A stretch of DNA of 64,000 nucleotides from Penicillus capitatus (Eukaryota; Plantae; Chlorophyta): NCBI GenBank assembly GCA_965649825.1, contig OZ287695.1:1097081-1161080 (forward strand). Direction: 5' to 3'. The position numbers were made by a program, and so were the translations under genes. This document shows positions 1-64,000 of the stretch, piece by piece. The notes under the pieces were generated by a model. It saw nothing but the letters and a program-made list of their open reading frames with translations. It was not told the DNA's origin and did no database searches. Each line of letters starts with the position of its first letter. The first letter of the stretch is position 1.

Positions 1-2691
1 GGACTGGATGAGAATGGAAGCGTTCCAAACTCCCTACAGATGGCAAACAGTCTTGTTTATACGAAACACGACCATTGCAAAGATTTCCTGGGAAACGCCG
101 TCAAGAATCACTCGATCTGCGCTGGATTCTCGAACGAGAATACATGCAAAGGTTTAATGCCTAATGCATTACTCTTCTGCCAAGCCATCTCTGTTGAAGG
201 TGATTCTGGTGGTCCGTTGTTGATTCCTTATGTGTTTGAAGGCAAATTAGCAGCTGGGAATCCAGAACACGACATGATTTTCGGCGTAACATCCATAGGG
301 TCCGAAGATTGCATCGATGATCCATCACCGACCATCTACACCAGTATCGGTGCATTCTGGGACTGGATTGAGGAAAGAATCGGCGAAGGTCCAAAGGTGA
401 TTAATCGGTTCTCCGAATTTTTTCCTCGTGTCTGATCGCCGAGAACATGAAAAGATCGACAGAATTCTGTTTAGTGACCTTCATCAGATAATGTACGTTC
501 TTCATAGGTGGACGATCCTGAAACTGACGATCCGTCAGTGAGCCCAGAAGAACAGGAACTTAGAGAAGAGCGCAAACGGCTGAGGGGACTCTCTCGGACA
601 GAACTGATTAAGGTTGGTTGGCAATAAAGAATGATGTGAAGGGACAGACAGTTCCATAGGAAGCGTATCGCTGCACAAAAAAGGATAGTGCATTGAAGTT
701 GGAAGCCGCTCTGCTGGAGGGACTCGAACCAGATTCTTTCTACGCGTCTTCCGTCTGGTCAGGATATTGGGAACGGAAGCGTTTTGCTCTGTTGCACTGG
801 TCGGCGTATTACAATGCGGAAAAATGCACTGAGGTAGTGTATTCTCTTGGCCTACTCTGGAACACAGAGTCTAGACGCTTCGGTTCTATCTATTGAATCT
901 CTGTGATTAAAGGTTCTTTTGGAATATGGCGCAAGCGTGGACAAGCGCGGCACATCCAGAACAACTCCTCTGCATGTGGCAGCGTGGACAGAACATGCGG
1001 TGGTGAAGGTAAACCAGAAAAGCGATCTTTAATCGTCCACTTCAACGTCTATTGTCAGATGCTGCTAGACGCAGGGGCCGATGTCGATGCGGTCGATGAC
1101 GATGGAAGAACTCCACTTCATGAAGCCGCTTACAACGAAAACCCCGAAGTTGTACAGGTGCATGTCGATTTGCCTTAGTTCTTATGTCCACGTTGTTGCT
1201 GGTTGCAGCTGCTGCTAGACGCAGGGGCCGATGTCGATGCGGTCGATAAATATGGAAACACTCCACTTCATGAAACCGCCTACAATGAAAACCCCGAAGT
1301 TGTACAGGTGCATGTCGATTTGCCTTAGTTCTTATGTCCACGTTGTTGCTGGTTGCAGCTGCTGCTAGACGCAGGGGCCGATGTCGATGCGGTCGATAAA
1401 TATGGAAACACTCCACTTCATGAAACCGCCTACAATGAAAACCCCGAAGTTGTACAGGTGCATGTCGATTTGCCTTAGTTCTTATGTCCACGTTGTTGCT
1501 GGTTGCAGCTGCTGCTAGACGCAGGGGCCGACGTCAATGCAGTCGATAAATATGGAACCACTCCACTTCATGAAGCCGCCTACAAAGAAAAACCCGAAGT
1601 TGTACAGGTGCATGTCGATTTGCCTTAGTTCTTATGTCCACGTTGTTGCTGGTTGCAGCTGCTGCTAGACGCAGGGGCCGATGTCGATGCGGTCGATAAA
1701 TATGGAAACACTCCACTTCATGAAGCCGCCTACAAAGAAAAACCCGAAGTTGTACAGGTGCATGTCGATTTGCCTTAGTTCTTATGTCCACGTTGTTGCT
1801 GGTTGCAGCTGCTGCTAGACGCAGGGGCCGATGTCGATGCGGTCAATAGAAAGGGAGAAACTCCACTTCATAAAGCCGCTTACTTCAACGAAAAACCCGA
1901 AGTTGTACAGGTGCATGTCGATTTGCCTTAGTTCTTATGTCCACGTTGTTGCTGGTTGCAGCTGCTGCTAGACGCAGGGGCCGACGTCAATGCAGTCGAT
2001 AAAAAGGGAGAAACTCCACTTCATGAAGCCGCCTGCAAAGAAAAACCCGAAGTTGTACAGGTGCATGTCGATTTGCCTTAGTTCTTATGTCCACGTTGTT
2101 GCTGGTTGCAGCTGCTGCTAGACGCAGGGGCCGATGTCGATGCGGTCAATAGAAAGGGAGAAACTCCACTTCATGAAGCCGCTTACTTCAAAGAAAAACC
2201 CGAAGTTGTACAGGTGCATGTCGATTTGCCTTAGTTCTTATGTCCACGTTGTTGCTGGTTGCAGCTGCTGCTAGACGCAGGGGCCGATGTCGATGCGGTC
2301 AATAGAAAGGGAGAAACTCCACTTCATAAAGCCGCTTACTTCAACGAAAAACCCGAAGTTGTACAGGTGCATGTCGATTTGCCTTAGTTCTTATGTCCAC
2401 GTTGTTGCTGGTTGCAGCTGCTGCTAGACGCAGGGGCCGATGTCGATGCGGTCGATAAATATGGAAACACCCCGCTTCACCGGGCAGCGATGTACGGTCG
2501 GTCAAAGACAGCAAAGGCGAGTCAGAGGTAGCATATTAATGTTCACGGTGCATTTCATATAGGTTCTCGTGAATGCCGGAGCATCGAAGACGGCAACTAA
2601 CAATGATGGAAAAACGCCTTTCGGCGTTATGTGTGATGGATACTGTTCCGATTCGACACGAATCTCTCTTAAGAAACTCTTGCGTCCATGA
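1..2691 (+). CDS. Trypsin-like (S1) serine protease fused to C-terminal ankyrin repeats; 5' partial
   Basis: Hand-spliced model join(<1..151,200..396,508..612,660..833,913..1008,1059..1157,1209..1307,1359..1457,1509..1607,1659..1757,1809..1910,1962..2060,2112..2213,2265..2366,2418..2516,2563..2691) is one open frame ending at TGA 2689-2691. Removing intron 152-199 restores the catalytic motif TCKGDSGGPL. Downstream exons read [25 protein letters not shown] (ankyrin consensus). The last intron (2517-2562) is GC-AG. Confidence 0.9.
1059..2516 (+). repeat. Tandem array of 150/153-bp units (99/102-nt ankyrin exon + identical 51-nt intron)
   Basis: Intron GTGCATGTCGATTTGCCTTAGTTCTTATGTCCACGTTGTTGCTGGTTGCAG starts at 1158, 1308, 1458, 1608, 1758, 1911, 2061, 2214 and 2367, identical in all nine copies by eye. 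Confidence 0.98.
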
Positions 2692-3581
2692 GCGGCCGTC
2701 CAACGCAACTCTCTTCTACTAAACACTCCACTAGGACAACTGTCTGACTTGTTTGTTAATTCCATTGTTACAGTGCCTTTTTTTTCGGACGAGCACCTGC
2801 TAAAAGTTTAAATCAGGTGAACGAGAAACCTAAACGGTTGATTTCCTATATGCACGAGGAAACAGGTCATTAGACCGTCGGTTGTGTTTGTTTTCGAATG
2901 TTGACTATTTGTGATGCTGTGCATCGCCTTGGAAATTTTGGGACCGAAACTGAAACGTCTGTAGCATTTGAACATCATCTGTTCTTTGACGACAATAGCG
3001 ACATTCTCACTCTTTCTTTCAATGAGTAACATCTCGTATCGGCGCACATTTATTCACCTTTGTTGTGGGAATGAGTTAGCGGCATGTATCCAGAGTTCAG
3101 AAATGTCTTCACTGTTGCTTTGACTGTAAAGTCTGAACTCCATTCATTTGGACTTGGTGATTATTTTAAGCAGCATCCGAATCTCTAGACATCTTTGCAG
3201 AGGAATGTATTTCGACATTACATTACATTAAGTGCATTCGTTACAAAATCGGTTTCATTGACAGAGAAAAACAACTGTGTTGAAAGAACAGCGCACACTG
3301 GTAGATCGGACTTCTTGAAGAAATTTCGACAATGGATCTGGGATTCTGACATTTCCCTCATTAGAGTAATCATAAGATGACCTTCTGCATCTGAGATGCC
3401 AGAAACCGAGATTCAACTCTTGCCCGATCGCCAAAGAACGACGAACAATTCCAACAGTTCCAGGCCTGTCTCATGAGTGACGACGTGCTTGTCAGACATT
3501 CTTTTGTGGAAGATCCAAGGCTGCTATTACGCTATGCAGCAGAGTGCGATCTTCTAGCTTTGTCCTTCGGTTAGATACCCC

Positions 3582-3790
3582 CTTCACCCGTTGAATCAGT
3601 CAGACATCTTTGTCCAAAGTGTAGATGTTTTCCTTCAGAAATGAGATGCGGCATAAGGCGGCCTTTGTCGTGCCTCGCGGCTACTAGATCCCTGTCCTGA
3701 GGAATAAATCCAGTAACACTTGGATGTGTGTGCATACATCCGCAGATGACCACATCGTCTGCTGGTTAGCCTTATGCCTTAAAGGGTGAA
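3582..3790 (+). ncRNA. Candidate structured RNA or element, family not recognised
   Basis: Nested stems: TTCACCC(3583-89)/GGGTGAA(3784-90); AGACATCT(3602-09)/AGATGTTT(3623-30); GGCATAAGGC(3650-59)/GCCTTATGCC(3769-78). The last encloses hairpins at 3668-82, 3722-41 and 3742-62. Non-Watson-Crick positions are G-U pairs on the + strand. Intergenic, with no credible ORF. Confidence 0.35.
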
Positions 3791-3975
3791 AGAGAAAGCG
3801 ATACATGCCAAACTCCAATTCTTCATCATGTGATCCAGCGGTTCAGAACAGCAGACAGATCATCATTGACGGCCAAATGGGCACTGCGTTGACGTGCTTC
3901 GAGAGGATGTCTAAGAGTATGTCATCGCGCAACGGACACAATCAAATCGTCCATCATCTTTAACAACGCAGTGTC

Positions 3976-5514
3976 TTATGATGCAATTCTCTCGGAACGC
4001 GAGAACAGAACGTCTACGACGCGACTGGTGTTGCCAAATGTCTCCAGAGCCGATAGATAGACCTTGTTCTCTTGAGGCGGATCGAAGAGCTCCAGACATC
4101 CCGTACCCTGATCCAACGTCCCCGTGATCATCTTGTCCAGAATCATCTACAACAAGACACCACCACTCTGCCTGCAACCGGATCCTCCCAACAACCGAGG
4201 ACGCACTTGCGACAGCTTCTTCTCGACGACGGCAGGATCCAGCTCTATGAGCTTCGCGATGTGACTAATCTCGACACGCGAGAAGGGCTCGATCAGTCGA
4301 CATAGGTTCTGTTGGAGCAGCGTGTCGTAGAGGATGGAGAGGTGGGAATTGACGACAGGATCTCCTCTCAGCTGCTCCTTGTACTGCTCCAGCGTCACCT
4401 GTAGAAGTTCCATCTCTCAGAGGCGATGGACTGGGAGAGGTGACAGTCACATCAAGCTGCTTGAGAGAGCGTTCCTGGTATGCGTGGGCCACAGCCTTCA
4501 TCGCATCGACCTCAAGCCCCACATACTTCAGTCCGGCCTTGGAGTTGACAATCGATGGGACGTCTGCTGCATCATTGGTCATGATCTTGCAGAGCAGCAT
4601 GTACTTCAGCTTGAATACCGCCTTGGGATCGTCCAGTGAACTGCACTGCTCGAACGCTTCGTAGAAGTAGGAGTAGGCCGTCTTGTAGTCGTGTTCCTCG
4701 GCGTGAAGCAGTCCTGATTGACTGTCTATCTGATAAGCCAGCGCGAAACTCGATGACACTATATCATCGACAGAACGCACCTACCTCTGCTTGCAAGGCA
4801 GGCGGGATGTAGACTGCATTGGCGGCTGTCCTTGCCGCGGTTAGAGCGGCACGGGAACGCGGAAGATTGCGCAGGGCGTGGTGTACACGGCTCTCGAGCA
4901 GATGGATGTCCACCAGGAGCAGTTTGTCGTCCAGTCTCTTCACCTCGCTTACCAACCTGCAGTACATTGGCCAGTCACTGTTATCTCGGCCAGTCGCATT
5001 GTGTCTCACGTCCCGATGAGCTGCAGGGCCGGTTGGAAGTCCTTTCCCTCCAGATACAGATTGGCCAAACGCGCCTCGATGCGTTGGCGCAGAAACGTTC
5101 TCTTCTCCTTCCTGGCCCACTCCACCTGCTCCTTGCACACCTCCATCTGCACGCAAGCCCACCCAGACGTGTCTTCGGTCGAGGAGCATGGGGATCAACT
5201 TGCAGGGCCACTGAGTCCGGCACTTTGGCGATGCTGTCGATGATGGAACGCACGATCTTGGCCGTTTTCGCCTTGGAGAAGGCGCCGAACTGCGGTCTGA
5301 GCTCGGTCAGGAAGGCCCTGAGCGCGACGGCGTCTTTGAGCCTGACATAGAGCTCCGCCACCTTGGCTATCGCCGTCTCCTTCGCCTTGATCGCATCCGC
5401 CGCCGTCGATGCGTCCTTCAGGATGAGCTCCTTGTACAGGCGGATCGCCTCCGGCGGCGTTCCCTCCTTTTCACCAATCTTTTCGAGACGGTCGTTGTAG
5501 TCGGCAGCTGCCAT
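3976..5514 (-). CDS. RPN6: 26S proteasome non-ATPase regulatory subunit RPN6/PSMD11 (multi-exon)
   Basis: N-terminus [13 protein letters not shown]; [16 protein letters not shown]; [24 protein letters not shown]; PCI-domain [26 protein letters not shown]; last exon [14 protein letters not shown]...ERIAS* (TAA 3976-3978). Confidence 0.96.
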
Positions 5515-5601
5515 GTCGGCTAAACAAACGCTTCGGACACTGACGTGACGTTCCGAATCCTGCTCTCGACGTCGACTTTCGTTCCCGCAGTCAACTCCGC
5601 C
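5515..5601. promoter_or_regulatory. Putative bidirectional promoter between RPN6 and LIMR
   Basis: Only 87 bp separates the two divergent ATGs (5514 and 5602). Promoter function is inferred from geometry only. Confidence 0.55.
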
Positions 5602-7314
5602 ATGGCCGAAGGCTTCAACTGGTTCCTCCTAATTATTGTCGCTGTCGTGACGGCACTTGTCTTCTGCGGCAACGCCTACATCGTCGTCTACCTCCAGCAC
5701 CCTGAAGACAAGAACCAGGCGTGGCTGCCGAAGTTCGTGGTGTGGATGGGACTCAGTCTGGCGACGCTCTCCGTGCTCATGTTCCCTCTGGACGTCGCCA
5801 ATCGCGGTGCCTGTGACGAGGAGTTGCCCCTCAGCTCCTGCGACTTGACCCTCCCCATGAGGGAGCTATGGTTCTCCGTCTACATCGCCAACGCCATCCT
5901 GGTGTTCCTCATGACCCCGTTTGCGATCTTCTACTACGAGGCTGGGTCGGACCGCACCCCAGGCCAGAGGCTCAGCGTGGCCGCTGCGTGGGTCTTAGCG
6001 ACCAGCGTCGTCATCGGGTTGATCCTGGGCATCGCCTACGCCATGGTCGGATACGTGGAGTTTCCGACAGCGAGGCTGACATCCGGCAGCATGAGTTTCG
6101 AGGATTTCTGGAACCAGGAGCACATCGATGCCTGTCTCTCTCCACTTTCGAACGCTTCGTCCCTCTCGTTTTCCGGAGATCAAGTGCGTCCTGCTTCTGA
6201 CGCGATGAACCTGTCACCATGATGTCTCCAGTGTGATGCTGAGAGGGGCGCCGTGGAAGAAGAGACGTGGAAAATAAGAACGACGTTTCCGTTGTACGCG
6301 GTGGCCGTGTTCTCGGCGGTGGGATGGTGGACGTTCCTCATCTTCGGCGGCATCGGACTGTCTTCTCTGCCAGTAGATCTCATCTCCGCCTTCTTCGCGC
6401 GTCCCACTGCCACCATCACCCGATCGGAGTACGTGCAGCAAGCGCGTTTCCTGGCGCAGCACGCACGAGAAATAAAGATCCTGGGAGAGGAGCTGAAGAA
6501 GGAGGAACGTGAGAGCGGACGCAGCCGCCGGTGGAAGCGAAACGTCAAAGAACTCAATAAACAGCTGCTCATTCTCGAAGACATGAACGAGGAACTCGAA
6601 TCCAAATATCCCCAGGTGCGCCAAACATCCTTTCCGTTCCGATCCTCATCTCGGTGCCCGTAAAGGGAGAGGACGGCGAGACACGTTGGGTGCTATACCA
6701 GCTGGGGTTCTTCTTGAGGCTTCTGCTCGGACTCCTGGGCGCGGCAGTCTCGGTCGTCTGGATCGTCCACATCGTCCTCTACCAACTTGTCTCTCCCCCG
6801 GCGACTTCGTTCCTCAACGACGTCTTCGTCGAGCTGGACGATTTCTTTCCACTCTTCGGCACTGCATCCTTCGCCTTCTTCTGTTTCTATCTCCTAGGTG
6901 ATGCGCACGGATGGCAATGCGATGACGTCGACTGAGAAACTGTGTGCGTGTGTAGCGTGCACGATCAAGGGCCACATGAAGCTAGGAATGAGTTTTGGCA
7001 TTCTGGATCTCTATCCCATTCGCCCGGGGGCGACGCTGATGAATTCCCTTCTCTTCAACACTGCTTTGATCCTACTGAGCTCGACAGCCGTGCTGCAGTT
7101 CTGCTCCGAGGCGTTCGCCGTCTACGCCAAGGACACGGACATTCAAGAGATCTTTGGAAATGACGTCGATCATCTTGTCGGCATCAAGTATCTCTACAGA
7201 AAGGACGTCTTCCTCTACTGCCTGCTGGGCTGTGCGGCACTCGGCGTCGTTCTTGTCATCGTCACGGGGCCAAAGAAGACGGCGCCAAAGAAGGGAGGCG
7301 TCTATGCATCGTGA
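5602..7314 (+). CDS. LMBR1/LIMR-family multi-pass membrane protein (plant type)
   Basis: MAEGFNWFLLIIVAVV..YLQHPEDKNQAWLPKFVV..LMFPLDVANR..PFAIFYYE; FGGIGLSSLPVDLISAF; coiled loop KRNVKELNKQLLILED; FPLFGTASFAFFC; YPIRPGATLMNSLLFN. GT-AG introns join the ORF pieces. Confidence 0.92.
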
Positions 7315-8434
7315 TAGAATCATGTAACCTAAAAATTGACACGAATCCTCCGAAGTGACTAACGACTGTAACAGTTGGATGGTGTTGCGACGCATTCCAA
7401 GCGAACGGAGAGACGACTCCATGGCGTCTAACGCGTTCCTCACCCCTCTCCATTGTCGAAAGTCGGTCGTGGAAACTCGCGACGCTGCTACGCACGACCA
7501 CTGCCATTCGACTGGGTCGTCACCTTCAGTTTCTGACAGCCTATTCAGCGTCAGGGGTTTGTGTAGCTGCTTGTGCTTGTCGACGACCGAGATCGTTTCT
7601 GTACGTGTCTTTCGCACGTGAGAGGTGGACAGATGAGCTCTTGCGCTGTGTCGAGCAACGTTCGCCGAAATCTGTCAGACAGCGTTGGCCGTCAGAGCAC
7701 TGTTCCAGAATTTCAAGCCCGTGGACACGAAAAGATAGAGAAGAACGGAGTGATTAGTTGTCTTTTCGGACTCGCTCTCTTTCTTACCGATCTATTTGTT
7801 TAGGATTACATAGCTATGCTTTTAAGAATTCTGTTTCGGACATTAGGCTATTCGACATGCAAAATCTCTTCTTTCCGAGAAGGCACTACCTAGGACAATC
7901 TCGTGTCTATTCCAGCCATGGTGCTTGTTTCATTCGTCGGAACCGCACTGTCCGTCTTGTTCAATATGGAGTATGTCTGGATGTTTGGATGCTATACCTG
8001 TTGCCATTGTCATATCACTGTTGCCGCTGTTGTTGCTATCTGCTAGACAGCAGTACTTACTCATCGCATCATGGCGAAGTCCTGGAAGGCAGAAAGTGCA
8101 TTTCTTCTATCAGATGTTGACGTATGTCCTGGTCAAGTTTCTAGGGACCAATGCCAGGAACCGAACCGAAATCGCCAGCGCTTATTGCTCGGCAAACCAC
8201 AGCTGTCAAGTCTCAATCATACGAGATCTATCAGTGTATCTTCGCGATGATGGTCGAGCGGAGACGTTGTCATTCGATCGCAGCTCCCCAAAACGAAGTC
8301 GCCGCAGATGTGGCAAAAAGTGCGTGTGATCGATCGCACGCAGACAATGCCAAGGATGAACCTTACCTTTCTGGCATGAGAGTCGTGCCTGGCCGAAATT
8401 GGTCTTCCTCGCGAATCTCTCCTGGTCCTGCCAT
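7315..8434 (-). CDS. Possible multi-exon gene of unknown function, convergent on LIMR
   Basis: ATG 8434 (MAGPGEIREEDQFRPGTTLMPE) is followed by a GTAAG donor. A protein-like open frame (LSETEGDDPVEWQWSC..FRQWRGVRNALDAMESSLRSLG) occupies 7315-7570. I could not assemble a complete consistent model. Confidence 0.25.
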
Positions 8435-9339
8435 TCTTGGCGCCGCGGAAGCCTACTTGTTTCTCAAGTCATTTCCAAAGGTGAGAACAGAAGACGATAG
8501 AGAATGGGTATAACGCTTTCATGTACATGTTAATGCCGACAGTCCTCGTACAGGATAACCATGATTCTTTTGTCGTACATTCAAAACGTCAGACACCCGT
8601 GGATGAACAATAAACAACTAGGCGAAGTTCCGTGTACCGGGTATTACTTGACTAAACTGGTGTATTCTGGTCTGAGAATTCTCGGTACTTATTCGTGCAT
8701 GAATTTAGCTCATACAGTAAACACTCCTCGCAAGAATTTTCGCAATGCATGCGATGGAATGGTATCTGTTAAGTATGGATTGGAATGGGATGCCTAAAGT
8801 CGAACGGAGTAGGTTCGACGCATGCCGTTTTGTTTACAATACGTTTGTTTACATGCATCATCTCGCTTTGGCTTGAGCAACGCTTACTCTCCAAGCAGGT
8901 CTTCTCATGTTAGCTGTGTTCTGAACGTCATCGTCAAGCGTCTGTGCTGTCGGCGACAGCAGATGGATTATCCCTTTTTTCTTTAAGTGTTCTTCCGCTT
9001 TTGCGTCCTCCGACGCGTGTTGTTTCGTGTCCGTGTGGTTAAATGACTGCCCCGCAAAGACTTGCGTCCGCGAAACAGATCCAGCAATGCCACATATCGC
9101 GTACTGGCGAAGATCAAGTCAAGTGATGTCTTTCACACTGCAAGAGGCATCTGTATGTTCAGTGTCGGAAAATACTTACCAGAAACGCTCTGTTCCTTTA
9201 GAGAGTTCACGGAGAGTAATAAAGAGTGTCGACACTTTCGATGTGCATTCTTCCAAGTTCATACAGAATCTCGCTCTGCGCAAAACAAACTTGAATATGG
9301 ACGCAGGTGTTCGATACAGGCTCACGCTGCATCACATGG

Positions 9340-11661
9340 ATGGAGCAAACAACACCACGCGCTTTCAACGAACACGGCAGAGAGAATTCCTCAGCGAGTC
9401 ATCTATCGACAGCAAAATGCAAAGAAATCCGTACACCTCGAATACCCGCCACAGATTCGCATTATTTGACAGCCGTTAACATGTCTCAGCTGCTCTCCTG
9501 TAGACATTCGTCTCTGCAGCGGTACACGGTTGTCGCGACGACGCATGGCTTTGGCAAGAGAACTTCCGGCGTTGAGTGGCGTGGCATGTCTACCGTCGTC
9601 CAAAAGGCGCATCACCGCATCTCGACGAAGCAGACTGCGTCCGGCCCCTTTCGAAGCGAACTTGGAAAGCTGATAGACTGCTTTAGGCCAGCAATGAACG
9701 CAACAGGTGCTGCTGTCGCCGACGAGACAGCGACCAGAGGGGAAAGCCATCCATCCATTGACGAGTGAGCCATCCGCATGTGCTGATCGGTGCGAGTTGG
9801 CTAGATCCAGGCTACCGGCTTACGGGTCTCTTACATACTGTGGAAAGACAGCACTTGTGATCGGGGCCGGACCTGCAGGAATGGTGGCGGCACGCTATCT
9901 CGCAAGAGAAGGATTCACCGTCCAGGTTACATCTTAGTGTCGAGGTCTGTTGGCATGCAGATGAGGACTGCACTGAGCAGGTGTTTGAGAAACGAGACGA
10001 TCCGCGGGAGAATCCGTATTCTCGCACTCGAGCGAACATCATTGGCTTGCGACTAAACACCGTAGATGCCATGCGAGATGTCGGCATCGACCTTCCGGAA
10101 GAAGGTTTCAAATCCGGCGTCCACGCGCTACACGGTGCTACCTTTTCCCAAGCAACGAGGGACGGTGTTAAGTGTCTTGACGAAGTGCAGGCAGAGTTTG
10201 GTTTGGACAAGAGAACGTAACGATCGTGCCACCAGATTCTCTAGAGGGAGGCTATATTGGCGAAAGGCAAAGCATTGCCGAGCTGATTCTGATAGACACT
10301 CAAGAGAAATTCAAAGATCAGATCGCCCTCCGTTACAACCGCAGATGCAAGGTACGTGTTGCTTCTTCCCTCTTCCCTCTGATTTCGAGGTACTTCCTCA
10401 GAGAATCGACTTCGAGGCGAAGACTGCAGTTTTCGAAGATGCCCAGGGCGAAGATATCGCAATGAGATATGATCTGCTCGTCGGAGCCGACGGTTACAAC
10501 TCGGTCGTCCGACAGGAGATGGAGAAATTCGACGACTCCATAGTGATGAAGCAGTATCGCTGCAAAAGAGGGTACAAGTCGATTCGCAACCTTCCTCTCT
10601 TGGACGGAGGTACCCTTCATTAAACCTGCAACGCGACAAACACAATCGTATTTTTGCAGACGTGGTGTCCGAGTCTGTGAAGCCTGGATTCTTTTTGTTT
10701 GGGATACTGAACGGCAGATCTGTTGTGACGAAAGGAGTGGGTGGATCAACAGCGCTTATACTGTATCGATCAGAAGAAACTATGATGAACGGAACGCTTG
10801 CAACGAATCTGGCGACATTCGACACTATCCAAGGAAAGGAACATGAATGGCTCAGCGATGTCGTGCCTACCTACTTTCCGAAGGTATGTTCTCTTAAACA
10901 GTGTCCGCCGTGAGAGCTTGACCGGATTTCAGGAGTGGATCAAGGAGATCGGCGACCAGTTGAAGACGGCTCCCTTGACGAAAAATCCTGACGCCATTGT
11001 TGTGTCTAAGATGTACGGCCCCTCAACAGTTCTGCTGGGAGACGCTGCCCACGTTTTCAGTCCAAACCTGGGGATCGGGTTTGTTCCTAATCTACACCTG
11101 ACGCGAATATGACTCGATCTCTGTAGAGCCAATGCCGCCATTGTCGATGCAAAAGTCCTCGGCGATGCTCTTAAGGCGGCAGATGGAGACGTCGAAGCCG
11201 TGGGAAGGTCGTTTCATGATCAGCGATACGATGAAATGCATGCCTTTCAACAAGCGCAACTGGTCACTCCTCTTTCACTGATCGACATCGATGTCGGTGC
11301 TGTGGCGTAGGCTAACGCTTTTGAGCAGTATTTCTACTCGCCGGCAGATTTCGCTGACTATTTCGTCGGCTGGGTGTACAAAAATGTGACTCCGAATCTG
11401 CGACAGATGTTTCCAAAACTGATGTCAAAGACCTGCATCATCCGATACATGGAGAGAGAAATCAGCGCCACTCAAGCACTGTTCATTATCCGACGCGACG
11501 CCTGTCTTTTCGCAAGTAAACCCACCTCTGAAAGAGTCATTGCATTAATGTGTATGCATGTATTGTTGTTCCCAGTGGTCTGCACCGCATTCACACTGGT
11601 CGCGGTGAAGTTTCTGGCGATTCCCTTGATCGATTCCATCGCAGGCCAGTCGGGGATCTGA
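9340..11661 (+). CDS. FAD-dependent monooxygenase (group A flavoprotein, kynurenine 3-monooxygenase-like), copy 1
   Basis: Rossmann motif ALVIGAGPAG, DG motif YDLLVGADG, GD motif VLLGDAAHVFSPNLG..ANAAIVD, and a C-terminal hydrophobic helix. R/S-rich N-terminal extension. Start codon uncertain (9340 or 9482). Confidence 0.88.
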
Positions 11662-12027
11662 GTTCTCATTCCACGTTTCCTTTCCTTGTGGAAAACTTTC
11701 AACGGCTTTGTTACTTATACTCTTTTTTACAAGTTGCTGTGGAATCTCGCTCTTGGCAACTTTATTGCGGTCTCAAAGATAGCCATTTCTTGGTTCGATA
11801 ATAGTCGAGTGACTCTGAGCACAAGACCAGGTTTCAAAGCAGTCGATGGTTTCAAGGAAGACGACTGACAGAGTAGACAACTATTGTCGCCGTCGGGAAT
11901 GAAAGATCACAACTGCAGAAAACGTAACTTCTGCATGATACAGTCATCAATCTCATTTCGCTCTACGCAAAACAAACTCGAATATGGACGCAGGTGTTCG
12001 ATACAAGCTCGCGCTCCATCACATCAG

Positions 12028-14352
12028 ATGGCGCAAACAGCACCACGCGCTATCAACGAACACGGCAGAGAGAATTCCTCAGCGAGTCATCTGTCGAGGG
12101 CAAATTGCAAAGAGTACCGTACATCTCCAACGCCCACCATAGATTCGTGTTATTTGACATTAGTGAACGTGTCTCAGCTGCTCGCCTCCGGAATTTTGCC
12201 TTCTCGGCCGTGTTCGGTTTCTGCGATGATGCATGGCTTTGACAAGAAAGCTTCAAAGGCGGTCGAGCGGCGTGGCGTGTCTCCCGTCATCCAGAAAGCG
12301 CATCGCCGCATCTCGAGGAAGTACACTGCGTTCGGTCCTTTCTGAAGCAAACTTGGAGAGCTGACAGACTGCTTTAGGCCAGCGAAGAACGCAACAGGCG
12401 CCGTTGCTGACGAAACAGCGACCAGAAGGGAAAGCCATCCATCGACTGACGAGTAAGCCATCCGCATGTGTGATCGGTGCGAGCTGCCTGGATCCAGGCT
12501 ACCGGCTTACGGCTCTTACAGATACCGTGGAAAAACAGCACTTGTGATCGGGGCCGGACCTGCAGGAATGGTGGCGGCACGCTATCTCGCAAGAGAAGGA
12601 TTCACCGTCCAGGTCACACCTTTGCGTCGAGTGTGGCGGCATGCGGACAAGGACTGCACAGAGCAGGTGTCTGAGAAACGAGGCGATCCGCAGGAGAATC
12701 CTTATCCTCGAACCCGATCGAACCTCATTGGCTTGCGGCCCTGCACCGTAGATGCCATGCTAGATGTCGGCATCGACTTTCCGGAAGAGGGTTTCAAATC
12801 CGGCGTCCACGCGCTGCACGGTGCTACCTTTTCCCAAGAGACGGGAGACGGTGTTCAGTGTCTTGACCAAGTGCAGGCAACGTGGCGTTTGGACTGAAGA
12901 ACATAGAGACCATGCTGCCGGACTCGCCTAGAAGAACCTATATAGGCGAAAGGCAAAGCATTGCCGAGCTGATTCTGATAGACACTCAAGAGAAATTCAA
13001 AGATCAGATCGCCCTCCATTACAACCGCAGATGCAAGGTATGTGTTGCTTCTTCCCTCCTCTCTCTGATTTCGAGGTACTTCCTCAGAGAATCGACTTCG
13101 AGGCAAAAACTGCAGTTTTTGAAGAAGCCCAGGGTGAAGATATCGCAATCAGATATGATCTGCTTGTCGGAGCCGACGGCTACAACTCTGTCGTCCGACA
13201 GGAGATGAAAAGGCTCGACGACTCCATAGTGATGAAGCAGTATCGCTGTAAAAGAGGGTACAAGTCGATTCGAAACCTTCCTCTCTTGGACGGAGGTGGT
13301 TTCCACCAGACATGCGTACGCTAAAGGTGAATGCTGTTTTGTCCTGCAGATGCGATTTCCGAGTCTTTGAAACCTGGATTCGTTCTGTTTGGGAAACTGA
13401 TTGGCAGATCTCTTGTGACGAGAGGGGTGGGTGGAGCAACAGGGCTTCTACTGTATCGATCAGAATACAACATGATAAACGGTGCACTTGAAACGGATCT
13501 GGCGACACTCGACGCCATTGAAGGAAAGGAACATGAATGGCTCAGCGATGTCGTGCCTACCTACTTTCCGAAGGTATGTTCTCTTAAACAGTGCCTGCAG
13601 CAAAAGTTTGACTGTGTTTCAGGAGTGGATCAAGGAGATCGGCGACCAGTTGAAGACGGCTCCCCTGGGAAGAAATCCTGACGTCATTGTCGTGTCTAAG
13701 ATGGACGGTCCCTCAACAGTTCTACTGGGAGACGCTGCTCACACTTTCAGTCCAAACCTGGGGATCGGGTTTGTTCCTAATCTACACCTGACGCAAATAT
13801 GACTCGATCTCTGTAGAGCCAATGCCGCCATTGTCGATGCAAAAGTCCTCGGCGATGCTCTGAAGGCGACAGATGGAGACGTCGAAGCCGTGGGAAGGGC
13901 GTTTCATGGTCAGCGATACGATGAAATGCGTGCCCTTCAACAAGCTCAACTGGTCAGCCGTGTTCTCATCGATCGAAACCGATGTCGGTGTTGTGGCGTA
14001 GGCTAACGCTTTTGAGCAGTATTTCTACTCGCCGACAGATTTCTCTGACTATTTCGTCGGCTGGGTGTACAAAAATGTGTCTCTGAATCTGCGACAGATG
14101 ATTCCAAATCTGATGTCAAAGGATTTCGGCCTCCGATACATTGAAGGAGAAATCAGCTCCACTCAAGCATTGTTCATTGTCCGACGCGACGCCTGCGTCT
14201 TCGCAAGTAAACCTACCTTTGAAAGAATCTTTGCATTAATGTGTATGCATGTATTGTTGTTCCCAGTGGCCTGCACCGTAGTCGCGTTGGTCGCAGTGAA
14301 GTTTCTGGCGATTCCCCTGATTGAATTGACGGCAGGCCAATCGGGGATCTGA
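12028..14352 (+). CDS. FAD-dependent monooxygenase, tandem copy 2 (N-terminus disrupted; truncated gene or pseudogene)
   Basis: Colinear paralogue of copy 1 with the same motifs and intron positions. CGA>TGA at 12343-12345, and the first acceptor is CTAG in copy 1 (9801-9804) but CTGG here (12488-12491). Confidence 0.8.
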
Positions 14353-15270
14353 GTTCTCATTTAACGTTTCCTTTCCTTGTGGAAAACTTCCAACGGCTTT
14401 GAACTTATGCGCCTTTTATAAAGTCATTGTGAGGCAGACTGCGGGTTTCTCTCCGTGTATTCTTTTTTCGACCTTGTCAGGATCACGCGAATCACGACGG
14501 CAGGCAACACTCCGACAAAGGTTGGAAGACTCGCACTGCGGGCTTCCGTTTAGTCGTCGATAATCTGTTCTCTGTACACCTTTGCTCCGGGAATTGACAG
14601 TAGAGGTCGATCATCGGAGCACGGAATCACCGCGATCAGAAAGCAAAGCATTCGTTCGGCTAACAAGCAGTGTCGATCTGATTCGCGATTGTATTATCTC
14701 AACGAAATCGCCCGCGCTCACGGCGCGAAAGCGTTAGAACGTCAGAATGCTTGACAGCCATCACACGGCGTGTCAAACGAATTGGCAGACAAGGTGTGAT
14801 GGATCATCACTGCGCGAACAAGGACAGAACAGTGTCTATGAAACCGAATTGTCACTCGTCGACTGCGAGACAATAGAGTTGTTGGCTTCTCTATTCTTGC
14901 ACCTGAGCCTGGTGTCCGTTGATATAGCTGCTATGCATTCAGTATCAAGCCTTTCAGGCATCATCTACTGCACCTGTAGTGAAGATACACCTGTGACGTG
15001 CTAACTGATTGGCTCGTGGATTGCCAAAGTAATGCTCGCAATGCTGTAACAGACTAGGCGAAAGCGCAAAATCCCACCGAAACTCTCTCTGTCAGTTGTG
15101 ATAGACCTCGCACCTCCGGTAACGTACATGTGTTGGCCTTACGATGGGTTCTTAGAAAGTCGCTATAAACACTTTTGTTGCCCCGAGTACAGTAAAGCAG
15201 ACAGAAGAGGTGCACACGGGAGAAGGGGCATAATATGACTTGACGGTTCGCCAAAGAATGAATAGTTTTT

Positions 15271-15483
15271 GTTCGGGTGGTGACCCTATCGACGGCCCCC
15301 GAACTTGGCGCGACGATGTCCATTCCCCGCCGGAACCCATCCAACTCGGCGCGGGCTTGCCAGACTCAACCGGGTCAACACTGATGGGACACCCTCCTCT
15401 GAGTCCGGCGCAAGGATCCACCCCCGCGTCGTACTTCTCGATATGGTCCAACTGCACCATGCCGCTTCGGGTGGATCCTCACG
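15271..15483 (-). ncRNA. Candidate structured RNA or SINE-like element, family not recognised
   Basis: Four back-to-back stem domains: 15413-23/15469-79 (11 bp perfect), 15359-68/15400-09, 15326-30/15351-55 and 15271-77/15298-304. Mismatches are G-U pairs only on the minus strand. Contains TGGTGCAGTTGG (tRNA A-box-like) and TTGGATGGG (5S box C-like). Confidence 0.4.
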
Positions 15484-16376
15484 ATAGACGTGTTTTCCAG
15501 AACCTATACCCCCGAAAATTTTCGCCTTGTGGATGGAAACGGTAGCCGGATTGAGTCGATGTGACGTAATGATGGTCATTTACCGCCGGCTGCGTTTCGC
15601 CCGGCCATTCTGCGTCTCCGCGACAATCCTGGATTCGTTCCGTCAATCGGCAGGCAGGATCTGCGAGTCGAGTGGTAAGCCAGGCTGTGGCGCAAGGTTT
15701 TGACGATGCAGATTTTCAAGGGGCTAACGCTTTGACGAGAGGACGACCAAAGAACTGTAGGCCCATACAAACAAAAGCTCCAGACTGTTTGCATATTCAC
15801 TATAAATTGCACTGTTTACGTGGATCACTAAAAGTGTGTGGGCAGAGATGGCACCTTCTTCGCAACCATATATCCCAAGTCTCAGTCGCACGCGATGGCA
15901 TCACGCTCATTGCTCACATTGCCTGCCATATGAGTCCTTCTTATGGGATAGACATTACAGAAAAATTGCTAATGCCGTATGGCTCACTATATGCAGCACT
16001 CGCATTAATTGTACGGACGGGGATCACCACCAACTCTAAACTCTACTGATGTCGGGATTTTGTTCAGCCGGCCCATTCCTCGGCGCCATTGAAACTCGAT
16101 TGGCAACGAAACCGTTCTGTGTTTCTTTCAAATCAATCGGTCTTTCGTTGCGATCGTGATGCGAATGAGCTACGGAGGATTGAGGGGCTTATGGGCACAA
16201 CATGGAGCTTCTGTGGAGAAGAGAAACAGTTTCTCGGCACCGTGTTCTCTGCTACTAACATCTAAGAACAAAGCGCTGGCCTCTCCATGATATTTGTTTT
16301 GTACGGAATTGCTCAACTTGAACTCGCTCACCCTCTCTGTCGCGTGTACCCATCACAACGATGAATTGTTTCCTGA

Positions 16377-17065
16377 CGACGTCGCATCGGAAACTCTGCC
16401 CTCAATGGCCAATGACGGGACACGAATGTGACGCGTACTGTGTCCAGAAAACGATCGTCTGAGCTGGATGTGTTGTTCATCGTTCGTCCTTAAGTGCTCA
16501 ACTGCGGAAACGACGACCTAGGACTGCACTACCACTCATTTGACGTCCAAGAACAGAAGTTCAAGATTGAATGGGTCGGCTCAAAGAACAGGATAAGGCG
16601 GCAGAAGATAGACGTGCTCTTCTCAGGAAGCAAGAGGTTTGCATTCGATGCAATAGGGCGGCAGCGTAGTGTGTTGTTGCGAGTCCCACAGCGTGAATGG
16701 ACTCGGCCTGTCGAGGACATGGTGCAGGACTACGAAGTCAACAACGCCGACAAAGCGCATTTCTCGCGTCTTTTAAAGATGTTGACGACGCAGACCGTTT
16801 TTTGTGCGAAACCGTTCGTATGCGACGCCATGGTTTGGCAGCATGGAACAGTGGCGTCGCATCATCGCCACGGAAAGACTTCATCAATACGGAAGATGAG
16901 AACTCACTCCGACAACACACCACCTGTCCATCTAAATTTGCCAATTTGCTTCGCGACTGCACTTCAACGAACGATGACCACATCGTCGCAGAAACACGCT
17001 CATGCTGTGAGGAAAGGGTGCGTGTTTTTGCGAAGTTCTTCAAGATATCATAGGAACAGTCTTCT
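16377..17065 (+). pseudogene. Degenerate, internally deleted copy of the beta-propeller glycosidase-like gene at 25323-27012
   Basis: LNCGNDDLGLHYHSFDVQEQKFKIEWVGSKN matches LNCGNEDLRMYYHSFDAQEQKFKIGWAGSKN. The junction near 16466-16470 joins sequence matching 25549 directly to sequence matching 26306. Frameshifts follow. Confidence 0.88.
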
Positions 17066-17439
17066 GGTCACTGCCTTGAATGTGGCTTTAAGGCTTCAAT
17101 GTAGCTTCATGTTAATGACATGAGTAGCAGTTGTAGCTCTTGTTGAGGTATAAAGCCCGTTTCTTGAGCATCGCAGATGAGCGTCTCTTCTCTCTGAACT
17201 CCCTACCGATACACCAGTAATTTGACTCGACAATCAACCATCGCCGAACTTGTACGTGGAGGTTATTCTTGCTAACATCCCCGTAACGTTTTTCACGGTT
17301 TTTCCTGGATGTTAAAGAACACGAGGCAGCCAAGGAAGCGAGTGCGCTTCAGACATCGTCTGTTAGCTTTCTCGAGACGTTTGCAAGGAAGAACGTTTCC
17401 GCCCAAGACCTTACAGTGCAGCGTTCCGAATAGCGGTCG

Positions 17440-20400
17440 ATGAATTTACTGCAACGCACTCCTCTAAGGGTACTCAAAGGTCATCCGCAAATGCGTCTTG
17501 TGAACACTGGTGTAGGTTTTTGGGTTGCTATGCCTCTGCGCCTGCGTGAGTCATGCATACGTGCCAGTGATTTATCCCTCCATGATCGAGCAACATGGAT
17601 TCGTCTACCACGAGGTGTGTCTGTCTCATCGAAATGAAATTGCCATTCGATCTGTTCTCCTCTAGGATTCCAGAAGGGTGTTGAGTCTGCCCGGGGGAGT
17701 GGAACCGCTCCTGTGCAGACAGGGAGAAACGAATCCGTTCGATGAGGCAGACCGCGAATGCTCGGATGTTGTCGTTTTCACCAGTTCCGAGACCATCACC
17801 TTTCAGATTCTAAACCTGTCCACAAACGGCGTCATCCAGCCATTCACTTCCATACCTGACGTCAGCTGCGATGCAGAAACGGCTCTCATTCCAGCTGATA
17901 TGTTTAGGTGAAATTATCTGATGGCATAGATGATAAAATCGAAATGTTCGCTTATGGTTCGGCTGGCTTGCTAAGTACCGAGGCAACTCAACTGACAGTA
18001 AACAATTTCCTTGATGGCACTACAGAATCGACAGTTAAAAAGGCAGAGCAATCTAGATCTGTTTTTCGTGGGACACAGTTCATCTCAGAAGCATTAGAAT
18101 CTGCAATCAGTGAAGAAAGTGACATGGATAATAAGTTCGATCAGGAAGAAGAAACAGATGCGATAGAAGTAGATCCGTCAAAGACCACAGAGTCGCCGCA
18201 TTCCGTCCCCGCAGCAGATTCGGACCTCGAAGAGCTCGAGGATTTGCAGAGTGCAGAGGCGCCGCATTCCGTCCCCGCAGCAGATTCGGACCTCGAAGAG
18301 CTCGAGGATTTGCAGAGTGCAGAGGCGCCGCATTCCGTCCCCGCAGCAGATTCGGACCTCGAAGAGCTCGAGGATTTGCAGAGTGCAGAGGCGCCGCATT
18401 CCGTCCCCGCAGCAGATTCGGACCTCGAAGAGCTCGACGATTTGCAGAGTGCAGAGGCACCGCATTCCTTCCCTGCAGACGAGTCGGACATCGAAGAGCT
18501 CGACGATTTGCAGAATGCAGAGGCGCCGCATTCCTTCCCTGCAGACGAGTCGGACATCGAAGAGCTCGACGATTTGCAGAGTGCAGAGGCACCGCATTCC
18601 TTCCCTGCAGACGAGTCGGACGTCGAAGAGCTCGACGATTTGCAGAGTGCAGAGGCACCGCATTCCTTCCCTGCAGACGAGTCGGACGTCGAAGAGCTCG
18701 ACGATTTGCAGAGTGCAGAGGCACCGCATTCCTTCCCTGCAGACGAGTCGGACATCGAAGAGCTCGACGATTTGCAGAATGCAGAGGCGCCGCATTCCTT
18801 CCCTGCAGACGAGTCGGACATCGAAGAGCTCGACGATTTGCAGAGTGCAGAGGCACCGCATTCGTCCTCCGAAGCAGATCCGTCCGAAGGTGGAGAGGCG
18901 CTGCCATCAGATCTGGAGATGTTCCCGGATCTGGTAGAAGAGTTGGAAAACCCCGAAGCAGATCCGTCCGAAGGTGCAGAGGCGCTGCCATCAGATCTGG
19001 AGATCGTCCCGGATTTGGTGGAAGAGTTGGAAAACCCCGAAGCAAATCCGTCCGAAGGTGCAGAGGCGCTGCCATCAGATCTGGAGATCGTCCCGGATCT
19101 GGTGGAAGAGTTGGACAATAAGGAAGTCAGAGAGTCTGTTAGAGCCGAGGAAGAGGGGACAGAACCGCCCGATAGCGCTGAGGAAGAACAGGGAGAACCG
19201 TCTAAGATCAGCAGTGAAGACGAAGAACCATCATCTGAGAACAGCGGTGAAGACGAAGAACCATCATCCGAGAACAATCGTGAAGATGAAGAACAGCCGT
19301 CTGGTACTGCCAGAGGATCAATCGTCGCACAAGAAACAAATTCGACTACTGCCGGAGCAGACATTCAAGTGATACCCGCTGAATGTAATTTCCTGTTGTC
19401 TTTGTCTCGATCACTGAATGATTGATGTCTTTAGTGTTCTCTGAAGAAGAAGACTCGGCAGAAGATGACGATGAAGAAGAATCCCAGTCTTTGCGGAAGC
19501 TTTTGAGAGACCTCCCGGAAACAATCAAGACAACTGGACCTGATAGTGACGACATAAGTGTCATCGTCATCGAAGCGAACAGCACTGCCGATTTCCTTCA
19601 TCCAGATGGAACAATCAAAGAAGATCGCGTATTACTCATGGAGTTGCACGTGAGCAAGATCCCGTCAAACACACTGATTCCTGTAGCTGTGCAATTCGGA
19701 AGCAACGTCAGCCGCAACATCTTCGTTTATCGAGACGCGTCTCCAGTTACGGCAGAGATCAGTTTGGTCCGGAGTCCTGAAAGTCAATCAGACACTGGTA
19801 CTGACGAACATTTCCAGTATCGAGTGGATTTTTCAAACTACATTTTCAGCCCTCCAGATGGCGACGAGATGGATTGTTCAGATGTCCGAAATGCATTAGC
19901 AAAGTTCACGTCGCAGCACTTGACAAGTGGATCCGATCTGAAAGCCAATGACTTGCAATCTGTGAGGAATGCAGCGAGAGATCTGTCTGACTGCTTCTCG
20001 CAGCCATCATCTTCGGTTCCAGAAGAAGTCGTTCGAGTGACTGGTGTCTCGGCAGAGATTAACGGAACGCAAGATCTACAGCTGCAAAATCTCCGAAAAG
20101 GCGAAAGTCCGCAAACGTCTGTACTGATCTCCTTTGAAGCCAATGTGGAGAGGCGCACGAGGATGGAGATTAGCATTCACCCTCCGGCAGGCGTCGTTGA
20201 TCTTGCTGGACAGCCGATTGAGGAGCAATCGGAATCGTACAGGATTGAACGAAGAAATCGGGCGACACAAAGGTCAGTAGACCAAGCAGAGAGATATGGA
20301 ACTGCGTCCACAGTAATAGCCAGCACATCCGTGGCCACTTCTGTCGCAGTGTCCGTTGGAACATCTGTAGCCACCTCTGTGACAGGATCGACGCTTGCCA

Positions 20401-22289
20401 GTGGTGCCGGAGGGGTGGCATTTGCCAAGTCCATGTCAGCTGCTCTTGAGTTACTCGGAGTGTGTCAGCACATTTATCTCATATCCAAGATGGGCGTGCC
20501 AAACATGCCTGAAAACTTTGAAGCATTTGGAGAGTCTTTTAGCTGGACAATGCTCTACATCAAAGTGCCATGGAGAAACGACACCGAGGATCAGAGAGTC
20601 TACCAACTCGGCAGTAAGTCAGAAGACGGAGATGGACAATCCGAGGGAGATACCGCATCAGATGTCGTTGTTTTCGAACGAGAGTGGCCGTACAGAAGAC
20701 TCGTACTGGTCCTCTTCTGGGCACTGATTCTGTTGTTTTCTTTGGTCACCCTGCATGGTGTCATCATGGCCATCTTCTTCGGCCTTCGTTTGTCCTTACA
20801 CGACAAGTTGAGATTTCCTCGCCTCGAGCTGTACTTCCTTTACTGGGTCATGCCAGCCACAGCAGGAGCTTGTGCCAGTCTGTTTACTGGAAACAAAAGT
20901 ACGACGCATTTAGTTGCATAGATCTCACCGTAGAACTGTTTGTTTGGCTGTACAGATCAGGCGGCTTTGGGAATCGTGCTGCTCTTTATGATACCTCTGG
21001 CTTTTGTTTTTTGGATTACTTACCTGCTCATATCCACCTTCTCGAAGAAGCCTGAAACATACAGCGTCTTCTATGAAGTCGAAGAGGGCAGTCCTTTGAC
21101 AATGACGACGAGAAAGGCGGATGATGAAGAAACTGGTGCCGCGTCAACACCACGATACCTTCGCACCTCTGATGTCATGATGTGTATGTAGTTGGAAGAC
21201 CTGCGAATGAGCATGACCAAAGAAAGAAAGTGGACAAGAGTATCAAGGTGTATGCCCTCATCGAACAAATCTTCTGGACTCCACTTCTCGGACCGCCTTA
21301 TGCCTGTGGCGATTGGAAAACGATCGAGGGTCCAGCGAATAAGTTTGTGGACCGTTTTGGACCTATCTTTGAAGATTTCCGACACATTCCCGGACAGAGA
21401 AGGTGTGGATCTTTCCTTCTGGTATGTCAATCGAATCTCCTGACGAGTTGTATGTTGCAGAGATGCTACACTTGAGATATCTTCGGATACCAATCGCGTT
21501 GAACGCGGCTACTTTTCACCTTTCGACGGCACGTGGAATTATACACGTATCGTTAATATCATACAGGTCAATGGGGCAGTGTTGCGCTTATCGCGTATGA
21601 TTTTCATCGCATGTTTTATCTTGGGACAAGACGACCCCAGCAACAATAGTCAGGGCGTTGTCCTCTTGATTCTAACAATTGCTTATCTTCTTTTCCTTAG
21701 AACATTGCGCCCTTATAATGAACGGTAAGCTTCTCTCCTCATCTCCCCTGTCGAAACATTTCACTCTTCAGGTGGAAACTGGGAATCGCGCTACTAGGTG
21801 AAGTATTGAGAGTGGCGACCTATTGTGTTGTACTGTATCTGCTGAACAATGATAGGACTGATGAGCAAGATGTGAGACGCAATCTTGGATTGTTGATGAT
21901 CTGCTTCGAGGCTTTTGGGTTCTTCCTCATTTTCTGTGAACAAATGTTCAAGTTCTGGCGTGTGGCTAAGGTCTGTGTTCTGTACTTTGAATGTCTGTTT
22001 CATCCTTCTGTTTTAGATCGCAGCTACACGTCTCCTGCGTCGTTCCAGACGTCCTCAGATTATGGACGTTATTCGAAGAGTCCAAATACAGAACCCGCGT
22101 TATCTGGAGCGAAAATACTTCAGTAGATGGGTGAAGCGCACACTCGGAAAGGGCATTTATCCTGGGGTGTTGAGGCGAGACAAGAAAGCTCCTTTCGAAG
22201 AGCTGTTCTGGATACACCCTCTCGCAGCGCTGAGTCACACGATACTTCCTTATTTGGTCGGAGATAGACAGAAAGCGCAACACAAATGA
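17440..22289 (+). CDS. Large membrane protein: acidic repeat ectodomain + beta-rich region + multi-TM C-terminus (TRP-like/plant uncharacterised TM family), copy 1
   Basis: Exon ORFs 17908-19380 and 19431-20900 are joined by a GT-AG intron. S/T-rich ASTSVATSVAVSV segment is followed by TM helices. Motifs LRFPRLE and KFVDRFGPIFED resemble, from memory, an uncharacterised plant TM family. 5' end uncertain. Confidence 0.8.
18193..18870 (+). repeat. Coding tandem repeat, 66-bp (22-aa) unit x10 plus partial
   Basis: APHSVPAADSDLEELEDLQSAE-type x4, then APHSFPADESD(I/V)EELDDLQ(N/S)AE x6. Units start at 18193+66n. Confidence 0.97.
18871..19115 (+). repeat. Coding tandem repeat, 84-bp (28-aa) unit x3
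   Basis: EADPSEGAEALPSDLEIVPDLVEELENP-type units start at 18871, 18955 and 19039. Confidence 0.95.
19210..19295 (+). repeat. Coding tandem repeat, 33-bp (11-aa) unit x~3
   Basis: SSEDEEPSSEN / SGEDEEPSSEN / NREDEEQ, starting at 19210, 19243 and 19276. Confidence 0.85.
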
Positions 22290-22299
22290 GAATCTCCCT

Positions 22300-25250
22300 G
22301 AGTACATGCCAAAATCTCATTTTTGCTTGTCAACAATCACAGACGATCGTTAGCAATATATCACAAAATGTCGGTAATGCTTTTTGAATTCAAGCAGAGT
22401 TCGGTATCAATAGAACGTATCGATCTCTGTCCTCCGAGGTAGAATTTGCAGGGAAACTCTCTATACAAACATGATCTGGTCTCATTAAGCTTTAATTTGT
22501 CGATTGTACTTCTTCTCTTAAGAAACAGTTGACGTCGTTTGTCGTTTGCGTTAAGCTTCAGCGACAATAACCGAACTTATTTAATACCACAGTCGCAGTA
22601 CTTACTCAGAGAACGACTGACGAAGTTCGTTCACTTTCGAGATGAAAGTCAAGATCAGGCGACGAATTGCTAACTTCTGTCGGTACCCGCCTATTACGTT
22701 TCCTCTCGAGAAGTAGAGATCTCAAATTCCAAGCAACTAGCAGTTCGTACACATCGAAACACAGACATTTACTTCGCAGACAACAGGGCTGAGATAATCG
22801 AATGGGAATCATCTTTAAAGTAAGCTTGGACAATTTGTGGAGACGTTTGGTGTTGGATGCCTTCGACAACCAACCATTATATCTACACTGACTTTAACTG
22901 GTTATCTGACTTGGCCATTAAGGAAGGCATTGGTCTATGATATATGTAACGACATCGGAGGAGAAATGGGCTTTTGAACGGGACTCTTTTCTGGTGCTGG
23001 AGTAGGAGATATTTAATGTTACTGTTTAAGTGAGGACATCTTAAGCCATGCGAAGGAACCGAAATGCTAGGAATAAATCGAGTAAGACGTTAGAGGTCGG
23101 GTTACTTGTGGAACATTGTACACTAGACAAACACGCCTTTCAGAGCAAAACAATCGATGTTACACTATGTGGGCGTAGTTGAGTAGCATTCAAATCTTAT
23201 TATGGGATGCAATACAACGTTCTTTCTACTACAAAATATCGCCTTAGCACCATTACTTGTAATTGCAGGGTTACGGATTGAGTCATATTCCAATATCGTT
23301 CGAACACTACCGCAGTATTTTCTGGGCAGAAAAGCGATTGTCGTTTTTATTTAGTTTCCGGTAATTGGCAACTCATTTTGTTCCAATCCATTCAATGTAC
23401 AATCTGACTTTCTGCTCATGACCTGGATTTCCTCGCGCCAAGATATGAACAAATACCCTGTTTCTCAGCGAAGATTTTTCACACTAGAATGAATTGTATT
23501 TTGAATACCTATCGGTGAACATAACTCATTCGTCTTCGTCGCTTTTCTGCCTATAATATGACTCCACCAACAACTCACAAAAGCGGACCTGATAAGTGAG
23601 TTTCGAAGAAACACAATTCTAGGTTTACCAAGGCTAGTGTTATGCCGGGGTTGAAGTACTCTCTCACCTTCTCGAGCGTGAGGGACCATTGTCGGATGGA
23701 CTTTTGCGCTTGATGCGATAAGCATTTGTCTGGACCAGCCTTTCCTGTAATCCATTACTTCATTAGGCGTTCCTTAGGTACATTCCACACTAGTGTCGAA
23801 TACATCTCAAGGAAAGGACGGAAATTATGTATGAAGCATACATACTACACGCAGACGTACATTGGCGGTCGTCATTCATTCATGCGCTTGTTGCTTTCCG
23901 ATCTGCTCGTTAACTTATTGCCGTATCTTGGCTCGATATATGTTTGAACTCGATGTTTTAGATCCACATGTGATTTAGGGTTGAGGAGGCATGAGAATTG
24001 TGTCCAAGTTAATGACAACATTAATGGGGTACCTACCACCTTGCGTCCTAGGAGCCACAATCAAGTACCTTCTTTTATTTCGGGCACATGGCATCTTAAT
24101 GTAAACGGTTTATCATAGGCGAGTTTTCTCGCACATCACTTTAGCCAGTATCCCGAACACAAAGGTGTACAAACTTAGAAGCTCAAGGTGAGTGTTTGCC
24201 TGATCCAGGGTGATTGTATTCATAATGCAAGAATGAAGTTATGCGCAAACTGAATTTGTCTAGGATACATCGTTTGTGTACAAGACAAGTGTGCCCGAAA
24301 CAACGGAATAAATTAATGTTGTAAAAAAAATTATTCATTAATTTATTGTCCGTAGGGTTTTGATAAGGTTTCCTCCCCACCGCCGCCCGCTTAATAACTT
24401 GGAAGGTAATGCTTTTTGAAACGATAACAAAACCTGCTCACTCAAGCCTACTCAAACCTTTAGCGATCATCAAGATGAAGGTTATGGGGCAACTTTTGTT
24501 TCCATTACAATCGACTAATAAAGTCAAACATGTCGCACAAGTCTTCGATATTCTTTGTGCTACCAATGTGATCAATCAGACGACGACAAGTTTTGCAATA
24601 GTGACCGTTCAACTAGCATAAATTAAGCTAACTATTGTGAACATCGATTTCCGCGGCAAGTAACGCCATGGTATATCCACACACTTCTTTGCATTGACAG
24701 AGTTTTCGGGTAATGGGGATTGAAGCATTCAATTCTGCGCCATCAATGGCTCTGCGTCTTCCGTTGAGGTGTCCACAGCGATGTACTACCTTGAGTGAAG
24801 CTTAAAACCTAACCTCTTCTTTAGTGGAAGTTTGTTGTATCGAATTCTGAAAGGCATGCAATTGCTAGTATTGAGTCCCCTTGTCTACCTTTCAAGTTTG
24901 CGAGGGTGATTGTTCTGTCGAGTGATCAAACGGGTTCAAGCGCTTCTATTTGAATCCAGCCATGTCATTTTTTGGTCAATTTGACCACCAAAACAAGCGG
25001 ACTAACGCGTAAATAGAATCTCTTGCACAAAGGCACTCTACAAACAGAGACGCGCACATCCATAACGTTAATGCTCTCCCTTGAAGTGTCAGACTGACAT
25101 GATCCATGCTTCTCGATCGCACACTAGTTCTCGATCGCAACGTGAAACAAGCGTTGCGTATAGGTGACTAATTGCTAAAGCGGTTAAAGAAAATGAGACA
25201 AGGCATCAACAGATTACCGCATTATATATTCGATATGTGTACACATGATC
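22300..25250. other. AT-richer gene-free spacer between the duplicated blocks
   Basis: Visibly more AT-rich than the flanks, with only short unconvincing ORFs and no recognisable protein motif. Confidence 0.5.
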
Positions 25251-25322
25251 CCCTCTGAGTTTTGCGAGATTATATAATTAATACTAACATTACCTTTTTC
25301 ATTTATGAAAACAGGGCACTCT

Positions 25323-27012
25323 ATGGCGACGCATTTATGTCGCTTGCATGGCACGATTTGTACGTTACCTCGGAATGTCGGAGGCAGTCGTCCCAGACGG
25401 AAAACGTGTTTGAAACCGATGGTGTGTCCGCGTGGCAGCGGAGAGATTGGCAGAGCGACGTCGCATAGGAAGCTCTGCCCTCTTCGGCGAATGAAGGAAC
25501 GCAGATGGGACGCGTACTGTACCCAGGAAACGATCGTCTAAGTTGGGATTCTTCAAATGTCGGCAATCCTGTGGTACTCCGATATGCAACTCCAACAGAC
25601 ATAGCAACACAGATAGATTTGCAGGTGTCGTGTTTTGTGGGAGACAATGAACAGCGATGGTTTATGTACTACACAGGACTATCCGTCCAAGACGCCTCTC
25701 AAATTTATGGCGATCTGCCTCTTATCGGAACGACAGGTAACAAAGAAGTCTTCTCAGATCGATATTCTCTGAGAGTTCGTTCGTCTTCATAGGGGTTGTT
25801 TCTTCGTCTGACGGATTGCATTGGACGCGTCCTTCCATCGCACAAGGCGAGTACTCGTGGTTGTTCGCAGAGGTTGCCATTTGCCCGACTGAATTGTGTG
25901 CGTAGACAACGTCGTGCTGCGGCAGAACACAGACATGTGGTGGGCGTTTGATACGGAAGCTGTGGCCGTTTCTGATGTTCAGGCAAGATTCCTTTGTGTG
26001 ATCGAAACCGATCAATAGATGTTGACGCAGATCATGTTCAGTCAGAATGTGAACTCTGCAGACGGTGTTCTCTGGATGTACTATGCTGGCATCAGCGAAG
26101 AGAAGAAGAAACCCTCAGGTTCCCAATCAGCGTCCAGTCCTCCACTCATGCGACCAGGACTCGCCATGAGTCAGGTATGCTCTGCACGTGACAGACGAAT
26201 GCTGCCTCAGTTATACCCGTTAGGGATGGTTACAACTGGGCACGTATCGAAGGGGAACATTACTCTGGATCTCTCTTCGAAGTCGGGGAAGAGAACGAGT
26301 GGGATGCGTTGTTCATCGGCCGACCTCAAGTGCTCAACTGCGGAAACGAAGACCTGCGTATGTACTACCACTCGTTTGATGCCCAAGAACAGAAGTTCAA
26401 GATTGGATGGGCTGGATCAAAGAACGGGATAAGGTGGCGGAAGAGAGACGTGCTCTTCTCGGGGAGCAACAGGTTCGCATTCGATGCGAAGGGAGCGGCC
26501 GCACAGTGTGTTGTGAGTCCCACAGCGTGAATGGACTCCCCGTGTCAAACACATGGTGCAGGTCTACGACGTCGACAACGAGCAGTTCGTTATGTTTTTT
26601 GAAGCCGTTGACGGTGCAGATCGCCACTCTATCGGTCTGGCCGTCTCGCAGGATGGCTTGACGAACTGGTCCGTCCTTTCGGGGCAGCTTCCGTTTTAAT
26701 GCTTTTGTTGCGTTGTCTGCTTAGGGACGTATATGGCGAACCGGTGCTGAGCGCACACGAAAATTCTGATGCCTGGGACAGCGGCGGTGTTGGAACGCCG
26801 TGGGCAGTGTCCATGGAAAACCGAAGATGGCGAATCTATTACGCTGGCACGCCATCGGCTCCTCCAGGTGACTCGTTCCGTTAGTCTGCTTAACGTCAAC
26901 AAGCCTCGTCGGCGTTGTAGCATGGAAAGGAATTGGGGTGTGTGTCAGCGAAGAGAACGGTCCTAAGTTTTACGGAGTTCCTGCCAAATACCAGAGAAGA
27001 AACATTTCTTGA
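25323..27012 (+). CDS. Five-bladed beta-propeller glycosyl-hydrolase-like protein (plant/algal arabinanase/levansucrase/invertase-like family)
   Basis: WDSSNVGNPV|VSCFVGDNEQRWFMYYTG, WWAFDTEAVAVSDVQ, MRPGLAMSQ, EWDALFIGRPQVL, DLRMYYHSFD, SIGLAVSQDG, WDSGGVGTPWAV..WRIYYAG. Last exon AWKGIGVCVSEENG..YQRRNIS*. GC-AG intron at 25983-26030. N-terminus uncertain. Confidence 0.88.
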
Positions 27013-27394
27013 CGCATGTCATTATATACTGGATTCGTTCAACGAACTAGTTCATGGCCCATGCGGTGATGAGCTGTAATTTATTGGCAATGCAAGCTGC
27101 GATTCACTGAACGCTACCGAATACATTCATTCCCCTCAGCTATCCGTAAAGAACGTAGTATCGCTATCCGACCTCGATAAATACAACCGTTTCATACACC
27201 ACTTACCGACCTCAAAGAAATCACGTTCACCAGTAGTATCTCTGCAATAGTTGTTCGTTGTTGGACGGTAAAGATCACACAAGGCAGTGGACATTAGTTT
27301 AGGGTCAACGTTATTCCTCGACAACATCGAAACGCCTGGAGCAAACTTGTTTCCTAATCTGAAGAAGAGAGCTTAGCGTTCCGAATAGCGGCCG

Positions 27395-30300
27395 ATGAAT
27401 TTACTGCAACGCACTCCTCTGCGGGTACTCAAAGGTCATCCGCAAATGCGTCTTTTGAACACTGGTGTAGATTTTTGGGTTGCTATGCCTCTGCGCCTGC
27501 GTGAGTTATGCATACGTGCCAGTGATTTATCCCTCCATGATCGAGCAGCACGGATTCGTCTACCACGAGGTGTGTCTGTCTCATCAAAATGAAATTGCCA
27601 TTCGATCTGTTCTCCTCCAGGATTCCAGAAGGGTGTTGAGTCTGCCAGGGGGAGTGGAACCGCTCCTGTGCAGACAGGGAGAAACGAACCCGTTCGATGA
27701 GGCAGACCGCGAATGCTCGGATGTTGTCGTCTTCACCAGCTCCGAGTCCATCACCTTTCAGATTCTAAACCTGTCCACAAACGGCGTCATCCAGCCATTC
27801 ACTTCCATACCCGAGGTCAGCTGAGATGCAAGAATCGCTCGTATCCAAGCTGACATGTTTAGGTGAAATTATCTAATGGCATGGATGATCAAATCAGCAT
27901 GTCCGCTTATGGTTCGGCTGGCTTGCTCAATATTGAGACAATCGGACGAGAAGACAGCGACTCTCTTGACGAGGCTGCTATCGATTCGGCTGTAGCACCA
28001 TCGTCAGAACCTGCTGTCGATGCATCCGAAGGGTCAGAAATCTCCGCAGAACGTAACAGACAGCATTTTCGATGAAAGAAGATGAACATTCTGTATCTTA
28101 GAATCTGAGGAAGCGATGGACCCCGAAGAATACATTGATGTAGCAGAAGGCCAGGATGACGACGATACACCATTGAGCGAGCTCATGAGGGAACTTCCAG
28201 AATCAGTAACGCCCACGGGACGAGACAGCATCGATGCAAGCGTCCTTGAAGCAAATTCCACTGTTGGTTTTCTCTATCCAGATGGAAGAATCAAATCAGA
28301 TAGAGTGCTGCTGGTGGAGTCCCGTATTGACCATATCCCCCAAAACGAACTCATCCGAGTGAGAGTTCTGTTTGGACATCATATCCGTCGCAAAATCTTT
28401 ATCTATCGAGATGCATCTCCCACGACTGCACGCATTCAGTTGATGCGACGTGCATCTCGCGTACGATCTGGTGGGAAAAGAGCACACTTCGAATACAGAG
28501 TCGACTTTTCGAAATTCGTTGTCAACACTCCAAATCGCCATCTAATGGAGTGCCCCTATATCCGAACACCTCTTTCAAAGATCAGTTCCCATCACTTGAC
28601 AAGTGGAGCTGAGCTCAATGCAAACGATCTTCGCTCGGTCATCATCGCTTCTAGAGAATTCTCTCAATGCTCGTCCAACATGGCGCAAGTTGTCCCCGAA
28701 GAACTGGTTCAAGTAACTGGCGTCTCTGCAGAGATCGAGGAAAGAACACCACCAGTCCGTCTAAGTCGTCAGAGTCTTCGACACGGGAGGATACCACAAA
28801 CATCCGTACTTGTCTCTTTTGATGTCGATCTGAAACGCCGTACGCGGTTAGAGATCAATGTCCGATCCTCGGCAGGCGTCGATCTGGCTGGACAGTCTGT
28901 TCAGACACAATCGGAGATGTACAGCATCGAAAGGCGCAATCGGGCGACAAAGAAGTCTGTGAATCGGGCAGATGACATTGGAACCACAACAACAGTCGTA
29001 GCCAGCACTTCTGTCGCTACTTCTGTTACTGTGACCGTCGGTGCATCGATGGCCGTTTCCATGTCGGGTTCCGCCGCCGCCACTACCGGAGCAGGAGGGA
29101 TGACAACGGGGTCAGTATCGGGCGCCATTGAGCTAATCAGTATGGGTCAGCGTATCTATCTAATAGCTCGGATGGGCATACCAAACATGCCTGAAAATTT
29201 TGAAGCCTTTGGCGATTCTCTTAGCTGGACGATGCTCGATATCAAAGCACCCTGGAGAGAAAACTCCGTCGAGCAGAGGCTGTATCGATCGGACAAAGAA
29301 ACAGACGTCGATAACGAAGAAGAGGACGATGCACAGTCCGAATCAGATGTCGTTGTTTTCAAACGAGAGTGGCCATACGAAAGACTCGTACTGGTCCTCT
29401 TCTGGACACTGATTCTATTTGCTTCGTTGATCGCCCTGCATTGCGTGCTCGTGGCCGTCTTCTTCACCCTCCGATATCCCTTGCCAGATAAATTGAGGTT
29501 TCCCCGTCTCGAGCTCTACCTCCTCTACTGGGTTACACCAGCCATAGCAGGAGCGTGTGCAAGTCTCTTCACCGGAAGCAGAAGTAAGGATCCTTTGGAT
29601 TTCTATATCCTGCAAACGAATACCTTCTTGCTTTGCAGATCAGATTGCTCTGGGCATTATTTTACTTATTCTCATGCCTATATCCTTCCTATTGTGGCAT
29701 GTGTGGATCCTGCTTGCCACGTTCTTAAAAAAGCCTGAAGAGTACAGCGTCTTTTACGAAGTTAAAGGAAAAAACACCGTCACAACGAGATTCTCTGTGT
29801 CCGCCAGCAATGCATATGGAGAAGTTGGTATGCCATGACTGTTCTCACTGTTCTCGCTTACAGTCTTCTTCGCCAGGGACGGACCCAAACGAAGAAGAGC
29901 TCAGGAAGACGGCACAATCAAATCCTAAACCACCTTCATTTATTGAAAGATACCTCTGGACTCCTCTCCTCGGACCACCTTATGTCAGTGGCGATTGGAA
30001 AACGGTAGAAGGTCCATCGAATAAGTTCGTCGATCGTTTTGGGCCTGTTTTCGAAGACTATCGCCATATTCCTGGCCGAAGAAAGTAGAGAGGCTCTTAA
30101 AACGTCAGCTGAAGATCTGACTTGTGATTCGTTGCAGGGATGCCACTTTTGAGGTGTCTGAAGAAGCCAATAGCGTTCACCGCGGACACTTCTGTCCATT
30201 TCGCAGCTCGTGGAATCCATCCCGCATTGCCAACGTTATGCAAGTCAGCGGCACCGTGTTGCGCTTATCCCGCATGATCTTCATCGCTTGCTTTATCCTG

Positions 30301-30974
30301 GGACAAGATGACCCCAGCAATAATAGCCAAGGCATTGTCCTCTTAGTCTTATCAATTAGTTATCTCACTCTTCTCCGAGTATTGCGTCCCCATAATCAAA
30401 GGTAAGCGTCTTTTGGCATTTCATGTATCCATATTGGATTCTCCTACTTAGGATGCAATTGGGTATCGCACTGCTGGAAGAGATCCTGAATATTGCAACC
30501 TACTGCATCGTCTTGTATCTCTTGAATAATAATGACGCAGATGATCAAGAAGTTCGGCGTAATATTGGATTCCTGATGATCGGTTTTGAAGGCCTTGGGT
30601 TTTTCCTCATCTTCTGCGATCAAGTGTACTCATCATGGGGTGTCTTGAAAGTATGTCTTCGATTCGATGAGATCGTATGACGCATTTCTTGTGCGTTTCA
30701 GATGGCTGCCCAGGATTTCTTCAGCCGCTTCAAAAAGGATCCGCAAATCTTGGACGTTCTCGTCAAAGCTCAACTGCAGAACCCACGCTACCTGGAACGG
30801 AAATATTTCCACAGGTGGGTGAAGCTGACCTTGGGAAAGGGGGTCTATCCAGGGGTCCTGATGCGAGACAAGAACGTCCCATTTGAGGAAATGCTGTGGG
30901 TAGACCCCAAAGCAGCGCTGCGCGGTGCGATGTTTCCGTCCTGCATCAAGCAAAGAAAGAAAGAATCGACCTAG
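27395..30974 (+). CDS. Large multi-TM membrane protein, copy 2 (lacks the acidic repeat block)
   Basis: Colinear with 17440-22289 from about 27375/17420 onward, with shared intron positions and motifs (MPENFEAFG, FPRLELY, WTPLLGPPY, FVDRFGPVFED). 5' end uncertain. Confidence 0.82.
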
Positions 30975-31196
30975 TGCCGCTAGAATTTCTCCTCGCCTAG
31001 GATCGTGCGCAATTCGCCTTTCACGTAATGAATCATCATTTTATGAATACTGTTCACGTTATTTAATAAGCTCCGTGCTTAAAGTGAGACAAACTGTTCA
31101 CGTTGAATTGAAATGCATGCATGAGTCTACGAAAGCATCTTGTAACAGTCTATTCCGAATACGCCGCGATCGTCAAGCCTTCACGGCATCCGGTCC

Positions 31197-31625
31197 CTAT
31201 TTCTTTGTCTTTTTCGTTTTATGTCCCTTAGATTTGGAAACATTCGGCGCCGTGCCATCCTCGGTATTCTGCTGCAGATCTACAGAACGAGCGGATGTTC
31301 GTTTGACGCTCTGACGCTCAGTACATGGCTAGCTATACCTTTGGGTTCTGATCCTGACGCCATCCATTCCATCATCTTCATATGGAATCCGTTCAGTTTC
31401 CACATCTCCGATTTCTTTCCCAGCTCATAGATCACACACTGTTCTCTTCTATTCGCCATCGCCCATTCGAAACAAGCGATGGCGCACTTGTCTGTTGTCT
31501 GTGACTTTCAGGACAAGGCGATCCGCTTTGAGGCTGTCCTTGATTGTGTATCGACAGGAAAGGGGGTTCTTTCGATACAGTTCCTCAGCTTCTTGTAGAA
31601 AACGCTGAAAATCGTGAAGCTTCAT
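31197..31625 (-). CDS. SRP9: Signal recognition particle 9 kDa protein (3 exons; absent from the ORF track)
   Basis: Spliced translation MKLHDFQRFLQEAEELYRKNPLSCRYTIKDSLKADRLVLKVTDNRQ|CVIYELGKKSEMWKLNGFHMKMMEWMASGSEPK|DLQQ..KTKKTKK*. Matches the SRP9 pattern F..A..LY..P...RY..K......LVLKVTD...C. Confidence 0.85.
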
Positions 31626-31705
31626 CCCGGAGGAGGCGTCGTTTCAATGATCGTTGAAAAGATCGTTAATACATTCATCTGTCCTCTGCGTCTGTTTGCG
31701 GCGTC

Positions 31706-32125
<420 letters not shown>

Positions 32126-32312
32126 AGCCGCCAGGGGTCACCTGCATTTTCTCTACGTCTGTCATCGAAAACGATAGTGATACGGGAGTCGCCTTTCGAA
32201 GACCTGGGCGGTGTGCATGTCCCTGTACACGATTTAGGGTTTTTCCGAAGTGGTTGAGGGTGTCGGGGACGTAGAATGTCGCTTGTTAACGAGATTAGCT
32301 TTTTTGTCCAAG

Positions 32313-33840
32313 ATGGTAGTGCGCATCGACAGTGACGTTGTGCGAATACAGAGTCACTATTCGCCTAAACAGCACGTTGTTCACAAACGAGCAGCTCAGC
32401 GACTTTCAAAAATGCGAATGTCGGCAAGAGTACTCAACGGCTTCGTCGACGGGAGCCAAGAAGCCGTTCGGTCTCTTCTCAAAACTGCCGGTGAAATTCC
32501 GAATCGCGAAGGACTCTTAGATACCCCTCGAGTAAGACACCTGTTAGAGATTTTCGCCAATGTACCACTATGCAGCGCGTAACTGAAGCGTGGAAGGAGT
32601 TTCTGAGCCATACGGGCCAGGACGTGGAAGAGTACCCTTTGTCTCAATCGCGACGGCTGCATTGACATGTCTTGTCATCTTAGTTTGGTCAAGAAAGCTG
32701 TGTTTGAACTAGAGGAAGGCAATGGAGAGCATCCTGGCATCGTCGCGCTGCAAGACATCGCATTCGCATGCATTTCCAGCGAGACGCTGTTGCCCTTTTA
32801 CGGGAAGTGCCACGTGGCTTACAAAATCGAAGACAACAAGATCCTTGGCTTGAGCAAAGTGGCGAGGTTTGTCGACGCCGTGTCGAGAAGGATGCAGACA
32901 CAGGAGGAGTTCACAGAGAGCATTGCCGGGGTCATGCAGAAAGTAACAAAATCGCCTAGTGTCGCTGTCTTCGCCACAGCTGTCCATATATACTACGACC
33001 GTCCACTAAGGGCCGTCCATAGCTCGTTTCTCTCTGGTACCTTTGAAAACGCATCCGTCGACGCACAGGTGCGCGTCAGCGATCAAAGCTTTCTATTGAG
33101 AGACCGGATGCAGGAATTGTCGTTTGTGCTTCCTGTTGAAGCAAACACGACGTCAGAGGCATCGGCTGAGAAGGTGGTCTCCAGGATCTTGCCTAATGCC
33201 GCAATCGCCGACGAGATTCATGATCACGTGCAGTCTTTGTTTCGTGGACTCTCCATCACACCTGATCCAGTAAGGCCCTTCATTTGATGCGTGGCGGTGA
33301 CGGTTGAGAAATGTGTAGGAGGCCATCGACCGTTACACCTATCAATTCTATTGTTCCACAGCAGGCCTCAGAAATCGTCCTTCGTTTGAATACAATGTCG
33401 TGGAGATGCTGCCGCGTGACAATGAGAAAACGAGTGAGCAAGGAGATCATGTGGTGGGCTGTGTGGCAGATTTCGTGTCCTTGTGTGAACATCATCTTCT
33501 CCCTTTTCATGGAAAGGTCTTCGTCGGTTGCTCGGGCGATTGTCCCACTCTTTCGAGTGCAGATGTCTCACGAGTCGTCGGACCGTTTCTTCATAAGATG
33601 TCACATCAGCCTCAGGTGCAAGAACGACTGACGAATCAGCTGGCAGACCATGTGAAAAAGCAGCTCGCTGTTTCCTCTGTCTTGATTCTCTGCGAGGCAA
33701 TGCACCTATGTATGATTGGGAGAGGTCCCCGAACACACCAGACAGCGACAAGAACGATGTGCAAGCGAGGAGATATCTCTCTGGACCTCTTGCACAAAGG
33801 AAATGTCGCACTAAGGAGACACCAAGACAACATGGTTTAG
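32313..33840 (+). CDS. GCH1: GTP cyclohydrolase I, plant-type tandem two-domain form
   Basis: Domain 1: REGLLDTPRRV..ILGLSKVAR. Domain 2: SLCEHHLLPFHG..QVQERLT..AMHLCMIGRG. Start uncertain (32313/32412). Confidence 0.92.
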
Positions 33841-34496
33841 CACAATTTTTATAATACATCATTTCTCTTAAGTCTGTCCTATGCGAACGGCTACCCATTT
33901 ATCTTTGTCAACACAATTCAATGGCACAAATATGTGCTGTGCTTGTTTCTGAGCTTTATTGATTTTTTTGCTGCATCGTTAGTCATGGGACACAAACGAA
34001 ACACAGTCCCTGGTGAACATCTAGCTTGTCTTTGCGAATCCGTCAGTTTATCTTTATGTTCGCCAATTGAAGGACTGGTAATAACATAAGACGTTTTTTG
34101 TTCAGAAAACACGGTCTCAATTTTTGCAGCGATTCTTTGCATGCAGCTTATACAAACAGTGTCGAATCTTTTTCAGCTGCTCAGTCGAGGTATTACAAAT
34201 TGTTATCTGTTTTTCGTCGTGGGCATTATTCGTGCATGGCACAGAGGCATACAGCAAACGGCATCCATGGAAGAAAGGGGTATGGTCATGTGCGGTTCCG
34301 ATGTAAAATCGCCAATTGTATATATCCATGGAAGAAAGACATGCCATTTGAGCTGCCACATTTTTGTTAGACGATCGAGTATGGGCCATTTAAAAGAACG
34401 CTCTTACTTTATACTACCACGACCACAAACATCAACCATTAGATCCGACGGTTGGTCTGTGCACACATTGCTGGAAACGGTCCCCGACAACATTTC

Positions 34497-35508
34497 ATGA
34501 TGCGTTTAGCTTTAACAAGAGCGCCTCTAACCCGCGGTTCATCCATACTTCCAGTTTGCACTCGACCTGTGAACGATCACCGGAGACGATCTTCCCGAAC
34601 ATTTCACGGCCGTCGTCATCTGCAAACGCACCAAATCCGAAAGGAAGGCATGAGTGTCCAGCGTTGCGTCCAGACGTCAGACTCACAACAGACAACGAGC
34701 ATCGGTGCGCAAGATCACCCCAACGGATAGCTGCAAGCGAAACGCACGCGGTATCTTCAGGGCGCGTGGGACAGGCGAAGAGAGTGACGAAGGAAACCGA
34801 CGTCGATGTCCGCATCGCATTGGATGGCACAGGTGTCTGCACAGCAAAAACGCCCATTCCCTTCTTGAATCACATGCTCGACGTTCGCATCTTCTCCTCC
34901 TTGAGATCACCCCACGCACGATGTTGTTTGTGTCTGCAGCAATTGGCGTCGCATGGACTGTTCGATGTGACAGTCGTCGCGGATGGCGATGTGTGGATCG
35001 ATGATCACCATACGAATGAAGATATCGCTTTGGCGCTGGGCACGGCGCTTTCGGAAGCCCTTGGCGACAGAAAAGGCATCTATCGATTCGGACATTTCTC
35101 CGCGCCGCTGGATGAAGCGCTCGTCCAAGTGACCCTCGTACGCTTCGCTCATGTACAACACCCGCAGTGACGATGCCATCGAACAGGATCTCTCGGGTAG
35201 ACCGCATCTCAGTTTCGATCTGGAGATTCCGACGCAGCGCATCGGGACTTACGATACACAACTCGTCGAGCATTTCTTCCAGTCCTTGGCCAATACGTCA
35301 GGCATGACACTGCATGTGCGCCAGGTGCTCTTGCCTTTCTTCTCTCCTGACCGTGACGGGTGCTGCTCAGCTGGCAGGACAGAATTCGCATCATATCGTC
35401 GAGGCCTGTTTCAAAGCCTTCGCTCGAGCGCTCAGAACAGCGACAGAAATCGATCCGCGTCGCGCCGGGACGATCGCAAGTTCGAAAGGTGTACTCACAC
35501 AACAGTGA
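34497..35508 (+). CDS. HISN5: Imidazoleglycerol-phosphate dehydratase, plastid-targeted
   Basis: [15 protein letters not shown]|[50 protein letters not shown]. Confidence 0.97.
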
Positions 35509-35558
35509 TGAAGGATGTGCGTTCGTTCGTTCATCCGTTTGCTATCGCCCCATCTCTT

Positions 35559-36152
35559 TCACGTCCTTGGCTGCGCTGTGCTTCCCGCCGCCGCCGTTGC
35601 TGCAGCTATGCTGGTCGTCGCTGCTCCAGCGATCGCCTGTTGCGCATACTCTCTCACCATATTCCGTGCTTCTTTGGAACATCGAAAATAACCGTAGAGA
35701 TTTGAGCATCCCATCACCAGAGCGATGGCACAGATAAGGAGATACTCCCAATCACTTGGTCGCAGGAGCGTCAAGAAGGTATACAGTATCCAGAGGGCAA
35801 CATTCCCTACGAGTCCCGACCAAAACACCGCCTTGTCTGTTCCGTTCAGCGTTCTCTGACCTTCCTCCAACGCTTCGAAGCGCCAACCCGAGCCTTCATC
35901 CGAAACGTCGTTCCACCAACGCAGTCCGACCAACAGACGTCCCGTGACATTCTTAACGACCCAGAAATCTGCACTGGTCATGACCAGCAGGACAATAAAG
36001 TTCGTCACGAAGCTGTGCACCCCGAGGATCGGCTTGCAGGCGAAGAAGTAGATAACGGCGGTGAGTTTGAAGAGCATATGGAAGATACGTGCGACTGGAT
36101 GGGCAACGCCACTGTTGCGGCCGTTTGTCTGCAGCTGAGAGGCGGCATCCAT
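35559..36152 (-). CDS. TVP23: Golgi membrane protein TVP23/ECHIDNA (DUF846)
   Basis: Intronless 197-aa ORF with [28 protein letters not shown] and NLYGYFRC. Confidence 0.96.
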
Positions 36153-36373
36153 AAGGAAATGCGTACGACACTCGAATCCCTAGCGATCGTTGCACGACGG
36201 ACAGTGCTCGTAGCGTCATCGCCTTCGATGCAGCGGTTCGGTTTTGGCCTGTTGCTTCGAGAGTCTCCTCGAGATCCAAAACTGTCCGCTGTCTTCTGCG
36301 CTTTTATTCGGGGTAAAAAGTGGAAACCTTTCACAGAAGACATCGAAGATCACGAGGTCGAGTGAACCGCTGA

Positions 36374-37384
36374 ATGGGAGGCTGTCCATTGTATGAGATG
36401 CCTGTGCAGAACTACGGCTACTATCTTAAGCGTTGGCAGCGTCGGAAGCTCCGAGATGTGACGCGGAAAGAAGTCTCCGGCGATGGAGGAAACGACCCGC
36501 TGAGACTTGATCAGGTGCACCGTCGACACCTGTGATGTCTACGATGGATTCCGCTATCGATTGTAGCCAAGCTATCGAAGTCACGGCAATGAAGATTTCT
36601 ATCACATGCATGGTCACTATGAAGAAGATATCCATTCGGATGGCGGCGGGGGTGCGCCGAGGAGGCGAAACCAAAAAACCCGTTCCAACAATCCGAAAAA
36701 GAAGCCACGTAAGACAGGCTGTGTGGGTTGGAGGTGAGTTTTGTGTGGATGCAGGTCGAAGGTCTGGAGCGTCGTCCTTTTCGAGTAACCAGTGGACGTT
36801 TGAGTTGCGAAATGGCTATGACGATGAATGGGATTGGGATGACTTGCGCACGATGTATGGATTGGCTGATGATGAGGAAGAAGGAGATGTCGATACCGCG
36901 TGATGCTCATTCCAATTCCGCATCACCGTTTGATGTGACGTTTCGTAGATTTGCCGCTTTCACCGCGAGGATGCGCAGACAGCGATATAATGACGATGAT
37001 GCCTATCCTTCGCAACCTCCGCTATCTCCAGGTCTTTATATACATAGATCGGTGCTTGAGCGATACACTTTTTTCTGGTTTATCAGAGTGCACCGTTCAC
37101 CTGCGCGTTTTGGGATTGCCTGTGGGTGTGCTAATAACGCCGAAGGATCTGAAGGACGCGTGAGACACAGATGCTAAAAAGAGAGAGCTCAAGTGGAAAG
37201 TACTGTATGTAGGTTCTACAGGTGTGCGCTGCAATGGCATCCCGATCGACACGATAAAGATCAGAAAGTGAGGCACCTCTTGAACACCACGGCCTTTGTG
37301 CACGCTTTCTTCCAGGCACATGCAGAATCGAAATTTAAACAAGTGCAGGAGGCATACAAAGTATTACAATCACACATTCAGTAG
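36374..37384 (+). CDS. C-terminal J-domain (DnaJ class III) protein, multi-exon
   Basis: Spliced C-terminus LRVLGLP..KDLKDA|..ALQWHPDRHDKDQK|AHAESKFKQVQEAYKVL with the HPD motif. The N-terminal exons were reconstructed less securely. Confidence 0.75.
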
Positions 37385-37612
37385 CTACGTTGTAACATGA
37401 TTGGACTTAAATGTTTGGAAACATCACCGCTTAAACCTCGTCGTTTTTGCTCATTGCTCACTATCAGAGACAGAGATGGGAAGAAGAGCTCGGCAACACG
37501 ACCTTGCAAAAGTGAAGGTGCATATGGCGTTTGTTAGAGTATCGAATAGAGATGCCACAGATCGTGCGCGAAATGGCGCAGCTAATTGATCGAGATGCCC
37601 AGGGCGGTTGTT

Positions 37613-37844
37613 GACCGATCGACCGATCGATTGTCATCGCTCGATTTCTGGGACGCGTGCATCGACCGATCGATTGTCATCGCTCGATTTCGGGGACGCG
37701 TGCATCGACCGATCGATTGTCATCGCTCGATTTCTGGGACGCGTGCATCGACCGATCGATTGTCATCGCTCGATTTCTGGGACGCGTGCATCGACCGATC
37801 GATTGTCATCGCTCGATTTCGGGGACGCGTGCATCGACCGATCG
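37613..37844. repeat. Non-coding 43-bp minisatellite, 5 full units plus partials
   Basis: GACCGATCGATTGTCATCGCTCGATTTC(T/G)GGGACGCGTGCATC at 37621, 37664, 37707, 37750 and 37793. The single variable base runs T,G,T,T,G. Confidence 0.97.
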
Positions 37845-38898
37845 CACTATTTTTCGAACGCGTATCGTACGAATAACGTGATCGGCGGATTTTGTATGGA
37901 TTACAAGTATTGGAAACAAGTATGCTAACTCCGCGAGTAAATACTTAACAATTTCCGATTCTGCCATTTATACGAAAAAACGGGCGTGATCTACTATAAG
38001 TTCGCACCAGACGTGTGAACAACATGAAGCCCGAACGCACGGATGTGTGCGTTGGGCATGCATTTCATGCGACGTCATACGGCATGGTGCCACTACTGAC
38101 GTTCCCGTCTAGTAAAGACTGGATCCATGCAAAGCCGCACACGCTCGACTGTCCCACTCACTCTTCCAATCGTTTGTCAAGCCCTGCAGCGTTTTTTCTG
38201 AGATGCAAAGAAATATTAAACACGTCAGAAAACGAGCCCGTCGTCCAGAAATTCGTCAGCACTGCACGCAGATTTTCAACAACGGCCAAAGCAAATGGTC
38301 CACCCAGATTTGGTATTTAATAGCGGTCGACGTCGAGGGAACGACCATTTCTGCATGATGGTCAAACAGTTGCATCGAGTCGGGTGAGTAGGTTGCCGGG
38401 TATTCATGAAAAAATGGATTTGTGGAGAATGATATCGGTATCCAATCGCCAACAACAGAATGGCCATAGCACAACCCATTTTGAAAATGATAATGGATAA
38501 GAATGTTAATGCAAATGCAAAAAACTTTCCATTCCAATACTGTCATCATCGCCACTGCCGTACCCAAAGAAGGAAAACCCAACCGTCCAAAAAACCAAAC
38601 GATATGTACGTCACCTTTCAAAACACCCCACGTGTTTTTAAGATCATCCAGAACTAATATAGAATCAAGAATCGAGTCATTTCCGCAGACCTACCTATTT
38701 AGTGTCAGTCAGAGACTGTCTTTAGCCCCACTTTTACCCCCTTTAATCGAGAATCAAAAGTAAAAAAGTGTGACCGAAGTCTCATTTTGTCGAACTCGTG
38801 TCCCTGTGGCGGACAAAGGAAATCAATCGACCGACAGCGTTTCATGAATCGATGGATGTCGATAGCGATGAAGGAAGCTGGGCAGAAGCCATGCGTTG

Positions 38899-39444
38899 TC
38901 ACGCGTCCATTTCCGCCTCGACAGGCTCAGTACCGTCGAACCACCAATCCCAGTCGCAACGCGTATGAACGGCTTCCGTTTCGCTTTCGTCCACATAATC
39001 ATCAACCTCTCGTTTCGTCATCGAATTTTCCCAAAAGTCCCGACGTCGATCGTCTACGTCGCCATTCGATGACGTATCCGCCGCGAGCGTCTCTCTCGCC
39101 CGTTGACACAACGAACATCGCGCAATGGTATTTTTGACGTCGTTCTCCATTTTCTCCCAGAAATACCACCGTCTCAGTTCTTTCAGTACGGCCTTCTCTC
39201 CTCGGTGGCCGCAAAGATGATGCGTGTGCGCAACCAACATGAGACGGTCGTTGAGGGGAGGAACTTCTCGTCGTCCCCTGTTTGATACCCGGAATAGTCG
39301 ACCACACTGCAACACATGACGACTGGCTCTTTTGCGCACTCGGCTTTTTTCGGATTCCGACGCGTAAGGGCCATAACACTTCGTTGAAAGGTAGCGCAAA
39401 ACGGGCAGGTCAACCCAGACGTCTTTGGAAGCTTTGTTAGGCAT
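38899..39444 (-). CDS. Stand-alone Ty3/gypsy-type integrase zinc-binding (H2C2) domain protein with acidic tail
   Basis: DVWVDLPVLRYL..EKSRVRKRA..REVPP..HHLCGHRGEKAVLKELRRWYFWEKMENDVKNTIARCSLCQ fits the Integrase_H2C2 pattern. No DDE core, RT or LTR seen nearby. Confidence 0.8.
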   Translation of the reverse strand: MPNKASKDVWVDLPVLRYLSTKCYGPYASESEKSRVRKRASRHVLQCGRLFRVSNRGRREVPPLNDRLMLVAHTHHLCGHRGEKAVLKELRRWYFWEKMENDVKNTIARCSLCQRARETLAADTSSNGDVDDRRRDFWENSMTKREVDDYVDESETEAVHTRCDWDWWFDGTEPVEAEMDA

Positions 39445-39918
39445 GCTGCGAGAGAAACAGGCAAAAGAGTTTAGCGCACAAAGACAAACAGTTCGCCGAA
39501 TCGCCGAAATGACAACGGCTCTGAACGGGACGCGCCCCACCCCGCTATGGCCACCGTTGAATCTCGCGTAATACGCCCGTAATACTATTCGAAGCGACAA
39601 GGGTCGATGCATGCGATGCAGCACCGACATCGCCGTCCTGCCACCCGAAACGTCCTCTTCGTTGCGTTCTCGCAGAAACGAACATTCGAGACAAGATACA
39701 CGCGTCCAGCTCAACCAGCTGTCAGATGATACCTAAGTGGCAACCTCTTGCGTTTTGTGAGGCCGTGTGTATGGGGAGTCGACTTCGCTGTTCGTGATCG
39801 AGAGATAAGACATCGCCGTTGATGTCCGTCACTGGTTGATGATGTTGTTTTTCAAACATGGATGGATGTGTTTAATGTGTGCCATTCTTGAGCGAGGGTA
39901 CGCGTTGCTTGTTGTCTC

Positions 39919-39941
39919 GTTTGTTTGTTTGTTTGTTTGTT
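39919..39941 (+). repeat. (GTTT)n microsatellite just upstream of the SAP-RRM start
   Basis: About 6 GTTT units directly visible. Confidence 0.9.
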
Positions 39942-39949
39942 CGCGCATC

Positions 39950-42133
39950 ATGAGCGACGAAAAAGACGTGGAGCGAATGACAGTGAAAGAACTGAGACTA
40001 GCACTAAAATCGCGGAAGATGTCGGTGAGAGGTTCAAAAGACGAACTGGTGGAGCGTCTGAAAATGGCGCTCGAGGGGGAAATGGACGACAGCGACGACG
40101 CCTTGTCTGAAAGCGGCAGCGAAGGCAAAACGCCGCGGAGCACTTCACCGTCGACGAAGCTGAATGAAAAAGGGACGCCGGGGTTAGACATCGAAGAGCA
40201 TGACTTTGCTCCTGTATCGGAGATTCCCGAAGTCGAAGAACCCCTCACGATTCAACAGAGAACGACGAAAACAGAAGTCGAAAAAGCAAAAGCTGTACCG
40301 AGCAGCGACAAGCCGAGGCCGCCATCTCCGACGCGAAGCTCTGCGCCCGATCCCGAATGGCGAAGTCTGCACATTCCAGACGACTGGCTGCCGATGCCGC
40401 TTATTCGCATATCCAATTTGCCATCGGATGCCGAACTCGATGTTCTGAGGTCGATGATGGAGAAGTCGGCTGGATTGAAAGTGGCCCATCTGACGTTCGA
40501 TACCAATAAACCAGGTGGCCACTCCAATGCAGCTCTGATGCGACTGCGTGCACCGAAGGAAGAGCTTTTCGCCGAAGGGCAGACAGGAGACGGTGGTCGA
40601 GTGGAAGACTGCGATGTCAAATCGATAGCTGAGACGACAGCCAAGAATCTGCGAGGCATGGATCTGATGCTGGGGCAGAGAAAATTGGATTTTGAGGCAC
40701 CGCTGTGTCGAACCACTCTTTTCGTGCATAACCTGCAAGAATTTTATGGAAACAAAGATGATCGATTCCAAGCAGAAATGGTCAAAGTAGGAGAAGTGGT
40801 ACGATGCTTCATTGTGCGCAATAAGGTTGGAGAAAGCAAAGATTATGGATTTGTTGAGTATTTGCTCCCCTCCGATGCAATGAACGCCAAAGATAGATTG
40901 GACAAGAAATCTGCGGACGCCTTGTCCGAATTCAAGAAACAGAGAAACAGTTCCACCGGCGGCGCAGCGATGGTACCACTCAAACGTCTGCGTTGTGAAT
41001 GGGCCTTCAATCCTAACATCTCATCTCTCTACTCCAAAATCTGTTACATCTCAAATCTGCCACCAAATTTCGAAGACCGCGAGGTGCTGCGGAATGTCTT
41101 TGCCCCATACGGAACCGTGTTGTCTTGCAACATCCGTACCCGACCTGGCATGGGTCCTGGTTGTGGATTTGTGGAGTTTGAGAGGGGAGAAGATGCAGAG
41201 AAGGCACTCAAAGCGCTAGATGGCAGTCGGGACACTCCGCTCGGTTTTATTCTTGTATCCTTTGTCAATCCTGGCAAATTCCCAGGCGAAGTCCAAGCAA
41301 CAAGCACAGCGGGAACCTACAACCGCAGTGTCTATTCCAAGAGACCACGAGATATGATGGCAGGCAATGGAGGTCATCCAGGAAGATATGGACAGCATCA
41401 TGGCCATCTGTTCTTCCCCCCAAGTCGACCGCCCTTCGAGAGTGAGTATCCAACAAGGACGGAACCTGTTTTGAGTGAGAGAGGTGTGATGTGTTCAGTG
41501 CCTCATCGAGCAAGATTTCAACGCCCTCCTCGCGGAAGGGGATTTCGTGCAGGATACCCACCTTATGGCAACTATAATCAAGGCGTGTACGGTCATTATT
41601 ACAACTCTTATAGCCAGTCTCTTATGCCGCATGGGTACTTGGGCAATGGAGGCTTCAATCAGTTCCCTCCTCAGACACCAGGCGCTTATCCACCGACAGC
41701 ATACAGCGGACCTGGAGGATACAGTGGCTACCGAAGTGCACCGTCTGTTCCGGGTGTGAAAGGAGCGTATGGAGAGCCAGGCTATCCTCCACATGAGACC
41801 TACGAAGGAGGCATGCCCTACAGCGGAACGGCCAATTATACAGCAGGCGGAACGCATCCTCCGTCCACCGGAGGTAGCTACGGTCAAGGATTGAACCAGT
41901 CTGGTTATCCATCCAGTTACGGAACAGGTTATCAGTCTGGATATGGTCAAGGAGCAGCTGCTGCCTATGGCCAACAAGCAGGTGGGAACTTTGGACAGCA
42001 AGGAAACTATGGTCAAGTGGGCTACGGCGGCAGCAATGTTCCTGGAGGACAGATGCCTGGAGCCAAGCGTGAACACGAATACGATACCCCGACATACGGA
42101 GCCAGTCATTACGGAAAGAAACCGAGATTCTGA
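39950..42133 (+). CDS. SAP-domain + RRM RNA-binding protein with G/Y/P-rich low-complexity tail
   Basis: SAP: MTVKELRLALKSRKMSVRGSKDELVERL. RRMs with RNP1 KDYGFVEY and GCGFVEF. Tail GYGQG-rich, ending KKPRF. A probable in-frame 57-nt intron lies at 41442-41498. Confidence 0.9.
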   Translation: MSDEKDVERMTVKELRLALKSRKMSVRGSKDELVERLKMALEGEMDDSDDALSESGSEGKTPRSTSPSTKLNEKGTPGLDIEEHDFAPVSEIPEVEEPLTIQQRTTKTEVEKAKAVPSSDKPRPPSPTRSSAPDPEWRSLHIPDDWLPMPLIRISNLPSDAELDVLRSMMEKSAGLKVAHLTFDTNKPGGHSNAALMRLRAPKEELFAEGQTGDGGRVEDCDVKSIAETTAKNLRGMDLMLGQRKLDFEAPLCRTTLFVHNLQEFYGNKDDRFQAEMVKVGEVVRCFIVRNKVGESKDYGFVEYLLPSDAMNAKDRLDKKSADALSEFKKQRNSSTGGAAMVPLKRLRCEWAFNPNISSLYSKICYISNLPPNFEDREVLRNVFAPYGTVLSCNIRTRPGMGPGCGFVEFERGEDAEKALKALDGSRDTPLGFILVSFVNPGKFPGEVQATSTAGTYNRSVYSKRPRDMMAGNGGHPGRYGQHHGHLFFPPSRPPFESEYPTRTEPVLSERGVMCSVPHRARFQRPPRGRGFRAGYPPYGNYNQGVYGHYYNSYSQSLMPHGYLGNGGFNQFPPQTPGAYPPTAYSGPGGYSGYRSAPSVPGVKGAYGEPGYPPHETYEGGMPYSGTANYTAGGTHPPSTGGSYGQGLNQSGYPSSYGTGYQSGYGQGAAAAYGQQAGGNFGQQGNYGQVGYGGSNVPGGQMPGAKREHEYDTPTYGASHYGKKPRF

Positions 42134-43859
42134 GCGCCATACAAAGTGCGTATTCTCTCTATCCATAAAGGACGCCTTTCGCCATACGGGTCGGTGTGTC
42201 AGTAGCGGTTGTTGTTGTTTGTTGTCATTGTCGTGCCTGTGACATAACGAAGTGGGTGGTCGGCAGCGGTGTACGTGTGCGATTGCTCGGTCTCTATAGT
42301 TAAGAAGTGTCGGTCGGTCGGTTGGCATGTGGGTCGTGCGTGTTTGATTGGTGGTTGGTTGGTTCCCTGTCGACTCAAGCTGTTTGCTATTTGTTTTGGA
42401 AGCCTCCTCCTCCATTCCCCGATGAAATCAGCTTTCCCTCTTTTTTACATTCTCGCTGTGACAGAGACGGTCAGAACTGCAGTGAACCTTCGGCTGAACG
42501 TTTCAATAGACACAATGCCCTTTTCCGCCATGTGGCATCTCTCTTTTCCTTTTTGTGTTTTTCAAGTGCGTCCATCTACAGCAAAGAATCCACCCAGAGG
42601 CCACCCATGGCATTTGTATTTCCGCGTCCTTCCTTCAGTAAACCCAGTCAAATTGACTAACAGAGAAATTCGTTCCATGCGTATCTACCTACCTACCTAT
42701 CATGGATGCATACCATATTTATGACTCTGTTTACTCTCATGTGCGCTGCGCCTTCACACAGAATGCACGAAGAATCAAAGCTGAATTGAGAAGTGCATGC
42801 TCTGGTGTGGTATCTATTATCCATGTTTCAGCTGTGTTTCTGATTTCTCCAGACTACTACTTAAGACCTGCAAAGAGCGCCTTCCGCATCTGAAATTGCC
42901 AGTTTCGACATTTCATCATTGACACTATGAATGAAGCAGGCACGCCCATACAGATCCTTCTGTGACATCCCTTCTTTAGTGTGCTGCTGCGCATCTGTCT
43001 GTCATGCAGCAATTTTGTTTGCAAATTTTTCTGTTCTTTGCTACAAGAGAAATGTCAGATCTCCCATAGCCCATTTATTGGCCAGACTCGAGCGCCTTGT
43101 CTGTGGTGGACTCGATTGGCGAAGCTCATATAGATGATGGTGAATGCAGCTAAGATAATATAGGTAGTTTTTTTATGATGCATCTCGCGACAGTCGCGTT
43201 AGCGATTTGTGGTTCGTGTAGAGTAGCTTGGATTTGTACAACGGACACACATATATGTAACGATTGAGACTCCTAAAGGGCTCTGTTCTGTACGCTCGAA
43301 TTTTGGATCTCATAAGTAGACAGACAGTGAACAACACACAAGTACGTACAACGGAAACAGCGAGACGGGCAAACAAACAAACAAGCAGGCACCCACACAG
43401 CTATTTATTGACATGCTCTTCTCTCCAAATCTCATCCACCCCCTCCTCGTGTATGTCATCTAAATGACACCCAACCATGCATCTACGCTTCCCGACAGAA
43501 CGTCTTGAGACAAGCAGGGAATGTCCGTCATGCGTTAAGATATCAGGTTCATGTTTGGCAGCGGCCGTTTAGAATGAAATGGAGTCAGCTGTACATGACC
43601 AAAGTGCCCTTGTTGAATGGACAGACAGCAAACCGAACGAAGAGCGGTAGCTTCTGTTGTCATCATCGAACTCTTATCTCCTTTCTCTATACCACATTCA
43701 AAAATGCCAATCATCAATGCATGTATCAAAACCAGAGCACCAAACTATCAAAGATCCTTTAAAGTGGCTGACTCTACAGGCGGCGGGTAATATACTATAA
43801 AAGAGCAGTCGGTCAGGTAAGTTAGCAGGCAGGCAGGCGAGCCGTCGTGCTGTGCGTCG

Positions 43860-44603
43860 TCATGCAACATCGTCCAGCAATGGATTGGTATGCGTACGAT
43901 GCAGCGCAAATTCTTGCAAGGAATCATCGCATTCAAGGTTGACTTCGCCATCGAATCCCTCATCTTCGCCAAAGCCGATCGCACCACAGTCAAACCCATT
44001 GTCCTCCTCTTCCACCGCATGCTCCGTTGCATAATCCAGCAATTCCTGAAGGGACGAGATCTCGCGTTCCAGATGCTGATTCTCTTCAAGCAGTTTGCAT
44101 TTGTCAGAGAGTAAGCTCTGAAGCTGTTGGCGATCCTGTTCGAGGATGAGGCCTGCCTCGGAGTAGGCAGCACAACGTTGCCGAAGACCATCGTTCTCTT
44201 TGGCCAGTTCATGACACCGAGATCGCGTCTTTTCCAGTTCTTGTCTCAGGTTTTCGAGATCTTTGCTCGTTCCTGTCGTTTCCGTTTCCCATTCCTTCAT
44301 GACACGTGCTCCTGCAATAATATAGGGCATCTCTTCATCTGGTATAGGGAAGTTCATTCCAAGCCATCGCAGACAGTGTTCGACGGTGCCAAATACAGAA
44401 GTCATGGCGATGAGGGTACTCCACTCGACGCTACTAAAAATGGAGTAGACACTTCGACCCAAGAGAGAACGAAGGCCGCCGTCGCCCGACGCTGCGTGAC
44501 GTGTCGCTGCGGAACGGCGCTGCGTCGAGGGAGGCGTTTTTACCGTTAAAGGCCCAAGCACCGTCATGGCTAAACAAAGCATCTTCTCCAATGCAGACGT
44601 CAT
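43860..44603 (-). CDS. Coiled-coil protein, uncharacterised (plant-type LLxEKxxLxxENxxLxRE motif)
   Basis: Long ORF with heptad region QLQSLLSDKCKLLEENQHLEREISSLQELLDY and an acidic tail. Start uncertain. Confidence 0.65.
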   Translation of the reverse strand: MTSALEKMLCLAMTVLGPLTVKTPPSTQRRSAATRHAASGDGGLRSLLGRSVYSIFSSVEWSTLIAMTSVFGTVEHCLRWLGMNFPIPDEEMPYIIAGARVMKEWETETTGTSKDLENLRQELEKTRSRCHELAKENDGLRQRCAAYSEAGLILEQDRQQLQSLLSDKCKLLEENQHLEREISSLQELLDYATEHAVEEEDNGFDCGAIGFGEDEGFDGEVNLECDDSLQEFALHRTHTNPLLDDVA

Positions 44604-44915
44604 GTTGAGAAAACGCACGATGTTCAATGCGCTACCGATGGTCAACACCGACTACTATGTCGTACACTATGTGGATGGATGGACAGACACGACCATCTAT
44701 CGCTAACGACACCGACACCAGCTAGACGCTGAGCGATCAAACCACATCTATGCGAAAGGGCCTGGCGTGGGCTGAGCTTCGGAAACGACCGAACTCGGCA
44801 TTAGCGCCGCCATGTCTCGTGTAAAGGGAGGATGCCGGACGAGGGTAGGGCGCAAGGGTGATGAGGTGAAGTGACGGATAGACAGATTGGTACGGCTTCG
44901 GTCCTTATCATAGCG

Positions 44916-47839
44916 ATGTCGGATGTGTCCTATTCTAGCGAGTCTTTGCGTCTGGCCGTGCGACTTGTGACGCGATTGACGTTGTCTCCGCGACATTCCG
45001 AGCGCAAACCGCCTTCGAACGATGCCGCTCAGAATCTCGCCGAGACGGTGCTGAAGTTTCTCGCGGCGTTCGACGGCGTTTCGTTTCCGGACAGCGAATC
45101 GGGATTGGTCGATTCGATCGGGTTCTTTTTGAGAAATCACACCAATCGATTTTCTCCGGGCTCGGGCGTCCGATTCGATGAACTGTATCAAAATTTGACG
45201 ACCTGTATGGGAGACAGTCCACCATTGAGGATGCAAATGCTGCTCCTGCTTTTCTGCATTTCGAGGCAACGAGCGCAGGAAACGCCAGCGCGTTCGCAGA
45301 CACACAAACTCAATATCACACAAACAGTGACTGCCCCTTCTCACTCTTCCAAAGTCTGCTACTGTCTCTCATGTTCTCATCGCCATCGTGTGGCAATGGT
45401 TTGACAGAACGCCGCCCGCGACGACGTGCAAAATAAGAAACCCATAAAGAAGGGGTCAGGAAGAGACGAGGCCTCCAAAAAGACGCAACGCCCAGCCACT
45501 GTTCAGAGTGCGTGTCATCGGAAGTGCAGGCTGATGCACAATGCTGTGTTTTGTGGATCAGTGTCGCCATCGCGTTCGAAAGCGGTCCACGAGATGCCGA
45601 TGGAAAAGCCGCCCGCCACCACTGTGTGTGAGACACTGCTCGTGCATGACGTGCTCTATATCTGCCAAGGCACCTTCGTTCTAGCTTCCTCTTCTGCCGT
45701 ATACGTCGACTGTTGGCTGTAGGAATTGACGGACAGTATATTAAGTTCGGTTCCACGGCAGATGAGGCAGAATTCGTCGTGATTGATCCGTCTCTCACTC
45801 TTTCAGCTCCAATGCGTCAGTTAGTATCACACATTTGCGAACTCGGCTTTCTCTTCAAAAAAGTCCACAGCTTCTCCTCCTCCGGTGCATCGCGGCAGAC
45901 GGGTGACATCAGTCCTGTATCGTCAGAGATCGATGCGAGTATGGATGTCTGTGGCGGCGGCGGCGGCGGCGGCGCGACTAAGACGTCGAACAGCTGTTTC
46001 ACTTCACAGGCCTTCAGCTATGCTGTCAGCAAAGAGCTCGCGGAATACTATCGTCTCATGGCAGTTCTGGAAAGCAGAGCTACAGGTCAAAGGGAAGGAG
46101 ATCCGAATGCAGACGGTGCTCTGACACTCAGACGACTCTCTGTCTGGCTGACGGAAGCTGCAAGGAAGATGCGGATACTGGCCGTGTTGGTCGATTCCAT
46201 CTCCCATCTCAAAGGAGGCGCCTTGGCCAGCGCTCTCTACGCACATTCCCGTACAGGTATGGCACTCTCCTTACACAGCACTGCAGCTCAGGTGGTGCAG
46301 GAGAGCCATTTGCTCAAAAATTCATCATGAGGCTGCTGCGAAAAGTCAGCATGCCACTGTTCAATATGATCAAGACATGGGTCTTCGAAGGAGAGTTTAC
46401 AGATCCCCATCGCGAGTTCTTCGTCGTGGACAACGTCAATGGGCAGATCGCCTCCCATGGCTTTGATCTTTGGAGAATGGGATATACCATCAATCAGTTT
46501 ATGCTGCCAGAATTTCTCACCCCAAAGCTGGCCGAGAAGATTCTGAGAGCGGGAAAGAGCATTAATTTTCTGAGAAGTCGTTGCGGCGACGTCGAATGGG
46601 TCCAAGAACGGGCAGCCAGTTCCAGCACCACAGATGCCGTTTCCTACACCAATCTCGAGGCCTTACAAGCACTGGTCGAAGACGCTTCATCAAAAGTGGA
46701 CCGACGCCTGATTAAGATCATGACACAGAAATACGCATTGCCCGTGCATTTCAAAGCACTCCGTCGTTACATTCTCCTAAATCAGGGAGACTTTGTCCAG
46801 GCTCTCTTGGACTGTCTCAGACCTGAGCTCGACAAAGAGATGAGCAAGATCTCAGATGCAGCCGTGATGGGCTATATCCGCACGGCCATCCATTCGAGCG
46901 ATGCCATGTATGACGACGAGGATGTGTTGGACCGTCTGTGTATGAAGAAGCTGGGTACGTTTACGACGCAGACGGGTTGGGATGTCTTCGCACTGGACTA
47001 CCGCATCGATCCTTCGTCGCCTCTCTCAGCCGTCATTCCTCCGGCCACCATGGTCGAGTATCAGCAAGTGTTTCGACTGCTGTGGAAGCTGAAGAAGACA
47101 GAAGGGAATCTGAATGAATGCTGGAAAGGCCTCAAGTGTATCAGCAGAGGAGCCAATCGACCGGATCTGGGCATGGGCAAAAGAGTGAGAGAATTGCTGT
47201 TGATGGCATTTAATCTCCGATCGAAGCTGGCACACTTTTGTATCAACTTCCAGCATTACGTCATGTTTGAAGTACTGGAAGGCGCGTGGAAGGATTTTAC
47301 ATCCACTGCCGACAAAGCAGAAGATCTGGATGCCCTTATCTGTGCCCATGACGCCTATATGCAGTCCATTCTGTCCAAGTGTCTGTTGGATGACAGTCCA
47401 ACGGCGCACGAATTGAGGAACCGTCTGTCAGAGTACTTTAGACTGATTGATGGCTTTACCAAGATGATCATTCGTCTGGTCTGCGACGCAGAACAGATTC
47501 TCCATCTCCTGTACGCACGTCTCAAAGGCGCAGACGGGCTACAGAATTGGGAGGGGAGTGCACGGCCAGAAGTCGATGATGTGCCCCCAGAATACTACCA
47601 CGAAATGAAGAGCCACTTTGCCGCTATCGTGGATAAATACGAGATATTCATTCACTCATTTACGGAACAGGTTATCTCACTCTTTTCGTCTATATCCGTC
47701 ATTTGTGTGATATCAGGTGAGCGGCGAGGCCCATATAGATTTGCGGTTCCTCATGTTCCGATTAGATTTTGACGAGACCGTCAGTAAACAGGATGTAGAT
47801 GCAGAAGCAATGATTAGCGAAGAAACGATGCAGGAGTGA
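44916..47839 (+). CDS. GCP3: Gamma-tubulin complex component 3 (Spc98)
   Basis: KELAEYYRLMAVLE, LTLRRLSVW, KGGALASAL, LLNQGDFV, GWDVFALDY, YVMFEVLEGAW. Last exon HIDLRFLMFRLDF..* (TGA 47837-47839). Confidence 0.95.
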
Positions 47840-47962
47840 GTGCGTCCATCGCCTTCAAAGCCTTCAATCGAATAGACCCAATTGCTGGCCATTTTATGCC
47901 TGAACTCGCATAGCAGCTTTAACCAGTCTCTGTCTGTACAAAGAAAACCGTCAAACCAAAGC

Positions 47963-49429
47963 TCACGGTTGAGCTGTCCCATTGCTGCTATTGCTAGTGC
48001 TGAGTTCTTTAATAACTTTCTCCGCGACTTCTTTCTCGAGCAGAATAGAATACAGTTCATTGCCTTTGTCATCTCTTTGCTTTTTGACGAGCTCGTGGTC
48101 GACGAACTCGTTGAGGTGACTTCTCAGAACGGAGACATTCGACACCAGGAAACGCTGCTTGCATTTCTTGTACAGATCACTGAAAGAGACCCCTTCCGGT
48201 TTGGCACGTCCCGCACTCTTCTCCCGTGTCGTGTTGGGAACGGAGACAGATTGCAGTGGCATGGAGCGAAACGCCGGCATCGTTTCTTCTTGTGCCAAAA
48301 GGAGAAAGATCTGCTGAGCATTCGCAACAAAACTCTTCAAAACGAGCAACGCCATTTCAGCCTCCCGTGCATCCGAAGCCTTGCTCTCTACACACACATC
48401 CATCTATCGAGACATGACCCGCAGATGACCAACACCTTTGGTGCGATTGAGGGCGATTGGACGATCGGCTGCTTCTTCAAAGTAATGCTGGCAGGTGTGG
48501 ACGGCGAATGTGCTCCAGCCAAAGAGCGATGAGGTCTGTGCGTTCCACAGGAGACTGGCATTGATGTTTTCCATCGATGCCACTATCGAGATGTTGGGAG
48601 ATGCAGCGAGCTTTGCCAAAATGAGTTGATCCTGTTTGCCTCTAAGACTTTCGCTATCAATACTGTGCACAAGAAGATAGACCTTCCTCGAATCTGCTCT
48701 GATTCTGTCCAACACATCCTGACTCGATTCTCTAAAGCAACAACGTCGCATTCCAAACGACCTTAACTGCAAAGCTGAGCGTGCGTCGCCTCACTTTTCG
48801 AGATTCTCCTTAAAGTACAGTTCGCCGATGCTGCGGAGAATGTCTTTGCTGGTCACTCCTTTGAATCCTTTGATGGATAGTACTGCGCCATCCTGACAGT
48901 GATGTGACGTTCCGAAGCCGTCCAGAAGCTCCACTGTTGAACCGAGACCATAGATCAGGAGATTATGACCCAGGTCAAACTGCGCTTTCCATTCCCGATA
49001 CGTCCTCGCGTTCTCTTTCGGATCCAGCTTCGCCGTTCTCGGCTGCGCCTCTTCAAATTGCCGCGTGCTCATGGGCGGAATGCGCAGATCCGAAAATCGC
49101 CTTTCGGTCCGTCTGCCCCTTCGCTTTCGATGGCTGAAATACGATGACGCTGCTGGACTGGCCACATCTCCCGGGCGCGGTCCTTCCGATACGATCAGTG
49201 TCTTCAGTCCATATGGCGGAATTCCATGAAAATTCACAGACGACAGTCGCGCATGGGCGATTCGACTATTGCGCATGGGAGCCGGCGTCATCAAGCGGTT
49301 GGAGGCAGTGGAGGGCGACGGAGTCAAGACACTACACAGAGAAGTGGATCCACCCACGTCCAGTGCCGTGGCCTTACCGCGTGGCCTTGGGCGTCTTGAA
49401 CTCAACGTGCTCGACAGGGGTGTTCTCAT
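47963..49429 (-). CDS. ORC2: Origin recognition complex subunit 2
   Basis: W..QFDLGHNLLIYGLGS, VYLLVHSIDS, LAASPNISIVASMENINASLLW, HTCQHYFEE, FLVSNVSVLRSHLNEFVDHELVK. Confidence 0.94.
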
Positions 49430-49698
49430 TCCGCGCTTGCTCCGGTGACGTCGAGTGGCATTTTGAACGTTTGGCGTCTTCCCGAACGGGCAGCGTGTTT
49501 TCGGCGTCTTTTGCAATACCGAGAACGCGTTTCTCACGAAGGGATGTCATCGAGAGACAGAAAACGACGCGAAATTTATCGACAGCTCGACAAACGCAAG
49601 ATCGACCAATCGGACGATGTTTGGGCCCGGGCGCGTCGACAGGACAGCTCATGCTTTTCATTATACCTGTCATCACGGACGACACAATCAACAGACAG

Positions 49699-52203
49699 TC
49701 AGTTTCGGATTCTGTAGAGGCCGTTGGTTTGGCTGATGACCCTCTCAATGGCCAACGATTCGAGGTACTCGCTAAGCTCGACTTGAGACATGTCAAAGGT
49801 ATGCTGCTTCACAAACTTCTCCAGATGCCGGAAGATGTCTTCCAGGGTGGTCGGCATGTCACCTCGCTGTCTCAGAAACTCCATGATGTAGGCGCGGAAG
49901 CATACGAATTTGCCGGAATCGGATTCTCTGGATTCGGTCGTGTGCATCACGTCTTCGTCCGAATCTTCGACGATGGGATCGCTGGGGTGCTCCATTTCGG
50001 ATCGGCGTTGATACCAGATCTCTCCGTCCTCCATGATCTCATGCAGAATGCCATTGTTGATCCAGTACGTCATGCGCGATCGGAGAACAGGAACGGTTAG
50101 ACCGATGTCTTTCGCCAGATCTGTTTCTTTGATCGGCTTGTCGGGGCGGAACTTGAGAATGATGCAGGCCAGAACGGGATCGACGGTAAAGGAACGCGTC
50201 GTTTCGCCAATGGTGACATCCAATTCGACGATTCCTGCCCCCGTTCGCCAATTCAGCGTCCTTGGAGGTTTAAGCGTACTAAACTCCTTGGCGTAGACAT
50301 CGAGGGCGTGCTGTACTTCGGGAGGCAGCTGGATCTGTGGCTCTTTCGGTTCGGGCCAGTAAAGATAAGAGATCAAGAGGGCAGATATATTCAGAGGACG
50401 TTGCGGAGCGGCATCCTCTTCCATTTCAGCCGCCAGCGTTTTGTCCAGTTCTTTCCGGAGAACGGGATTGAGGCCCTTCGACTGAATGATGTCGTGGATC
50501 ATGACTTCGCAGTCGCTGAGCTTGGGATCGTTGAATCTTTTCTTCAGGAGATCGAAGATCCGGCACTCTCGATCACAGTTGTAGTCCATCCTGGTCATCA
50601 GCTTCTCTGCAAGGAGCTTTTGGTATTCTTCCGTAAACTGCTCTTTACTGCTGTAAACACCAAGCAGCGTCGAAACGATATCGTACACCGTTTCGTGATT
50701 GTGCTGTTTGCTGGCAGTTTGTTGCCCAGCGTTCGTGATTCTCTGCATCTCTTTCAGTGCTTTGAAGCTGATCTCTTCGTCTACAGGACACATATGATAT
50801 CGCATCTGCTGGCAGAGAGGAAGAAAAATGTACCTTCTTCTCCAAAGACATCGTTCTGTGCATCTGCCATTTCTTCCAGGACGCACGGCGTCTGCTGTTT
50901 CGTATCTGCCAAAACAGAAACGATGCATTTCATTGTATCGATCCGATCTCGTAAGTAGGCTTTGTATGTCTCGCCTACGGATTCCATGACTTTGCCTACA
51001 GAACTCAGCGCCTGTATAAGATTGGATCCGATCGCTGCGTCTGATACTGTTTGGGCCGATCTCTGCAAACATCTTTGATGCTATGAGGAAATGATAGATG
51101 ATGTCCTGTGTGGCGGCGCCGGCTTGAAGCAGATGCCTTTTCACTTGATCGGTAAAGGCCGCAATGATCTCCGTTTCTTGAATGTGGGCAAGATTCAAAC
51201 TTGTTTTCAGATCGGACACGGCTCGACGGCTGTTCGGATAATCGCTGACCATTTCGTAGAGCTGATCGATACGTTTTAGGCCGACGGCACGTCCAACACA
51301 GGCAAGCAGCACCTGTTCCCACTCGGGGAGAGCATTTGGCTCGACCATGCATTCGAGAAAACAGTTCTTCATAGTCATGGCATAGTCCTGGAGTCCTTTA
51401 TAGATCTCCTGCCATTTGTCATCCTTACGTGACATGGCCAGGTACGTCAGACGATCCTTCAGTTGGGCGAATACCGTCGTCTTGATCGCACTCTCGTGGA
51501 TCTCGTGTAGTTCCAGGTACCTTATTTGACAACCGAAATTCCATTTTGACATGACAGGACTTGGAATCTCACTTGAGTGAATCTCGCACGTCTCTGAAGG
51601 AATGGATGGTCAATGGATCGAGATTGGGACGCTGAGTCTCGTATTGAGTCGGATCGAGAAATTCGCCAATCTTTTGCGGATAGAACGCACGTACCAATTC
51701 TGCAGAAGCAGCCGGTCTTCACATACAAAGATGTACCATTCCCTGCGTGTACCTCGCAGTGCAGGTTGAGAGTGTCGAATGAGGCAGAGCTGCGCTCTGG
51801 CAATGATACGTCGCAGTTTGCGCTGTTCGTGTGGCACAATACTGGGCGTCATTTTTGAACACATCTGCAACAAATGTATAAAAAACTCCACAATCATCAA
51901 GACCTTTCCATAGTACACCTAATCGCACACTCTGCTGGTTTGCTGCATTTCTTGGCAGCGACACGAACGTGGAGCGTGCAACCGAATTCTGCCGCGTTGG
52001 CAGGTTGCCCGAAGACGTCCGGTGCAGAACGCGTCCATAAATTCTTCGCCAAGTGGTCTTGGATGTAGCTCTGATGCGAGCCGAGTGTCGATAAGGGTCA
52101 TCGGGGAGACATCAGGTATTGCCACGCACTTCTGCTTTTTTCCGTATGAGTCCCAAGAACTTCTTCCAAGTCGGGGCGTTTCTGCACAGCTTTCGCAGTC
52201 CAT
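49699..52203 (-). CDS. APC2: Anaphase-promoting complex subunit 2 (cullin homology)
   Basis: RHLLQAGAATQDII, YLRDRIDTMKCIV, LLGVYSSKEQFTEEYQKLLAEKL, LLKKRF..CEVMIHDI, LLISYLYWP, RTLNWRTGAGIVEL. A 52-nt intron near 50989-51040 restores the frame. 5' end approximate. Confidence 0.93.
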
Positions 52204-53505
52204 CGACTTCGAACCGTATCTCAAAAAACCGCTAAAACGGCGACGTCAAGCTGAATGTCGTCGATACGATCTTCACCTGCATCGCATCGTCCGTCTGGTA
52301 AGACTCGACTTGGCGACGGAAGTCTGTGAATGTCGCCAGTGCGAATGGAGGCATCGACGATGACGACGAAGACGTGATATCCGGTAACAATGCCATTGCG
52401 AGGGATCACCCGACAACAATGCACGTCGTATGTCACAGACGTCAATGCAATCGATCGTCATTTCATCAATTAACAAACGCATCACCAGAGAAGCATCTTA
52501 GTAGACGGAATCCACAGATATCGCAGTTTGTCGGCCCGCAGGTGACAAATCGCTGCCGATCTTGACATGGAGGGAATGGAGTTGGGGCGCATATGTTTAA
52601 AACGTGCAGTGCGTACAGCTAAGGTCGATACAGTACATCTATCTCTTCGATGCCATTTCAAGATTTTTCCATCTATTGGAAAGACCGTCCCAGACGCGAC
52701 GCGATAGACCGAAGGCGTCATGGTCTGCGTGTGTTCTGACCTTCGCCATAGCATTTCAGAATACCAGCATCAATGACAATAGAACACGGAGCGATGTAAA
52801 GCGAGGAATGCAAACTCCGCGTAGAGTCTGCCCTTCCTTCGCCGGCACGACCGTGTGGATTTTCGTATACTTCTCCGAATGGACATCCTTCTTGTCTTCC
52901 GCGGTGGCCGTAGCTGCCTCAGACAACGAGAGTGTCTTTGAAACGCTCTTGGAGGGCGGCGGTGAAGCATAGCATTGCAAAACGCCGTGTGCACAGCGCC
53001 CGACGCAGTAGTGGAAAACGAGACTTCACAAGACATTCATTCCGACGACCTCTCCATCACAGCAGGGCATCTCAAACAGCAGAGACGACAAGCATTTTAG
53101 CGCCATCACACTCGACAAACGCCGATCGTCCAACTCAGTTTTCACGTCGTATCTATCTCTCTAAAGCTTCCGATGTCGACTCCCGCACGACGGGTTCTAC
53201 CCGACGGGTAATACAAGACAAAGCCATCGCGTATGATGTGACCGTGCGAAGACCACGTGAGTGAGAGGACCATCATCCGTTCGGACGGCGGCAAAGGCAA
53301 CGTGCTCTTTGATGTGACGTGGTCCCTTCTACAGCGACGTCCTTTTCATCTCGACCGTCGGATCTGTGCGCTGCTTTTTCCCAGGTGACTTGCTGGCAGG
53401 GTGAGTCATCGCATCGAACGGACTCAACTACGCAAACACTGAACAACTGCGTCTTTGAATTCTTCTTCGTTTCAAACCAACGCATTCGAATCTCTTGCGC
53501 ATAGT

Positions 53506-55280
53506 ATGCTCACTTCGTCATGTATGCTGTCCAAGAATGCACTGACTGTTGGCACTCGACTTCGCTCACCTGTACACTACTCTTCGAACCCTTTGAATAA
53601 AGGGCGTTCTGACCGAGTGCCTCGGACAAAGCAACCCCTCGGAGTGCCGCATCTTTCTCTGCAATGCCGTGCCGCTCCACTGGCTGCTTACTGGAATCCG
53701 TCTGAATTTCTACGCCGCCCGCAACGTAGACCGCAGCGGAAAGCGACCGTCGTCGTTCATGCTTCGGCGGATGGTGACGTCAACAGAGGTCCACGTCTGC
53801 CCAAGAGAAAGTCAATGAACTCGGGCTCGATTATGGGGGCCATAGCTTTGATTACGGGCTCCACTGTTGGAGCTGGAATGTTGGCCCTTCCCGAAGCCAC
53901 AGCCGGTGGTGGGTTCGTACCCTCTGCAGGCATTATGATCGTTTCTTGGCTGATACTCACTTCTGAAGCCCTGCTGATGGCGGAAGTGAATCTGTCAGTT
54001 AGGGAGAAACGTCGTAAAGCGACTGGAGAGGACCCCGATACAGTGGTGACGCTCAAAGAAATGGCCGAACAGACGTTGGGTCCTATAGGAGGCAGACTAA
54101 CATCGGGACTCTATCTCTTCTTAGTCAACACTCTGTTGGTGGCCTATATCTCTAAAGGAGGTGAATTGCTGGATTTGTTATCGGGTCACAATATGTCTGC
54201 CAGTGTTGCTAGCCTCGTGTTCACACTTGGACTCGGCGGACTTCTGTGGAAAGGATCGGAGAAGACAGTCGATCTGACAAACCGTGCATTCACTTCTATC
54301 TTGCTGTTCCTATTTGGTGGTCTCCTTCTGGGCGGCGCACAGTCTGCGCATTTTTCGACACTCCTTCAGCAACAGGACTGGACACAGGAATGGAGTGCAT
54401 TGCCTGTTGTCTTTCTGGCCTTGGTGTATCATGATTTGGTGCCCGTGTTATGCAAGTATCTGGGCTGGAACAAAGGGAAGATACGCACTGCATTGGTGTG
54501 TGGAAGTCTCGTGCCGCTTTCGTTGTTCTTGGCGTGGGACGCTGTGGCTTTGGCATTGGTTCCTGGAGCTGTCAATGTCATCGAAGCCGGCGGTGCCATT
54601 GATCCTATTCGTGTCTTGATCGAGACACAGGGAGATCTCGCTGGCACAGCCATCGGAATTTTTTCTTTGCTAGCAGTGACGACCTCCTTCATGGGCACGA
54701 CACTCGGTCTGTCGGAATACATGAAGGCAGAAGTGACAAAATGGTTCAAAAAACCCAAACAACAACAACAACAACGTGAGACGGTGGTCGGTGAGACAGA
54801 GGTGGAGATCGATGTAAAACTCTTGGCAATGATGATGTCGTTGACACCACCGACACTTGCTGCGTTTTCCAGTCCCAACCTCTTCTTTGCCGCGACCCGC
54901 ATTGCTGTAAGTTTGTGTGCCGTGGGATCGCGCCGTTCTGAGTGTCCCGTGCCTAGGGGGGTTATGGGATGACGCTATTGTATGGAATCTTGCCTCCGAT
55001 CATGGCGTGGTATCTCAGACATCCACCGGAGGAGAATCAGACGTCGTCTTCTCAGAGTCGAAAGACACGCGAACTGGTGCCTGGCGGCCGTCCAGTTCTT
55101 GCCAGTCTCACATCCTTTGCAGCCAGTGTCGAGATCGGAAAGCTCGTCACCGATTTGAAAGCATTCCTGATGACATTGGGCATGAGTGGAGCGCCCGTTG
55201 CCGCTGCCGTCAACGTGGCGATTTCAGATTTGGCATCCGTCAACTATTCTCATGGAGTGGTCGATAAACTTCATATGTGA
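53506..55280 (+). CDS. Tyrosine/tryptophan permease (HAAAP, TyrP-like), probably plastid-targeted
   Basis: GAIALITGSTVGAGMLALP, LLMAEVNL, ALPVVFLALVYHDLVP, GSLVPL, LAVTTSFMG, GGYGMTLLYGILP. Long S/R-rich N-terminal extension. Confidence 0.93.
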
Positions 55281-55900
55281 TCGATCGCGCACGACCACCT
55301 CCTATCCAAAGCGATACATCAGAGGGAACGTCTGTCTGTCCGTATGTATAAAAAGGCATCCATTGACCACATCTTTCCTATCATTGTATATTAGCTCGAG
55401 GTTCGCTGGAGAGGGAGAGCAGTTCCTGGGAAGGAATTGAAGGCATGGGATAAATGGACCGAGCGGATTGTATATTAGTATCACAGAACGTTTGCCGTAT
55501 GAGAGGATTGAACGGTCGATTCGAATCTAGTTTCGACATATCGCATCAAGCATGGCTTTGCCGTCACAGAGGGTGGAGATGTCTGCAGTTTTTTGTATTG
55601 ATAGTTGTGGGAAAACGCTGTCACCTGTTTGGAGTGATATGTCAATTGGACCGCACATCTGAAGCGGTCACTCTTTTCTATATCGATTGAGCAGAAGGAC
55701 GTGGTCGAGGAGGAACGCTGTTACTGAATTTTACTTATGACCGTTGTGGTTCACGCTCTAGAATTTCTCCATTGGGTCCCTTTTAAAGACGGATGACACG
55801 CGTTGTCTACTGTACAGAAGAATCAAATGTTCTGGAATCTTTACACACAATGGCGGTTGGTTTACATGAAATCCTTAACGTACTGAAGAGGTGTTTGACC

Positions 55901-58900
55901 TTATGATCGTTGACAAGCAGGAAGTGTGAGATTCTTGACCGCTTCCAAATCACACTTGTGGAAAGAAATAGAGAATTCGCTTTCTGAAGTTGTGTTCGAT
56001 TCTGTGCTGCTTGTGAAGAGCAATGGATCATAGATGCCATGACGACGAACACATCTCTGACGTCGTTCTTTGTAAAGTTGCGCTCTGAAGTGCTTCCATT
56101 TCAATGTCTCTTTGACCGGTACCTTGCTACGACGATGCTCGAGCACTTGGGTCTGCGATCGTGAATGTGTGTCTACGGATCCGTCATCTTGCGATGAGGC
56201 GATTGGCCCTTCGGTGCACTCGGACGATCGGGTTTCGGAATCGGCGGAGATACAGGCAGCGTAGAAAGAAGCAGTCGGCCGCCAGAGTCGCTGATGAGCC
56301 TCTGGTGTCGTTGTCTGTCTTAGTTTTGCTGTCTCCCCTGCTGCTGTGATGTCGGTAGACAACACTTCTGCAGGATGTGCTGATGCCAACGAGCCGTCAG
56401 CGATCCTCTCTCGCGTCTTAGGAGACATCTGTATCGAATCTCGGCAGTCATGTCCTGCACCTGTCTTTTCGCCTGTTGTCTTGACAGACAACGCAGGACT
56501 TGTGTGATCGGAACGTTTTGGAACTTTTATGGTGTTCTGGCCGATAGATGTCGAATCCATTGCGCTCTCCTTTTGCAACAGATTCGGCTTTGGTAATACC
56601 GACGTTGGAATGCTGTGTGAGCATTTGTGGAGTGCTTGAGATCTCGCCTCTTCGACCGTTGTCTTCTCTATCAGATCATCGATGAACTGCTTGACGAGGT
56701 CGTCGCTGTTACGATCGTTTTTCCGGACACCGACGATTTCGCTCCAGTAATCTCTCGACTGCTGTTTCACTGCGAGATCCGGCATCGCATCCACGATATC
56801 TTTCACCGCGTCACCGATTGGTTCGTTACTGTCATGGCCGAATCTCTCCATCGTTTCTGCTGGACTCCTCCAACGAATCGGCAAATGCATGAGGCTGTCC
56901 AACTCTGTCTGCCTTTGAGATCTCGGCGATGGGACATCGTGGACAGGAAAGGTCGAAGCGATCCCCGCGTTCGAAGCAGAACGCCGAGTGGTCGACAACA
57001 TAACATCCACGAGGCCTTCGATCAATGAAGCTTCCTCGTCTTTCCTTTCTGACGCATCTGGTTTCTTGTCTGGCTTCGTCTCATTGCGTGTCCTCGTTCG
57101 CTTTCGTTGGATCGTTTCTGTCGGAATCTGGTTCCACTCAGAATCTAATCTTAGTGGGTGTGGCAGGACGGAATGCGTTTTCACTTCGTTTTCGGCATTC
57201 CGGTTCGGTGCAGGCACTCTTCGTCCGAAGGCAATCTGCGGTTTCTGTTTCTTTCGTGCTGTATTCCCTCGGTCGGCTCTGACCGTCGATCGATCTTTTC
57301 CTCGATCCATCGGCGATAACTCCAAGTGATTTCTCTTTCTCTGAGATCGCTGTGATGGATCTCGCCTCGTCGGATCTTTTCTCCCATCGTCTGTCTCCGC
57401 CCAGGTCATCCGCGAAACCGCAAATTGGTCCGGCGCCTGTAACGCGACGATCTTTGAAATGATCATCACTTTTTGCTTCTCGGGATACAGTGTTCGTTAC
57501 GTTCTTCAGGATCATGGGAGAGGTCAATGGATGAGACCGTATTTTCTTGTATGCAGAGGTATTGCGTTTCTCGCCCCTCTTCTCGATGCGGCGTGCGATC
57601 TCTTCTCTGAGATGTCGCTTCCAATCTGCCTCGTTCGGGGTATCTTCGATTGTTACATGATATCTTGTAAAGGAGCACATGTCGTCGAAATCCGGTAGGT
57701 TCACTTGACGTCGATGCGCATCGTAGTCAAACGTGCCAAGATCACTCTTCACACTTTCCATAGCTTCTTCGTAGCTCCGATCCTCCTCGCCAAAAACGCC
57801 CATCCCTTTAAACGGAATGCCCTTTTCGGCACTTGGATCCAAACACGATCGTGCTCGCCGGATAGCCGCTTGCACAGATTCGGGCAACACGATCGTCGCT
57901 TCTTCCACGGGCACTTCATTCGTCTCCGTTACATCGCCATACACACTTATGCCACACGGATGGTCCTCTTCTTTATCCTTAGCGGCAAAACCCGAAGGCC
58001 ACTGAAAGCCGACGTCGATCGCATGCTTTTCCTTCCCTACTGCATCTCGAGATAAACTCTGAGCTACTGTCCTATCCGCAGATGTTGACATCTCTGTACT
58101 TAAAGCAGCGATCTCTGCTGATGCCGTTGGCTTCGTTTCCATCCTTATTGCATCGGCTTCGGTGATATCGTTGTTCTTTTTCAAAACGGTCGCCATGGCA
58201 GTGGACACAGCAGAAACGATGAGCGACGATAGGAGAATCCAATCCACTTTCCGGGTCAGAAGATTCCGTGACCGTTCACCGTGGATCTTATCGCAAGGGA
58301 GCGCAGGACCATTTTGGCCGCGCCTTTGAACGGACTCCATCGATGCAACTTCCCCATTGGGCAACGCATCGGTGGAGGGACACTTGTCGAGAAGCTGAGG
58401 CGAAGGACGCGTCTGCTCTGTTCTCTCCATCTCCCTGCACATCGTCTCTCCGCTCAGTGCCAGCCCGTCTCTCTCTCGCTTTTCGCGAAATCGCGCCGCA
58501 ATTCGTGCACTGTCGACCGGCAGGAGCACACGGGAGCTTTCTTGTTCTCGTTCCACCACACGCACATCGGCACGGTCATCATCTTCTTGGCAGTGCACTG
58601 CCGTCTTGCCAGTGTCTAACGGACATCCATGCACCGCGCATGCTGTCTAGATCCAAGATGCCGTTTTCCATGAACCGAGGGTGCAGAACATCGACTTTGC
58701 GAATATACTCAACCACATCGCGCTGTGTGGTTGCGTCGATGGAATGTCTTCTGGGGAAGGGAATCCGCTTCGCAATCGCTTCGATCGACGGCCACGACGC
58801 GTTGCTCTCCTAAGTCACCTGTCAAATCTCGCGTGATGACATGTGGCTTCCCTAACATCGCGGTCGGTATCGAGGAGTCTTCGAATGCGGTCCTCGAGGG

Positions 58901-58955
58901 TGTCGGATTCTCCACAGAGTCGCATAGCGAATGCTTCGCATTCCTGGCGTGCCAT
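55901..58955 (-). CDS. Large low-complexity hypothetical protein (>1000 aa)
   Basis: Two long ORFs (57138-58634, 55901-57469) are joined in frame by a 40-nt GT-AG intron at 57145-57184. Likely upstream exons extend to ATG 58955. No domain recognised. Confidence 0.65.
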
Positions 58956-59481
58956 TTCGCTGTCTTCTCTGGTCAACTCCGTCCCACTTGACCAACGCAC
59001 CTGTCACATCAACGTCAGCTGAAAACGGGACGGAACTGACATGTCGACTCCACGACTTCTGCCTAACGCTGTCGCTGATACCCGATTCGATGCACCTGTC
59101 TTTCTAAAAGCACGAATCCAACGCTATATATACTCAATCATTGCGAACAACAATATCCACGCAGCGCAGTAGAGACAGAGCTCATCCATTTTCCACTTCG
59201 GTCTTTGGGTGACCTCGTGCGCTGTCGAATTCGCACCAGACGACGTTGCTGAGTCCCTGTCTCTAGGCCGTTTCATCTCAGCAGCGCATACGAGAGAGGC
59301 CGTGTAGCAGCTGCCATAAGTGCCGCAGAGATTCTTAACTGTCTGCCACCACCATTGAGACGCTACAGGACAGAGACGTGCCAAACGGCATTGGAATGTC
59401 CGTGCGGACATTAATGCCGCAAGGTGTGTCCAGCAACGATATCTCTTGCTGAGTTTTGCATCGCGGGTAGTGCCAGGAAGG

Positions 59482-62400
59482 ATGGAATGGGTGAATACCG
59501 GTCATCACTATGTGTTCGAGAATATGAATAAAGTCTATGAGTTTGTTCGGCGTTATATCGTAAACTATGGCGCCGAGGCGATCAATCATTTGAAGAAAGG
59601 CATCATGAACGCGGTTTTACGCAAAGATATCTTCGAAGTGCAATCCAAAATGAAAACCCTCTTGACGACAGGTTGACCGATACACGTGCACGATCGCGCA
59701 TCGTGAGATGTGGTGTTTTTGTTGTTTCAGGATTTCCACCGATGACACAATCATCTCTATCTTTCTATGACGATTTTCGCATTTTGTCCGGCATTCCTGT
59801 CTTCGTACTCCATCCATTCGACTTTGTACAAAACAGTGAGAGCATTGATATGATCAGTCCAAGCAGCAGCTCTCCTGACGGCTCTCCTGCACGACTCGAG
59901 GCACAGGGTTTTGAAGAACGGCCAACGGCTCTCAAATGCAGTGTGTTTTCGAGAGACTCGCAGCTTTTTGTCACTGGGCATCAAGATGGGTCCGTTCGTG
60001 TCTGGGATGCGTCTCATGGAAAACTGAAGAGAACATTGGTGGGTCCACATCGAGGCGCCATCGCAGATTTGGCCTTCTACAAACACACAAGATTCCTCCA
60101 CGTGTGCGATTTCACCGGCGTCCTCTCTATCTGGGACGTCGAAGATGCAACCAACGAACCGGTTGTTGTGAATTGCTGTGCGAATTGGGAGCAGACACGG
60201 ATGCCATCCGTCGAAGGTCACTGGCCAAAACTGTCTCAAAACGGCTGCTTGCTGGTGTGTCCAGTCCAAGTCGTCGTGGAGCAGCAAGCTGGTCAACCAC
60301 GCGGCATCGTACCTCCGAACCACAATAAAAGGCTTTCCTCCATCGCATCCTACAAAAGAACCAACGACTTGGTCACGCGTTCCCCCAGCCACGTGGCGCG
60401 TCCCACCAGTTCATTCGCGCATTTCTGCATTTTGCACATCTTTGACACAAGAGAGGATGGCATTACCAGGACTGCTGCATTTGGCGACGACGAAGGCAAA
60501 ATGTACTGTTGGGGCAGAACGATCGAACTGTTGTCCAAGGCCAAACTCTATATTCCGTTGCTTGCCGATTCACACGACTATGCTCTCTCATCCACAGAGA
60601 TCTCCATGGATTGCAAGGGATTGTTAATTGGTGTCAGCAGTCGGCCAAACGGCCATCTGATTGTGTGGCCAGATTACGAAGAGAAGCCGCTGTTCAGCTA
60701 TCGACTGGAAGGAATGGTCGGTCGTTGGTCACCGGATAATGCCTTTATTGCTTCTTGGGATGCCCCGCTGAAGCATGCACTCAAAACGGATGTCGGGCTC
60801 TGTTACATCTGGAGTGTCAGTTCTCTTGGCCATTCGGCTGAGCGCTGTCTGCAGAACGGAGATGACGAGCATCCACGCTTTTACAGCGAGCCGTTTACGA
60901 TGATTGCCTGTCCGTCCGGAAATTCCATCTACTGGTGTGACTTTGTCTCGTTGAGTCGAGAAACGGCAGAGAAGCCGCAGCTCATGGGAGTCGCGACATG
61001 CTCTATTGGAGAATCCGTGCAACTGGTGCTGTGGGATTTCCTGACGAATATCCCTGTCCAGACCTTCGTCCCTGGCATCAGCCGCAGAGATGTCATTTTG
61101 CACACCCATCAAGCGTGGGCAGATCGATGGGTCCTCGTACGACCATCGTGGGGATTGGATTTCATTTCGGTGTCGGGAGATCGGACTCGAATTGGATTCC
61201 TCTCCGTCGCCGCCAACAAGGGCATCATCTACGACACCGAGAAACGCATTGAACGACTCTGGATGTCACTGACAGACAAGAGCGGAAACCGTGATGAGGC
61301 GCTATTGGAAAACATGGATCTCATCATCTCTCCCTACGGTGATCGTTTTGCAACAATGTGCGAAGATACCATCATGATCTGGCTCCCTCAGATGATGCAG
61401 TGTCAAGGGGACAGAGGTGCGAGTTGGGTCCGCCTGGAGAGTTCGGACAACGAGTTAGGAGATGGAAAGCTGAGATGCAAGTTCTCAAGAGATGGTCAAT
61501 GTGTTGGTCTCATGCGCTTGTACAGCACCGTCATGGATGTCTGGCATCTCAGTAATGGGCAGAAGATCACCCTGCAGCAGACATTCGGAGCAGATGGTAC
61601 GGTTAACAGTCCATACCACAGTTACGAACGGGATCCAGCAACAGAAGGGCTGCAAGGGACGCCACTCTCTGTGCTCTCTCCGACAATGGGTGTGGCTGCT
61701 GCACAGAAAAAATGGTTCTGTCAGTTCTGCATCTCCAAGTATGGCGATCTGGTAGCCACGTGCATGGGAGACATGTCTGTGCTCCTCTGGGACCTGAGAA
61801 CAGATCCGCCTACATTCCTGCAAATCGCCACCCTCGATTCTCGTTACTGTGCTGCATGGGCTGTATGCTTCACGGAAGGACCTACTGGAGAAGCAGATAA
61901 CGTGGTCGTGTGTGAAGACACTGGATGCCTGGTCTGGATTGCCCTTCATCCTTACCCTCGGTTTGTCGCTCGCAAAGACGCCGACGGAAAGAAACGGTGC
62001 TCTTTTTCGGCAGACGGCACCAGAGCCGTTCTGATGCCCGATGACATCCAAGTCCGTGTTTGGGATCTCATTGATCGTAAGCCGCTCTTTTCTTGCACGT
62101 ATCGCGTGTGGCTGGGGAAGGCGGGTCGCATTCCCTTCTCGCATAACATCAGCATGGATGGCAAGAAAGCCTTGATTGGACTGGATACCACTGGCAAGAC
62201 CGTCTTGTGTCATCCGGACACGACTTATGCCTCTATCCAAGACACACCAGACACAGCAAATCTCTGTCTCGTCCCTCGGTACGTCACTGTGAACGAGGAT
62301 CTGTCATGGTTTATCACAGACGAGTTTCATGAATTTGATTTCAATGCACCGAGGCAACACTTCAGGAAGCGAAAGAGCAAGAAGACGGGTGGCAGCCATG

Positions 62401-64000
62401 GCGGTTCCATTATCTCATCAAGCTCAGCGAAAGGTGCTTCCAGCAGTCTGTCGAGACGGCGAAACGGATCCGGCCGCGTGCGCTTCTCGGCTGATGGAGA
62501 TCTGAATCTCATGGATGCTGCGCCGTCGGACGGCCATGAAAATCGAGAAAATGAACAACAGAAATATCCGAACATTCGTGAGCGTCTGTCGGATGAGTCC
62601 CTCTGGGAATACCTTCGTGAATACGATGCAACACAGCAAGAAGTGATGGACGATTCTGCAAGTGGAAAACTTGTTGTCATGGATGTTCACGGGGAGAAAT
62701 CGACAAAGCAAATCTTCCTACCAAATCTCAATCCTCAGAAATTCATTGTCATCTCGGATGATGGTACCAAGATTGCATGCATGGATCAGGGCAATAAACT
62801 GAATGTCTGGAGTGCGCATGCCTCCCACGGTTGCATTCCCACATCGCAGACCCTGTTGGCAAAGAGAACAGTGGACATGTCTTCCATCGAAAGAGAATTG
62901 GATTTATACGGCCCCGGAATTGTGAACTATCAAGATCACAGAGGCGTGACGTTGTTGCTGGATGCTGTCTACAAGAAAGACGTTGCTTTGCTAAAGTGCC
63001 TGCTTTCGTGGACCAAACGTCAGGGATTGAAGATCTCGCTCAGAGATGAAATTACGGTGCAGAATGATGGCACTCAGAATCTGAACGCTCTTAACCTGGC
63101 ATTGAGTTTCCGCTCCCCCGAAGTCACCTTGGTACACAGAGCCGACCGTGCTCACCGATGCCTGTGCTGAGAATCTGTGTGTGTCTGTAGAATATCATGA
63201 AGTATCTGTTAGAAGGTGTGTGTACGGAGCTGGAGACCTCTATCATATTGAAGGATTCGCTTGTAAAGCTCTCAGCTGTCTATCCCTCCATGCTGCTTAG
63301 GATTCTAGAAAACAAGCGAATCATGATGCGCCTGCACGAGTTTAACGTTCCGGAATGGGCATTTGCAAAATCTGAGTACAAAGTGGATGCCACCAACCAA
63401 CTCATTCCCACACCCGTGAGACTCGAAGAGATGTGGATCCAGAGGAAGCTCACAAAACAGGAACCAATCTTCAAAAAACCGGCACTGAAGCGAACCTCAG
63501 CCTATTCCTGTGTCATGCCCTATCCAGACATTGCCCAGATTGGAATGCGAGGGATTCTGAGGCCTCTGCTGTTCAATAAGGTTCCGCATCATGTCTTTGC
63601 CACGTGGCCCATCCGATGCGTTATCAAATTCAAATGGAGTCTGTATGGGAAGAGATTGATTATTGAGGATTGTGTGCATTACGTGGCTTTGCTTTTCTTT
63701 TTCACGCTTTATGTGTTGCTTATCGGTTTTTTGGTAAATCATCCCGATGATAATCAGTCACCTCACGAAAAGAATTTCTATGAAGATGGGACAGCTGCTG
63801 TTCTCACTGTCTCCGTTCTTCTTTCCGTTGGGATGCTCCTGCGCAAATTCCATCAGTTGCACGTGCTCTGGGAGAGTGGCCGATGGAAGGGCATTTGGTA
63901 CTGGCTGACAGATTACTTTAACATACTCGAAATCGTTTGCTATTTCCTGATTGTCTTTTTGGTACCCATGGCACACGTCATGGCAGACGTAAGAGAGGTG
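59482..64000 (+). CDS. WD40-repeat + ankyrin-like + TRP-like cation channel protein; 3' partial
   Basis: WD40 repeats (VFSRDSQLFVTGHQDGSVRVWD; FSADGTRAVL..VRVWD) and ankyrin-like NYQDHRGVTLLLDAV..LLKCLL. Exon 63191-63990 (not in the ORF track) reads ..VIKFKWSLYG..HYVALLFFFTLYVLL..WLTDYFNILEIVCYFLIV, typical of the TRP pre-S1/S1-S3 region. Confidence 0.85.

Follow-up and report, generated by a model that had tools for sequence, protein, structure and literature searches.

Gene structure

The window analysed here, a stretch of 64,000 nucleotides from the green alga Penicillus capitatus, opens with the 3′ part of a gene that joins a trypsin-like serine protease to ankyrin repeats (1-2691; plus strand, as for every exon and intron described below). 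The 5′ end of the gene lies off the window; the part within it comprises 15 exons separated by phase-0 introns, ends at a TGA at 2689-2691 and, when spliced, forms a single open frame of 632 amino acids. In this product Pfam recognizes the C-terminal end of a Trypsin domain and 11 ankyrin stretches. Only the C-terminal part of the protease domain lies inside the window, and its Trypsin match scores 30 bits (E = 6e-7; cut-off 20.6). The ankyrin stretches are matched at E = 1e-132 (Ank_2) and E = 4e-117 (Ank), from the ankyrin families PF00023 and PF12796, and AnkR/B and DARPin chains from the PDB can be aligned to the array repeats. The window also encodes a GCP3-like protein, whose best named matches come from Ostreobium quekettii (44%) and Haematococcus (39%), in keeping with a green alga.

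Two related loci are compared throughout: L001, from an independently assembled relative in another sample with ~6.5% non-coding divergence, and L008, from a more distant relative, syntenic to positions 1-6678 of the window.

The C-terminal half exon of the S1 protease domain (1-396) carries the catalytic-serine motif GDSGGP at 199-216. The window supplies only this serine; the motifs for the histidine (TAAHC) and the aspartate (DIAVVKL) are seen in the L001 ortholog and in paralogs. In L001 they are encoded by upstream exons that also specify a signal-peptide-like N-terminus, MKLFCDSRCRLGFYFSLLLLLLFFHAAACQ, and PF00089 is found in 20 paralogs or orthologs. Judged by these motifs, the encoded protein is probably a secreted trypsin-like (S1) protease with a C-terminal ankyrin domain.

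Downstream of the protease, the spliced model continues with a charged linker exon (508-612; VDDPETDD...RTELIK), a region that is structurally different in L001, and with a linker or degenerate first ankyrin exon (660-833). A unique ankyrin exon follows at 913-1008, in the same repeat-to-exon register as the array and with orthologs in L001 and L008. The left border of the array is a unique 50-nt intron (1009-1058) that shares ~85% of its bases with the L001 ortholog, from which it differs by 7 mismatches plus gaps, and only 53% with the array intron. Beyond the array lies a last intron of 46 nt with GC-AG borders (2517-2562), the sole splice that keeps the ankyrin frame; it is 100% identical to the intron of L001-A, a partial paralog, and differs by 4 mismatches plus gaps from that of L001-B, and L008 also has a GC-AG intron at this site. 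The last exon (2563-2691) encodes a capping ankyrin half-repeat and the C-terminal tail.

Array architecture

Between these borders, TRF finds a tandem repeat with a period of 150 bp and 9.4 copies (1056-2479). As assembled, the window contains exactly nine copies of a 51-nt GT-AG intron, GTGCATGTCGATTTGCCTTAGTTCTTATGTCCACGTTGTTGCTGGTTGCAG, at 1158-1208, 1308-1358, 1458-1508, 1608-1658, 1758-1808, 1911-1961, 2061-2111, 2214-2264 and 2367-2417, with no further match at up to 3 mismatches in the 64 kb (chance expectation 0). Because the intron carries an in-frame TAG, it must be spliced out. The eight internal exons, from E1 (1209-1307) to E8 (2265-2366), are 99 or 102 nt long and in phase 0, and each encodes one ankyrin repeat of the pattern ...G.TPLH.....E.PEVVQ. 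An original prediction, made from the letters alone, had read the units as ankyrin repeats, one per exon, and the translations and Pfam agree with it. A minus-strand ORF at 1042-1491 was considered as a gene and rejected as a by-product of the repeat.

The exons fall into two main types. E1 has the A-type residues DKYGN, HET and NEN, and E2 (1359-1457) is identical to it, the two forming an exact repeat of 245 bp offset by 150. E3 (1509-1607) is an A-type unit with a GAC..AAT GCA patch (DVN, GT, KEK), and E4 (1659-1757) is likewise of A type (KEK). E5 (1809-1910) is a 102-nt B-type unit (NRKGE, HK, +F, NEK), and E7 (2112-2213) is a second 102-nt unit of this type (HE, +F, KEK); the B-type core strings are AATAGAAAGGGAGAA...TACTTCAAC. 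Between them, E6 (1962-2060) is a mosaic, combining an E3-type 5′ patch with a B-type hairpin tip, an A-type 3′ end and a Y-to-C change; the four-gamete test gives Rm of at least 1. E8 is identical to E5; the exact repeat of 252 bp that they form, offset by 456, is a three-unit higher-order duplication. At the edges, the first array exon, E0 (1059-1157), has a unique core beginning DDDGR, with its nucleotides 2-36 matching the array consensus, and the right border exon, E9 (2418-2516), follows the consensus for its first ~52-62 nt and is unique thereafter, its 3′ half having one mismatch against L001-A. Mean pairwise amino acid identity across E0-E8 is 83% (range 76-100%); within types, as read from the nucleotide distances and the repeat sequences, it is about 88-100% for A (E1-E4, 132 amino acids) and about 94-100% for B.

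Across E1-E8 there are 16 variable columns and one inserted TTC codon, all within codons 8-28 (33-codon numbering), leaving an invariant block of 87 bp per unit (15 + 51 + 21). Three columns are purely synonymous (GAT/GAC, GCG/GCA, GCC/GCT) and one is mixed (AAT/AAC/AAA). On recount, the nine introns, the 16 columns, the codon insertion and the 87-bp block given in the original prediction proved correct to the base, and the three synonymous columns and the lack of any intron variant were likewise reproduced; its list of residue variants stands as given, with HET/HEA as the sole omission. Under a uniform spread of the 17 variant states plus the indel over the 150-nt unit, the probability of all falling in the 63-nt core would be ~2-4e-7, or ~4e-4 when they are counted as ~9 independent blocks. 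The columns should not be taken as 16 separate changes: they resolve into the A-type/B-type split, a three-base patch and a few singletons. Since most of the variation in the window is this haplotype split and the 3-nt patch, few independent events underlie it.

Relatives and copy number

The array is carried by two genomes, those of the window and of L001. The L001 array has the same 51-nt intron in five copies, four exact and one with 2 mismatches, and different cores. In L008 the region spans ~530 bp, against 1428 bp in the window, and contains a single GTGCAT... intron, so that the module is present in nine, five and one copies in the window, L001 and L008, respectively. Because L001 has five copies with different cores and L008 only one, the array is real, lineage-specific and changing in unit number. 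Units cannot be paired between the two arrays: the distance matrix is star-like, every L001 unit being closest to the consensus-type E1, and unit-by-unit orthology (for example E8 with X4) is unsupported. With units of both genomes radiating from the consensus in this way, neither orthology nor the rates that depend on it can be assigned.

The gene belongs to a multigene family whose paralogs carry 2-8 repeats, and in the window as well as in 38 paralogous exons the repeat exons are 99 or 102 nt long with exclusively phase-0 introns. Alongside the L001 locus there is only a partial tandem paralog. One paralog (L002) has an NB-ARC-TPR gene nearby, which is a separate gene. The relatives were found with a protease-plus-linker query; a search with the full-length protein returned no relatives and was dominated by generic many-repeat ankyrin proteins at up to 47% identity. 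For Bryopsidales, the literature search yielded no relevant account of ankyrin or trypsin arrays. The orphan cassettes or further intron copies that had been envisaged did not turn up: the 64-kb window contains no orphan cassette and no extra intron or unit copy on either strand, and scans of JGI metagenomes with the intron and with a degenerate junction pattern gave no match.

Variation in exons and introns

The original prediction described an inversion of conservation, with introns more alike than exons, and this holds in both the window and the L001 array. In the window, non-synonymous variants affect 13 of 75 sites and synonymous core variants 4 of 13, against none of the 51 intron sites (p = 8e-4 and p = 1e-3, respectively). 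Within the cores, 13 of 50 non-synonymous sites vary, against none of the 36 sites in the exon ends. The L001 exons have 27 variant states over 99 nt, compared with 0-2 over the 51 nt of the intron (p = 6e-6 to 4e-4). These contrasts were assessed with Fisher tests, giving p = 1e-3 to 6e-6 across both arrays. Independent evolution of the nine intron copies since the divergence from L001 should have left 13-22 substitutions; 0 are observed.

In the array the ratio of non-synonymous to synonymous differences is 39:9; for this gene pair, exons outside the array give 67:39 (Fisher p = 0.026). The diversifying selection that had been proposed for the cores is not borne out by dN/dS, which is ~0.85 in the window and 1.1-1.4 when pooled, not significantly above 1. 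In the cores, synonymous sites vary as much as non-synonymous sites do, and protein-level selection alone explains this synonymous variability only via hitch-hiking under ongoing homogenisation. Throughout the gene, pS between the window and L001 is 0.21, against a divergence of 0.06-0.10 in introns and flanks, and because pS exceeds that divergence throughout, introns may be a conservative-looking neutral yardstick in this genome. The lower divergence of introns than of exons extends across the family: in its older paralogous arrays, intron p-distance (0.10-0.25) is below pN (0.21-0.38), which is in turn below pS (0.32-0.52).

Variable residues and the predicted binding face

Aligned by sequence to solved DARPin and ankyrin chains, the variable residues of the window lie at DARPin-register positions 1, 2, 3, 5, 10, 11, 13, the inserted codon (+1), 14, 16 and 31. 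Five of the six positions randomised in DARPins vary (p = 0.005), in accordance with the earlier proposal that the variable codons coincide with the predicted ankyrin binding face. The L001 array varies independently at the hairpin-tip and inner-helix positions 1, 5, 10, 11, 13, +1 and 14, and at further positions, yet not at 2 and 3.

DARPin libraries (PDB 5le2, 2xee) resemble the array in that repeat positions 2, 3, 5, 13 and 14 vary within a constant framework, and their modules align to the array repeats without gaps, the one-codon insertion excepted. The array differs in being natural, in having an invariant position 33 and a length change after position 13, and in varying beyond the DARPin set at positions 1, 10, 11, 16 and 31.

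Origin of the array and competing explanations

We infer an origin in the layout of the family itself, in which every ankyrin repeat is one phase-0 exon and homologous introns of ~50 nt lie between the exons. Unequal recombination between adjacent ankyrin exons that already resembled each other would have amplified, in tandem, a 150-bp module made up of the 3′ two-thirds of a repeat exon, the intron behind it and the 5′ third of the exon that follows. This amplification may be placed in the common lineage of the window alga and L001, after which the arrays would have reached different sizes (9 versus 5 introns, with 1 in the outgroup). Unit duplication and inter-unit recombination or gene conversion would then have turned over the units and kept the intron and the structural exon ends identical by concerted evolution, with substitutions and single-codon indels retained or accumulating only in the beta-hairpin tip and the inner helix, at residues of the target-binding groove. 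Selection would have favoured new or extended binding specificity of a domain that aims or anchors a secreted protease, and such selection is the most likely predicted meaning of the array. The full sequence of events, from unequal-crossover amplification through concerted evolution and core diversification to selection for binding specificity, strikes us as rather probable.

Recombination or conversion is visible in the mosaic unit E6, in the identical pairs E1/E2 and E5/E8 and in the segment of E9 and the last intron that matches another paralog. Direct signs of homogenisation come from the left edge of the array, where the first 35 nt of E0 match the array consensus. In the orthologous L001 exon X0 the 5′ part is still divergent and typical of the family, so the sequences indicate that the 5′ part of E0 was converted in the window lineage. 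With this overwritten end and the contrast between synonymous core sites and introns (p = 0.001), the homogenisation of the anchors that had been proposed is upheld, and the description of homogenised anchors plus diversified cores is supported. The same evidence bears on a simpler possibility, a very recent neutral tandem expansion in which the introns are merely young and the cores drift at tolerant surface positions. The identity of E1 with E2 and of E5 with E8, within exact repeats of 245-252 bp, indeed reflects very recent duplications; a core dN/dS of ~1 is what lack of constraint would produce; and the variable columns are those that vary family-wide. However, neutral drift cannot make exons change more than introns in the same young units, in the window or in L001, the A and B types are ~20% apart in the core and differ at 0 of 87 positions elsewhere, and the overwritten E0 end indicates active homogenisation, all of which makes neutral expansion quite improbable. 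An artefact of assembly or polishing is conceivable, because short reads are difficult to assemble and polish across exact repeats of ~250 bp within an array of 1.4 kb, but it seems extremely unlikely: the independent L001 assembly has the same architecture and the same intron, in the same register and with the same pattern of invariant introns and variable cores, and the frame and all splice sites are intact across 15 exons. The invariant segments might instead owe their identity to a function of their own, for example as a splicing or regulatory element or an RNA. In favour of this, the window and L001 have the same intron consensus at a locus whose other introns differ by 8-15% (probability of no difference, 0.007-0.06), and homologous GTGCAT... 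introns are 62-75% identical across old paralogs. Yet in older arrays of the family the intron copies have drifted apart without hindrance (p = 0.10-0.25), the consensus of many copies would be slow to change over a short period even if unconstrained, and one of the 2 changes in the altered L001 copy falls in the polypyrimidine/3′ splice-site region. A structured or known RNA was rejected: the intron folds no better than shuffled sequences (z = +1.45), and it has no Rfam match, nor is there an Rfam or tRNA match in the window. Intron function as the source of the pattern is therefore very unlikely.

It is also possible, if unlikely, that core diversity is mainly templated, through short ectopic conversion from trypsin-ankyrin paralogs or through retained ancestral segments within otherwise homogenised units, with or without later selection. 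Three linked changes, of which two are synonymous, make up the patch shared by E3 and E6; the string that contains it, GACGTCAATGCA, is identical at 24 of 24 bases to a paralog (L003, 11995-12018), and L008 shows two of the three patch states to be ancestral. Given the 24/24 identity, the patch would be either templated or ancestral. Moreover, multi-nucleotide changes are clustered in codons (TAT>AAG, AAC>GAA, GGG>GAA, AAT>AGC), E9 and the last intron are common to another paralog, and derived states coincide with the commonest alternative paralog state in 23 of 40 cases (p = 0.0014), an enrichment confounded by transition bias and shared structural constraints. Part of the diversity may accordingly be imported, rather than stemming from selected point mutations. 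On the other side, the nine loci compared offer only 12-27-nt matches as donors for the B-type, E0 and E6 cores and no donor for the L001 cores, and neutral conversion tracts would have no reason to end before the intron. A further idea concerns use rather than origin: the nine identical splice modules could generate diversity within the organism, by combinatorial exon skipping or by frequent mitotic unequal recombination among the many nuclei of the coenocyte. If true, one gene would give rise to a repertoire of secreted proteases with different ankyrin aiming domains, an adaptive-like recognition in a green alga, but we regard this as a long shot.

Comparison with known repeat systems

The closest parallels to the array come from fungal NOD-like receptors, whose ANK, TPR and WD repeat domains are highly internally conserved (Paoletti 2007; Dyrka et al. 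2014, PMC4986451). In both systems near-identical tandem repeats lie within one gene and differ in number between relatives, concerted evolution proceeds by repeat reshuffling in a fast-evolving multigene family, and variability is limited to a few positions of the concave face (for ankyrins, the inner helix and beta-hairpin). Fungal repeats differ in lacking an intron per repeat and in their NACHT/NB-ARC plus death or effector domains in cytoplasmic proteins, whereas the array gene has an N-terminal trypsin-like protease and a signal peptide in its ortholog, with no NOD domain detected by Pfam. In Podospora repeats positive selection is statistically established; in the array the variable positions map to the hairpin and inner helix in the same way, and omega is ~1.1-1.4, not significantly above 1. 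Against the fungal criterion of at least about 85% repeat identity over at least 100 amino acids, the array averages 83%, with the types higher. Such highly conserved repeats are rare in Viridiplantae, at 0.4% (Dyrka et al. 2014, PMC4986451).

Brown algae provide a second parallel in their ROCO-LRR and NB-ARC-TPR genes, which have one repeat per exon and for which alternative splicing has been reported (Zambounis et al. 2012, PMC3341825; Teng et al. 2024, PMC11378527). These algal genes likewise place each repeat on a symmetrical phase-0 exon of constant length, duplicate exons in tandem, vary in repeat number among paralogs and have hypervariable residues on the ligand-binding face. They are built on LRR or TPR rather than ankyrin repeats, belong to brown rather than green algae and carry ROC-COR or NB-ARC rather than S1 protease domains. 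Neither ROC-COR nor NB-ARC is found by Pfam in the array protein, the trypsin-like protease being the only partner domain, and the 64-kb window lacks the inactivated, antisense or intronic orphan repeat exons of the brown-algal genes; E9 and the last intron are the only places where exchange between paralogs shows. The analogy to Ectocarpus that had been drawn thus holds for the exon-per-repeat layout in phase 0 and the variable unit number, and fails for the partner domain, which is a protease.

Lamprey VLRs start from an incomplete germline gene and banks of donor cassettes; here, by contrast, the gene has a complete, in-frame 3′ end, and the 61 kb downstream of it in the window contain no cassette bank. 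The one-repeat-per-exon layout with 99-nt exons also has a counterpart in the vertebrate genes ANK1-3, in which many repeats are encoded by single 99-bp exons. Their repeats and introns are old and diverged, however, and show neither near-identity nor recent copy-number change nor the pattern of hypervariable positions. Exon evolution that is accelerated relative to introns is known from snake venom PLA2 and serine protease families, where it is read as diversifying selection. Venom-gland isozymes are similar in that introns and non-coding sequence are more conserved than coding sequence among recent duplicates; they differ in being whole-gene duplicates with dN/dS clearly above 1, whereas the array consists of intragenic units.

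Biological significance

Near-identical tandem repeats that differ only at a few binding-face residues mark recognition proteins under rapid diversification, as candidate immune receptors of fungi and brown algae already illustrate. What is new here is the same regime in a chlorophyte, built on ankyrins with an intron per repeat and coupled to a probably secreted trypsin-like protease in place of a NOD or GTPase module; a putative recognition repertoire is a plausible reading of it. Copy numbers of 1, 5 and 9 in three related genomes offer a clean, datable natural experiment on the birth, homogenisation and diversification of an array, with the built-in introns as an internal near-neutral yardstick. 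If it is true that the ankyrin domain aims the protease at microbes, wound debris or non-self, these genes would represent a new class of algal defence or self-recognition.

Architecture of the host gene

Removal of introns at the obvious GT-AG sites, and of one GC-AG intron at 2517-2562, leaves the window gene with one uninterrupted frame that runs from base 1 as far as the TGA stop codon (2689-2691). In order, it encodes the C-terminal half of a trypsin-like S1 protease, with GDSGGP at 199-216, then a charged linker and two unique ankyrin exons, followed by the array exons E0-E9 (1059-2516) and a capping exon; introns are phase 0 throughout, and Pfam recognizes 11 Ank stretches as well as the C-terminal end of Trypsin. 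In L001, a close relative, upstream exons encode a signal-peptide-like N-terminus, TAAHC and DIAVVKL, which predict a secreted S1 protease that is catalytically complete. Just 5' of GDSGGP (window 150-200; L001 10090-10140), the two peptides differ, L001 reading LMPNSITLPPAFSAE, with compensating DNA indels that may represent a frameshift patch or a tiny intron (33-nt GT..AG candidate at ~151-183).

The 51-nt array intron, GTGCATGTCGATTTGCCTTAGTTCTTATGTCCACGTTGTTGCTGGTTGCAG, has exactly nine copies (starts 1158, 1308, 1458, 1608, 1758, 1911, 2061, 2214 and 2367) and none elsewhere in the 64-kb window with up to 3 mismatches; it must be spliced out because it contains an in-frame TAG. TRF reports a 150-bp period in 9.4 copies (1056-2479). 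Each of the eight internal exons (E1-E8; 99 or 102 nt) carries one ankyrin repeat with the pattern LLLDAGADV(D/N)AV...G.TPLH.....E.PEVVQ. Their 16 variable columns (three purely synonymous, a fourth mixed) and one TTC codon insertion all fall within codons 8-28, outside an invariant 87-bp block that consists of the intron, the 5 codons ending the exon before it and the 7 codons opening the next, exactly as the original prediction had described them base by base. Confinement of all variants to the 63-nt core has p ~4e-7 if they are placed uniformly, and ~4e-4 with a conservative ~9 independent blocks. The columns are non-independent events: exons E1-E4 are of an A type and E5, E7 and E8 of a B type, which differs from it by 12-14 changes plus an extra codon; the rest are a patch of three linked changes in E3 and E6 and 4-5 singletons.

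Relatives and the origin of the array

A search with the protease and linker as query retrieved 20 relatives, all of them ENA-only. L001, from another sample, diverges from the window by 6.5% in non-coding and 9.2% in exon sequence and has a collinear 3' flank. Its array shares the identical intron type in five copies only (four exact, one carrying two mismatches); the L001 cores (HDAVDNKN, HEAARLSSN, GDTPIHDAATHNEN, NKYKDTPLHKVALYNEN) are unlike those of the window. The more distant L008 (1.67-Mb contig, ~83-85% DNA identity) is syntenic with window 1-6678; its array interval spans ~530 bp versus 1428 bp in the window, with a single GTGCAT... intron flanked by an ordinary ankyrin exon and the E9 ortholog. 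This comparison identifies the array as a lineage-specific amplification, caught at 1, 5 and 9 copies in L008, L001 and the window. An assembly artefact is ruled out by L001, which has the intron in common in a separate sample. The trypsin-ANK paralogs L002-L007 have one ankyrin repeat per phase-0 exon, 2-8 repeats per gene, and homologous introns of ~48-52 nt. Synteny is broken among relatives (L008, L009): blocks 1-6678 and 35510-57850, <30 kb apart in the window, have counterparts on the ENA contig ERZ26696514:ctg303811, at 196-216 kb and 545-568 kb, with ~350 kb separating them.

The array begins at base 2 of E0 and ends near base 52-62 of E9. The L001 exon orthologous to E0 has a divergent, family-typical 5' part (VLLKQGVKV; cf. 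ALLKQEAKV in L002), whereas that of window E0 equals the array consensus without a difference. From this contrast, we infer that the unit was born by unequal recombination between two adjacent exons sharing a 12-residue stretch. The window lineage afterwards overwrote the E0 5' end with array consensus, and this overwritten end is a direct trace of the anchor homogenization that had been predicted. Furthermore, a four-gamete test (Rm at least 1) marks E6 as a mosaic, and the exact repeats E1=E2 (245 bp, shift 150) and E5=E8 (252 bp, shift 456) are recent one-unit and three-unit duplications, respectively. The GC-AG last intron (46/46 bases) and the 3' half of E9 (1 mismatch) match the partial upstream tandem paralog in L001 rather than the collinear gene (window 2470-2562; L001 7693-7837), which points to exchange between tandem paralogs. 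Within L001, 6368-8310 and 11780-12400 represent a tandem segmental duplication of the gene's 3' end with its 3' flank; the upstream copy holds ankyrin exons only and adjoins a retroelement integrase fragment (6368-6802).

Inverted conservation and its possible causes

In the window array, variant sites amount to 13/75 non-synonymous sites across the whole exon and 4/13 synonymous sites in the core (Fisher p versus intron 8e-4 and 1e-3, respectively), with 0/11 synonymous sites at exon ends and 0/51 in the intron. The L001 array holds 27 variant states over the 99 nt of its exons versus 0-2 over the 51 nt of its intron (p = 6e-6 to 4e-4), so that the expectation of introns steadier than exons is borne out in both. 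The nine window introns show 0 substitutions, versus 13-22 expected under independent evolution since the L001 split. In older family arrays (intron p = 0.10-0.25, pN = 0.21-0.38, pS = 0.32-0.52), introns are also more alike than exons, and this regime is thus family-wide in trypsin-ANK genes. Between the window gene and L001, whole-gene pS (~0.21) is well over the divergence of introns and the 3' flank (0.06-0.10), which would mean either constraint on short introns and flanks in this genome or a higher mutation or recombination rate in exons.

In two independent arrays the cores changed faster than their attached introns, which is at odds with a simple, recent neutral expansion followed by drift. 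Retention of the intron as a functional element is argued against by the older arrays, in which it is free to diverge, and by the lack of an RNA structure signal (z = +1.45) or Rfam match. Homogenized anchors with diversified cores are supported, while diversifying selection, the proposed cause, is formally unproven because dN/dS is ~1 and independent events are few. Within the cores, the omega-like ratio reaches 0.85 for the window and 1.1-1.4 when pooled, not significantly >1. The N:S ratio is 39:9 in the array versus 67:39 in other exons of the window/L001 gene pair (p = 0.026).

Synonymous core variants all sit only a few bases from an amino-acid change that segregates with them. Selection retaining unit-specific residues amid ongoing homogenization would therefore raise synonymous core variation to the elevated level seen; importing diverged sequence from a template would have the same effect. 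Import has some support: the E3/E6 patch, two of whose three changes are synonymous, equals a paralog string at 24/24 bases and is partly ancestral in L008, many changes are multi-nucleotide within one codon, and derived states are the commonest alternative paralog state in 23/40, in a confounded test. However, the B-type core is without a donor among the fetched loci. We favor, with moderate confidence, homogenized anchors combined with diversified binding-surface cores.

Position of variable residues on the ankyrin fold

Repeat register was set by alignment to DARPin chains such as 5le2, in which positions 2, 3, 5, 13, 14 and 33 distinguish the three internal modules. Window repeats vary at positions 1, 2, 3, 5, 10, 11, 13, 14, 16 and 31, with an insertion after 13, and include five of the six DARPin-randomized positions (hypergeometric p = 0.005). 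L001 shows independent variation in this hairpin-tip and inner-helix region, at positions 1, 4, 5, 8, 10, 11, 12, 13, (+1), 14 and 15, and further at 18, 20 and 27; positions 2 and 3 do not vary, and three independent one-codon insertions occur where the window has its own. The beta-hairpin tip and inner helix form the concave ankyrin binding groove, on which, judging from the register, the variable residues probably cluster, in line with the DARPin-like surface originally proposed.

Other features of the window

The green-algal source is corroborated by a GCP3-like exon, whose best named matches are Ostreobium quekettii (44%) and Haematococcus (39%). Three long acidic repeat tracts run in tandem and in frame within ORF 17908-19425 (66 bp x 10.2 at 18188-18863, 84 bp x 2.9 at 18869-19115, 33 bp x 2.8 at 19201-19294). 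Next to it, ORF 19422-20921 is clearly paralogous to 28116-29738, and both terminate in hydrophobic, membrane-like segments. ORF regions 9027-9768 and 11884-12345 have near-identical peptide stretches in common (…QNKLEYGRRCSIQA…SHLS.A.CKE.RT…), a likeness pointing to a dispersed repeat or the relic of a transposon. An apparently non-coding 43-bp tandem repeat (5.3 copies, 98% identity) occupies 37618-37844, and an integrase-like ORF lies on the minus strand at 38899-39714.

Comparison with known repeat systems

In fungal NLRs, highly conserved repeats evolve in concert, are polymorphic in number and show positive selection at positions of the binding face; among repeat proteins of Viridiplantae, only 0.4% have such repeats (PMC4986451). 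In architecture, the ROCO-LRR and NB-ARC-TPR genes of Ectocarpus and brown algae come closest: each phase-0 exon holds one repeat, exons are shuffled, selection is diversifying, and repeat exons are alternatively spliced (PMC3341825; PMC11378527). The suggested Ectocarpus analogy holds for the one-repeat-per-phase-0-exon layout; no orphan or antisense cassettes were found on either strand of the 64-kb window or in JGI metagenomes. The protease-ankyrin locus has regime and architecture in common with the fungal and brown-algal genes and belongs to neither family; unlike them, it lacks NOD and ROC-COR domains and pairs its array with a trypsin-like protease bearing a predicted signal peptide. 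L002, from a green-algal relative, contains an NLR-like intronless ORF (16336-20669, >1576 aa; NB-ARC and TPR_12) in which a 129-bp TPR unit is repeated in tandem (8.4 copies, 77% matches), ~6 kb downstream of its trypsin-ANK paralog.

We hypothesize that the array may constitute a modular recognition repertoire. The copy series of 1, 5 and 9, with its built-in intron yardsticks, is attractive for studying the birth and homogenization of repeat arrays, and the protease-ankyrin family is worth functional study.
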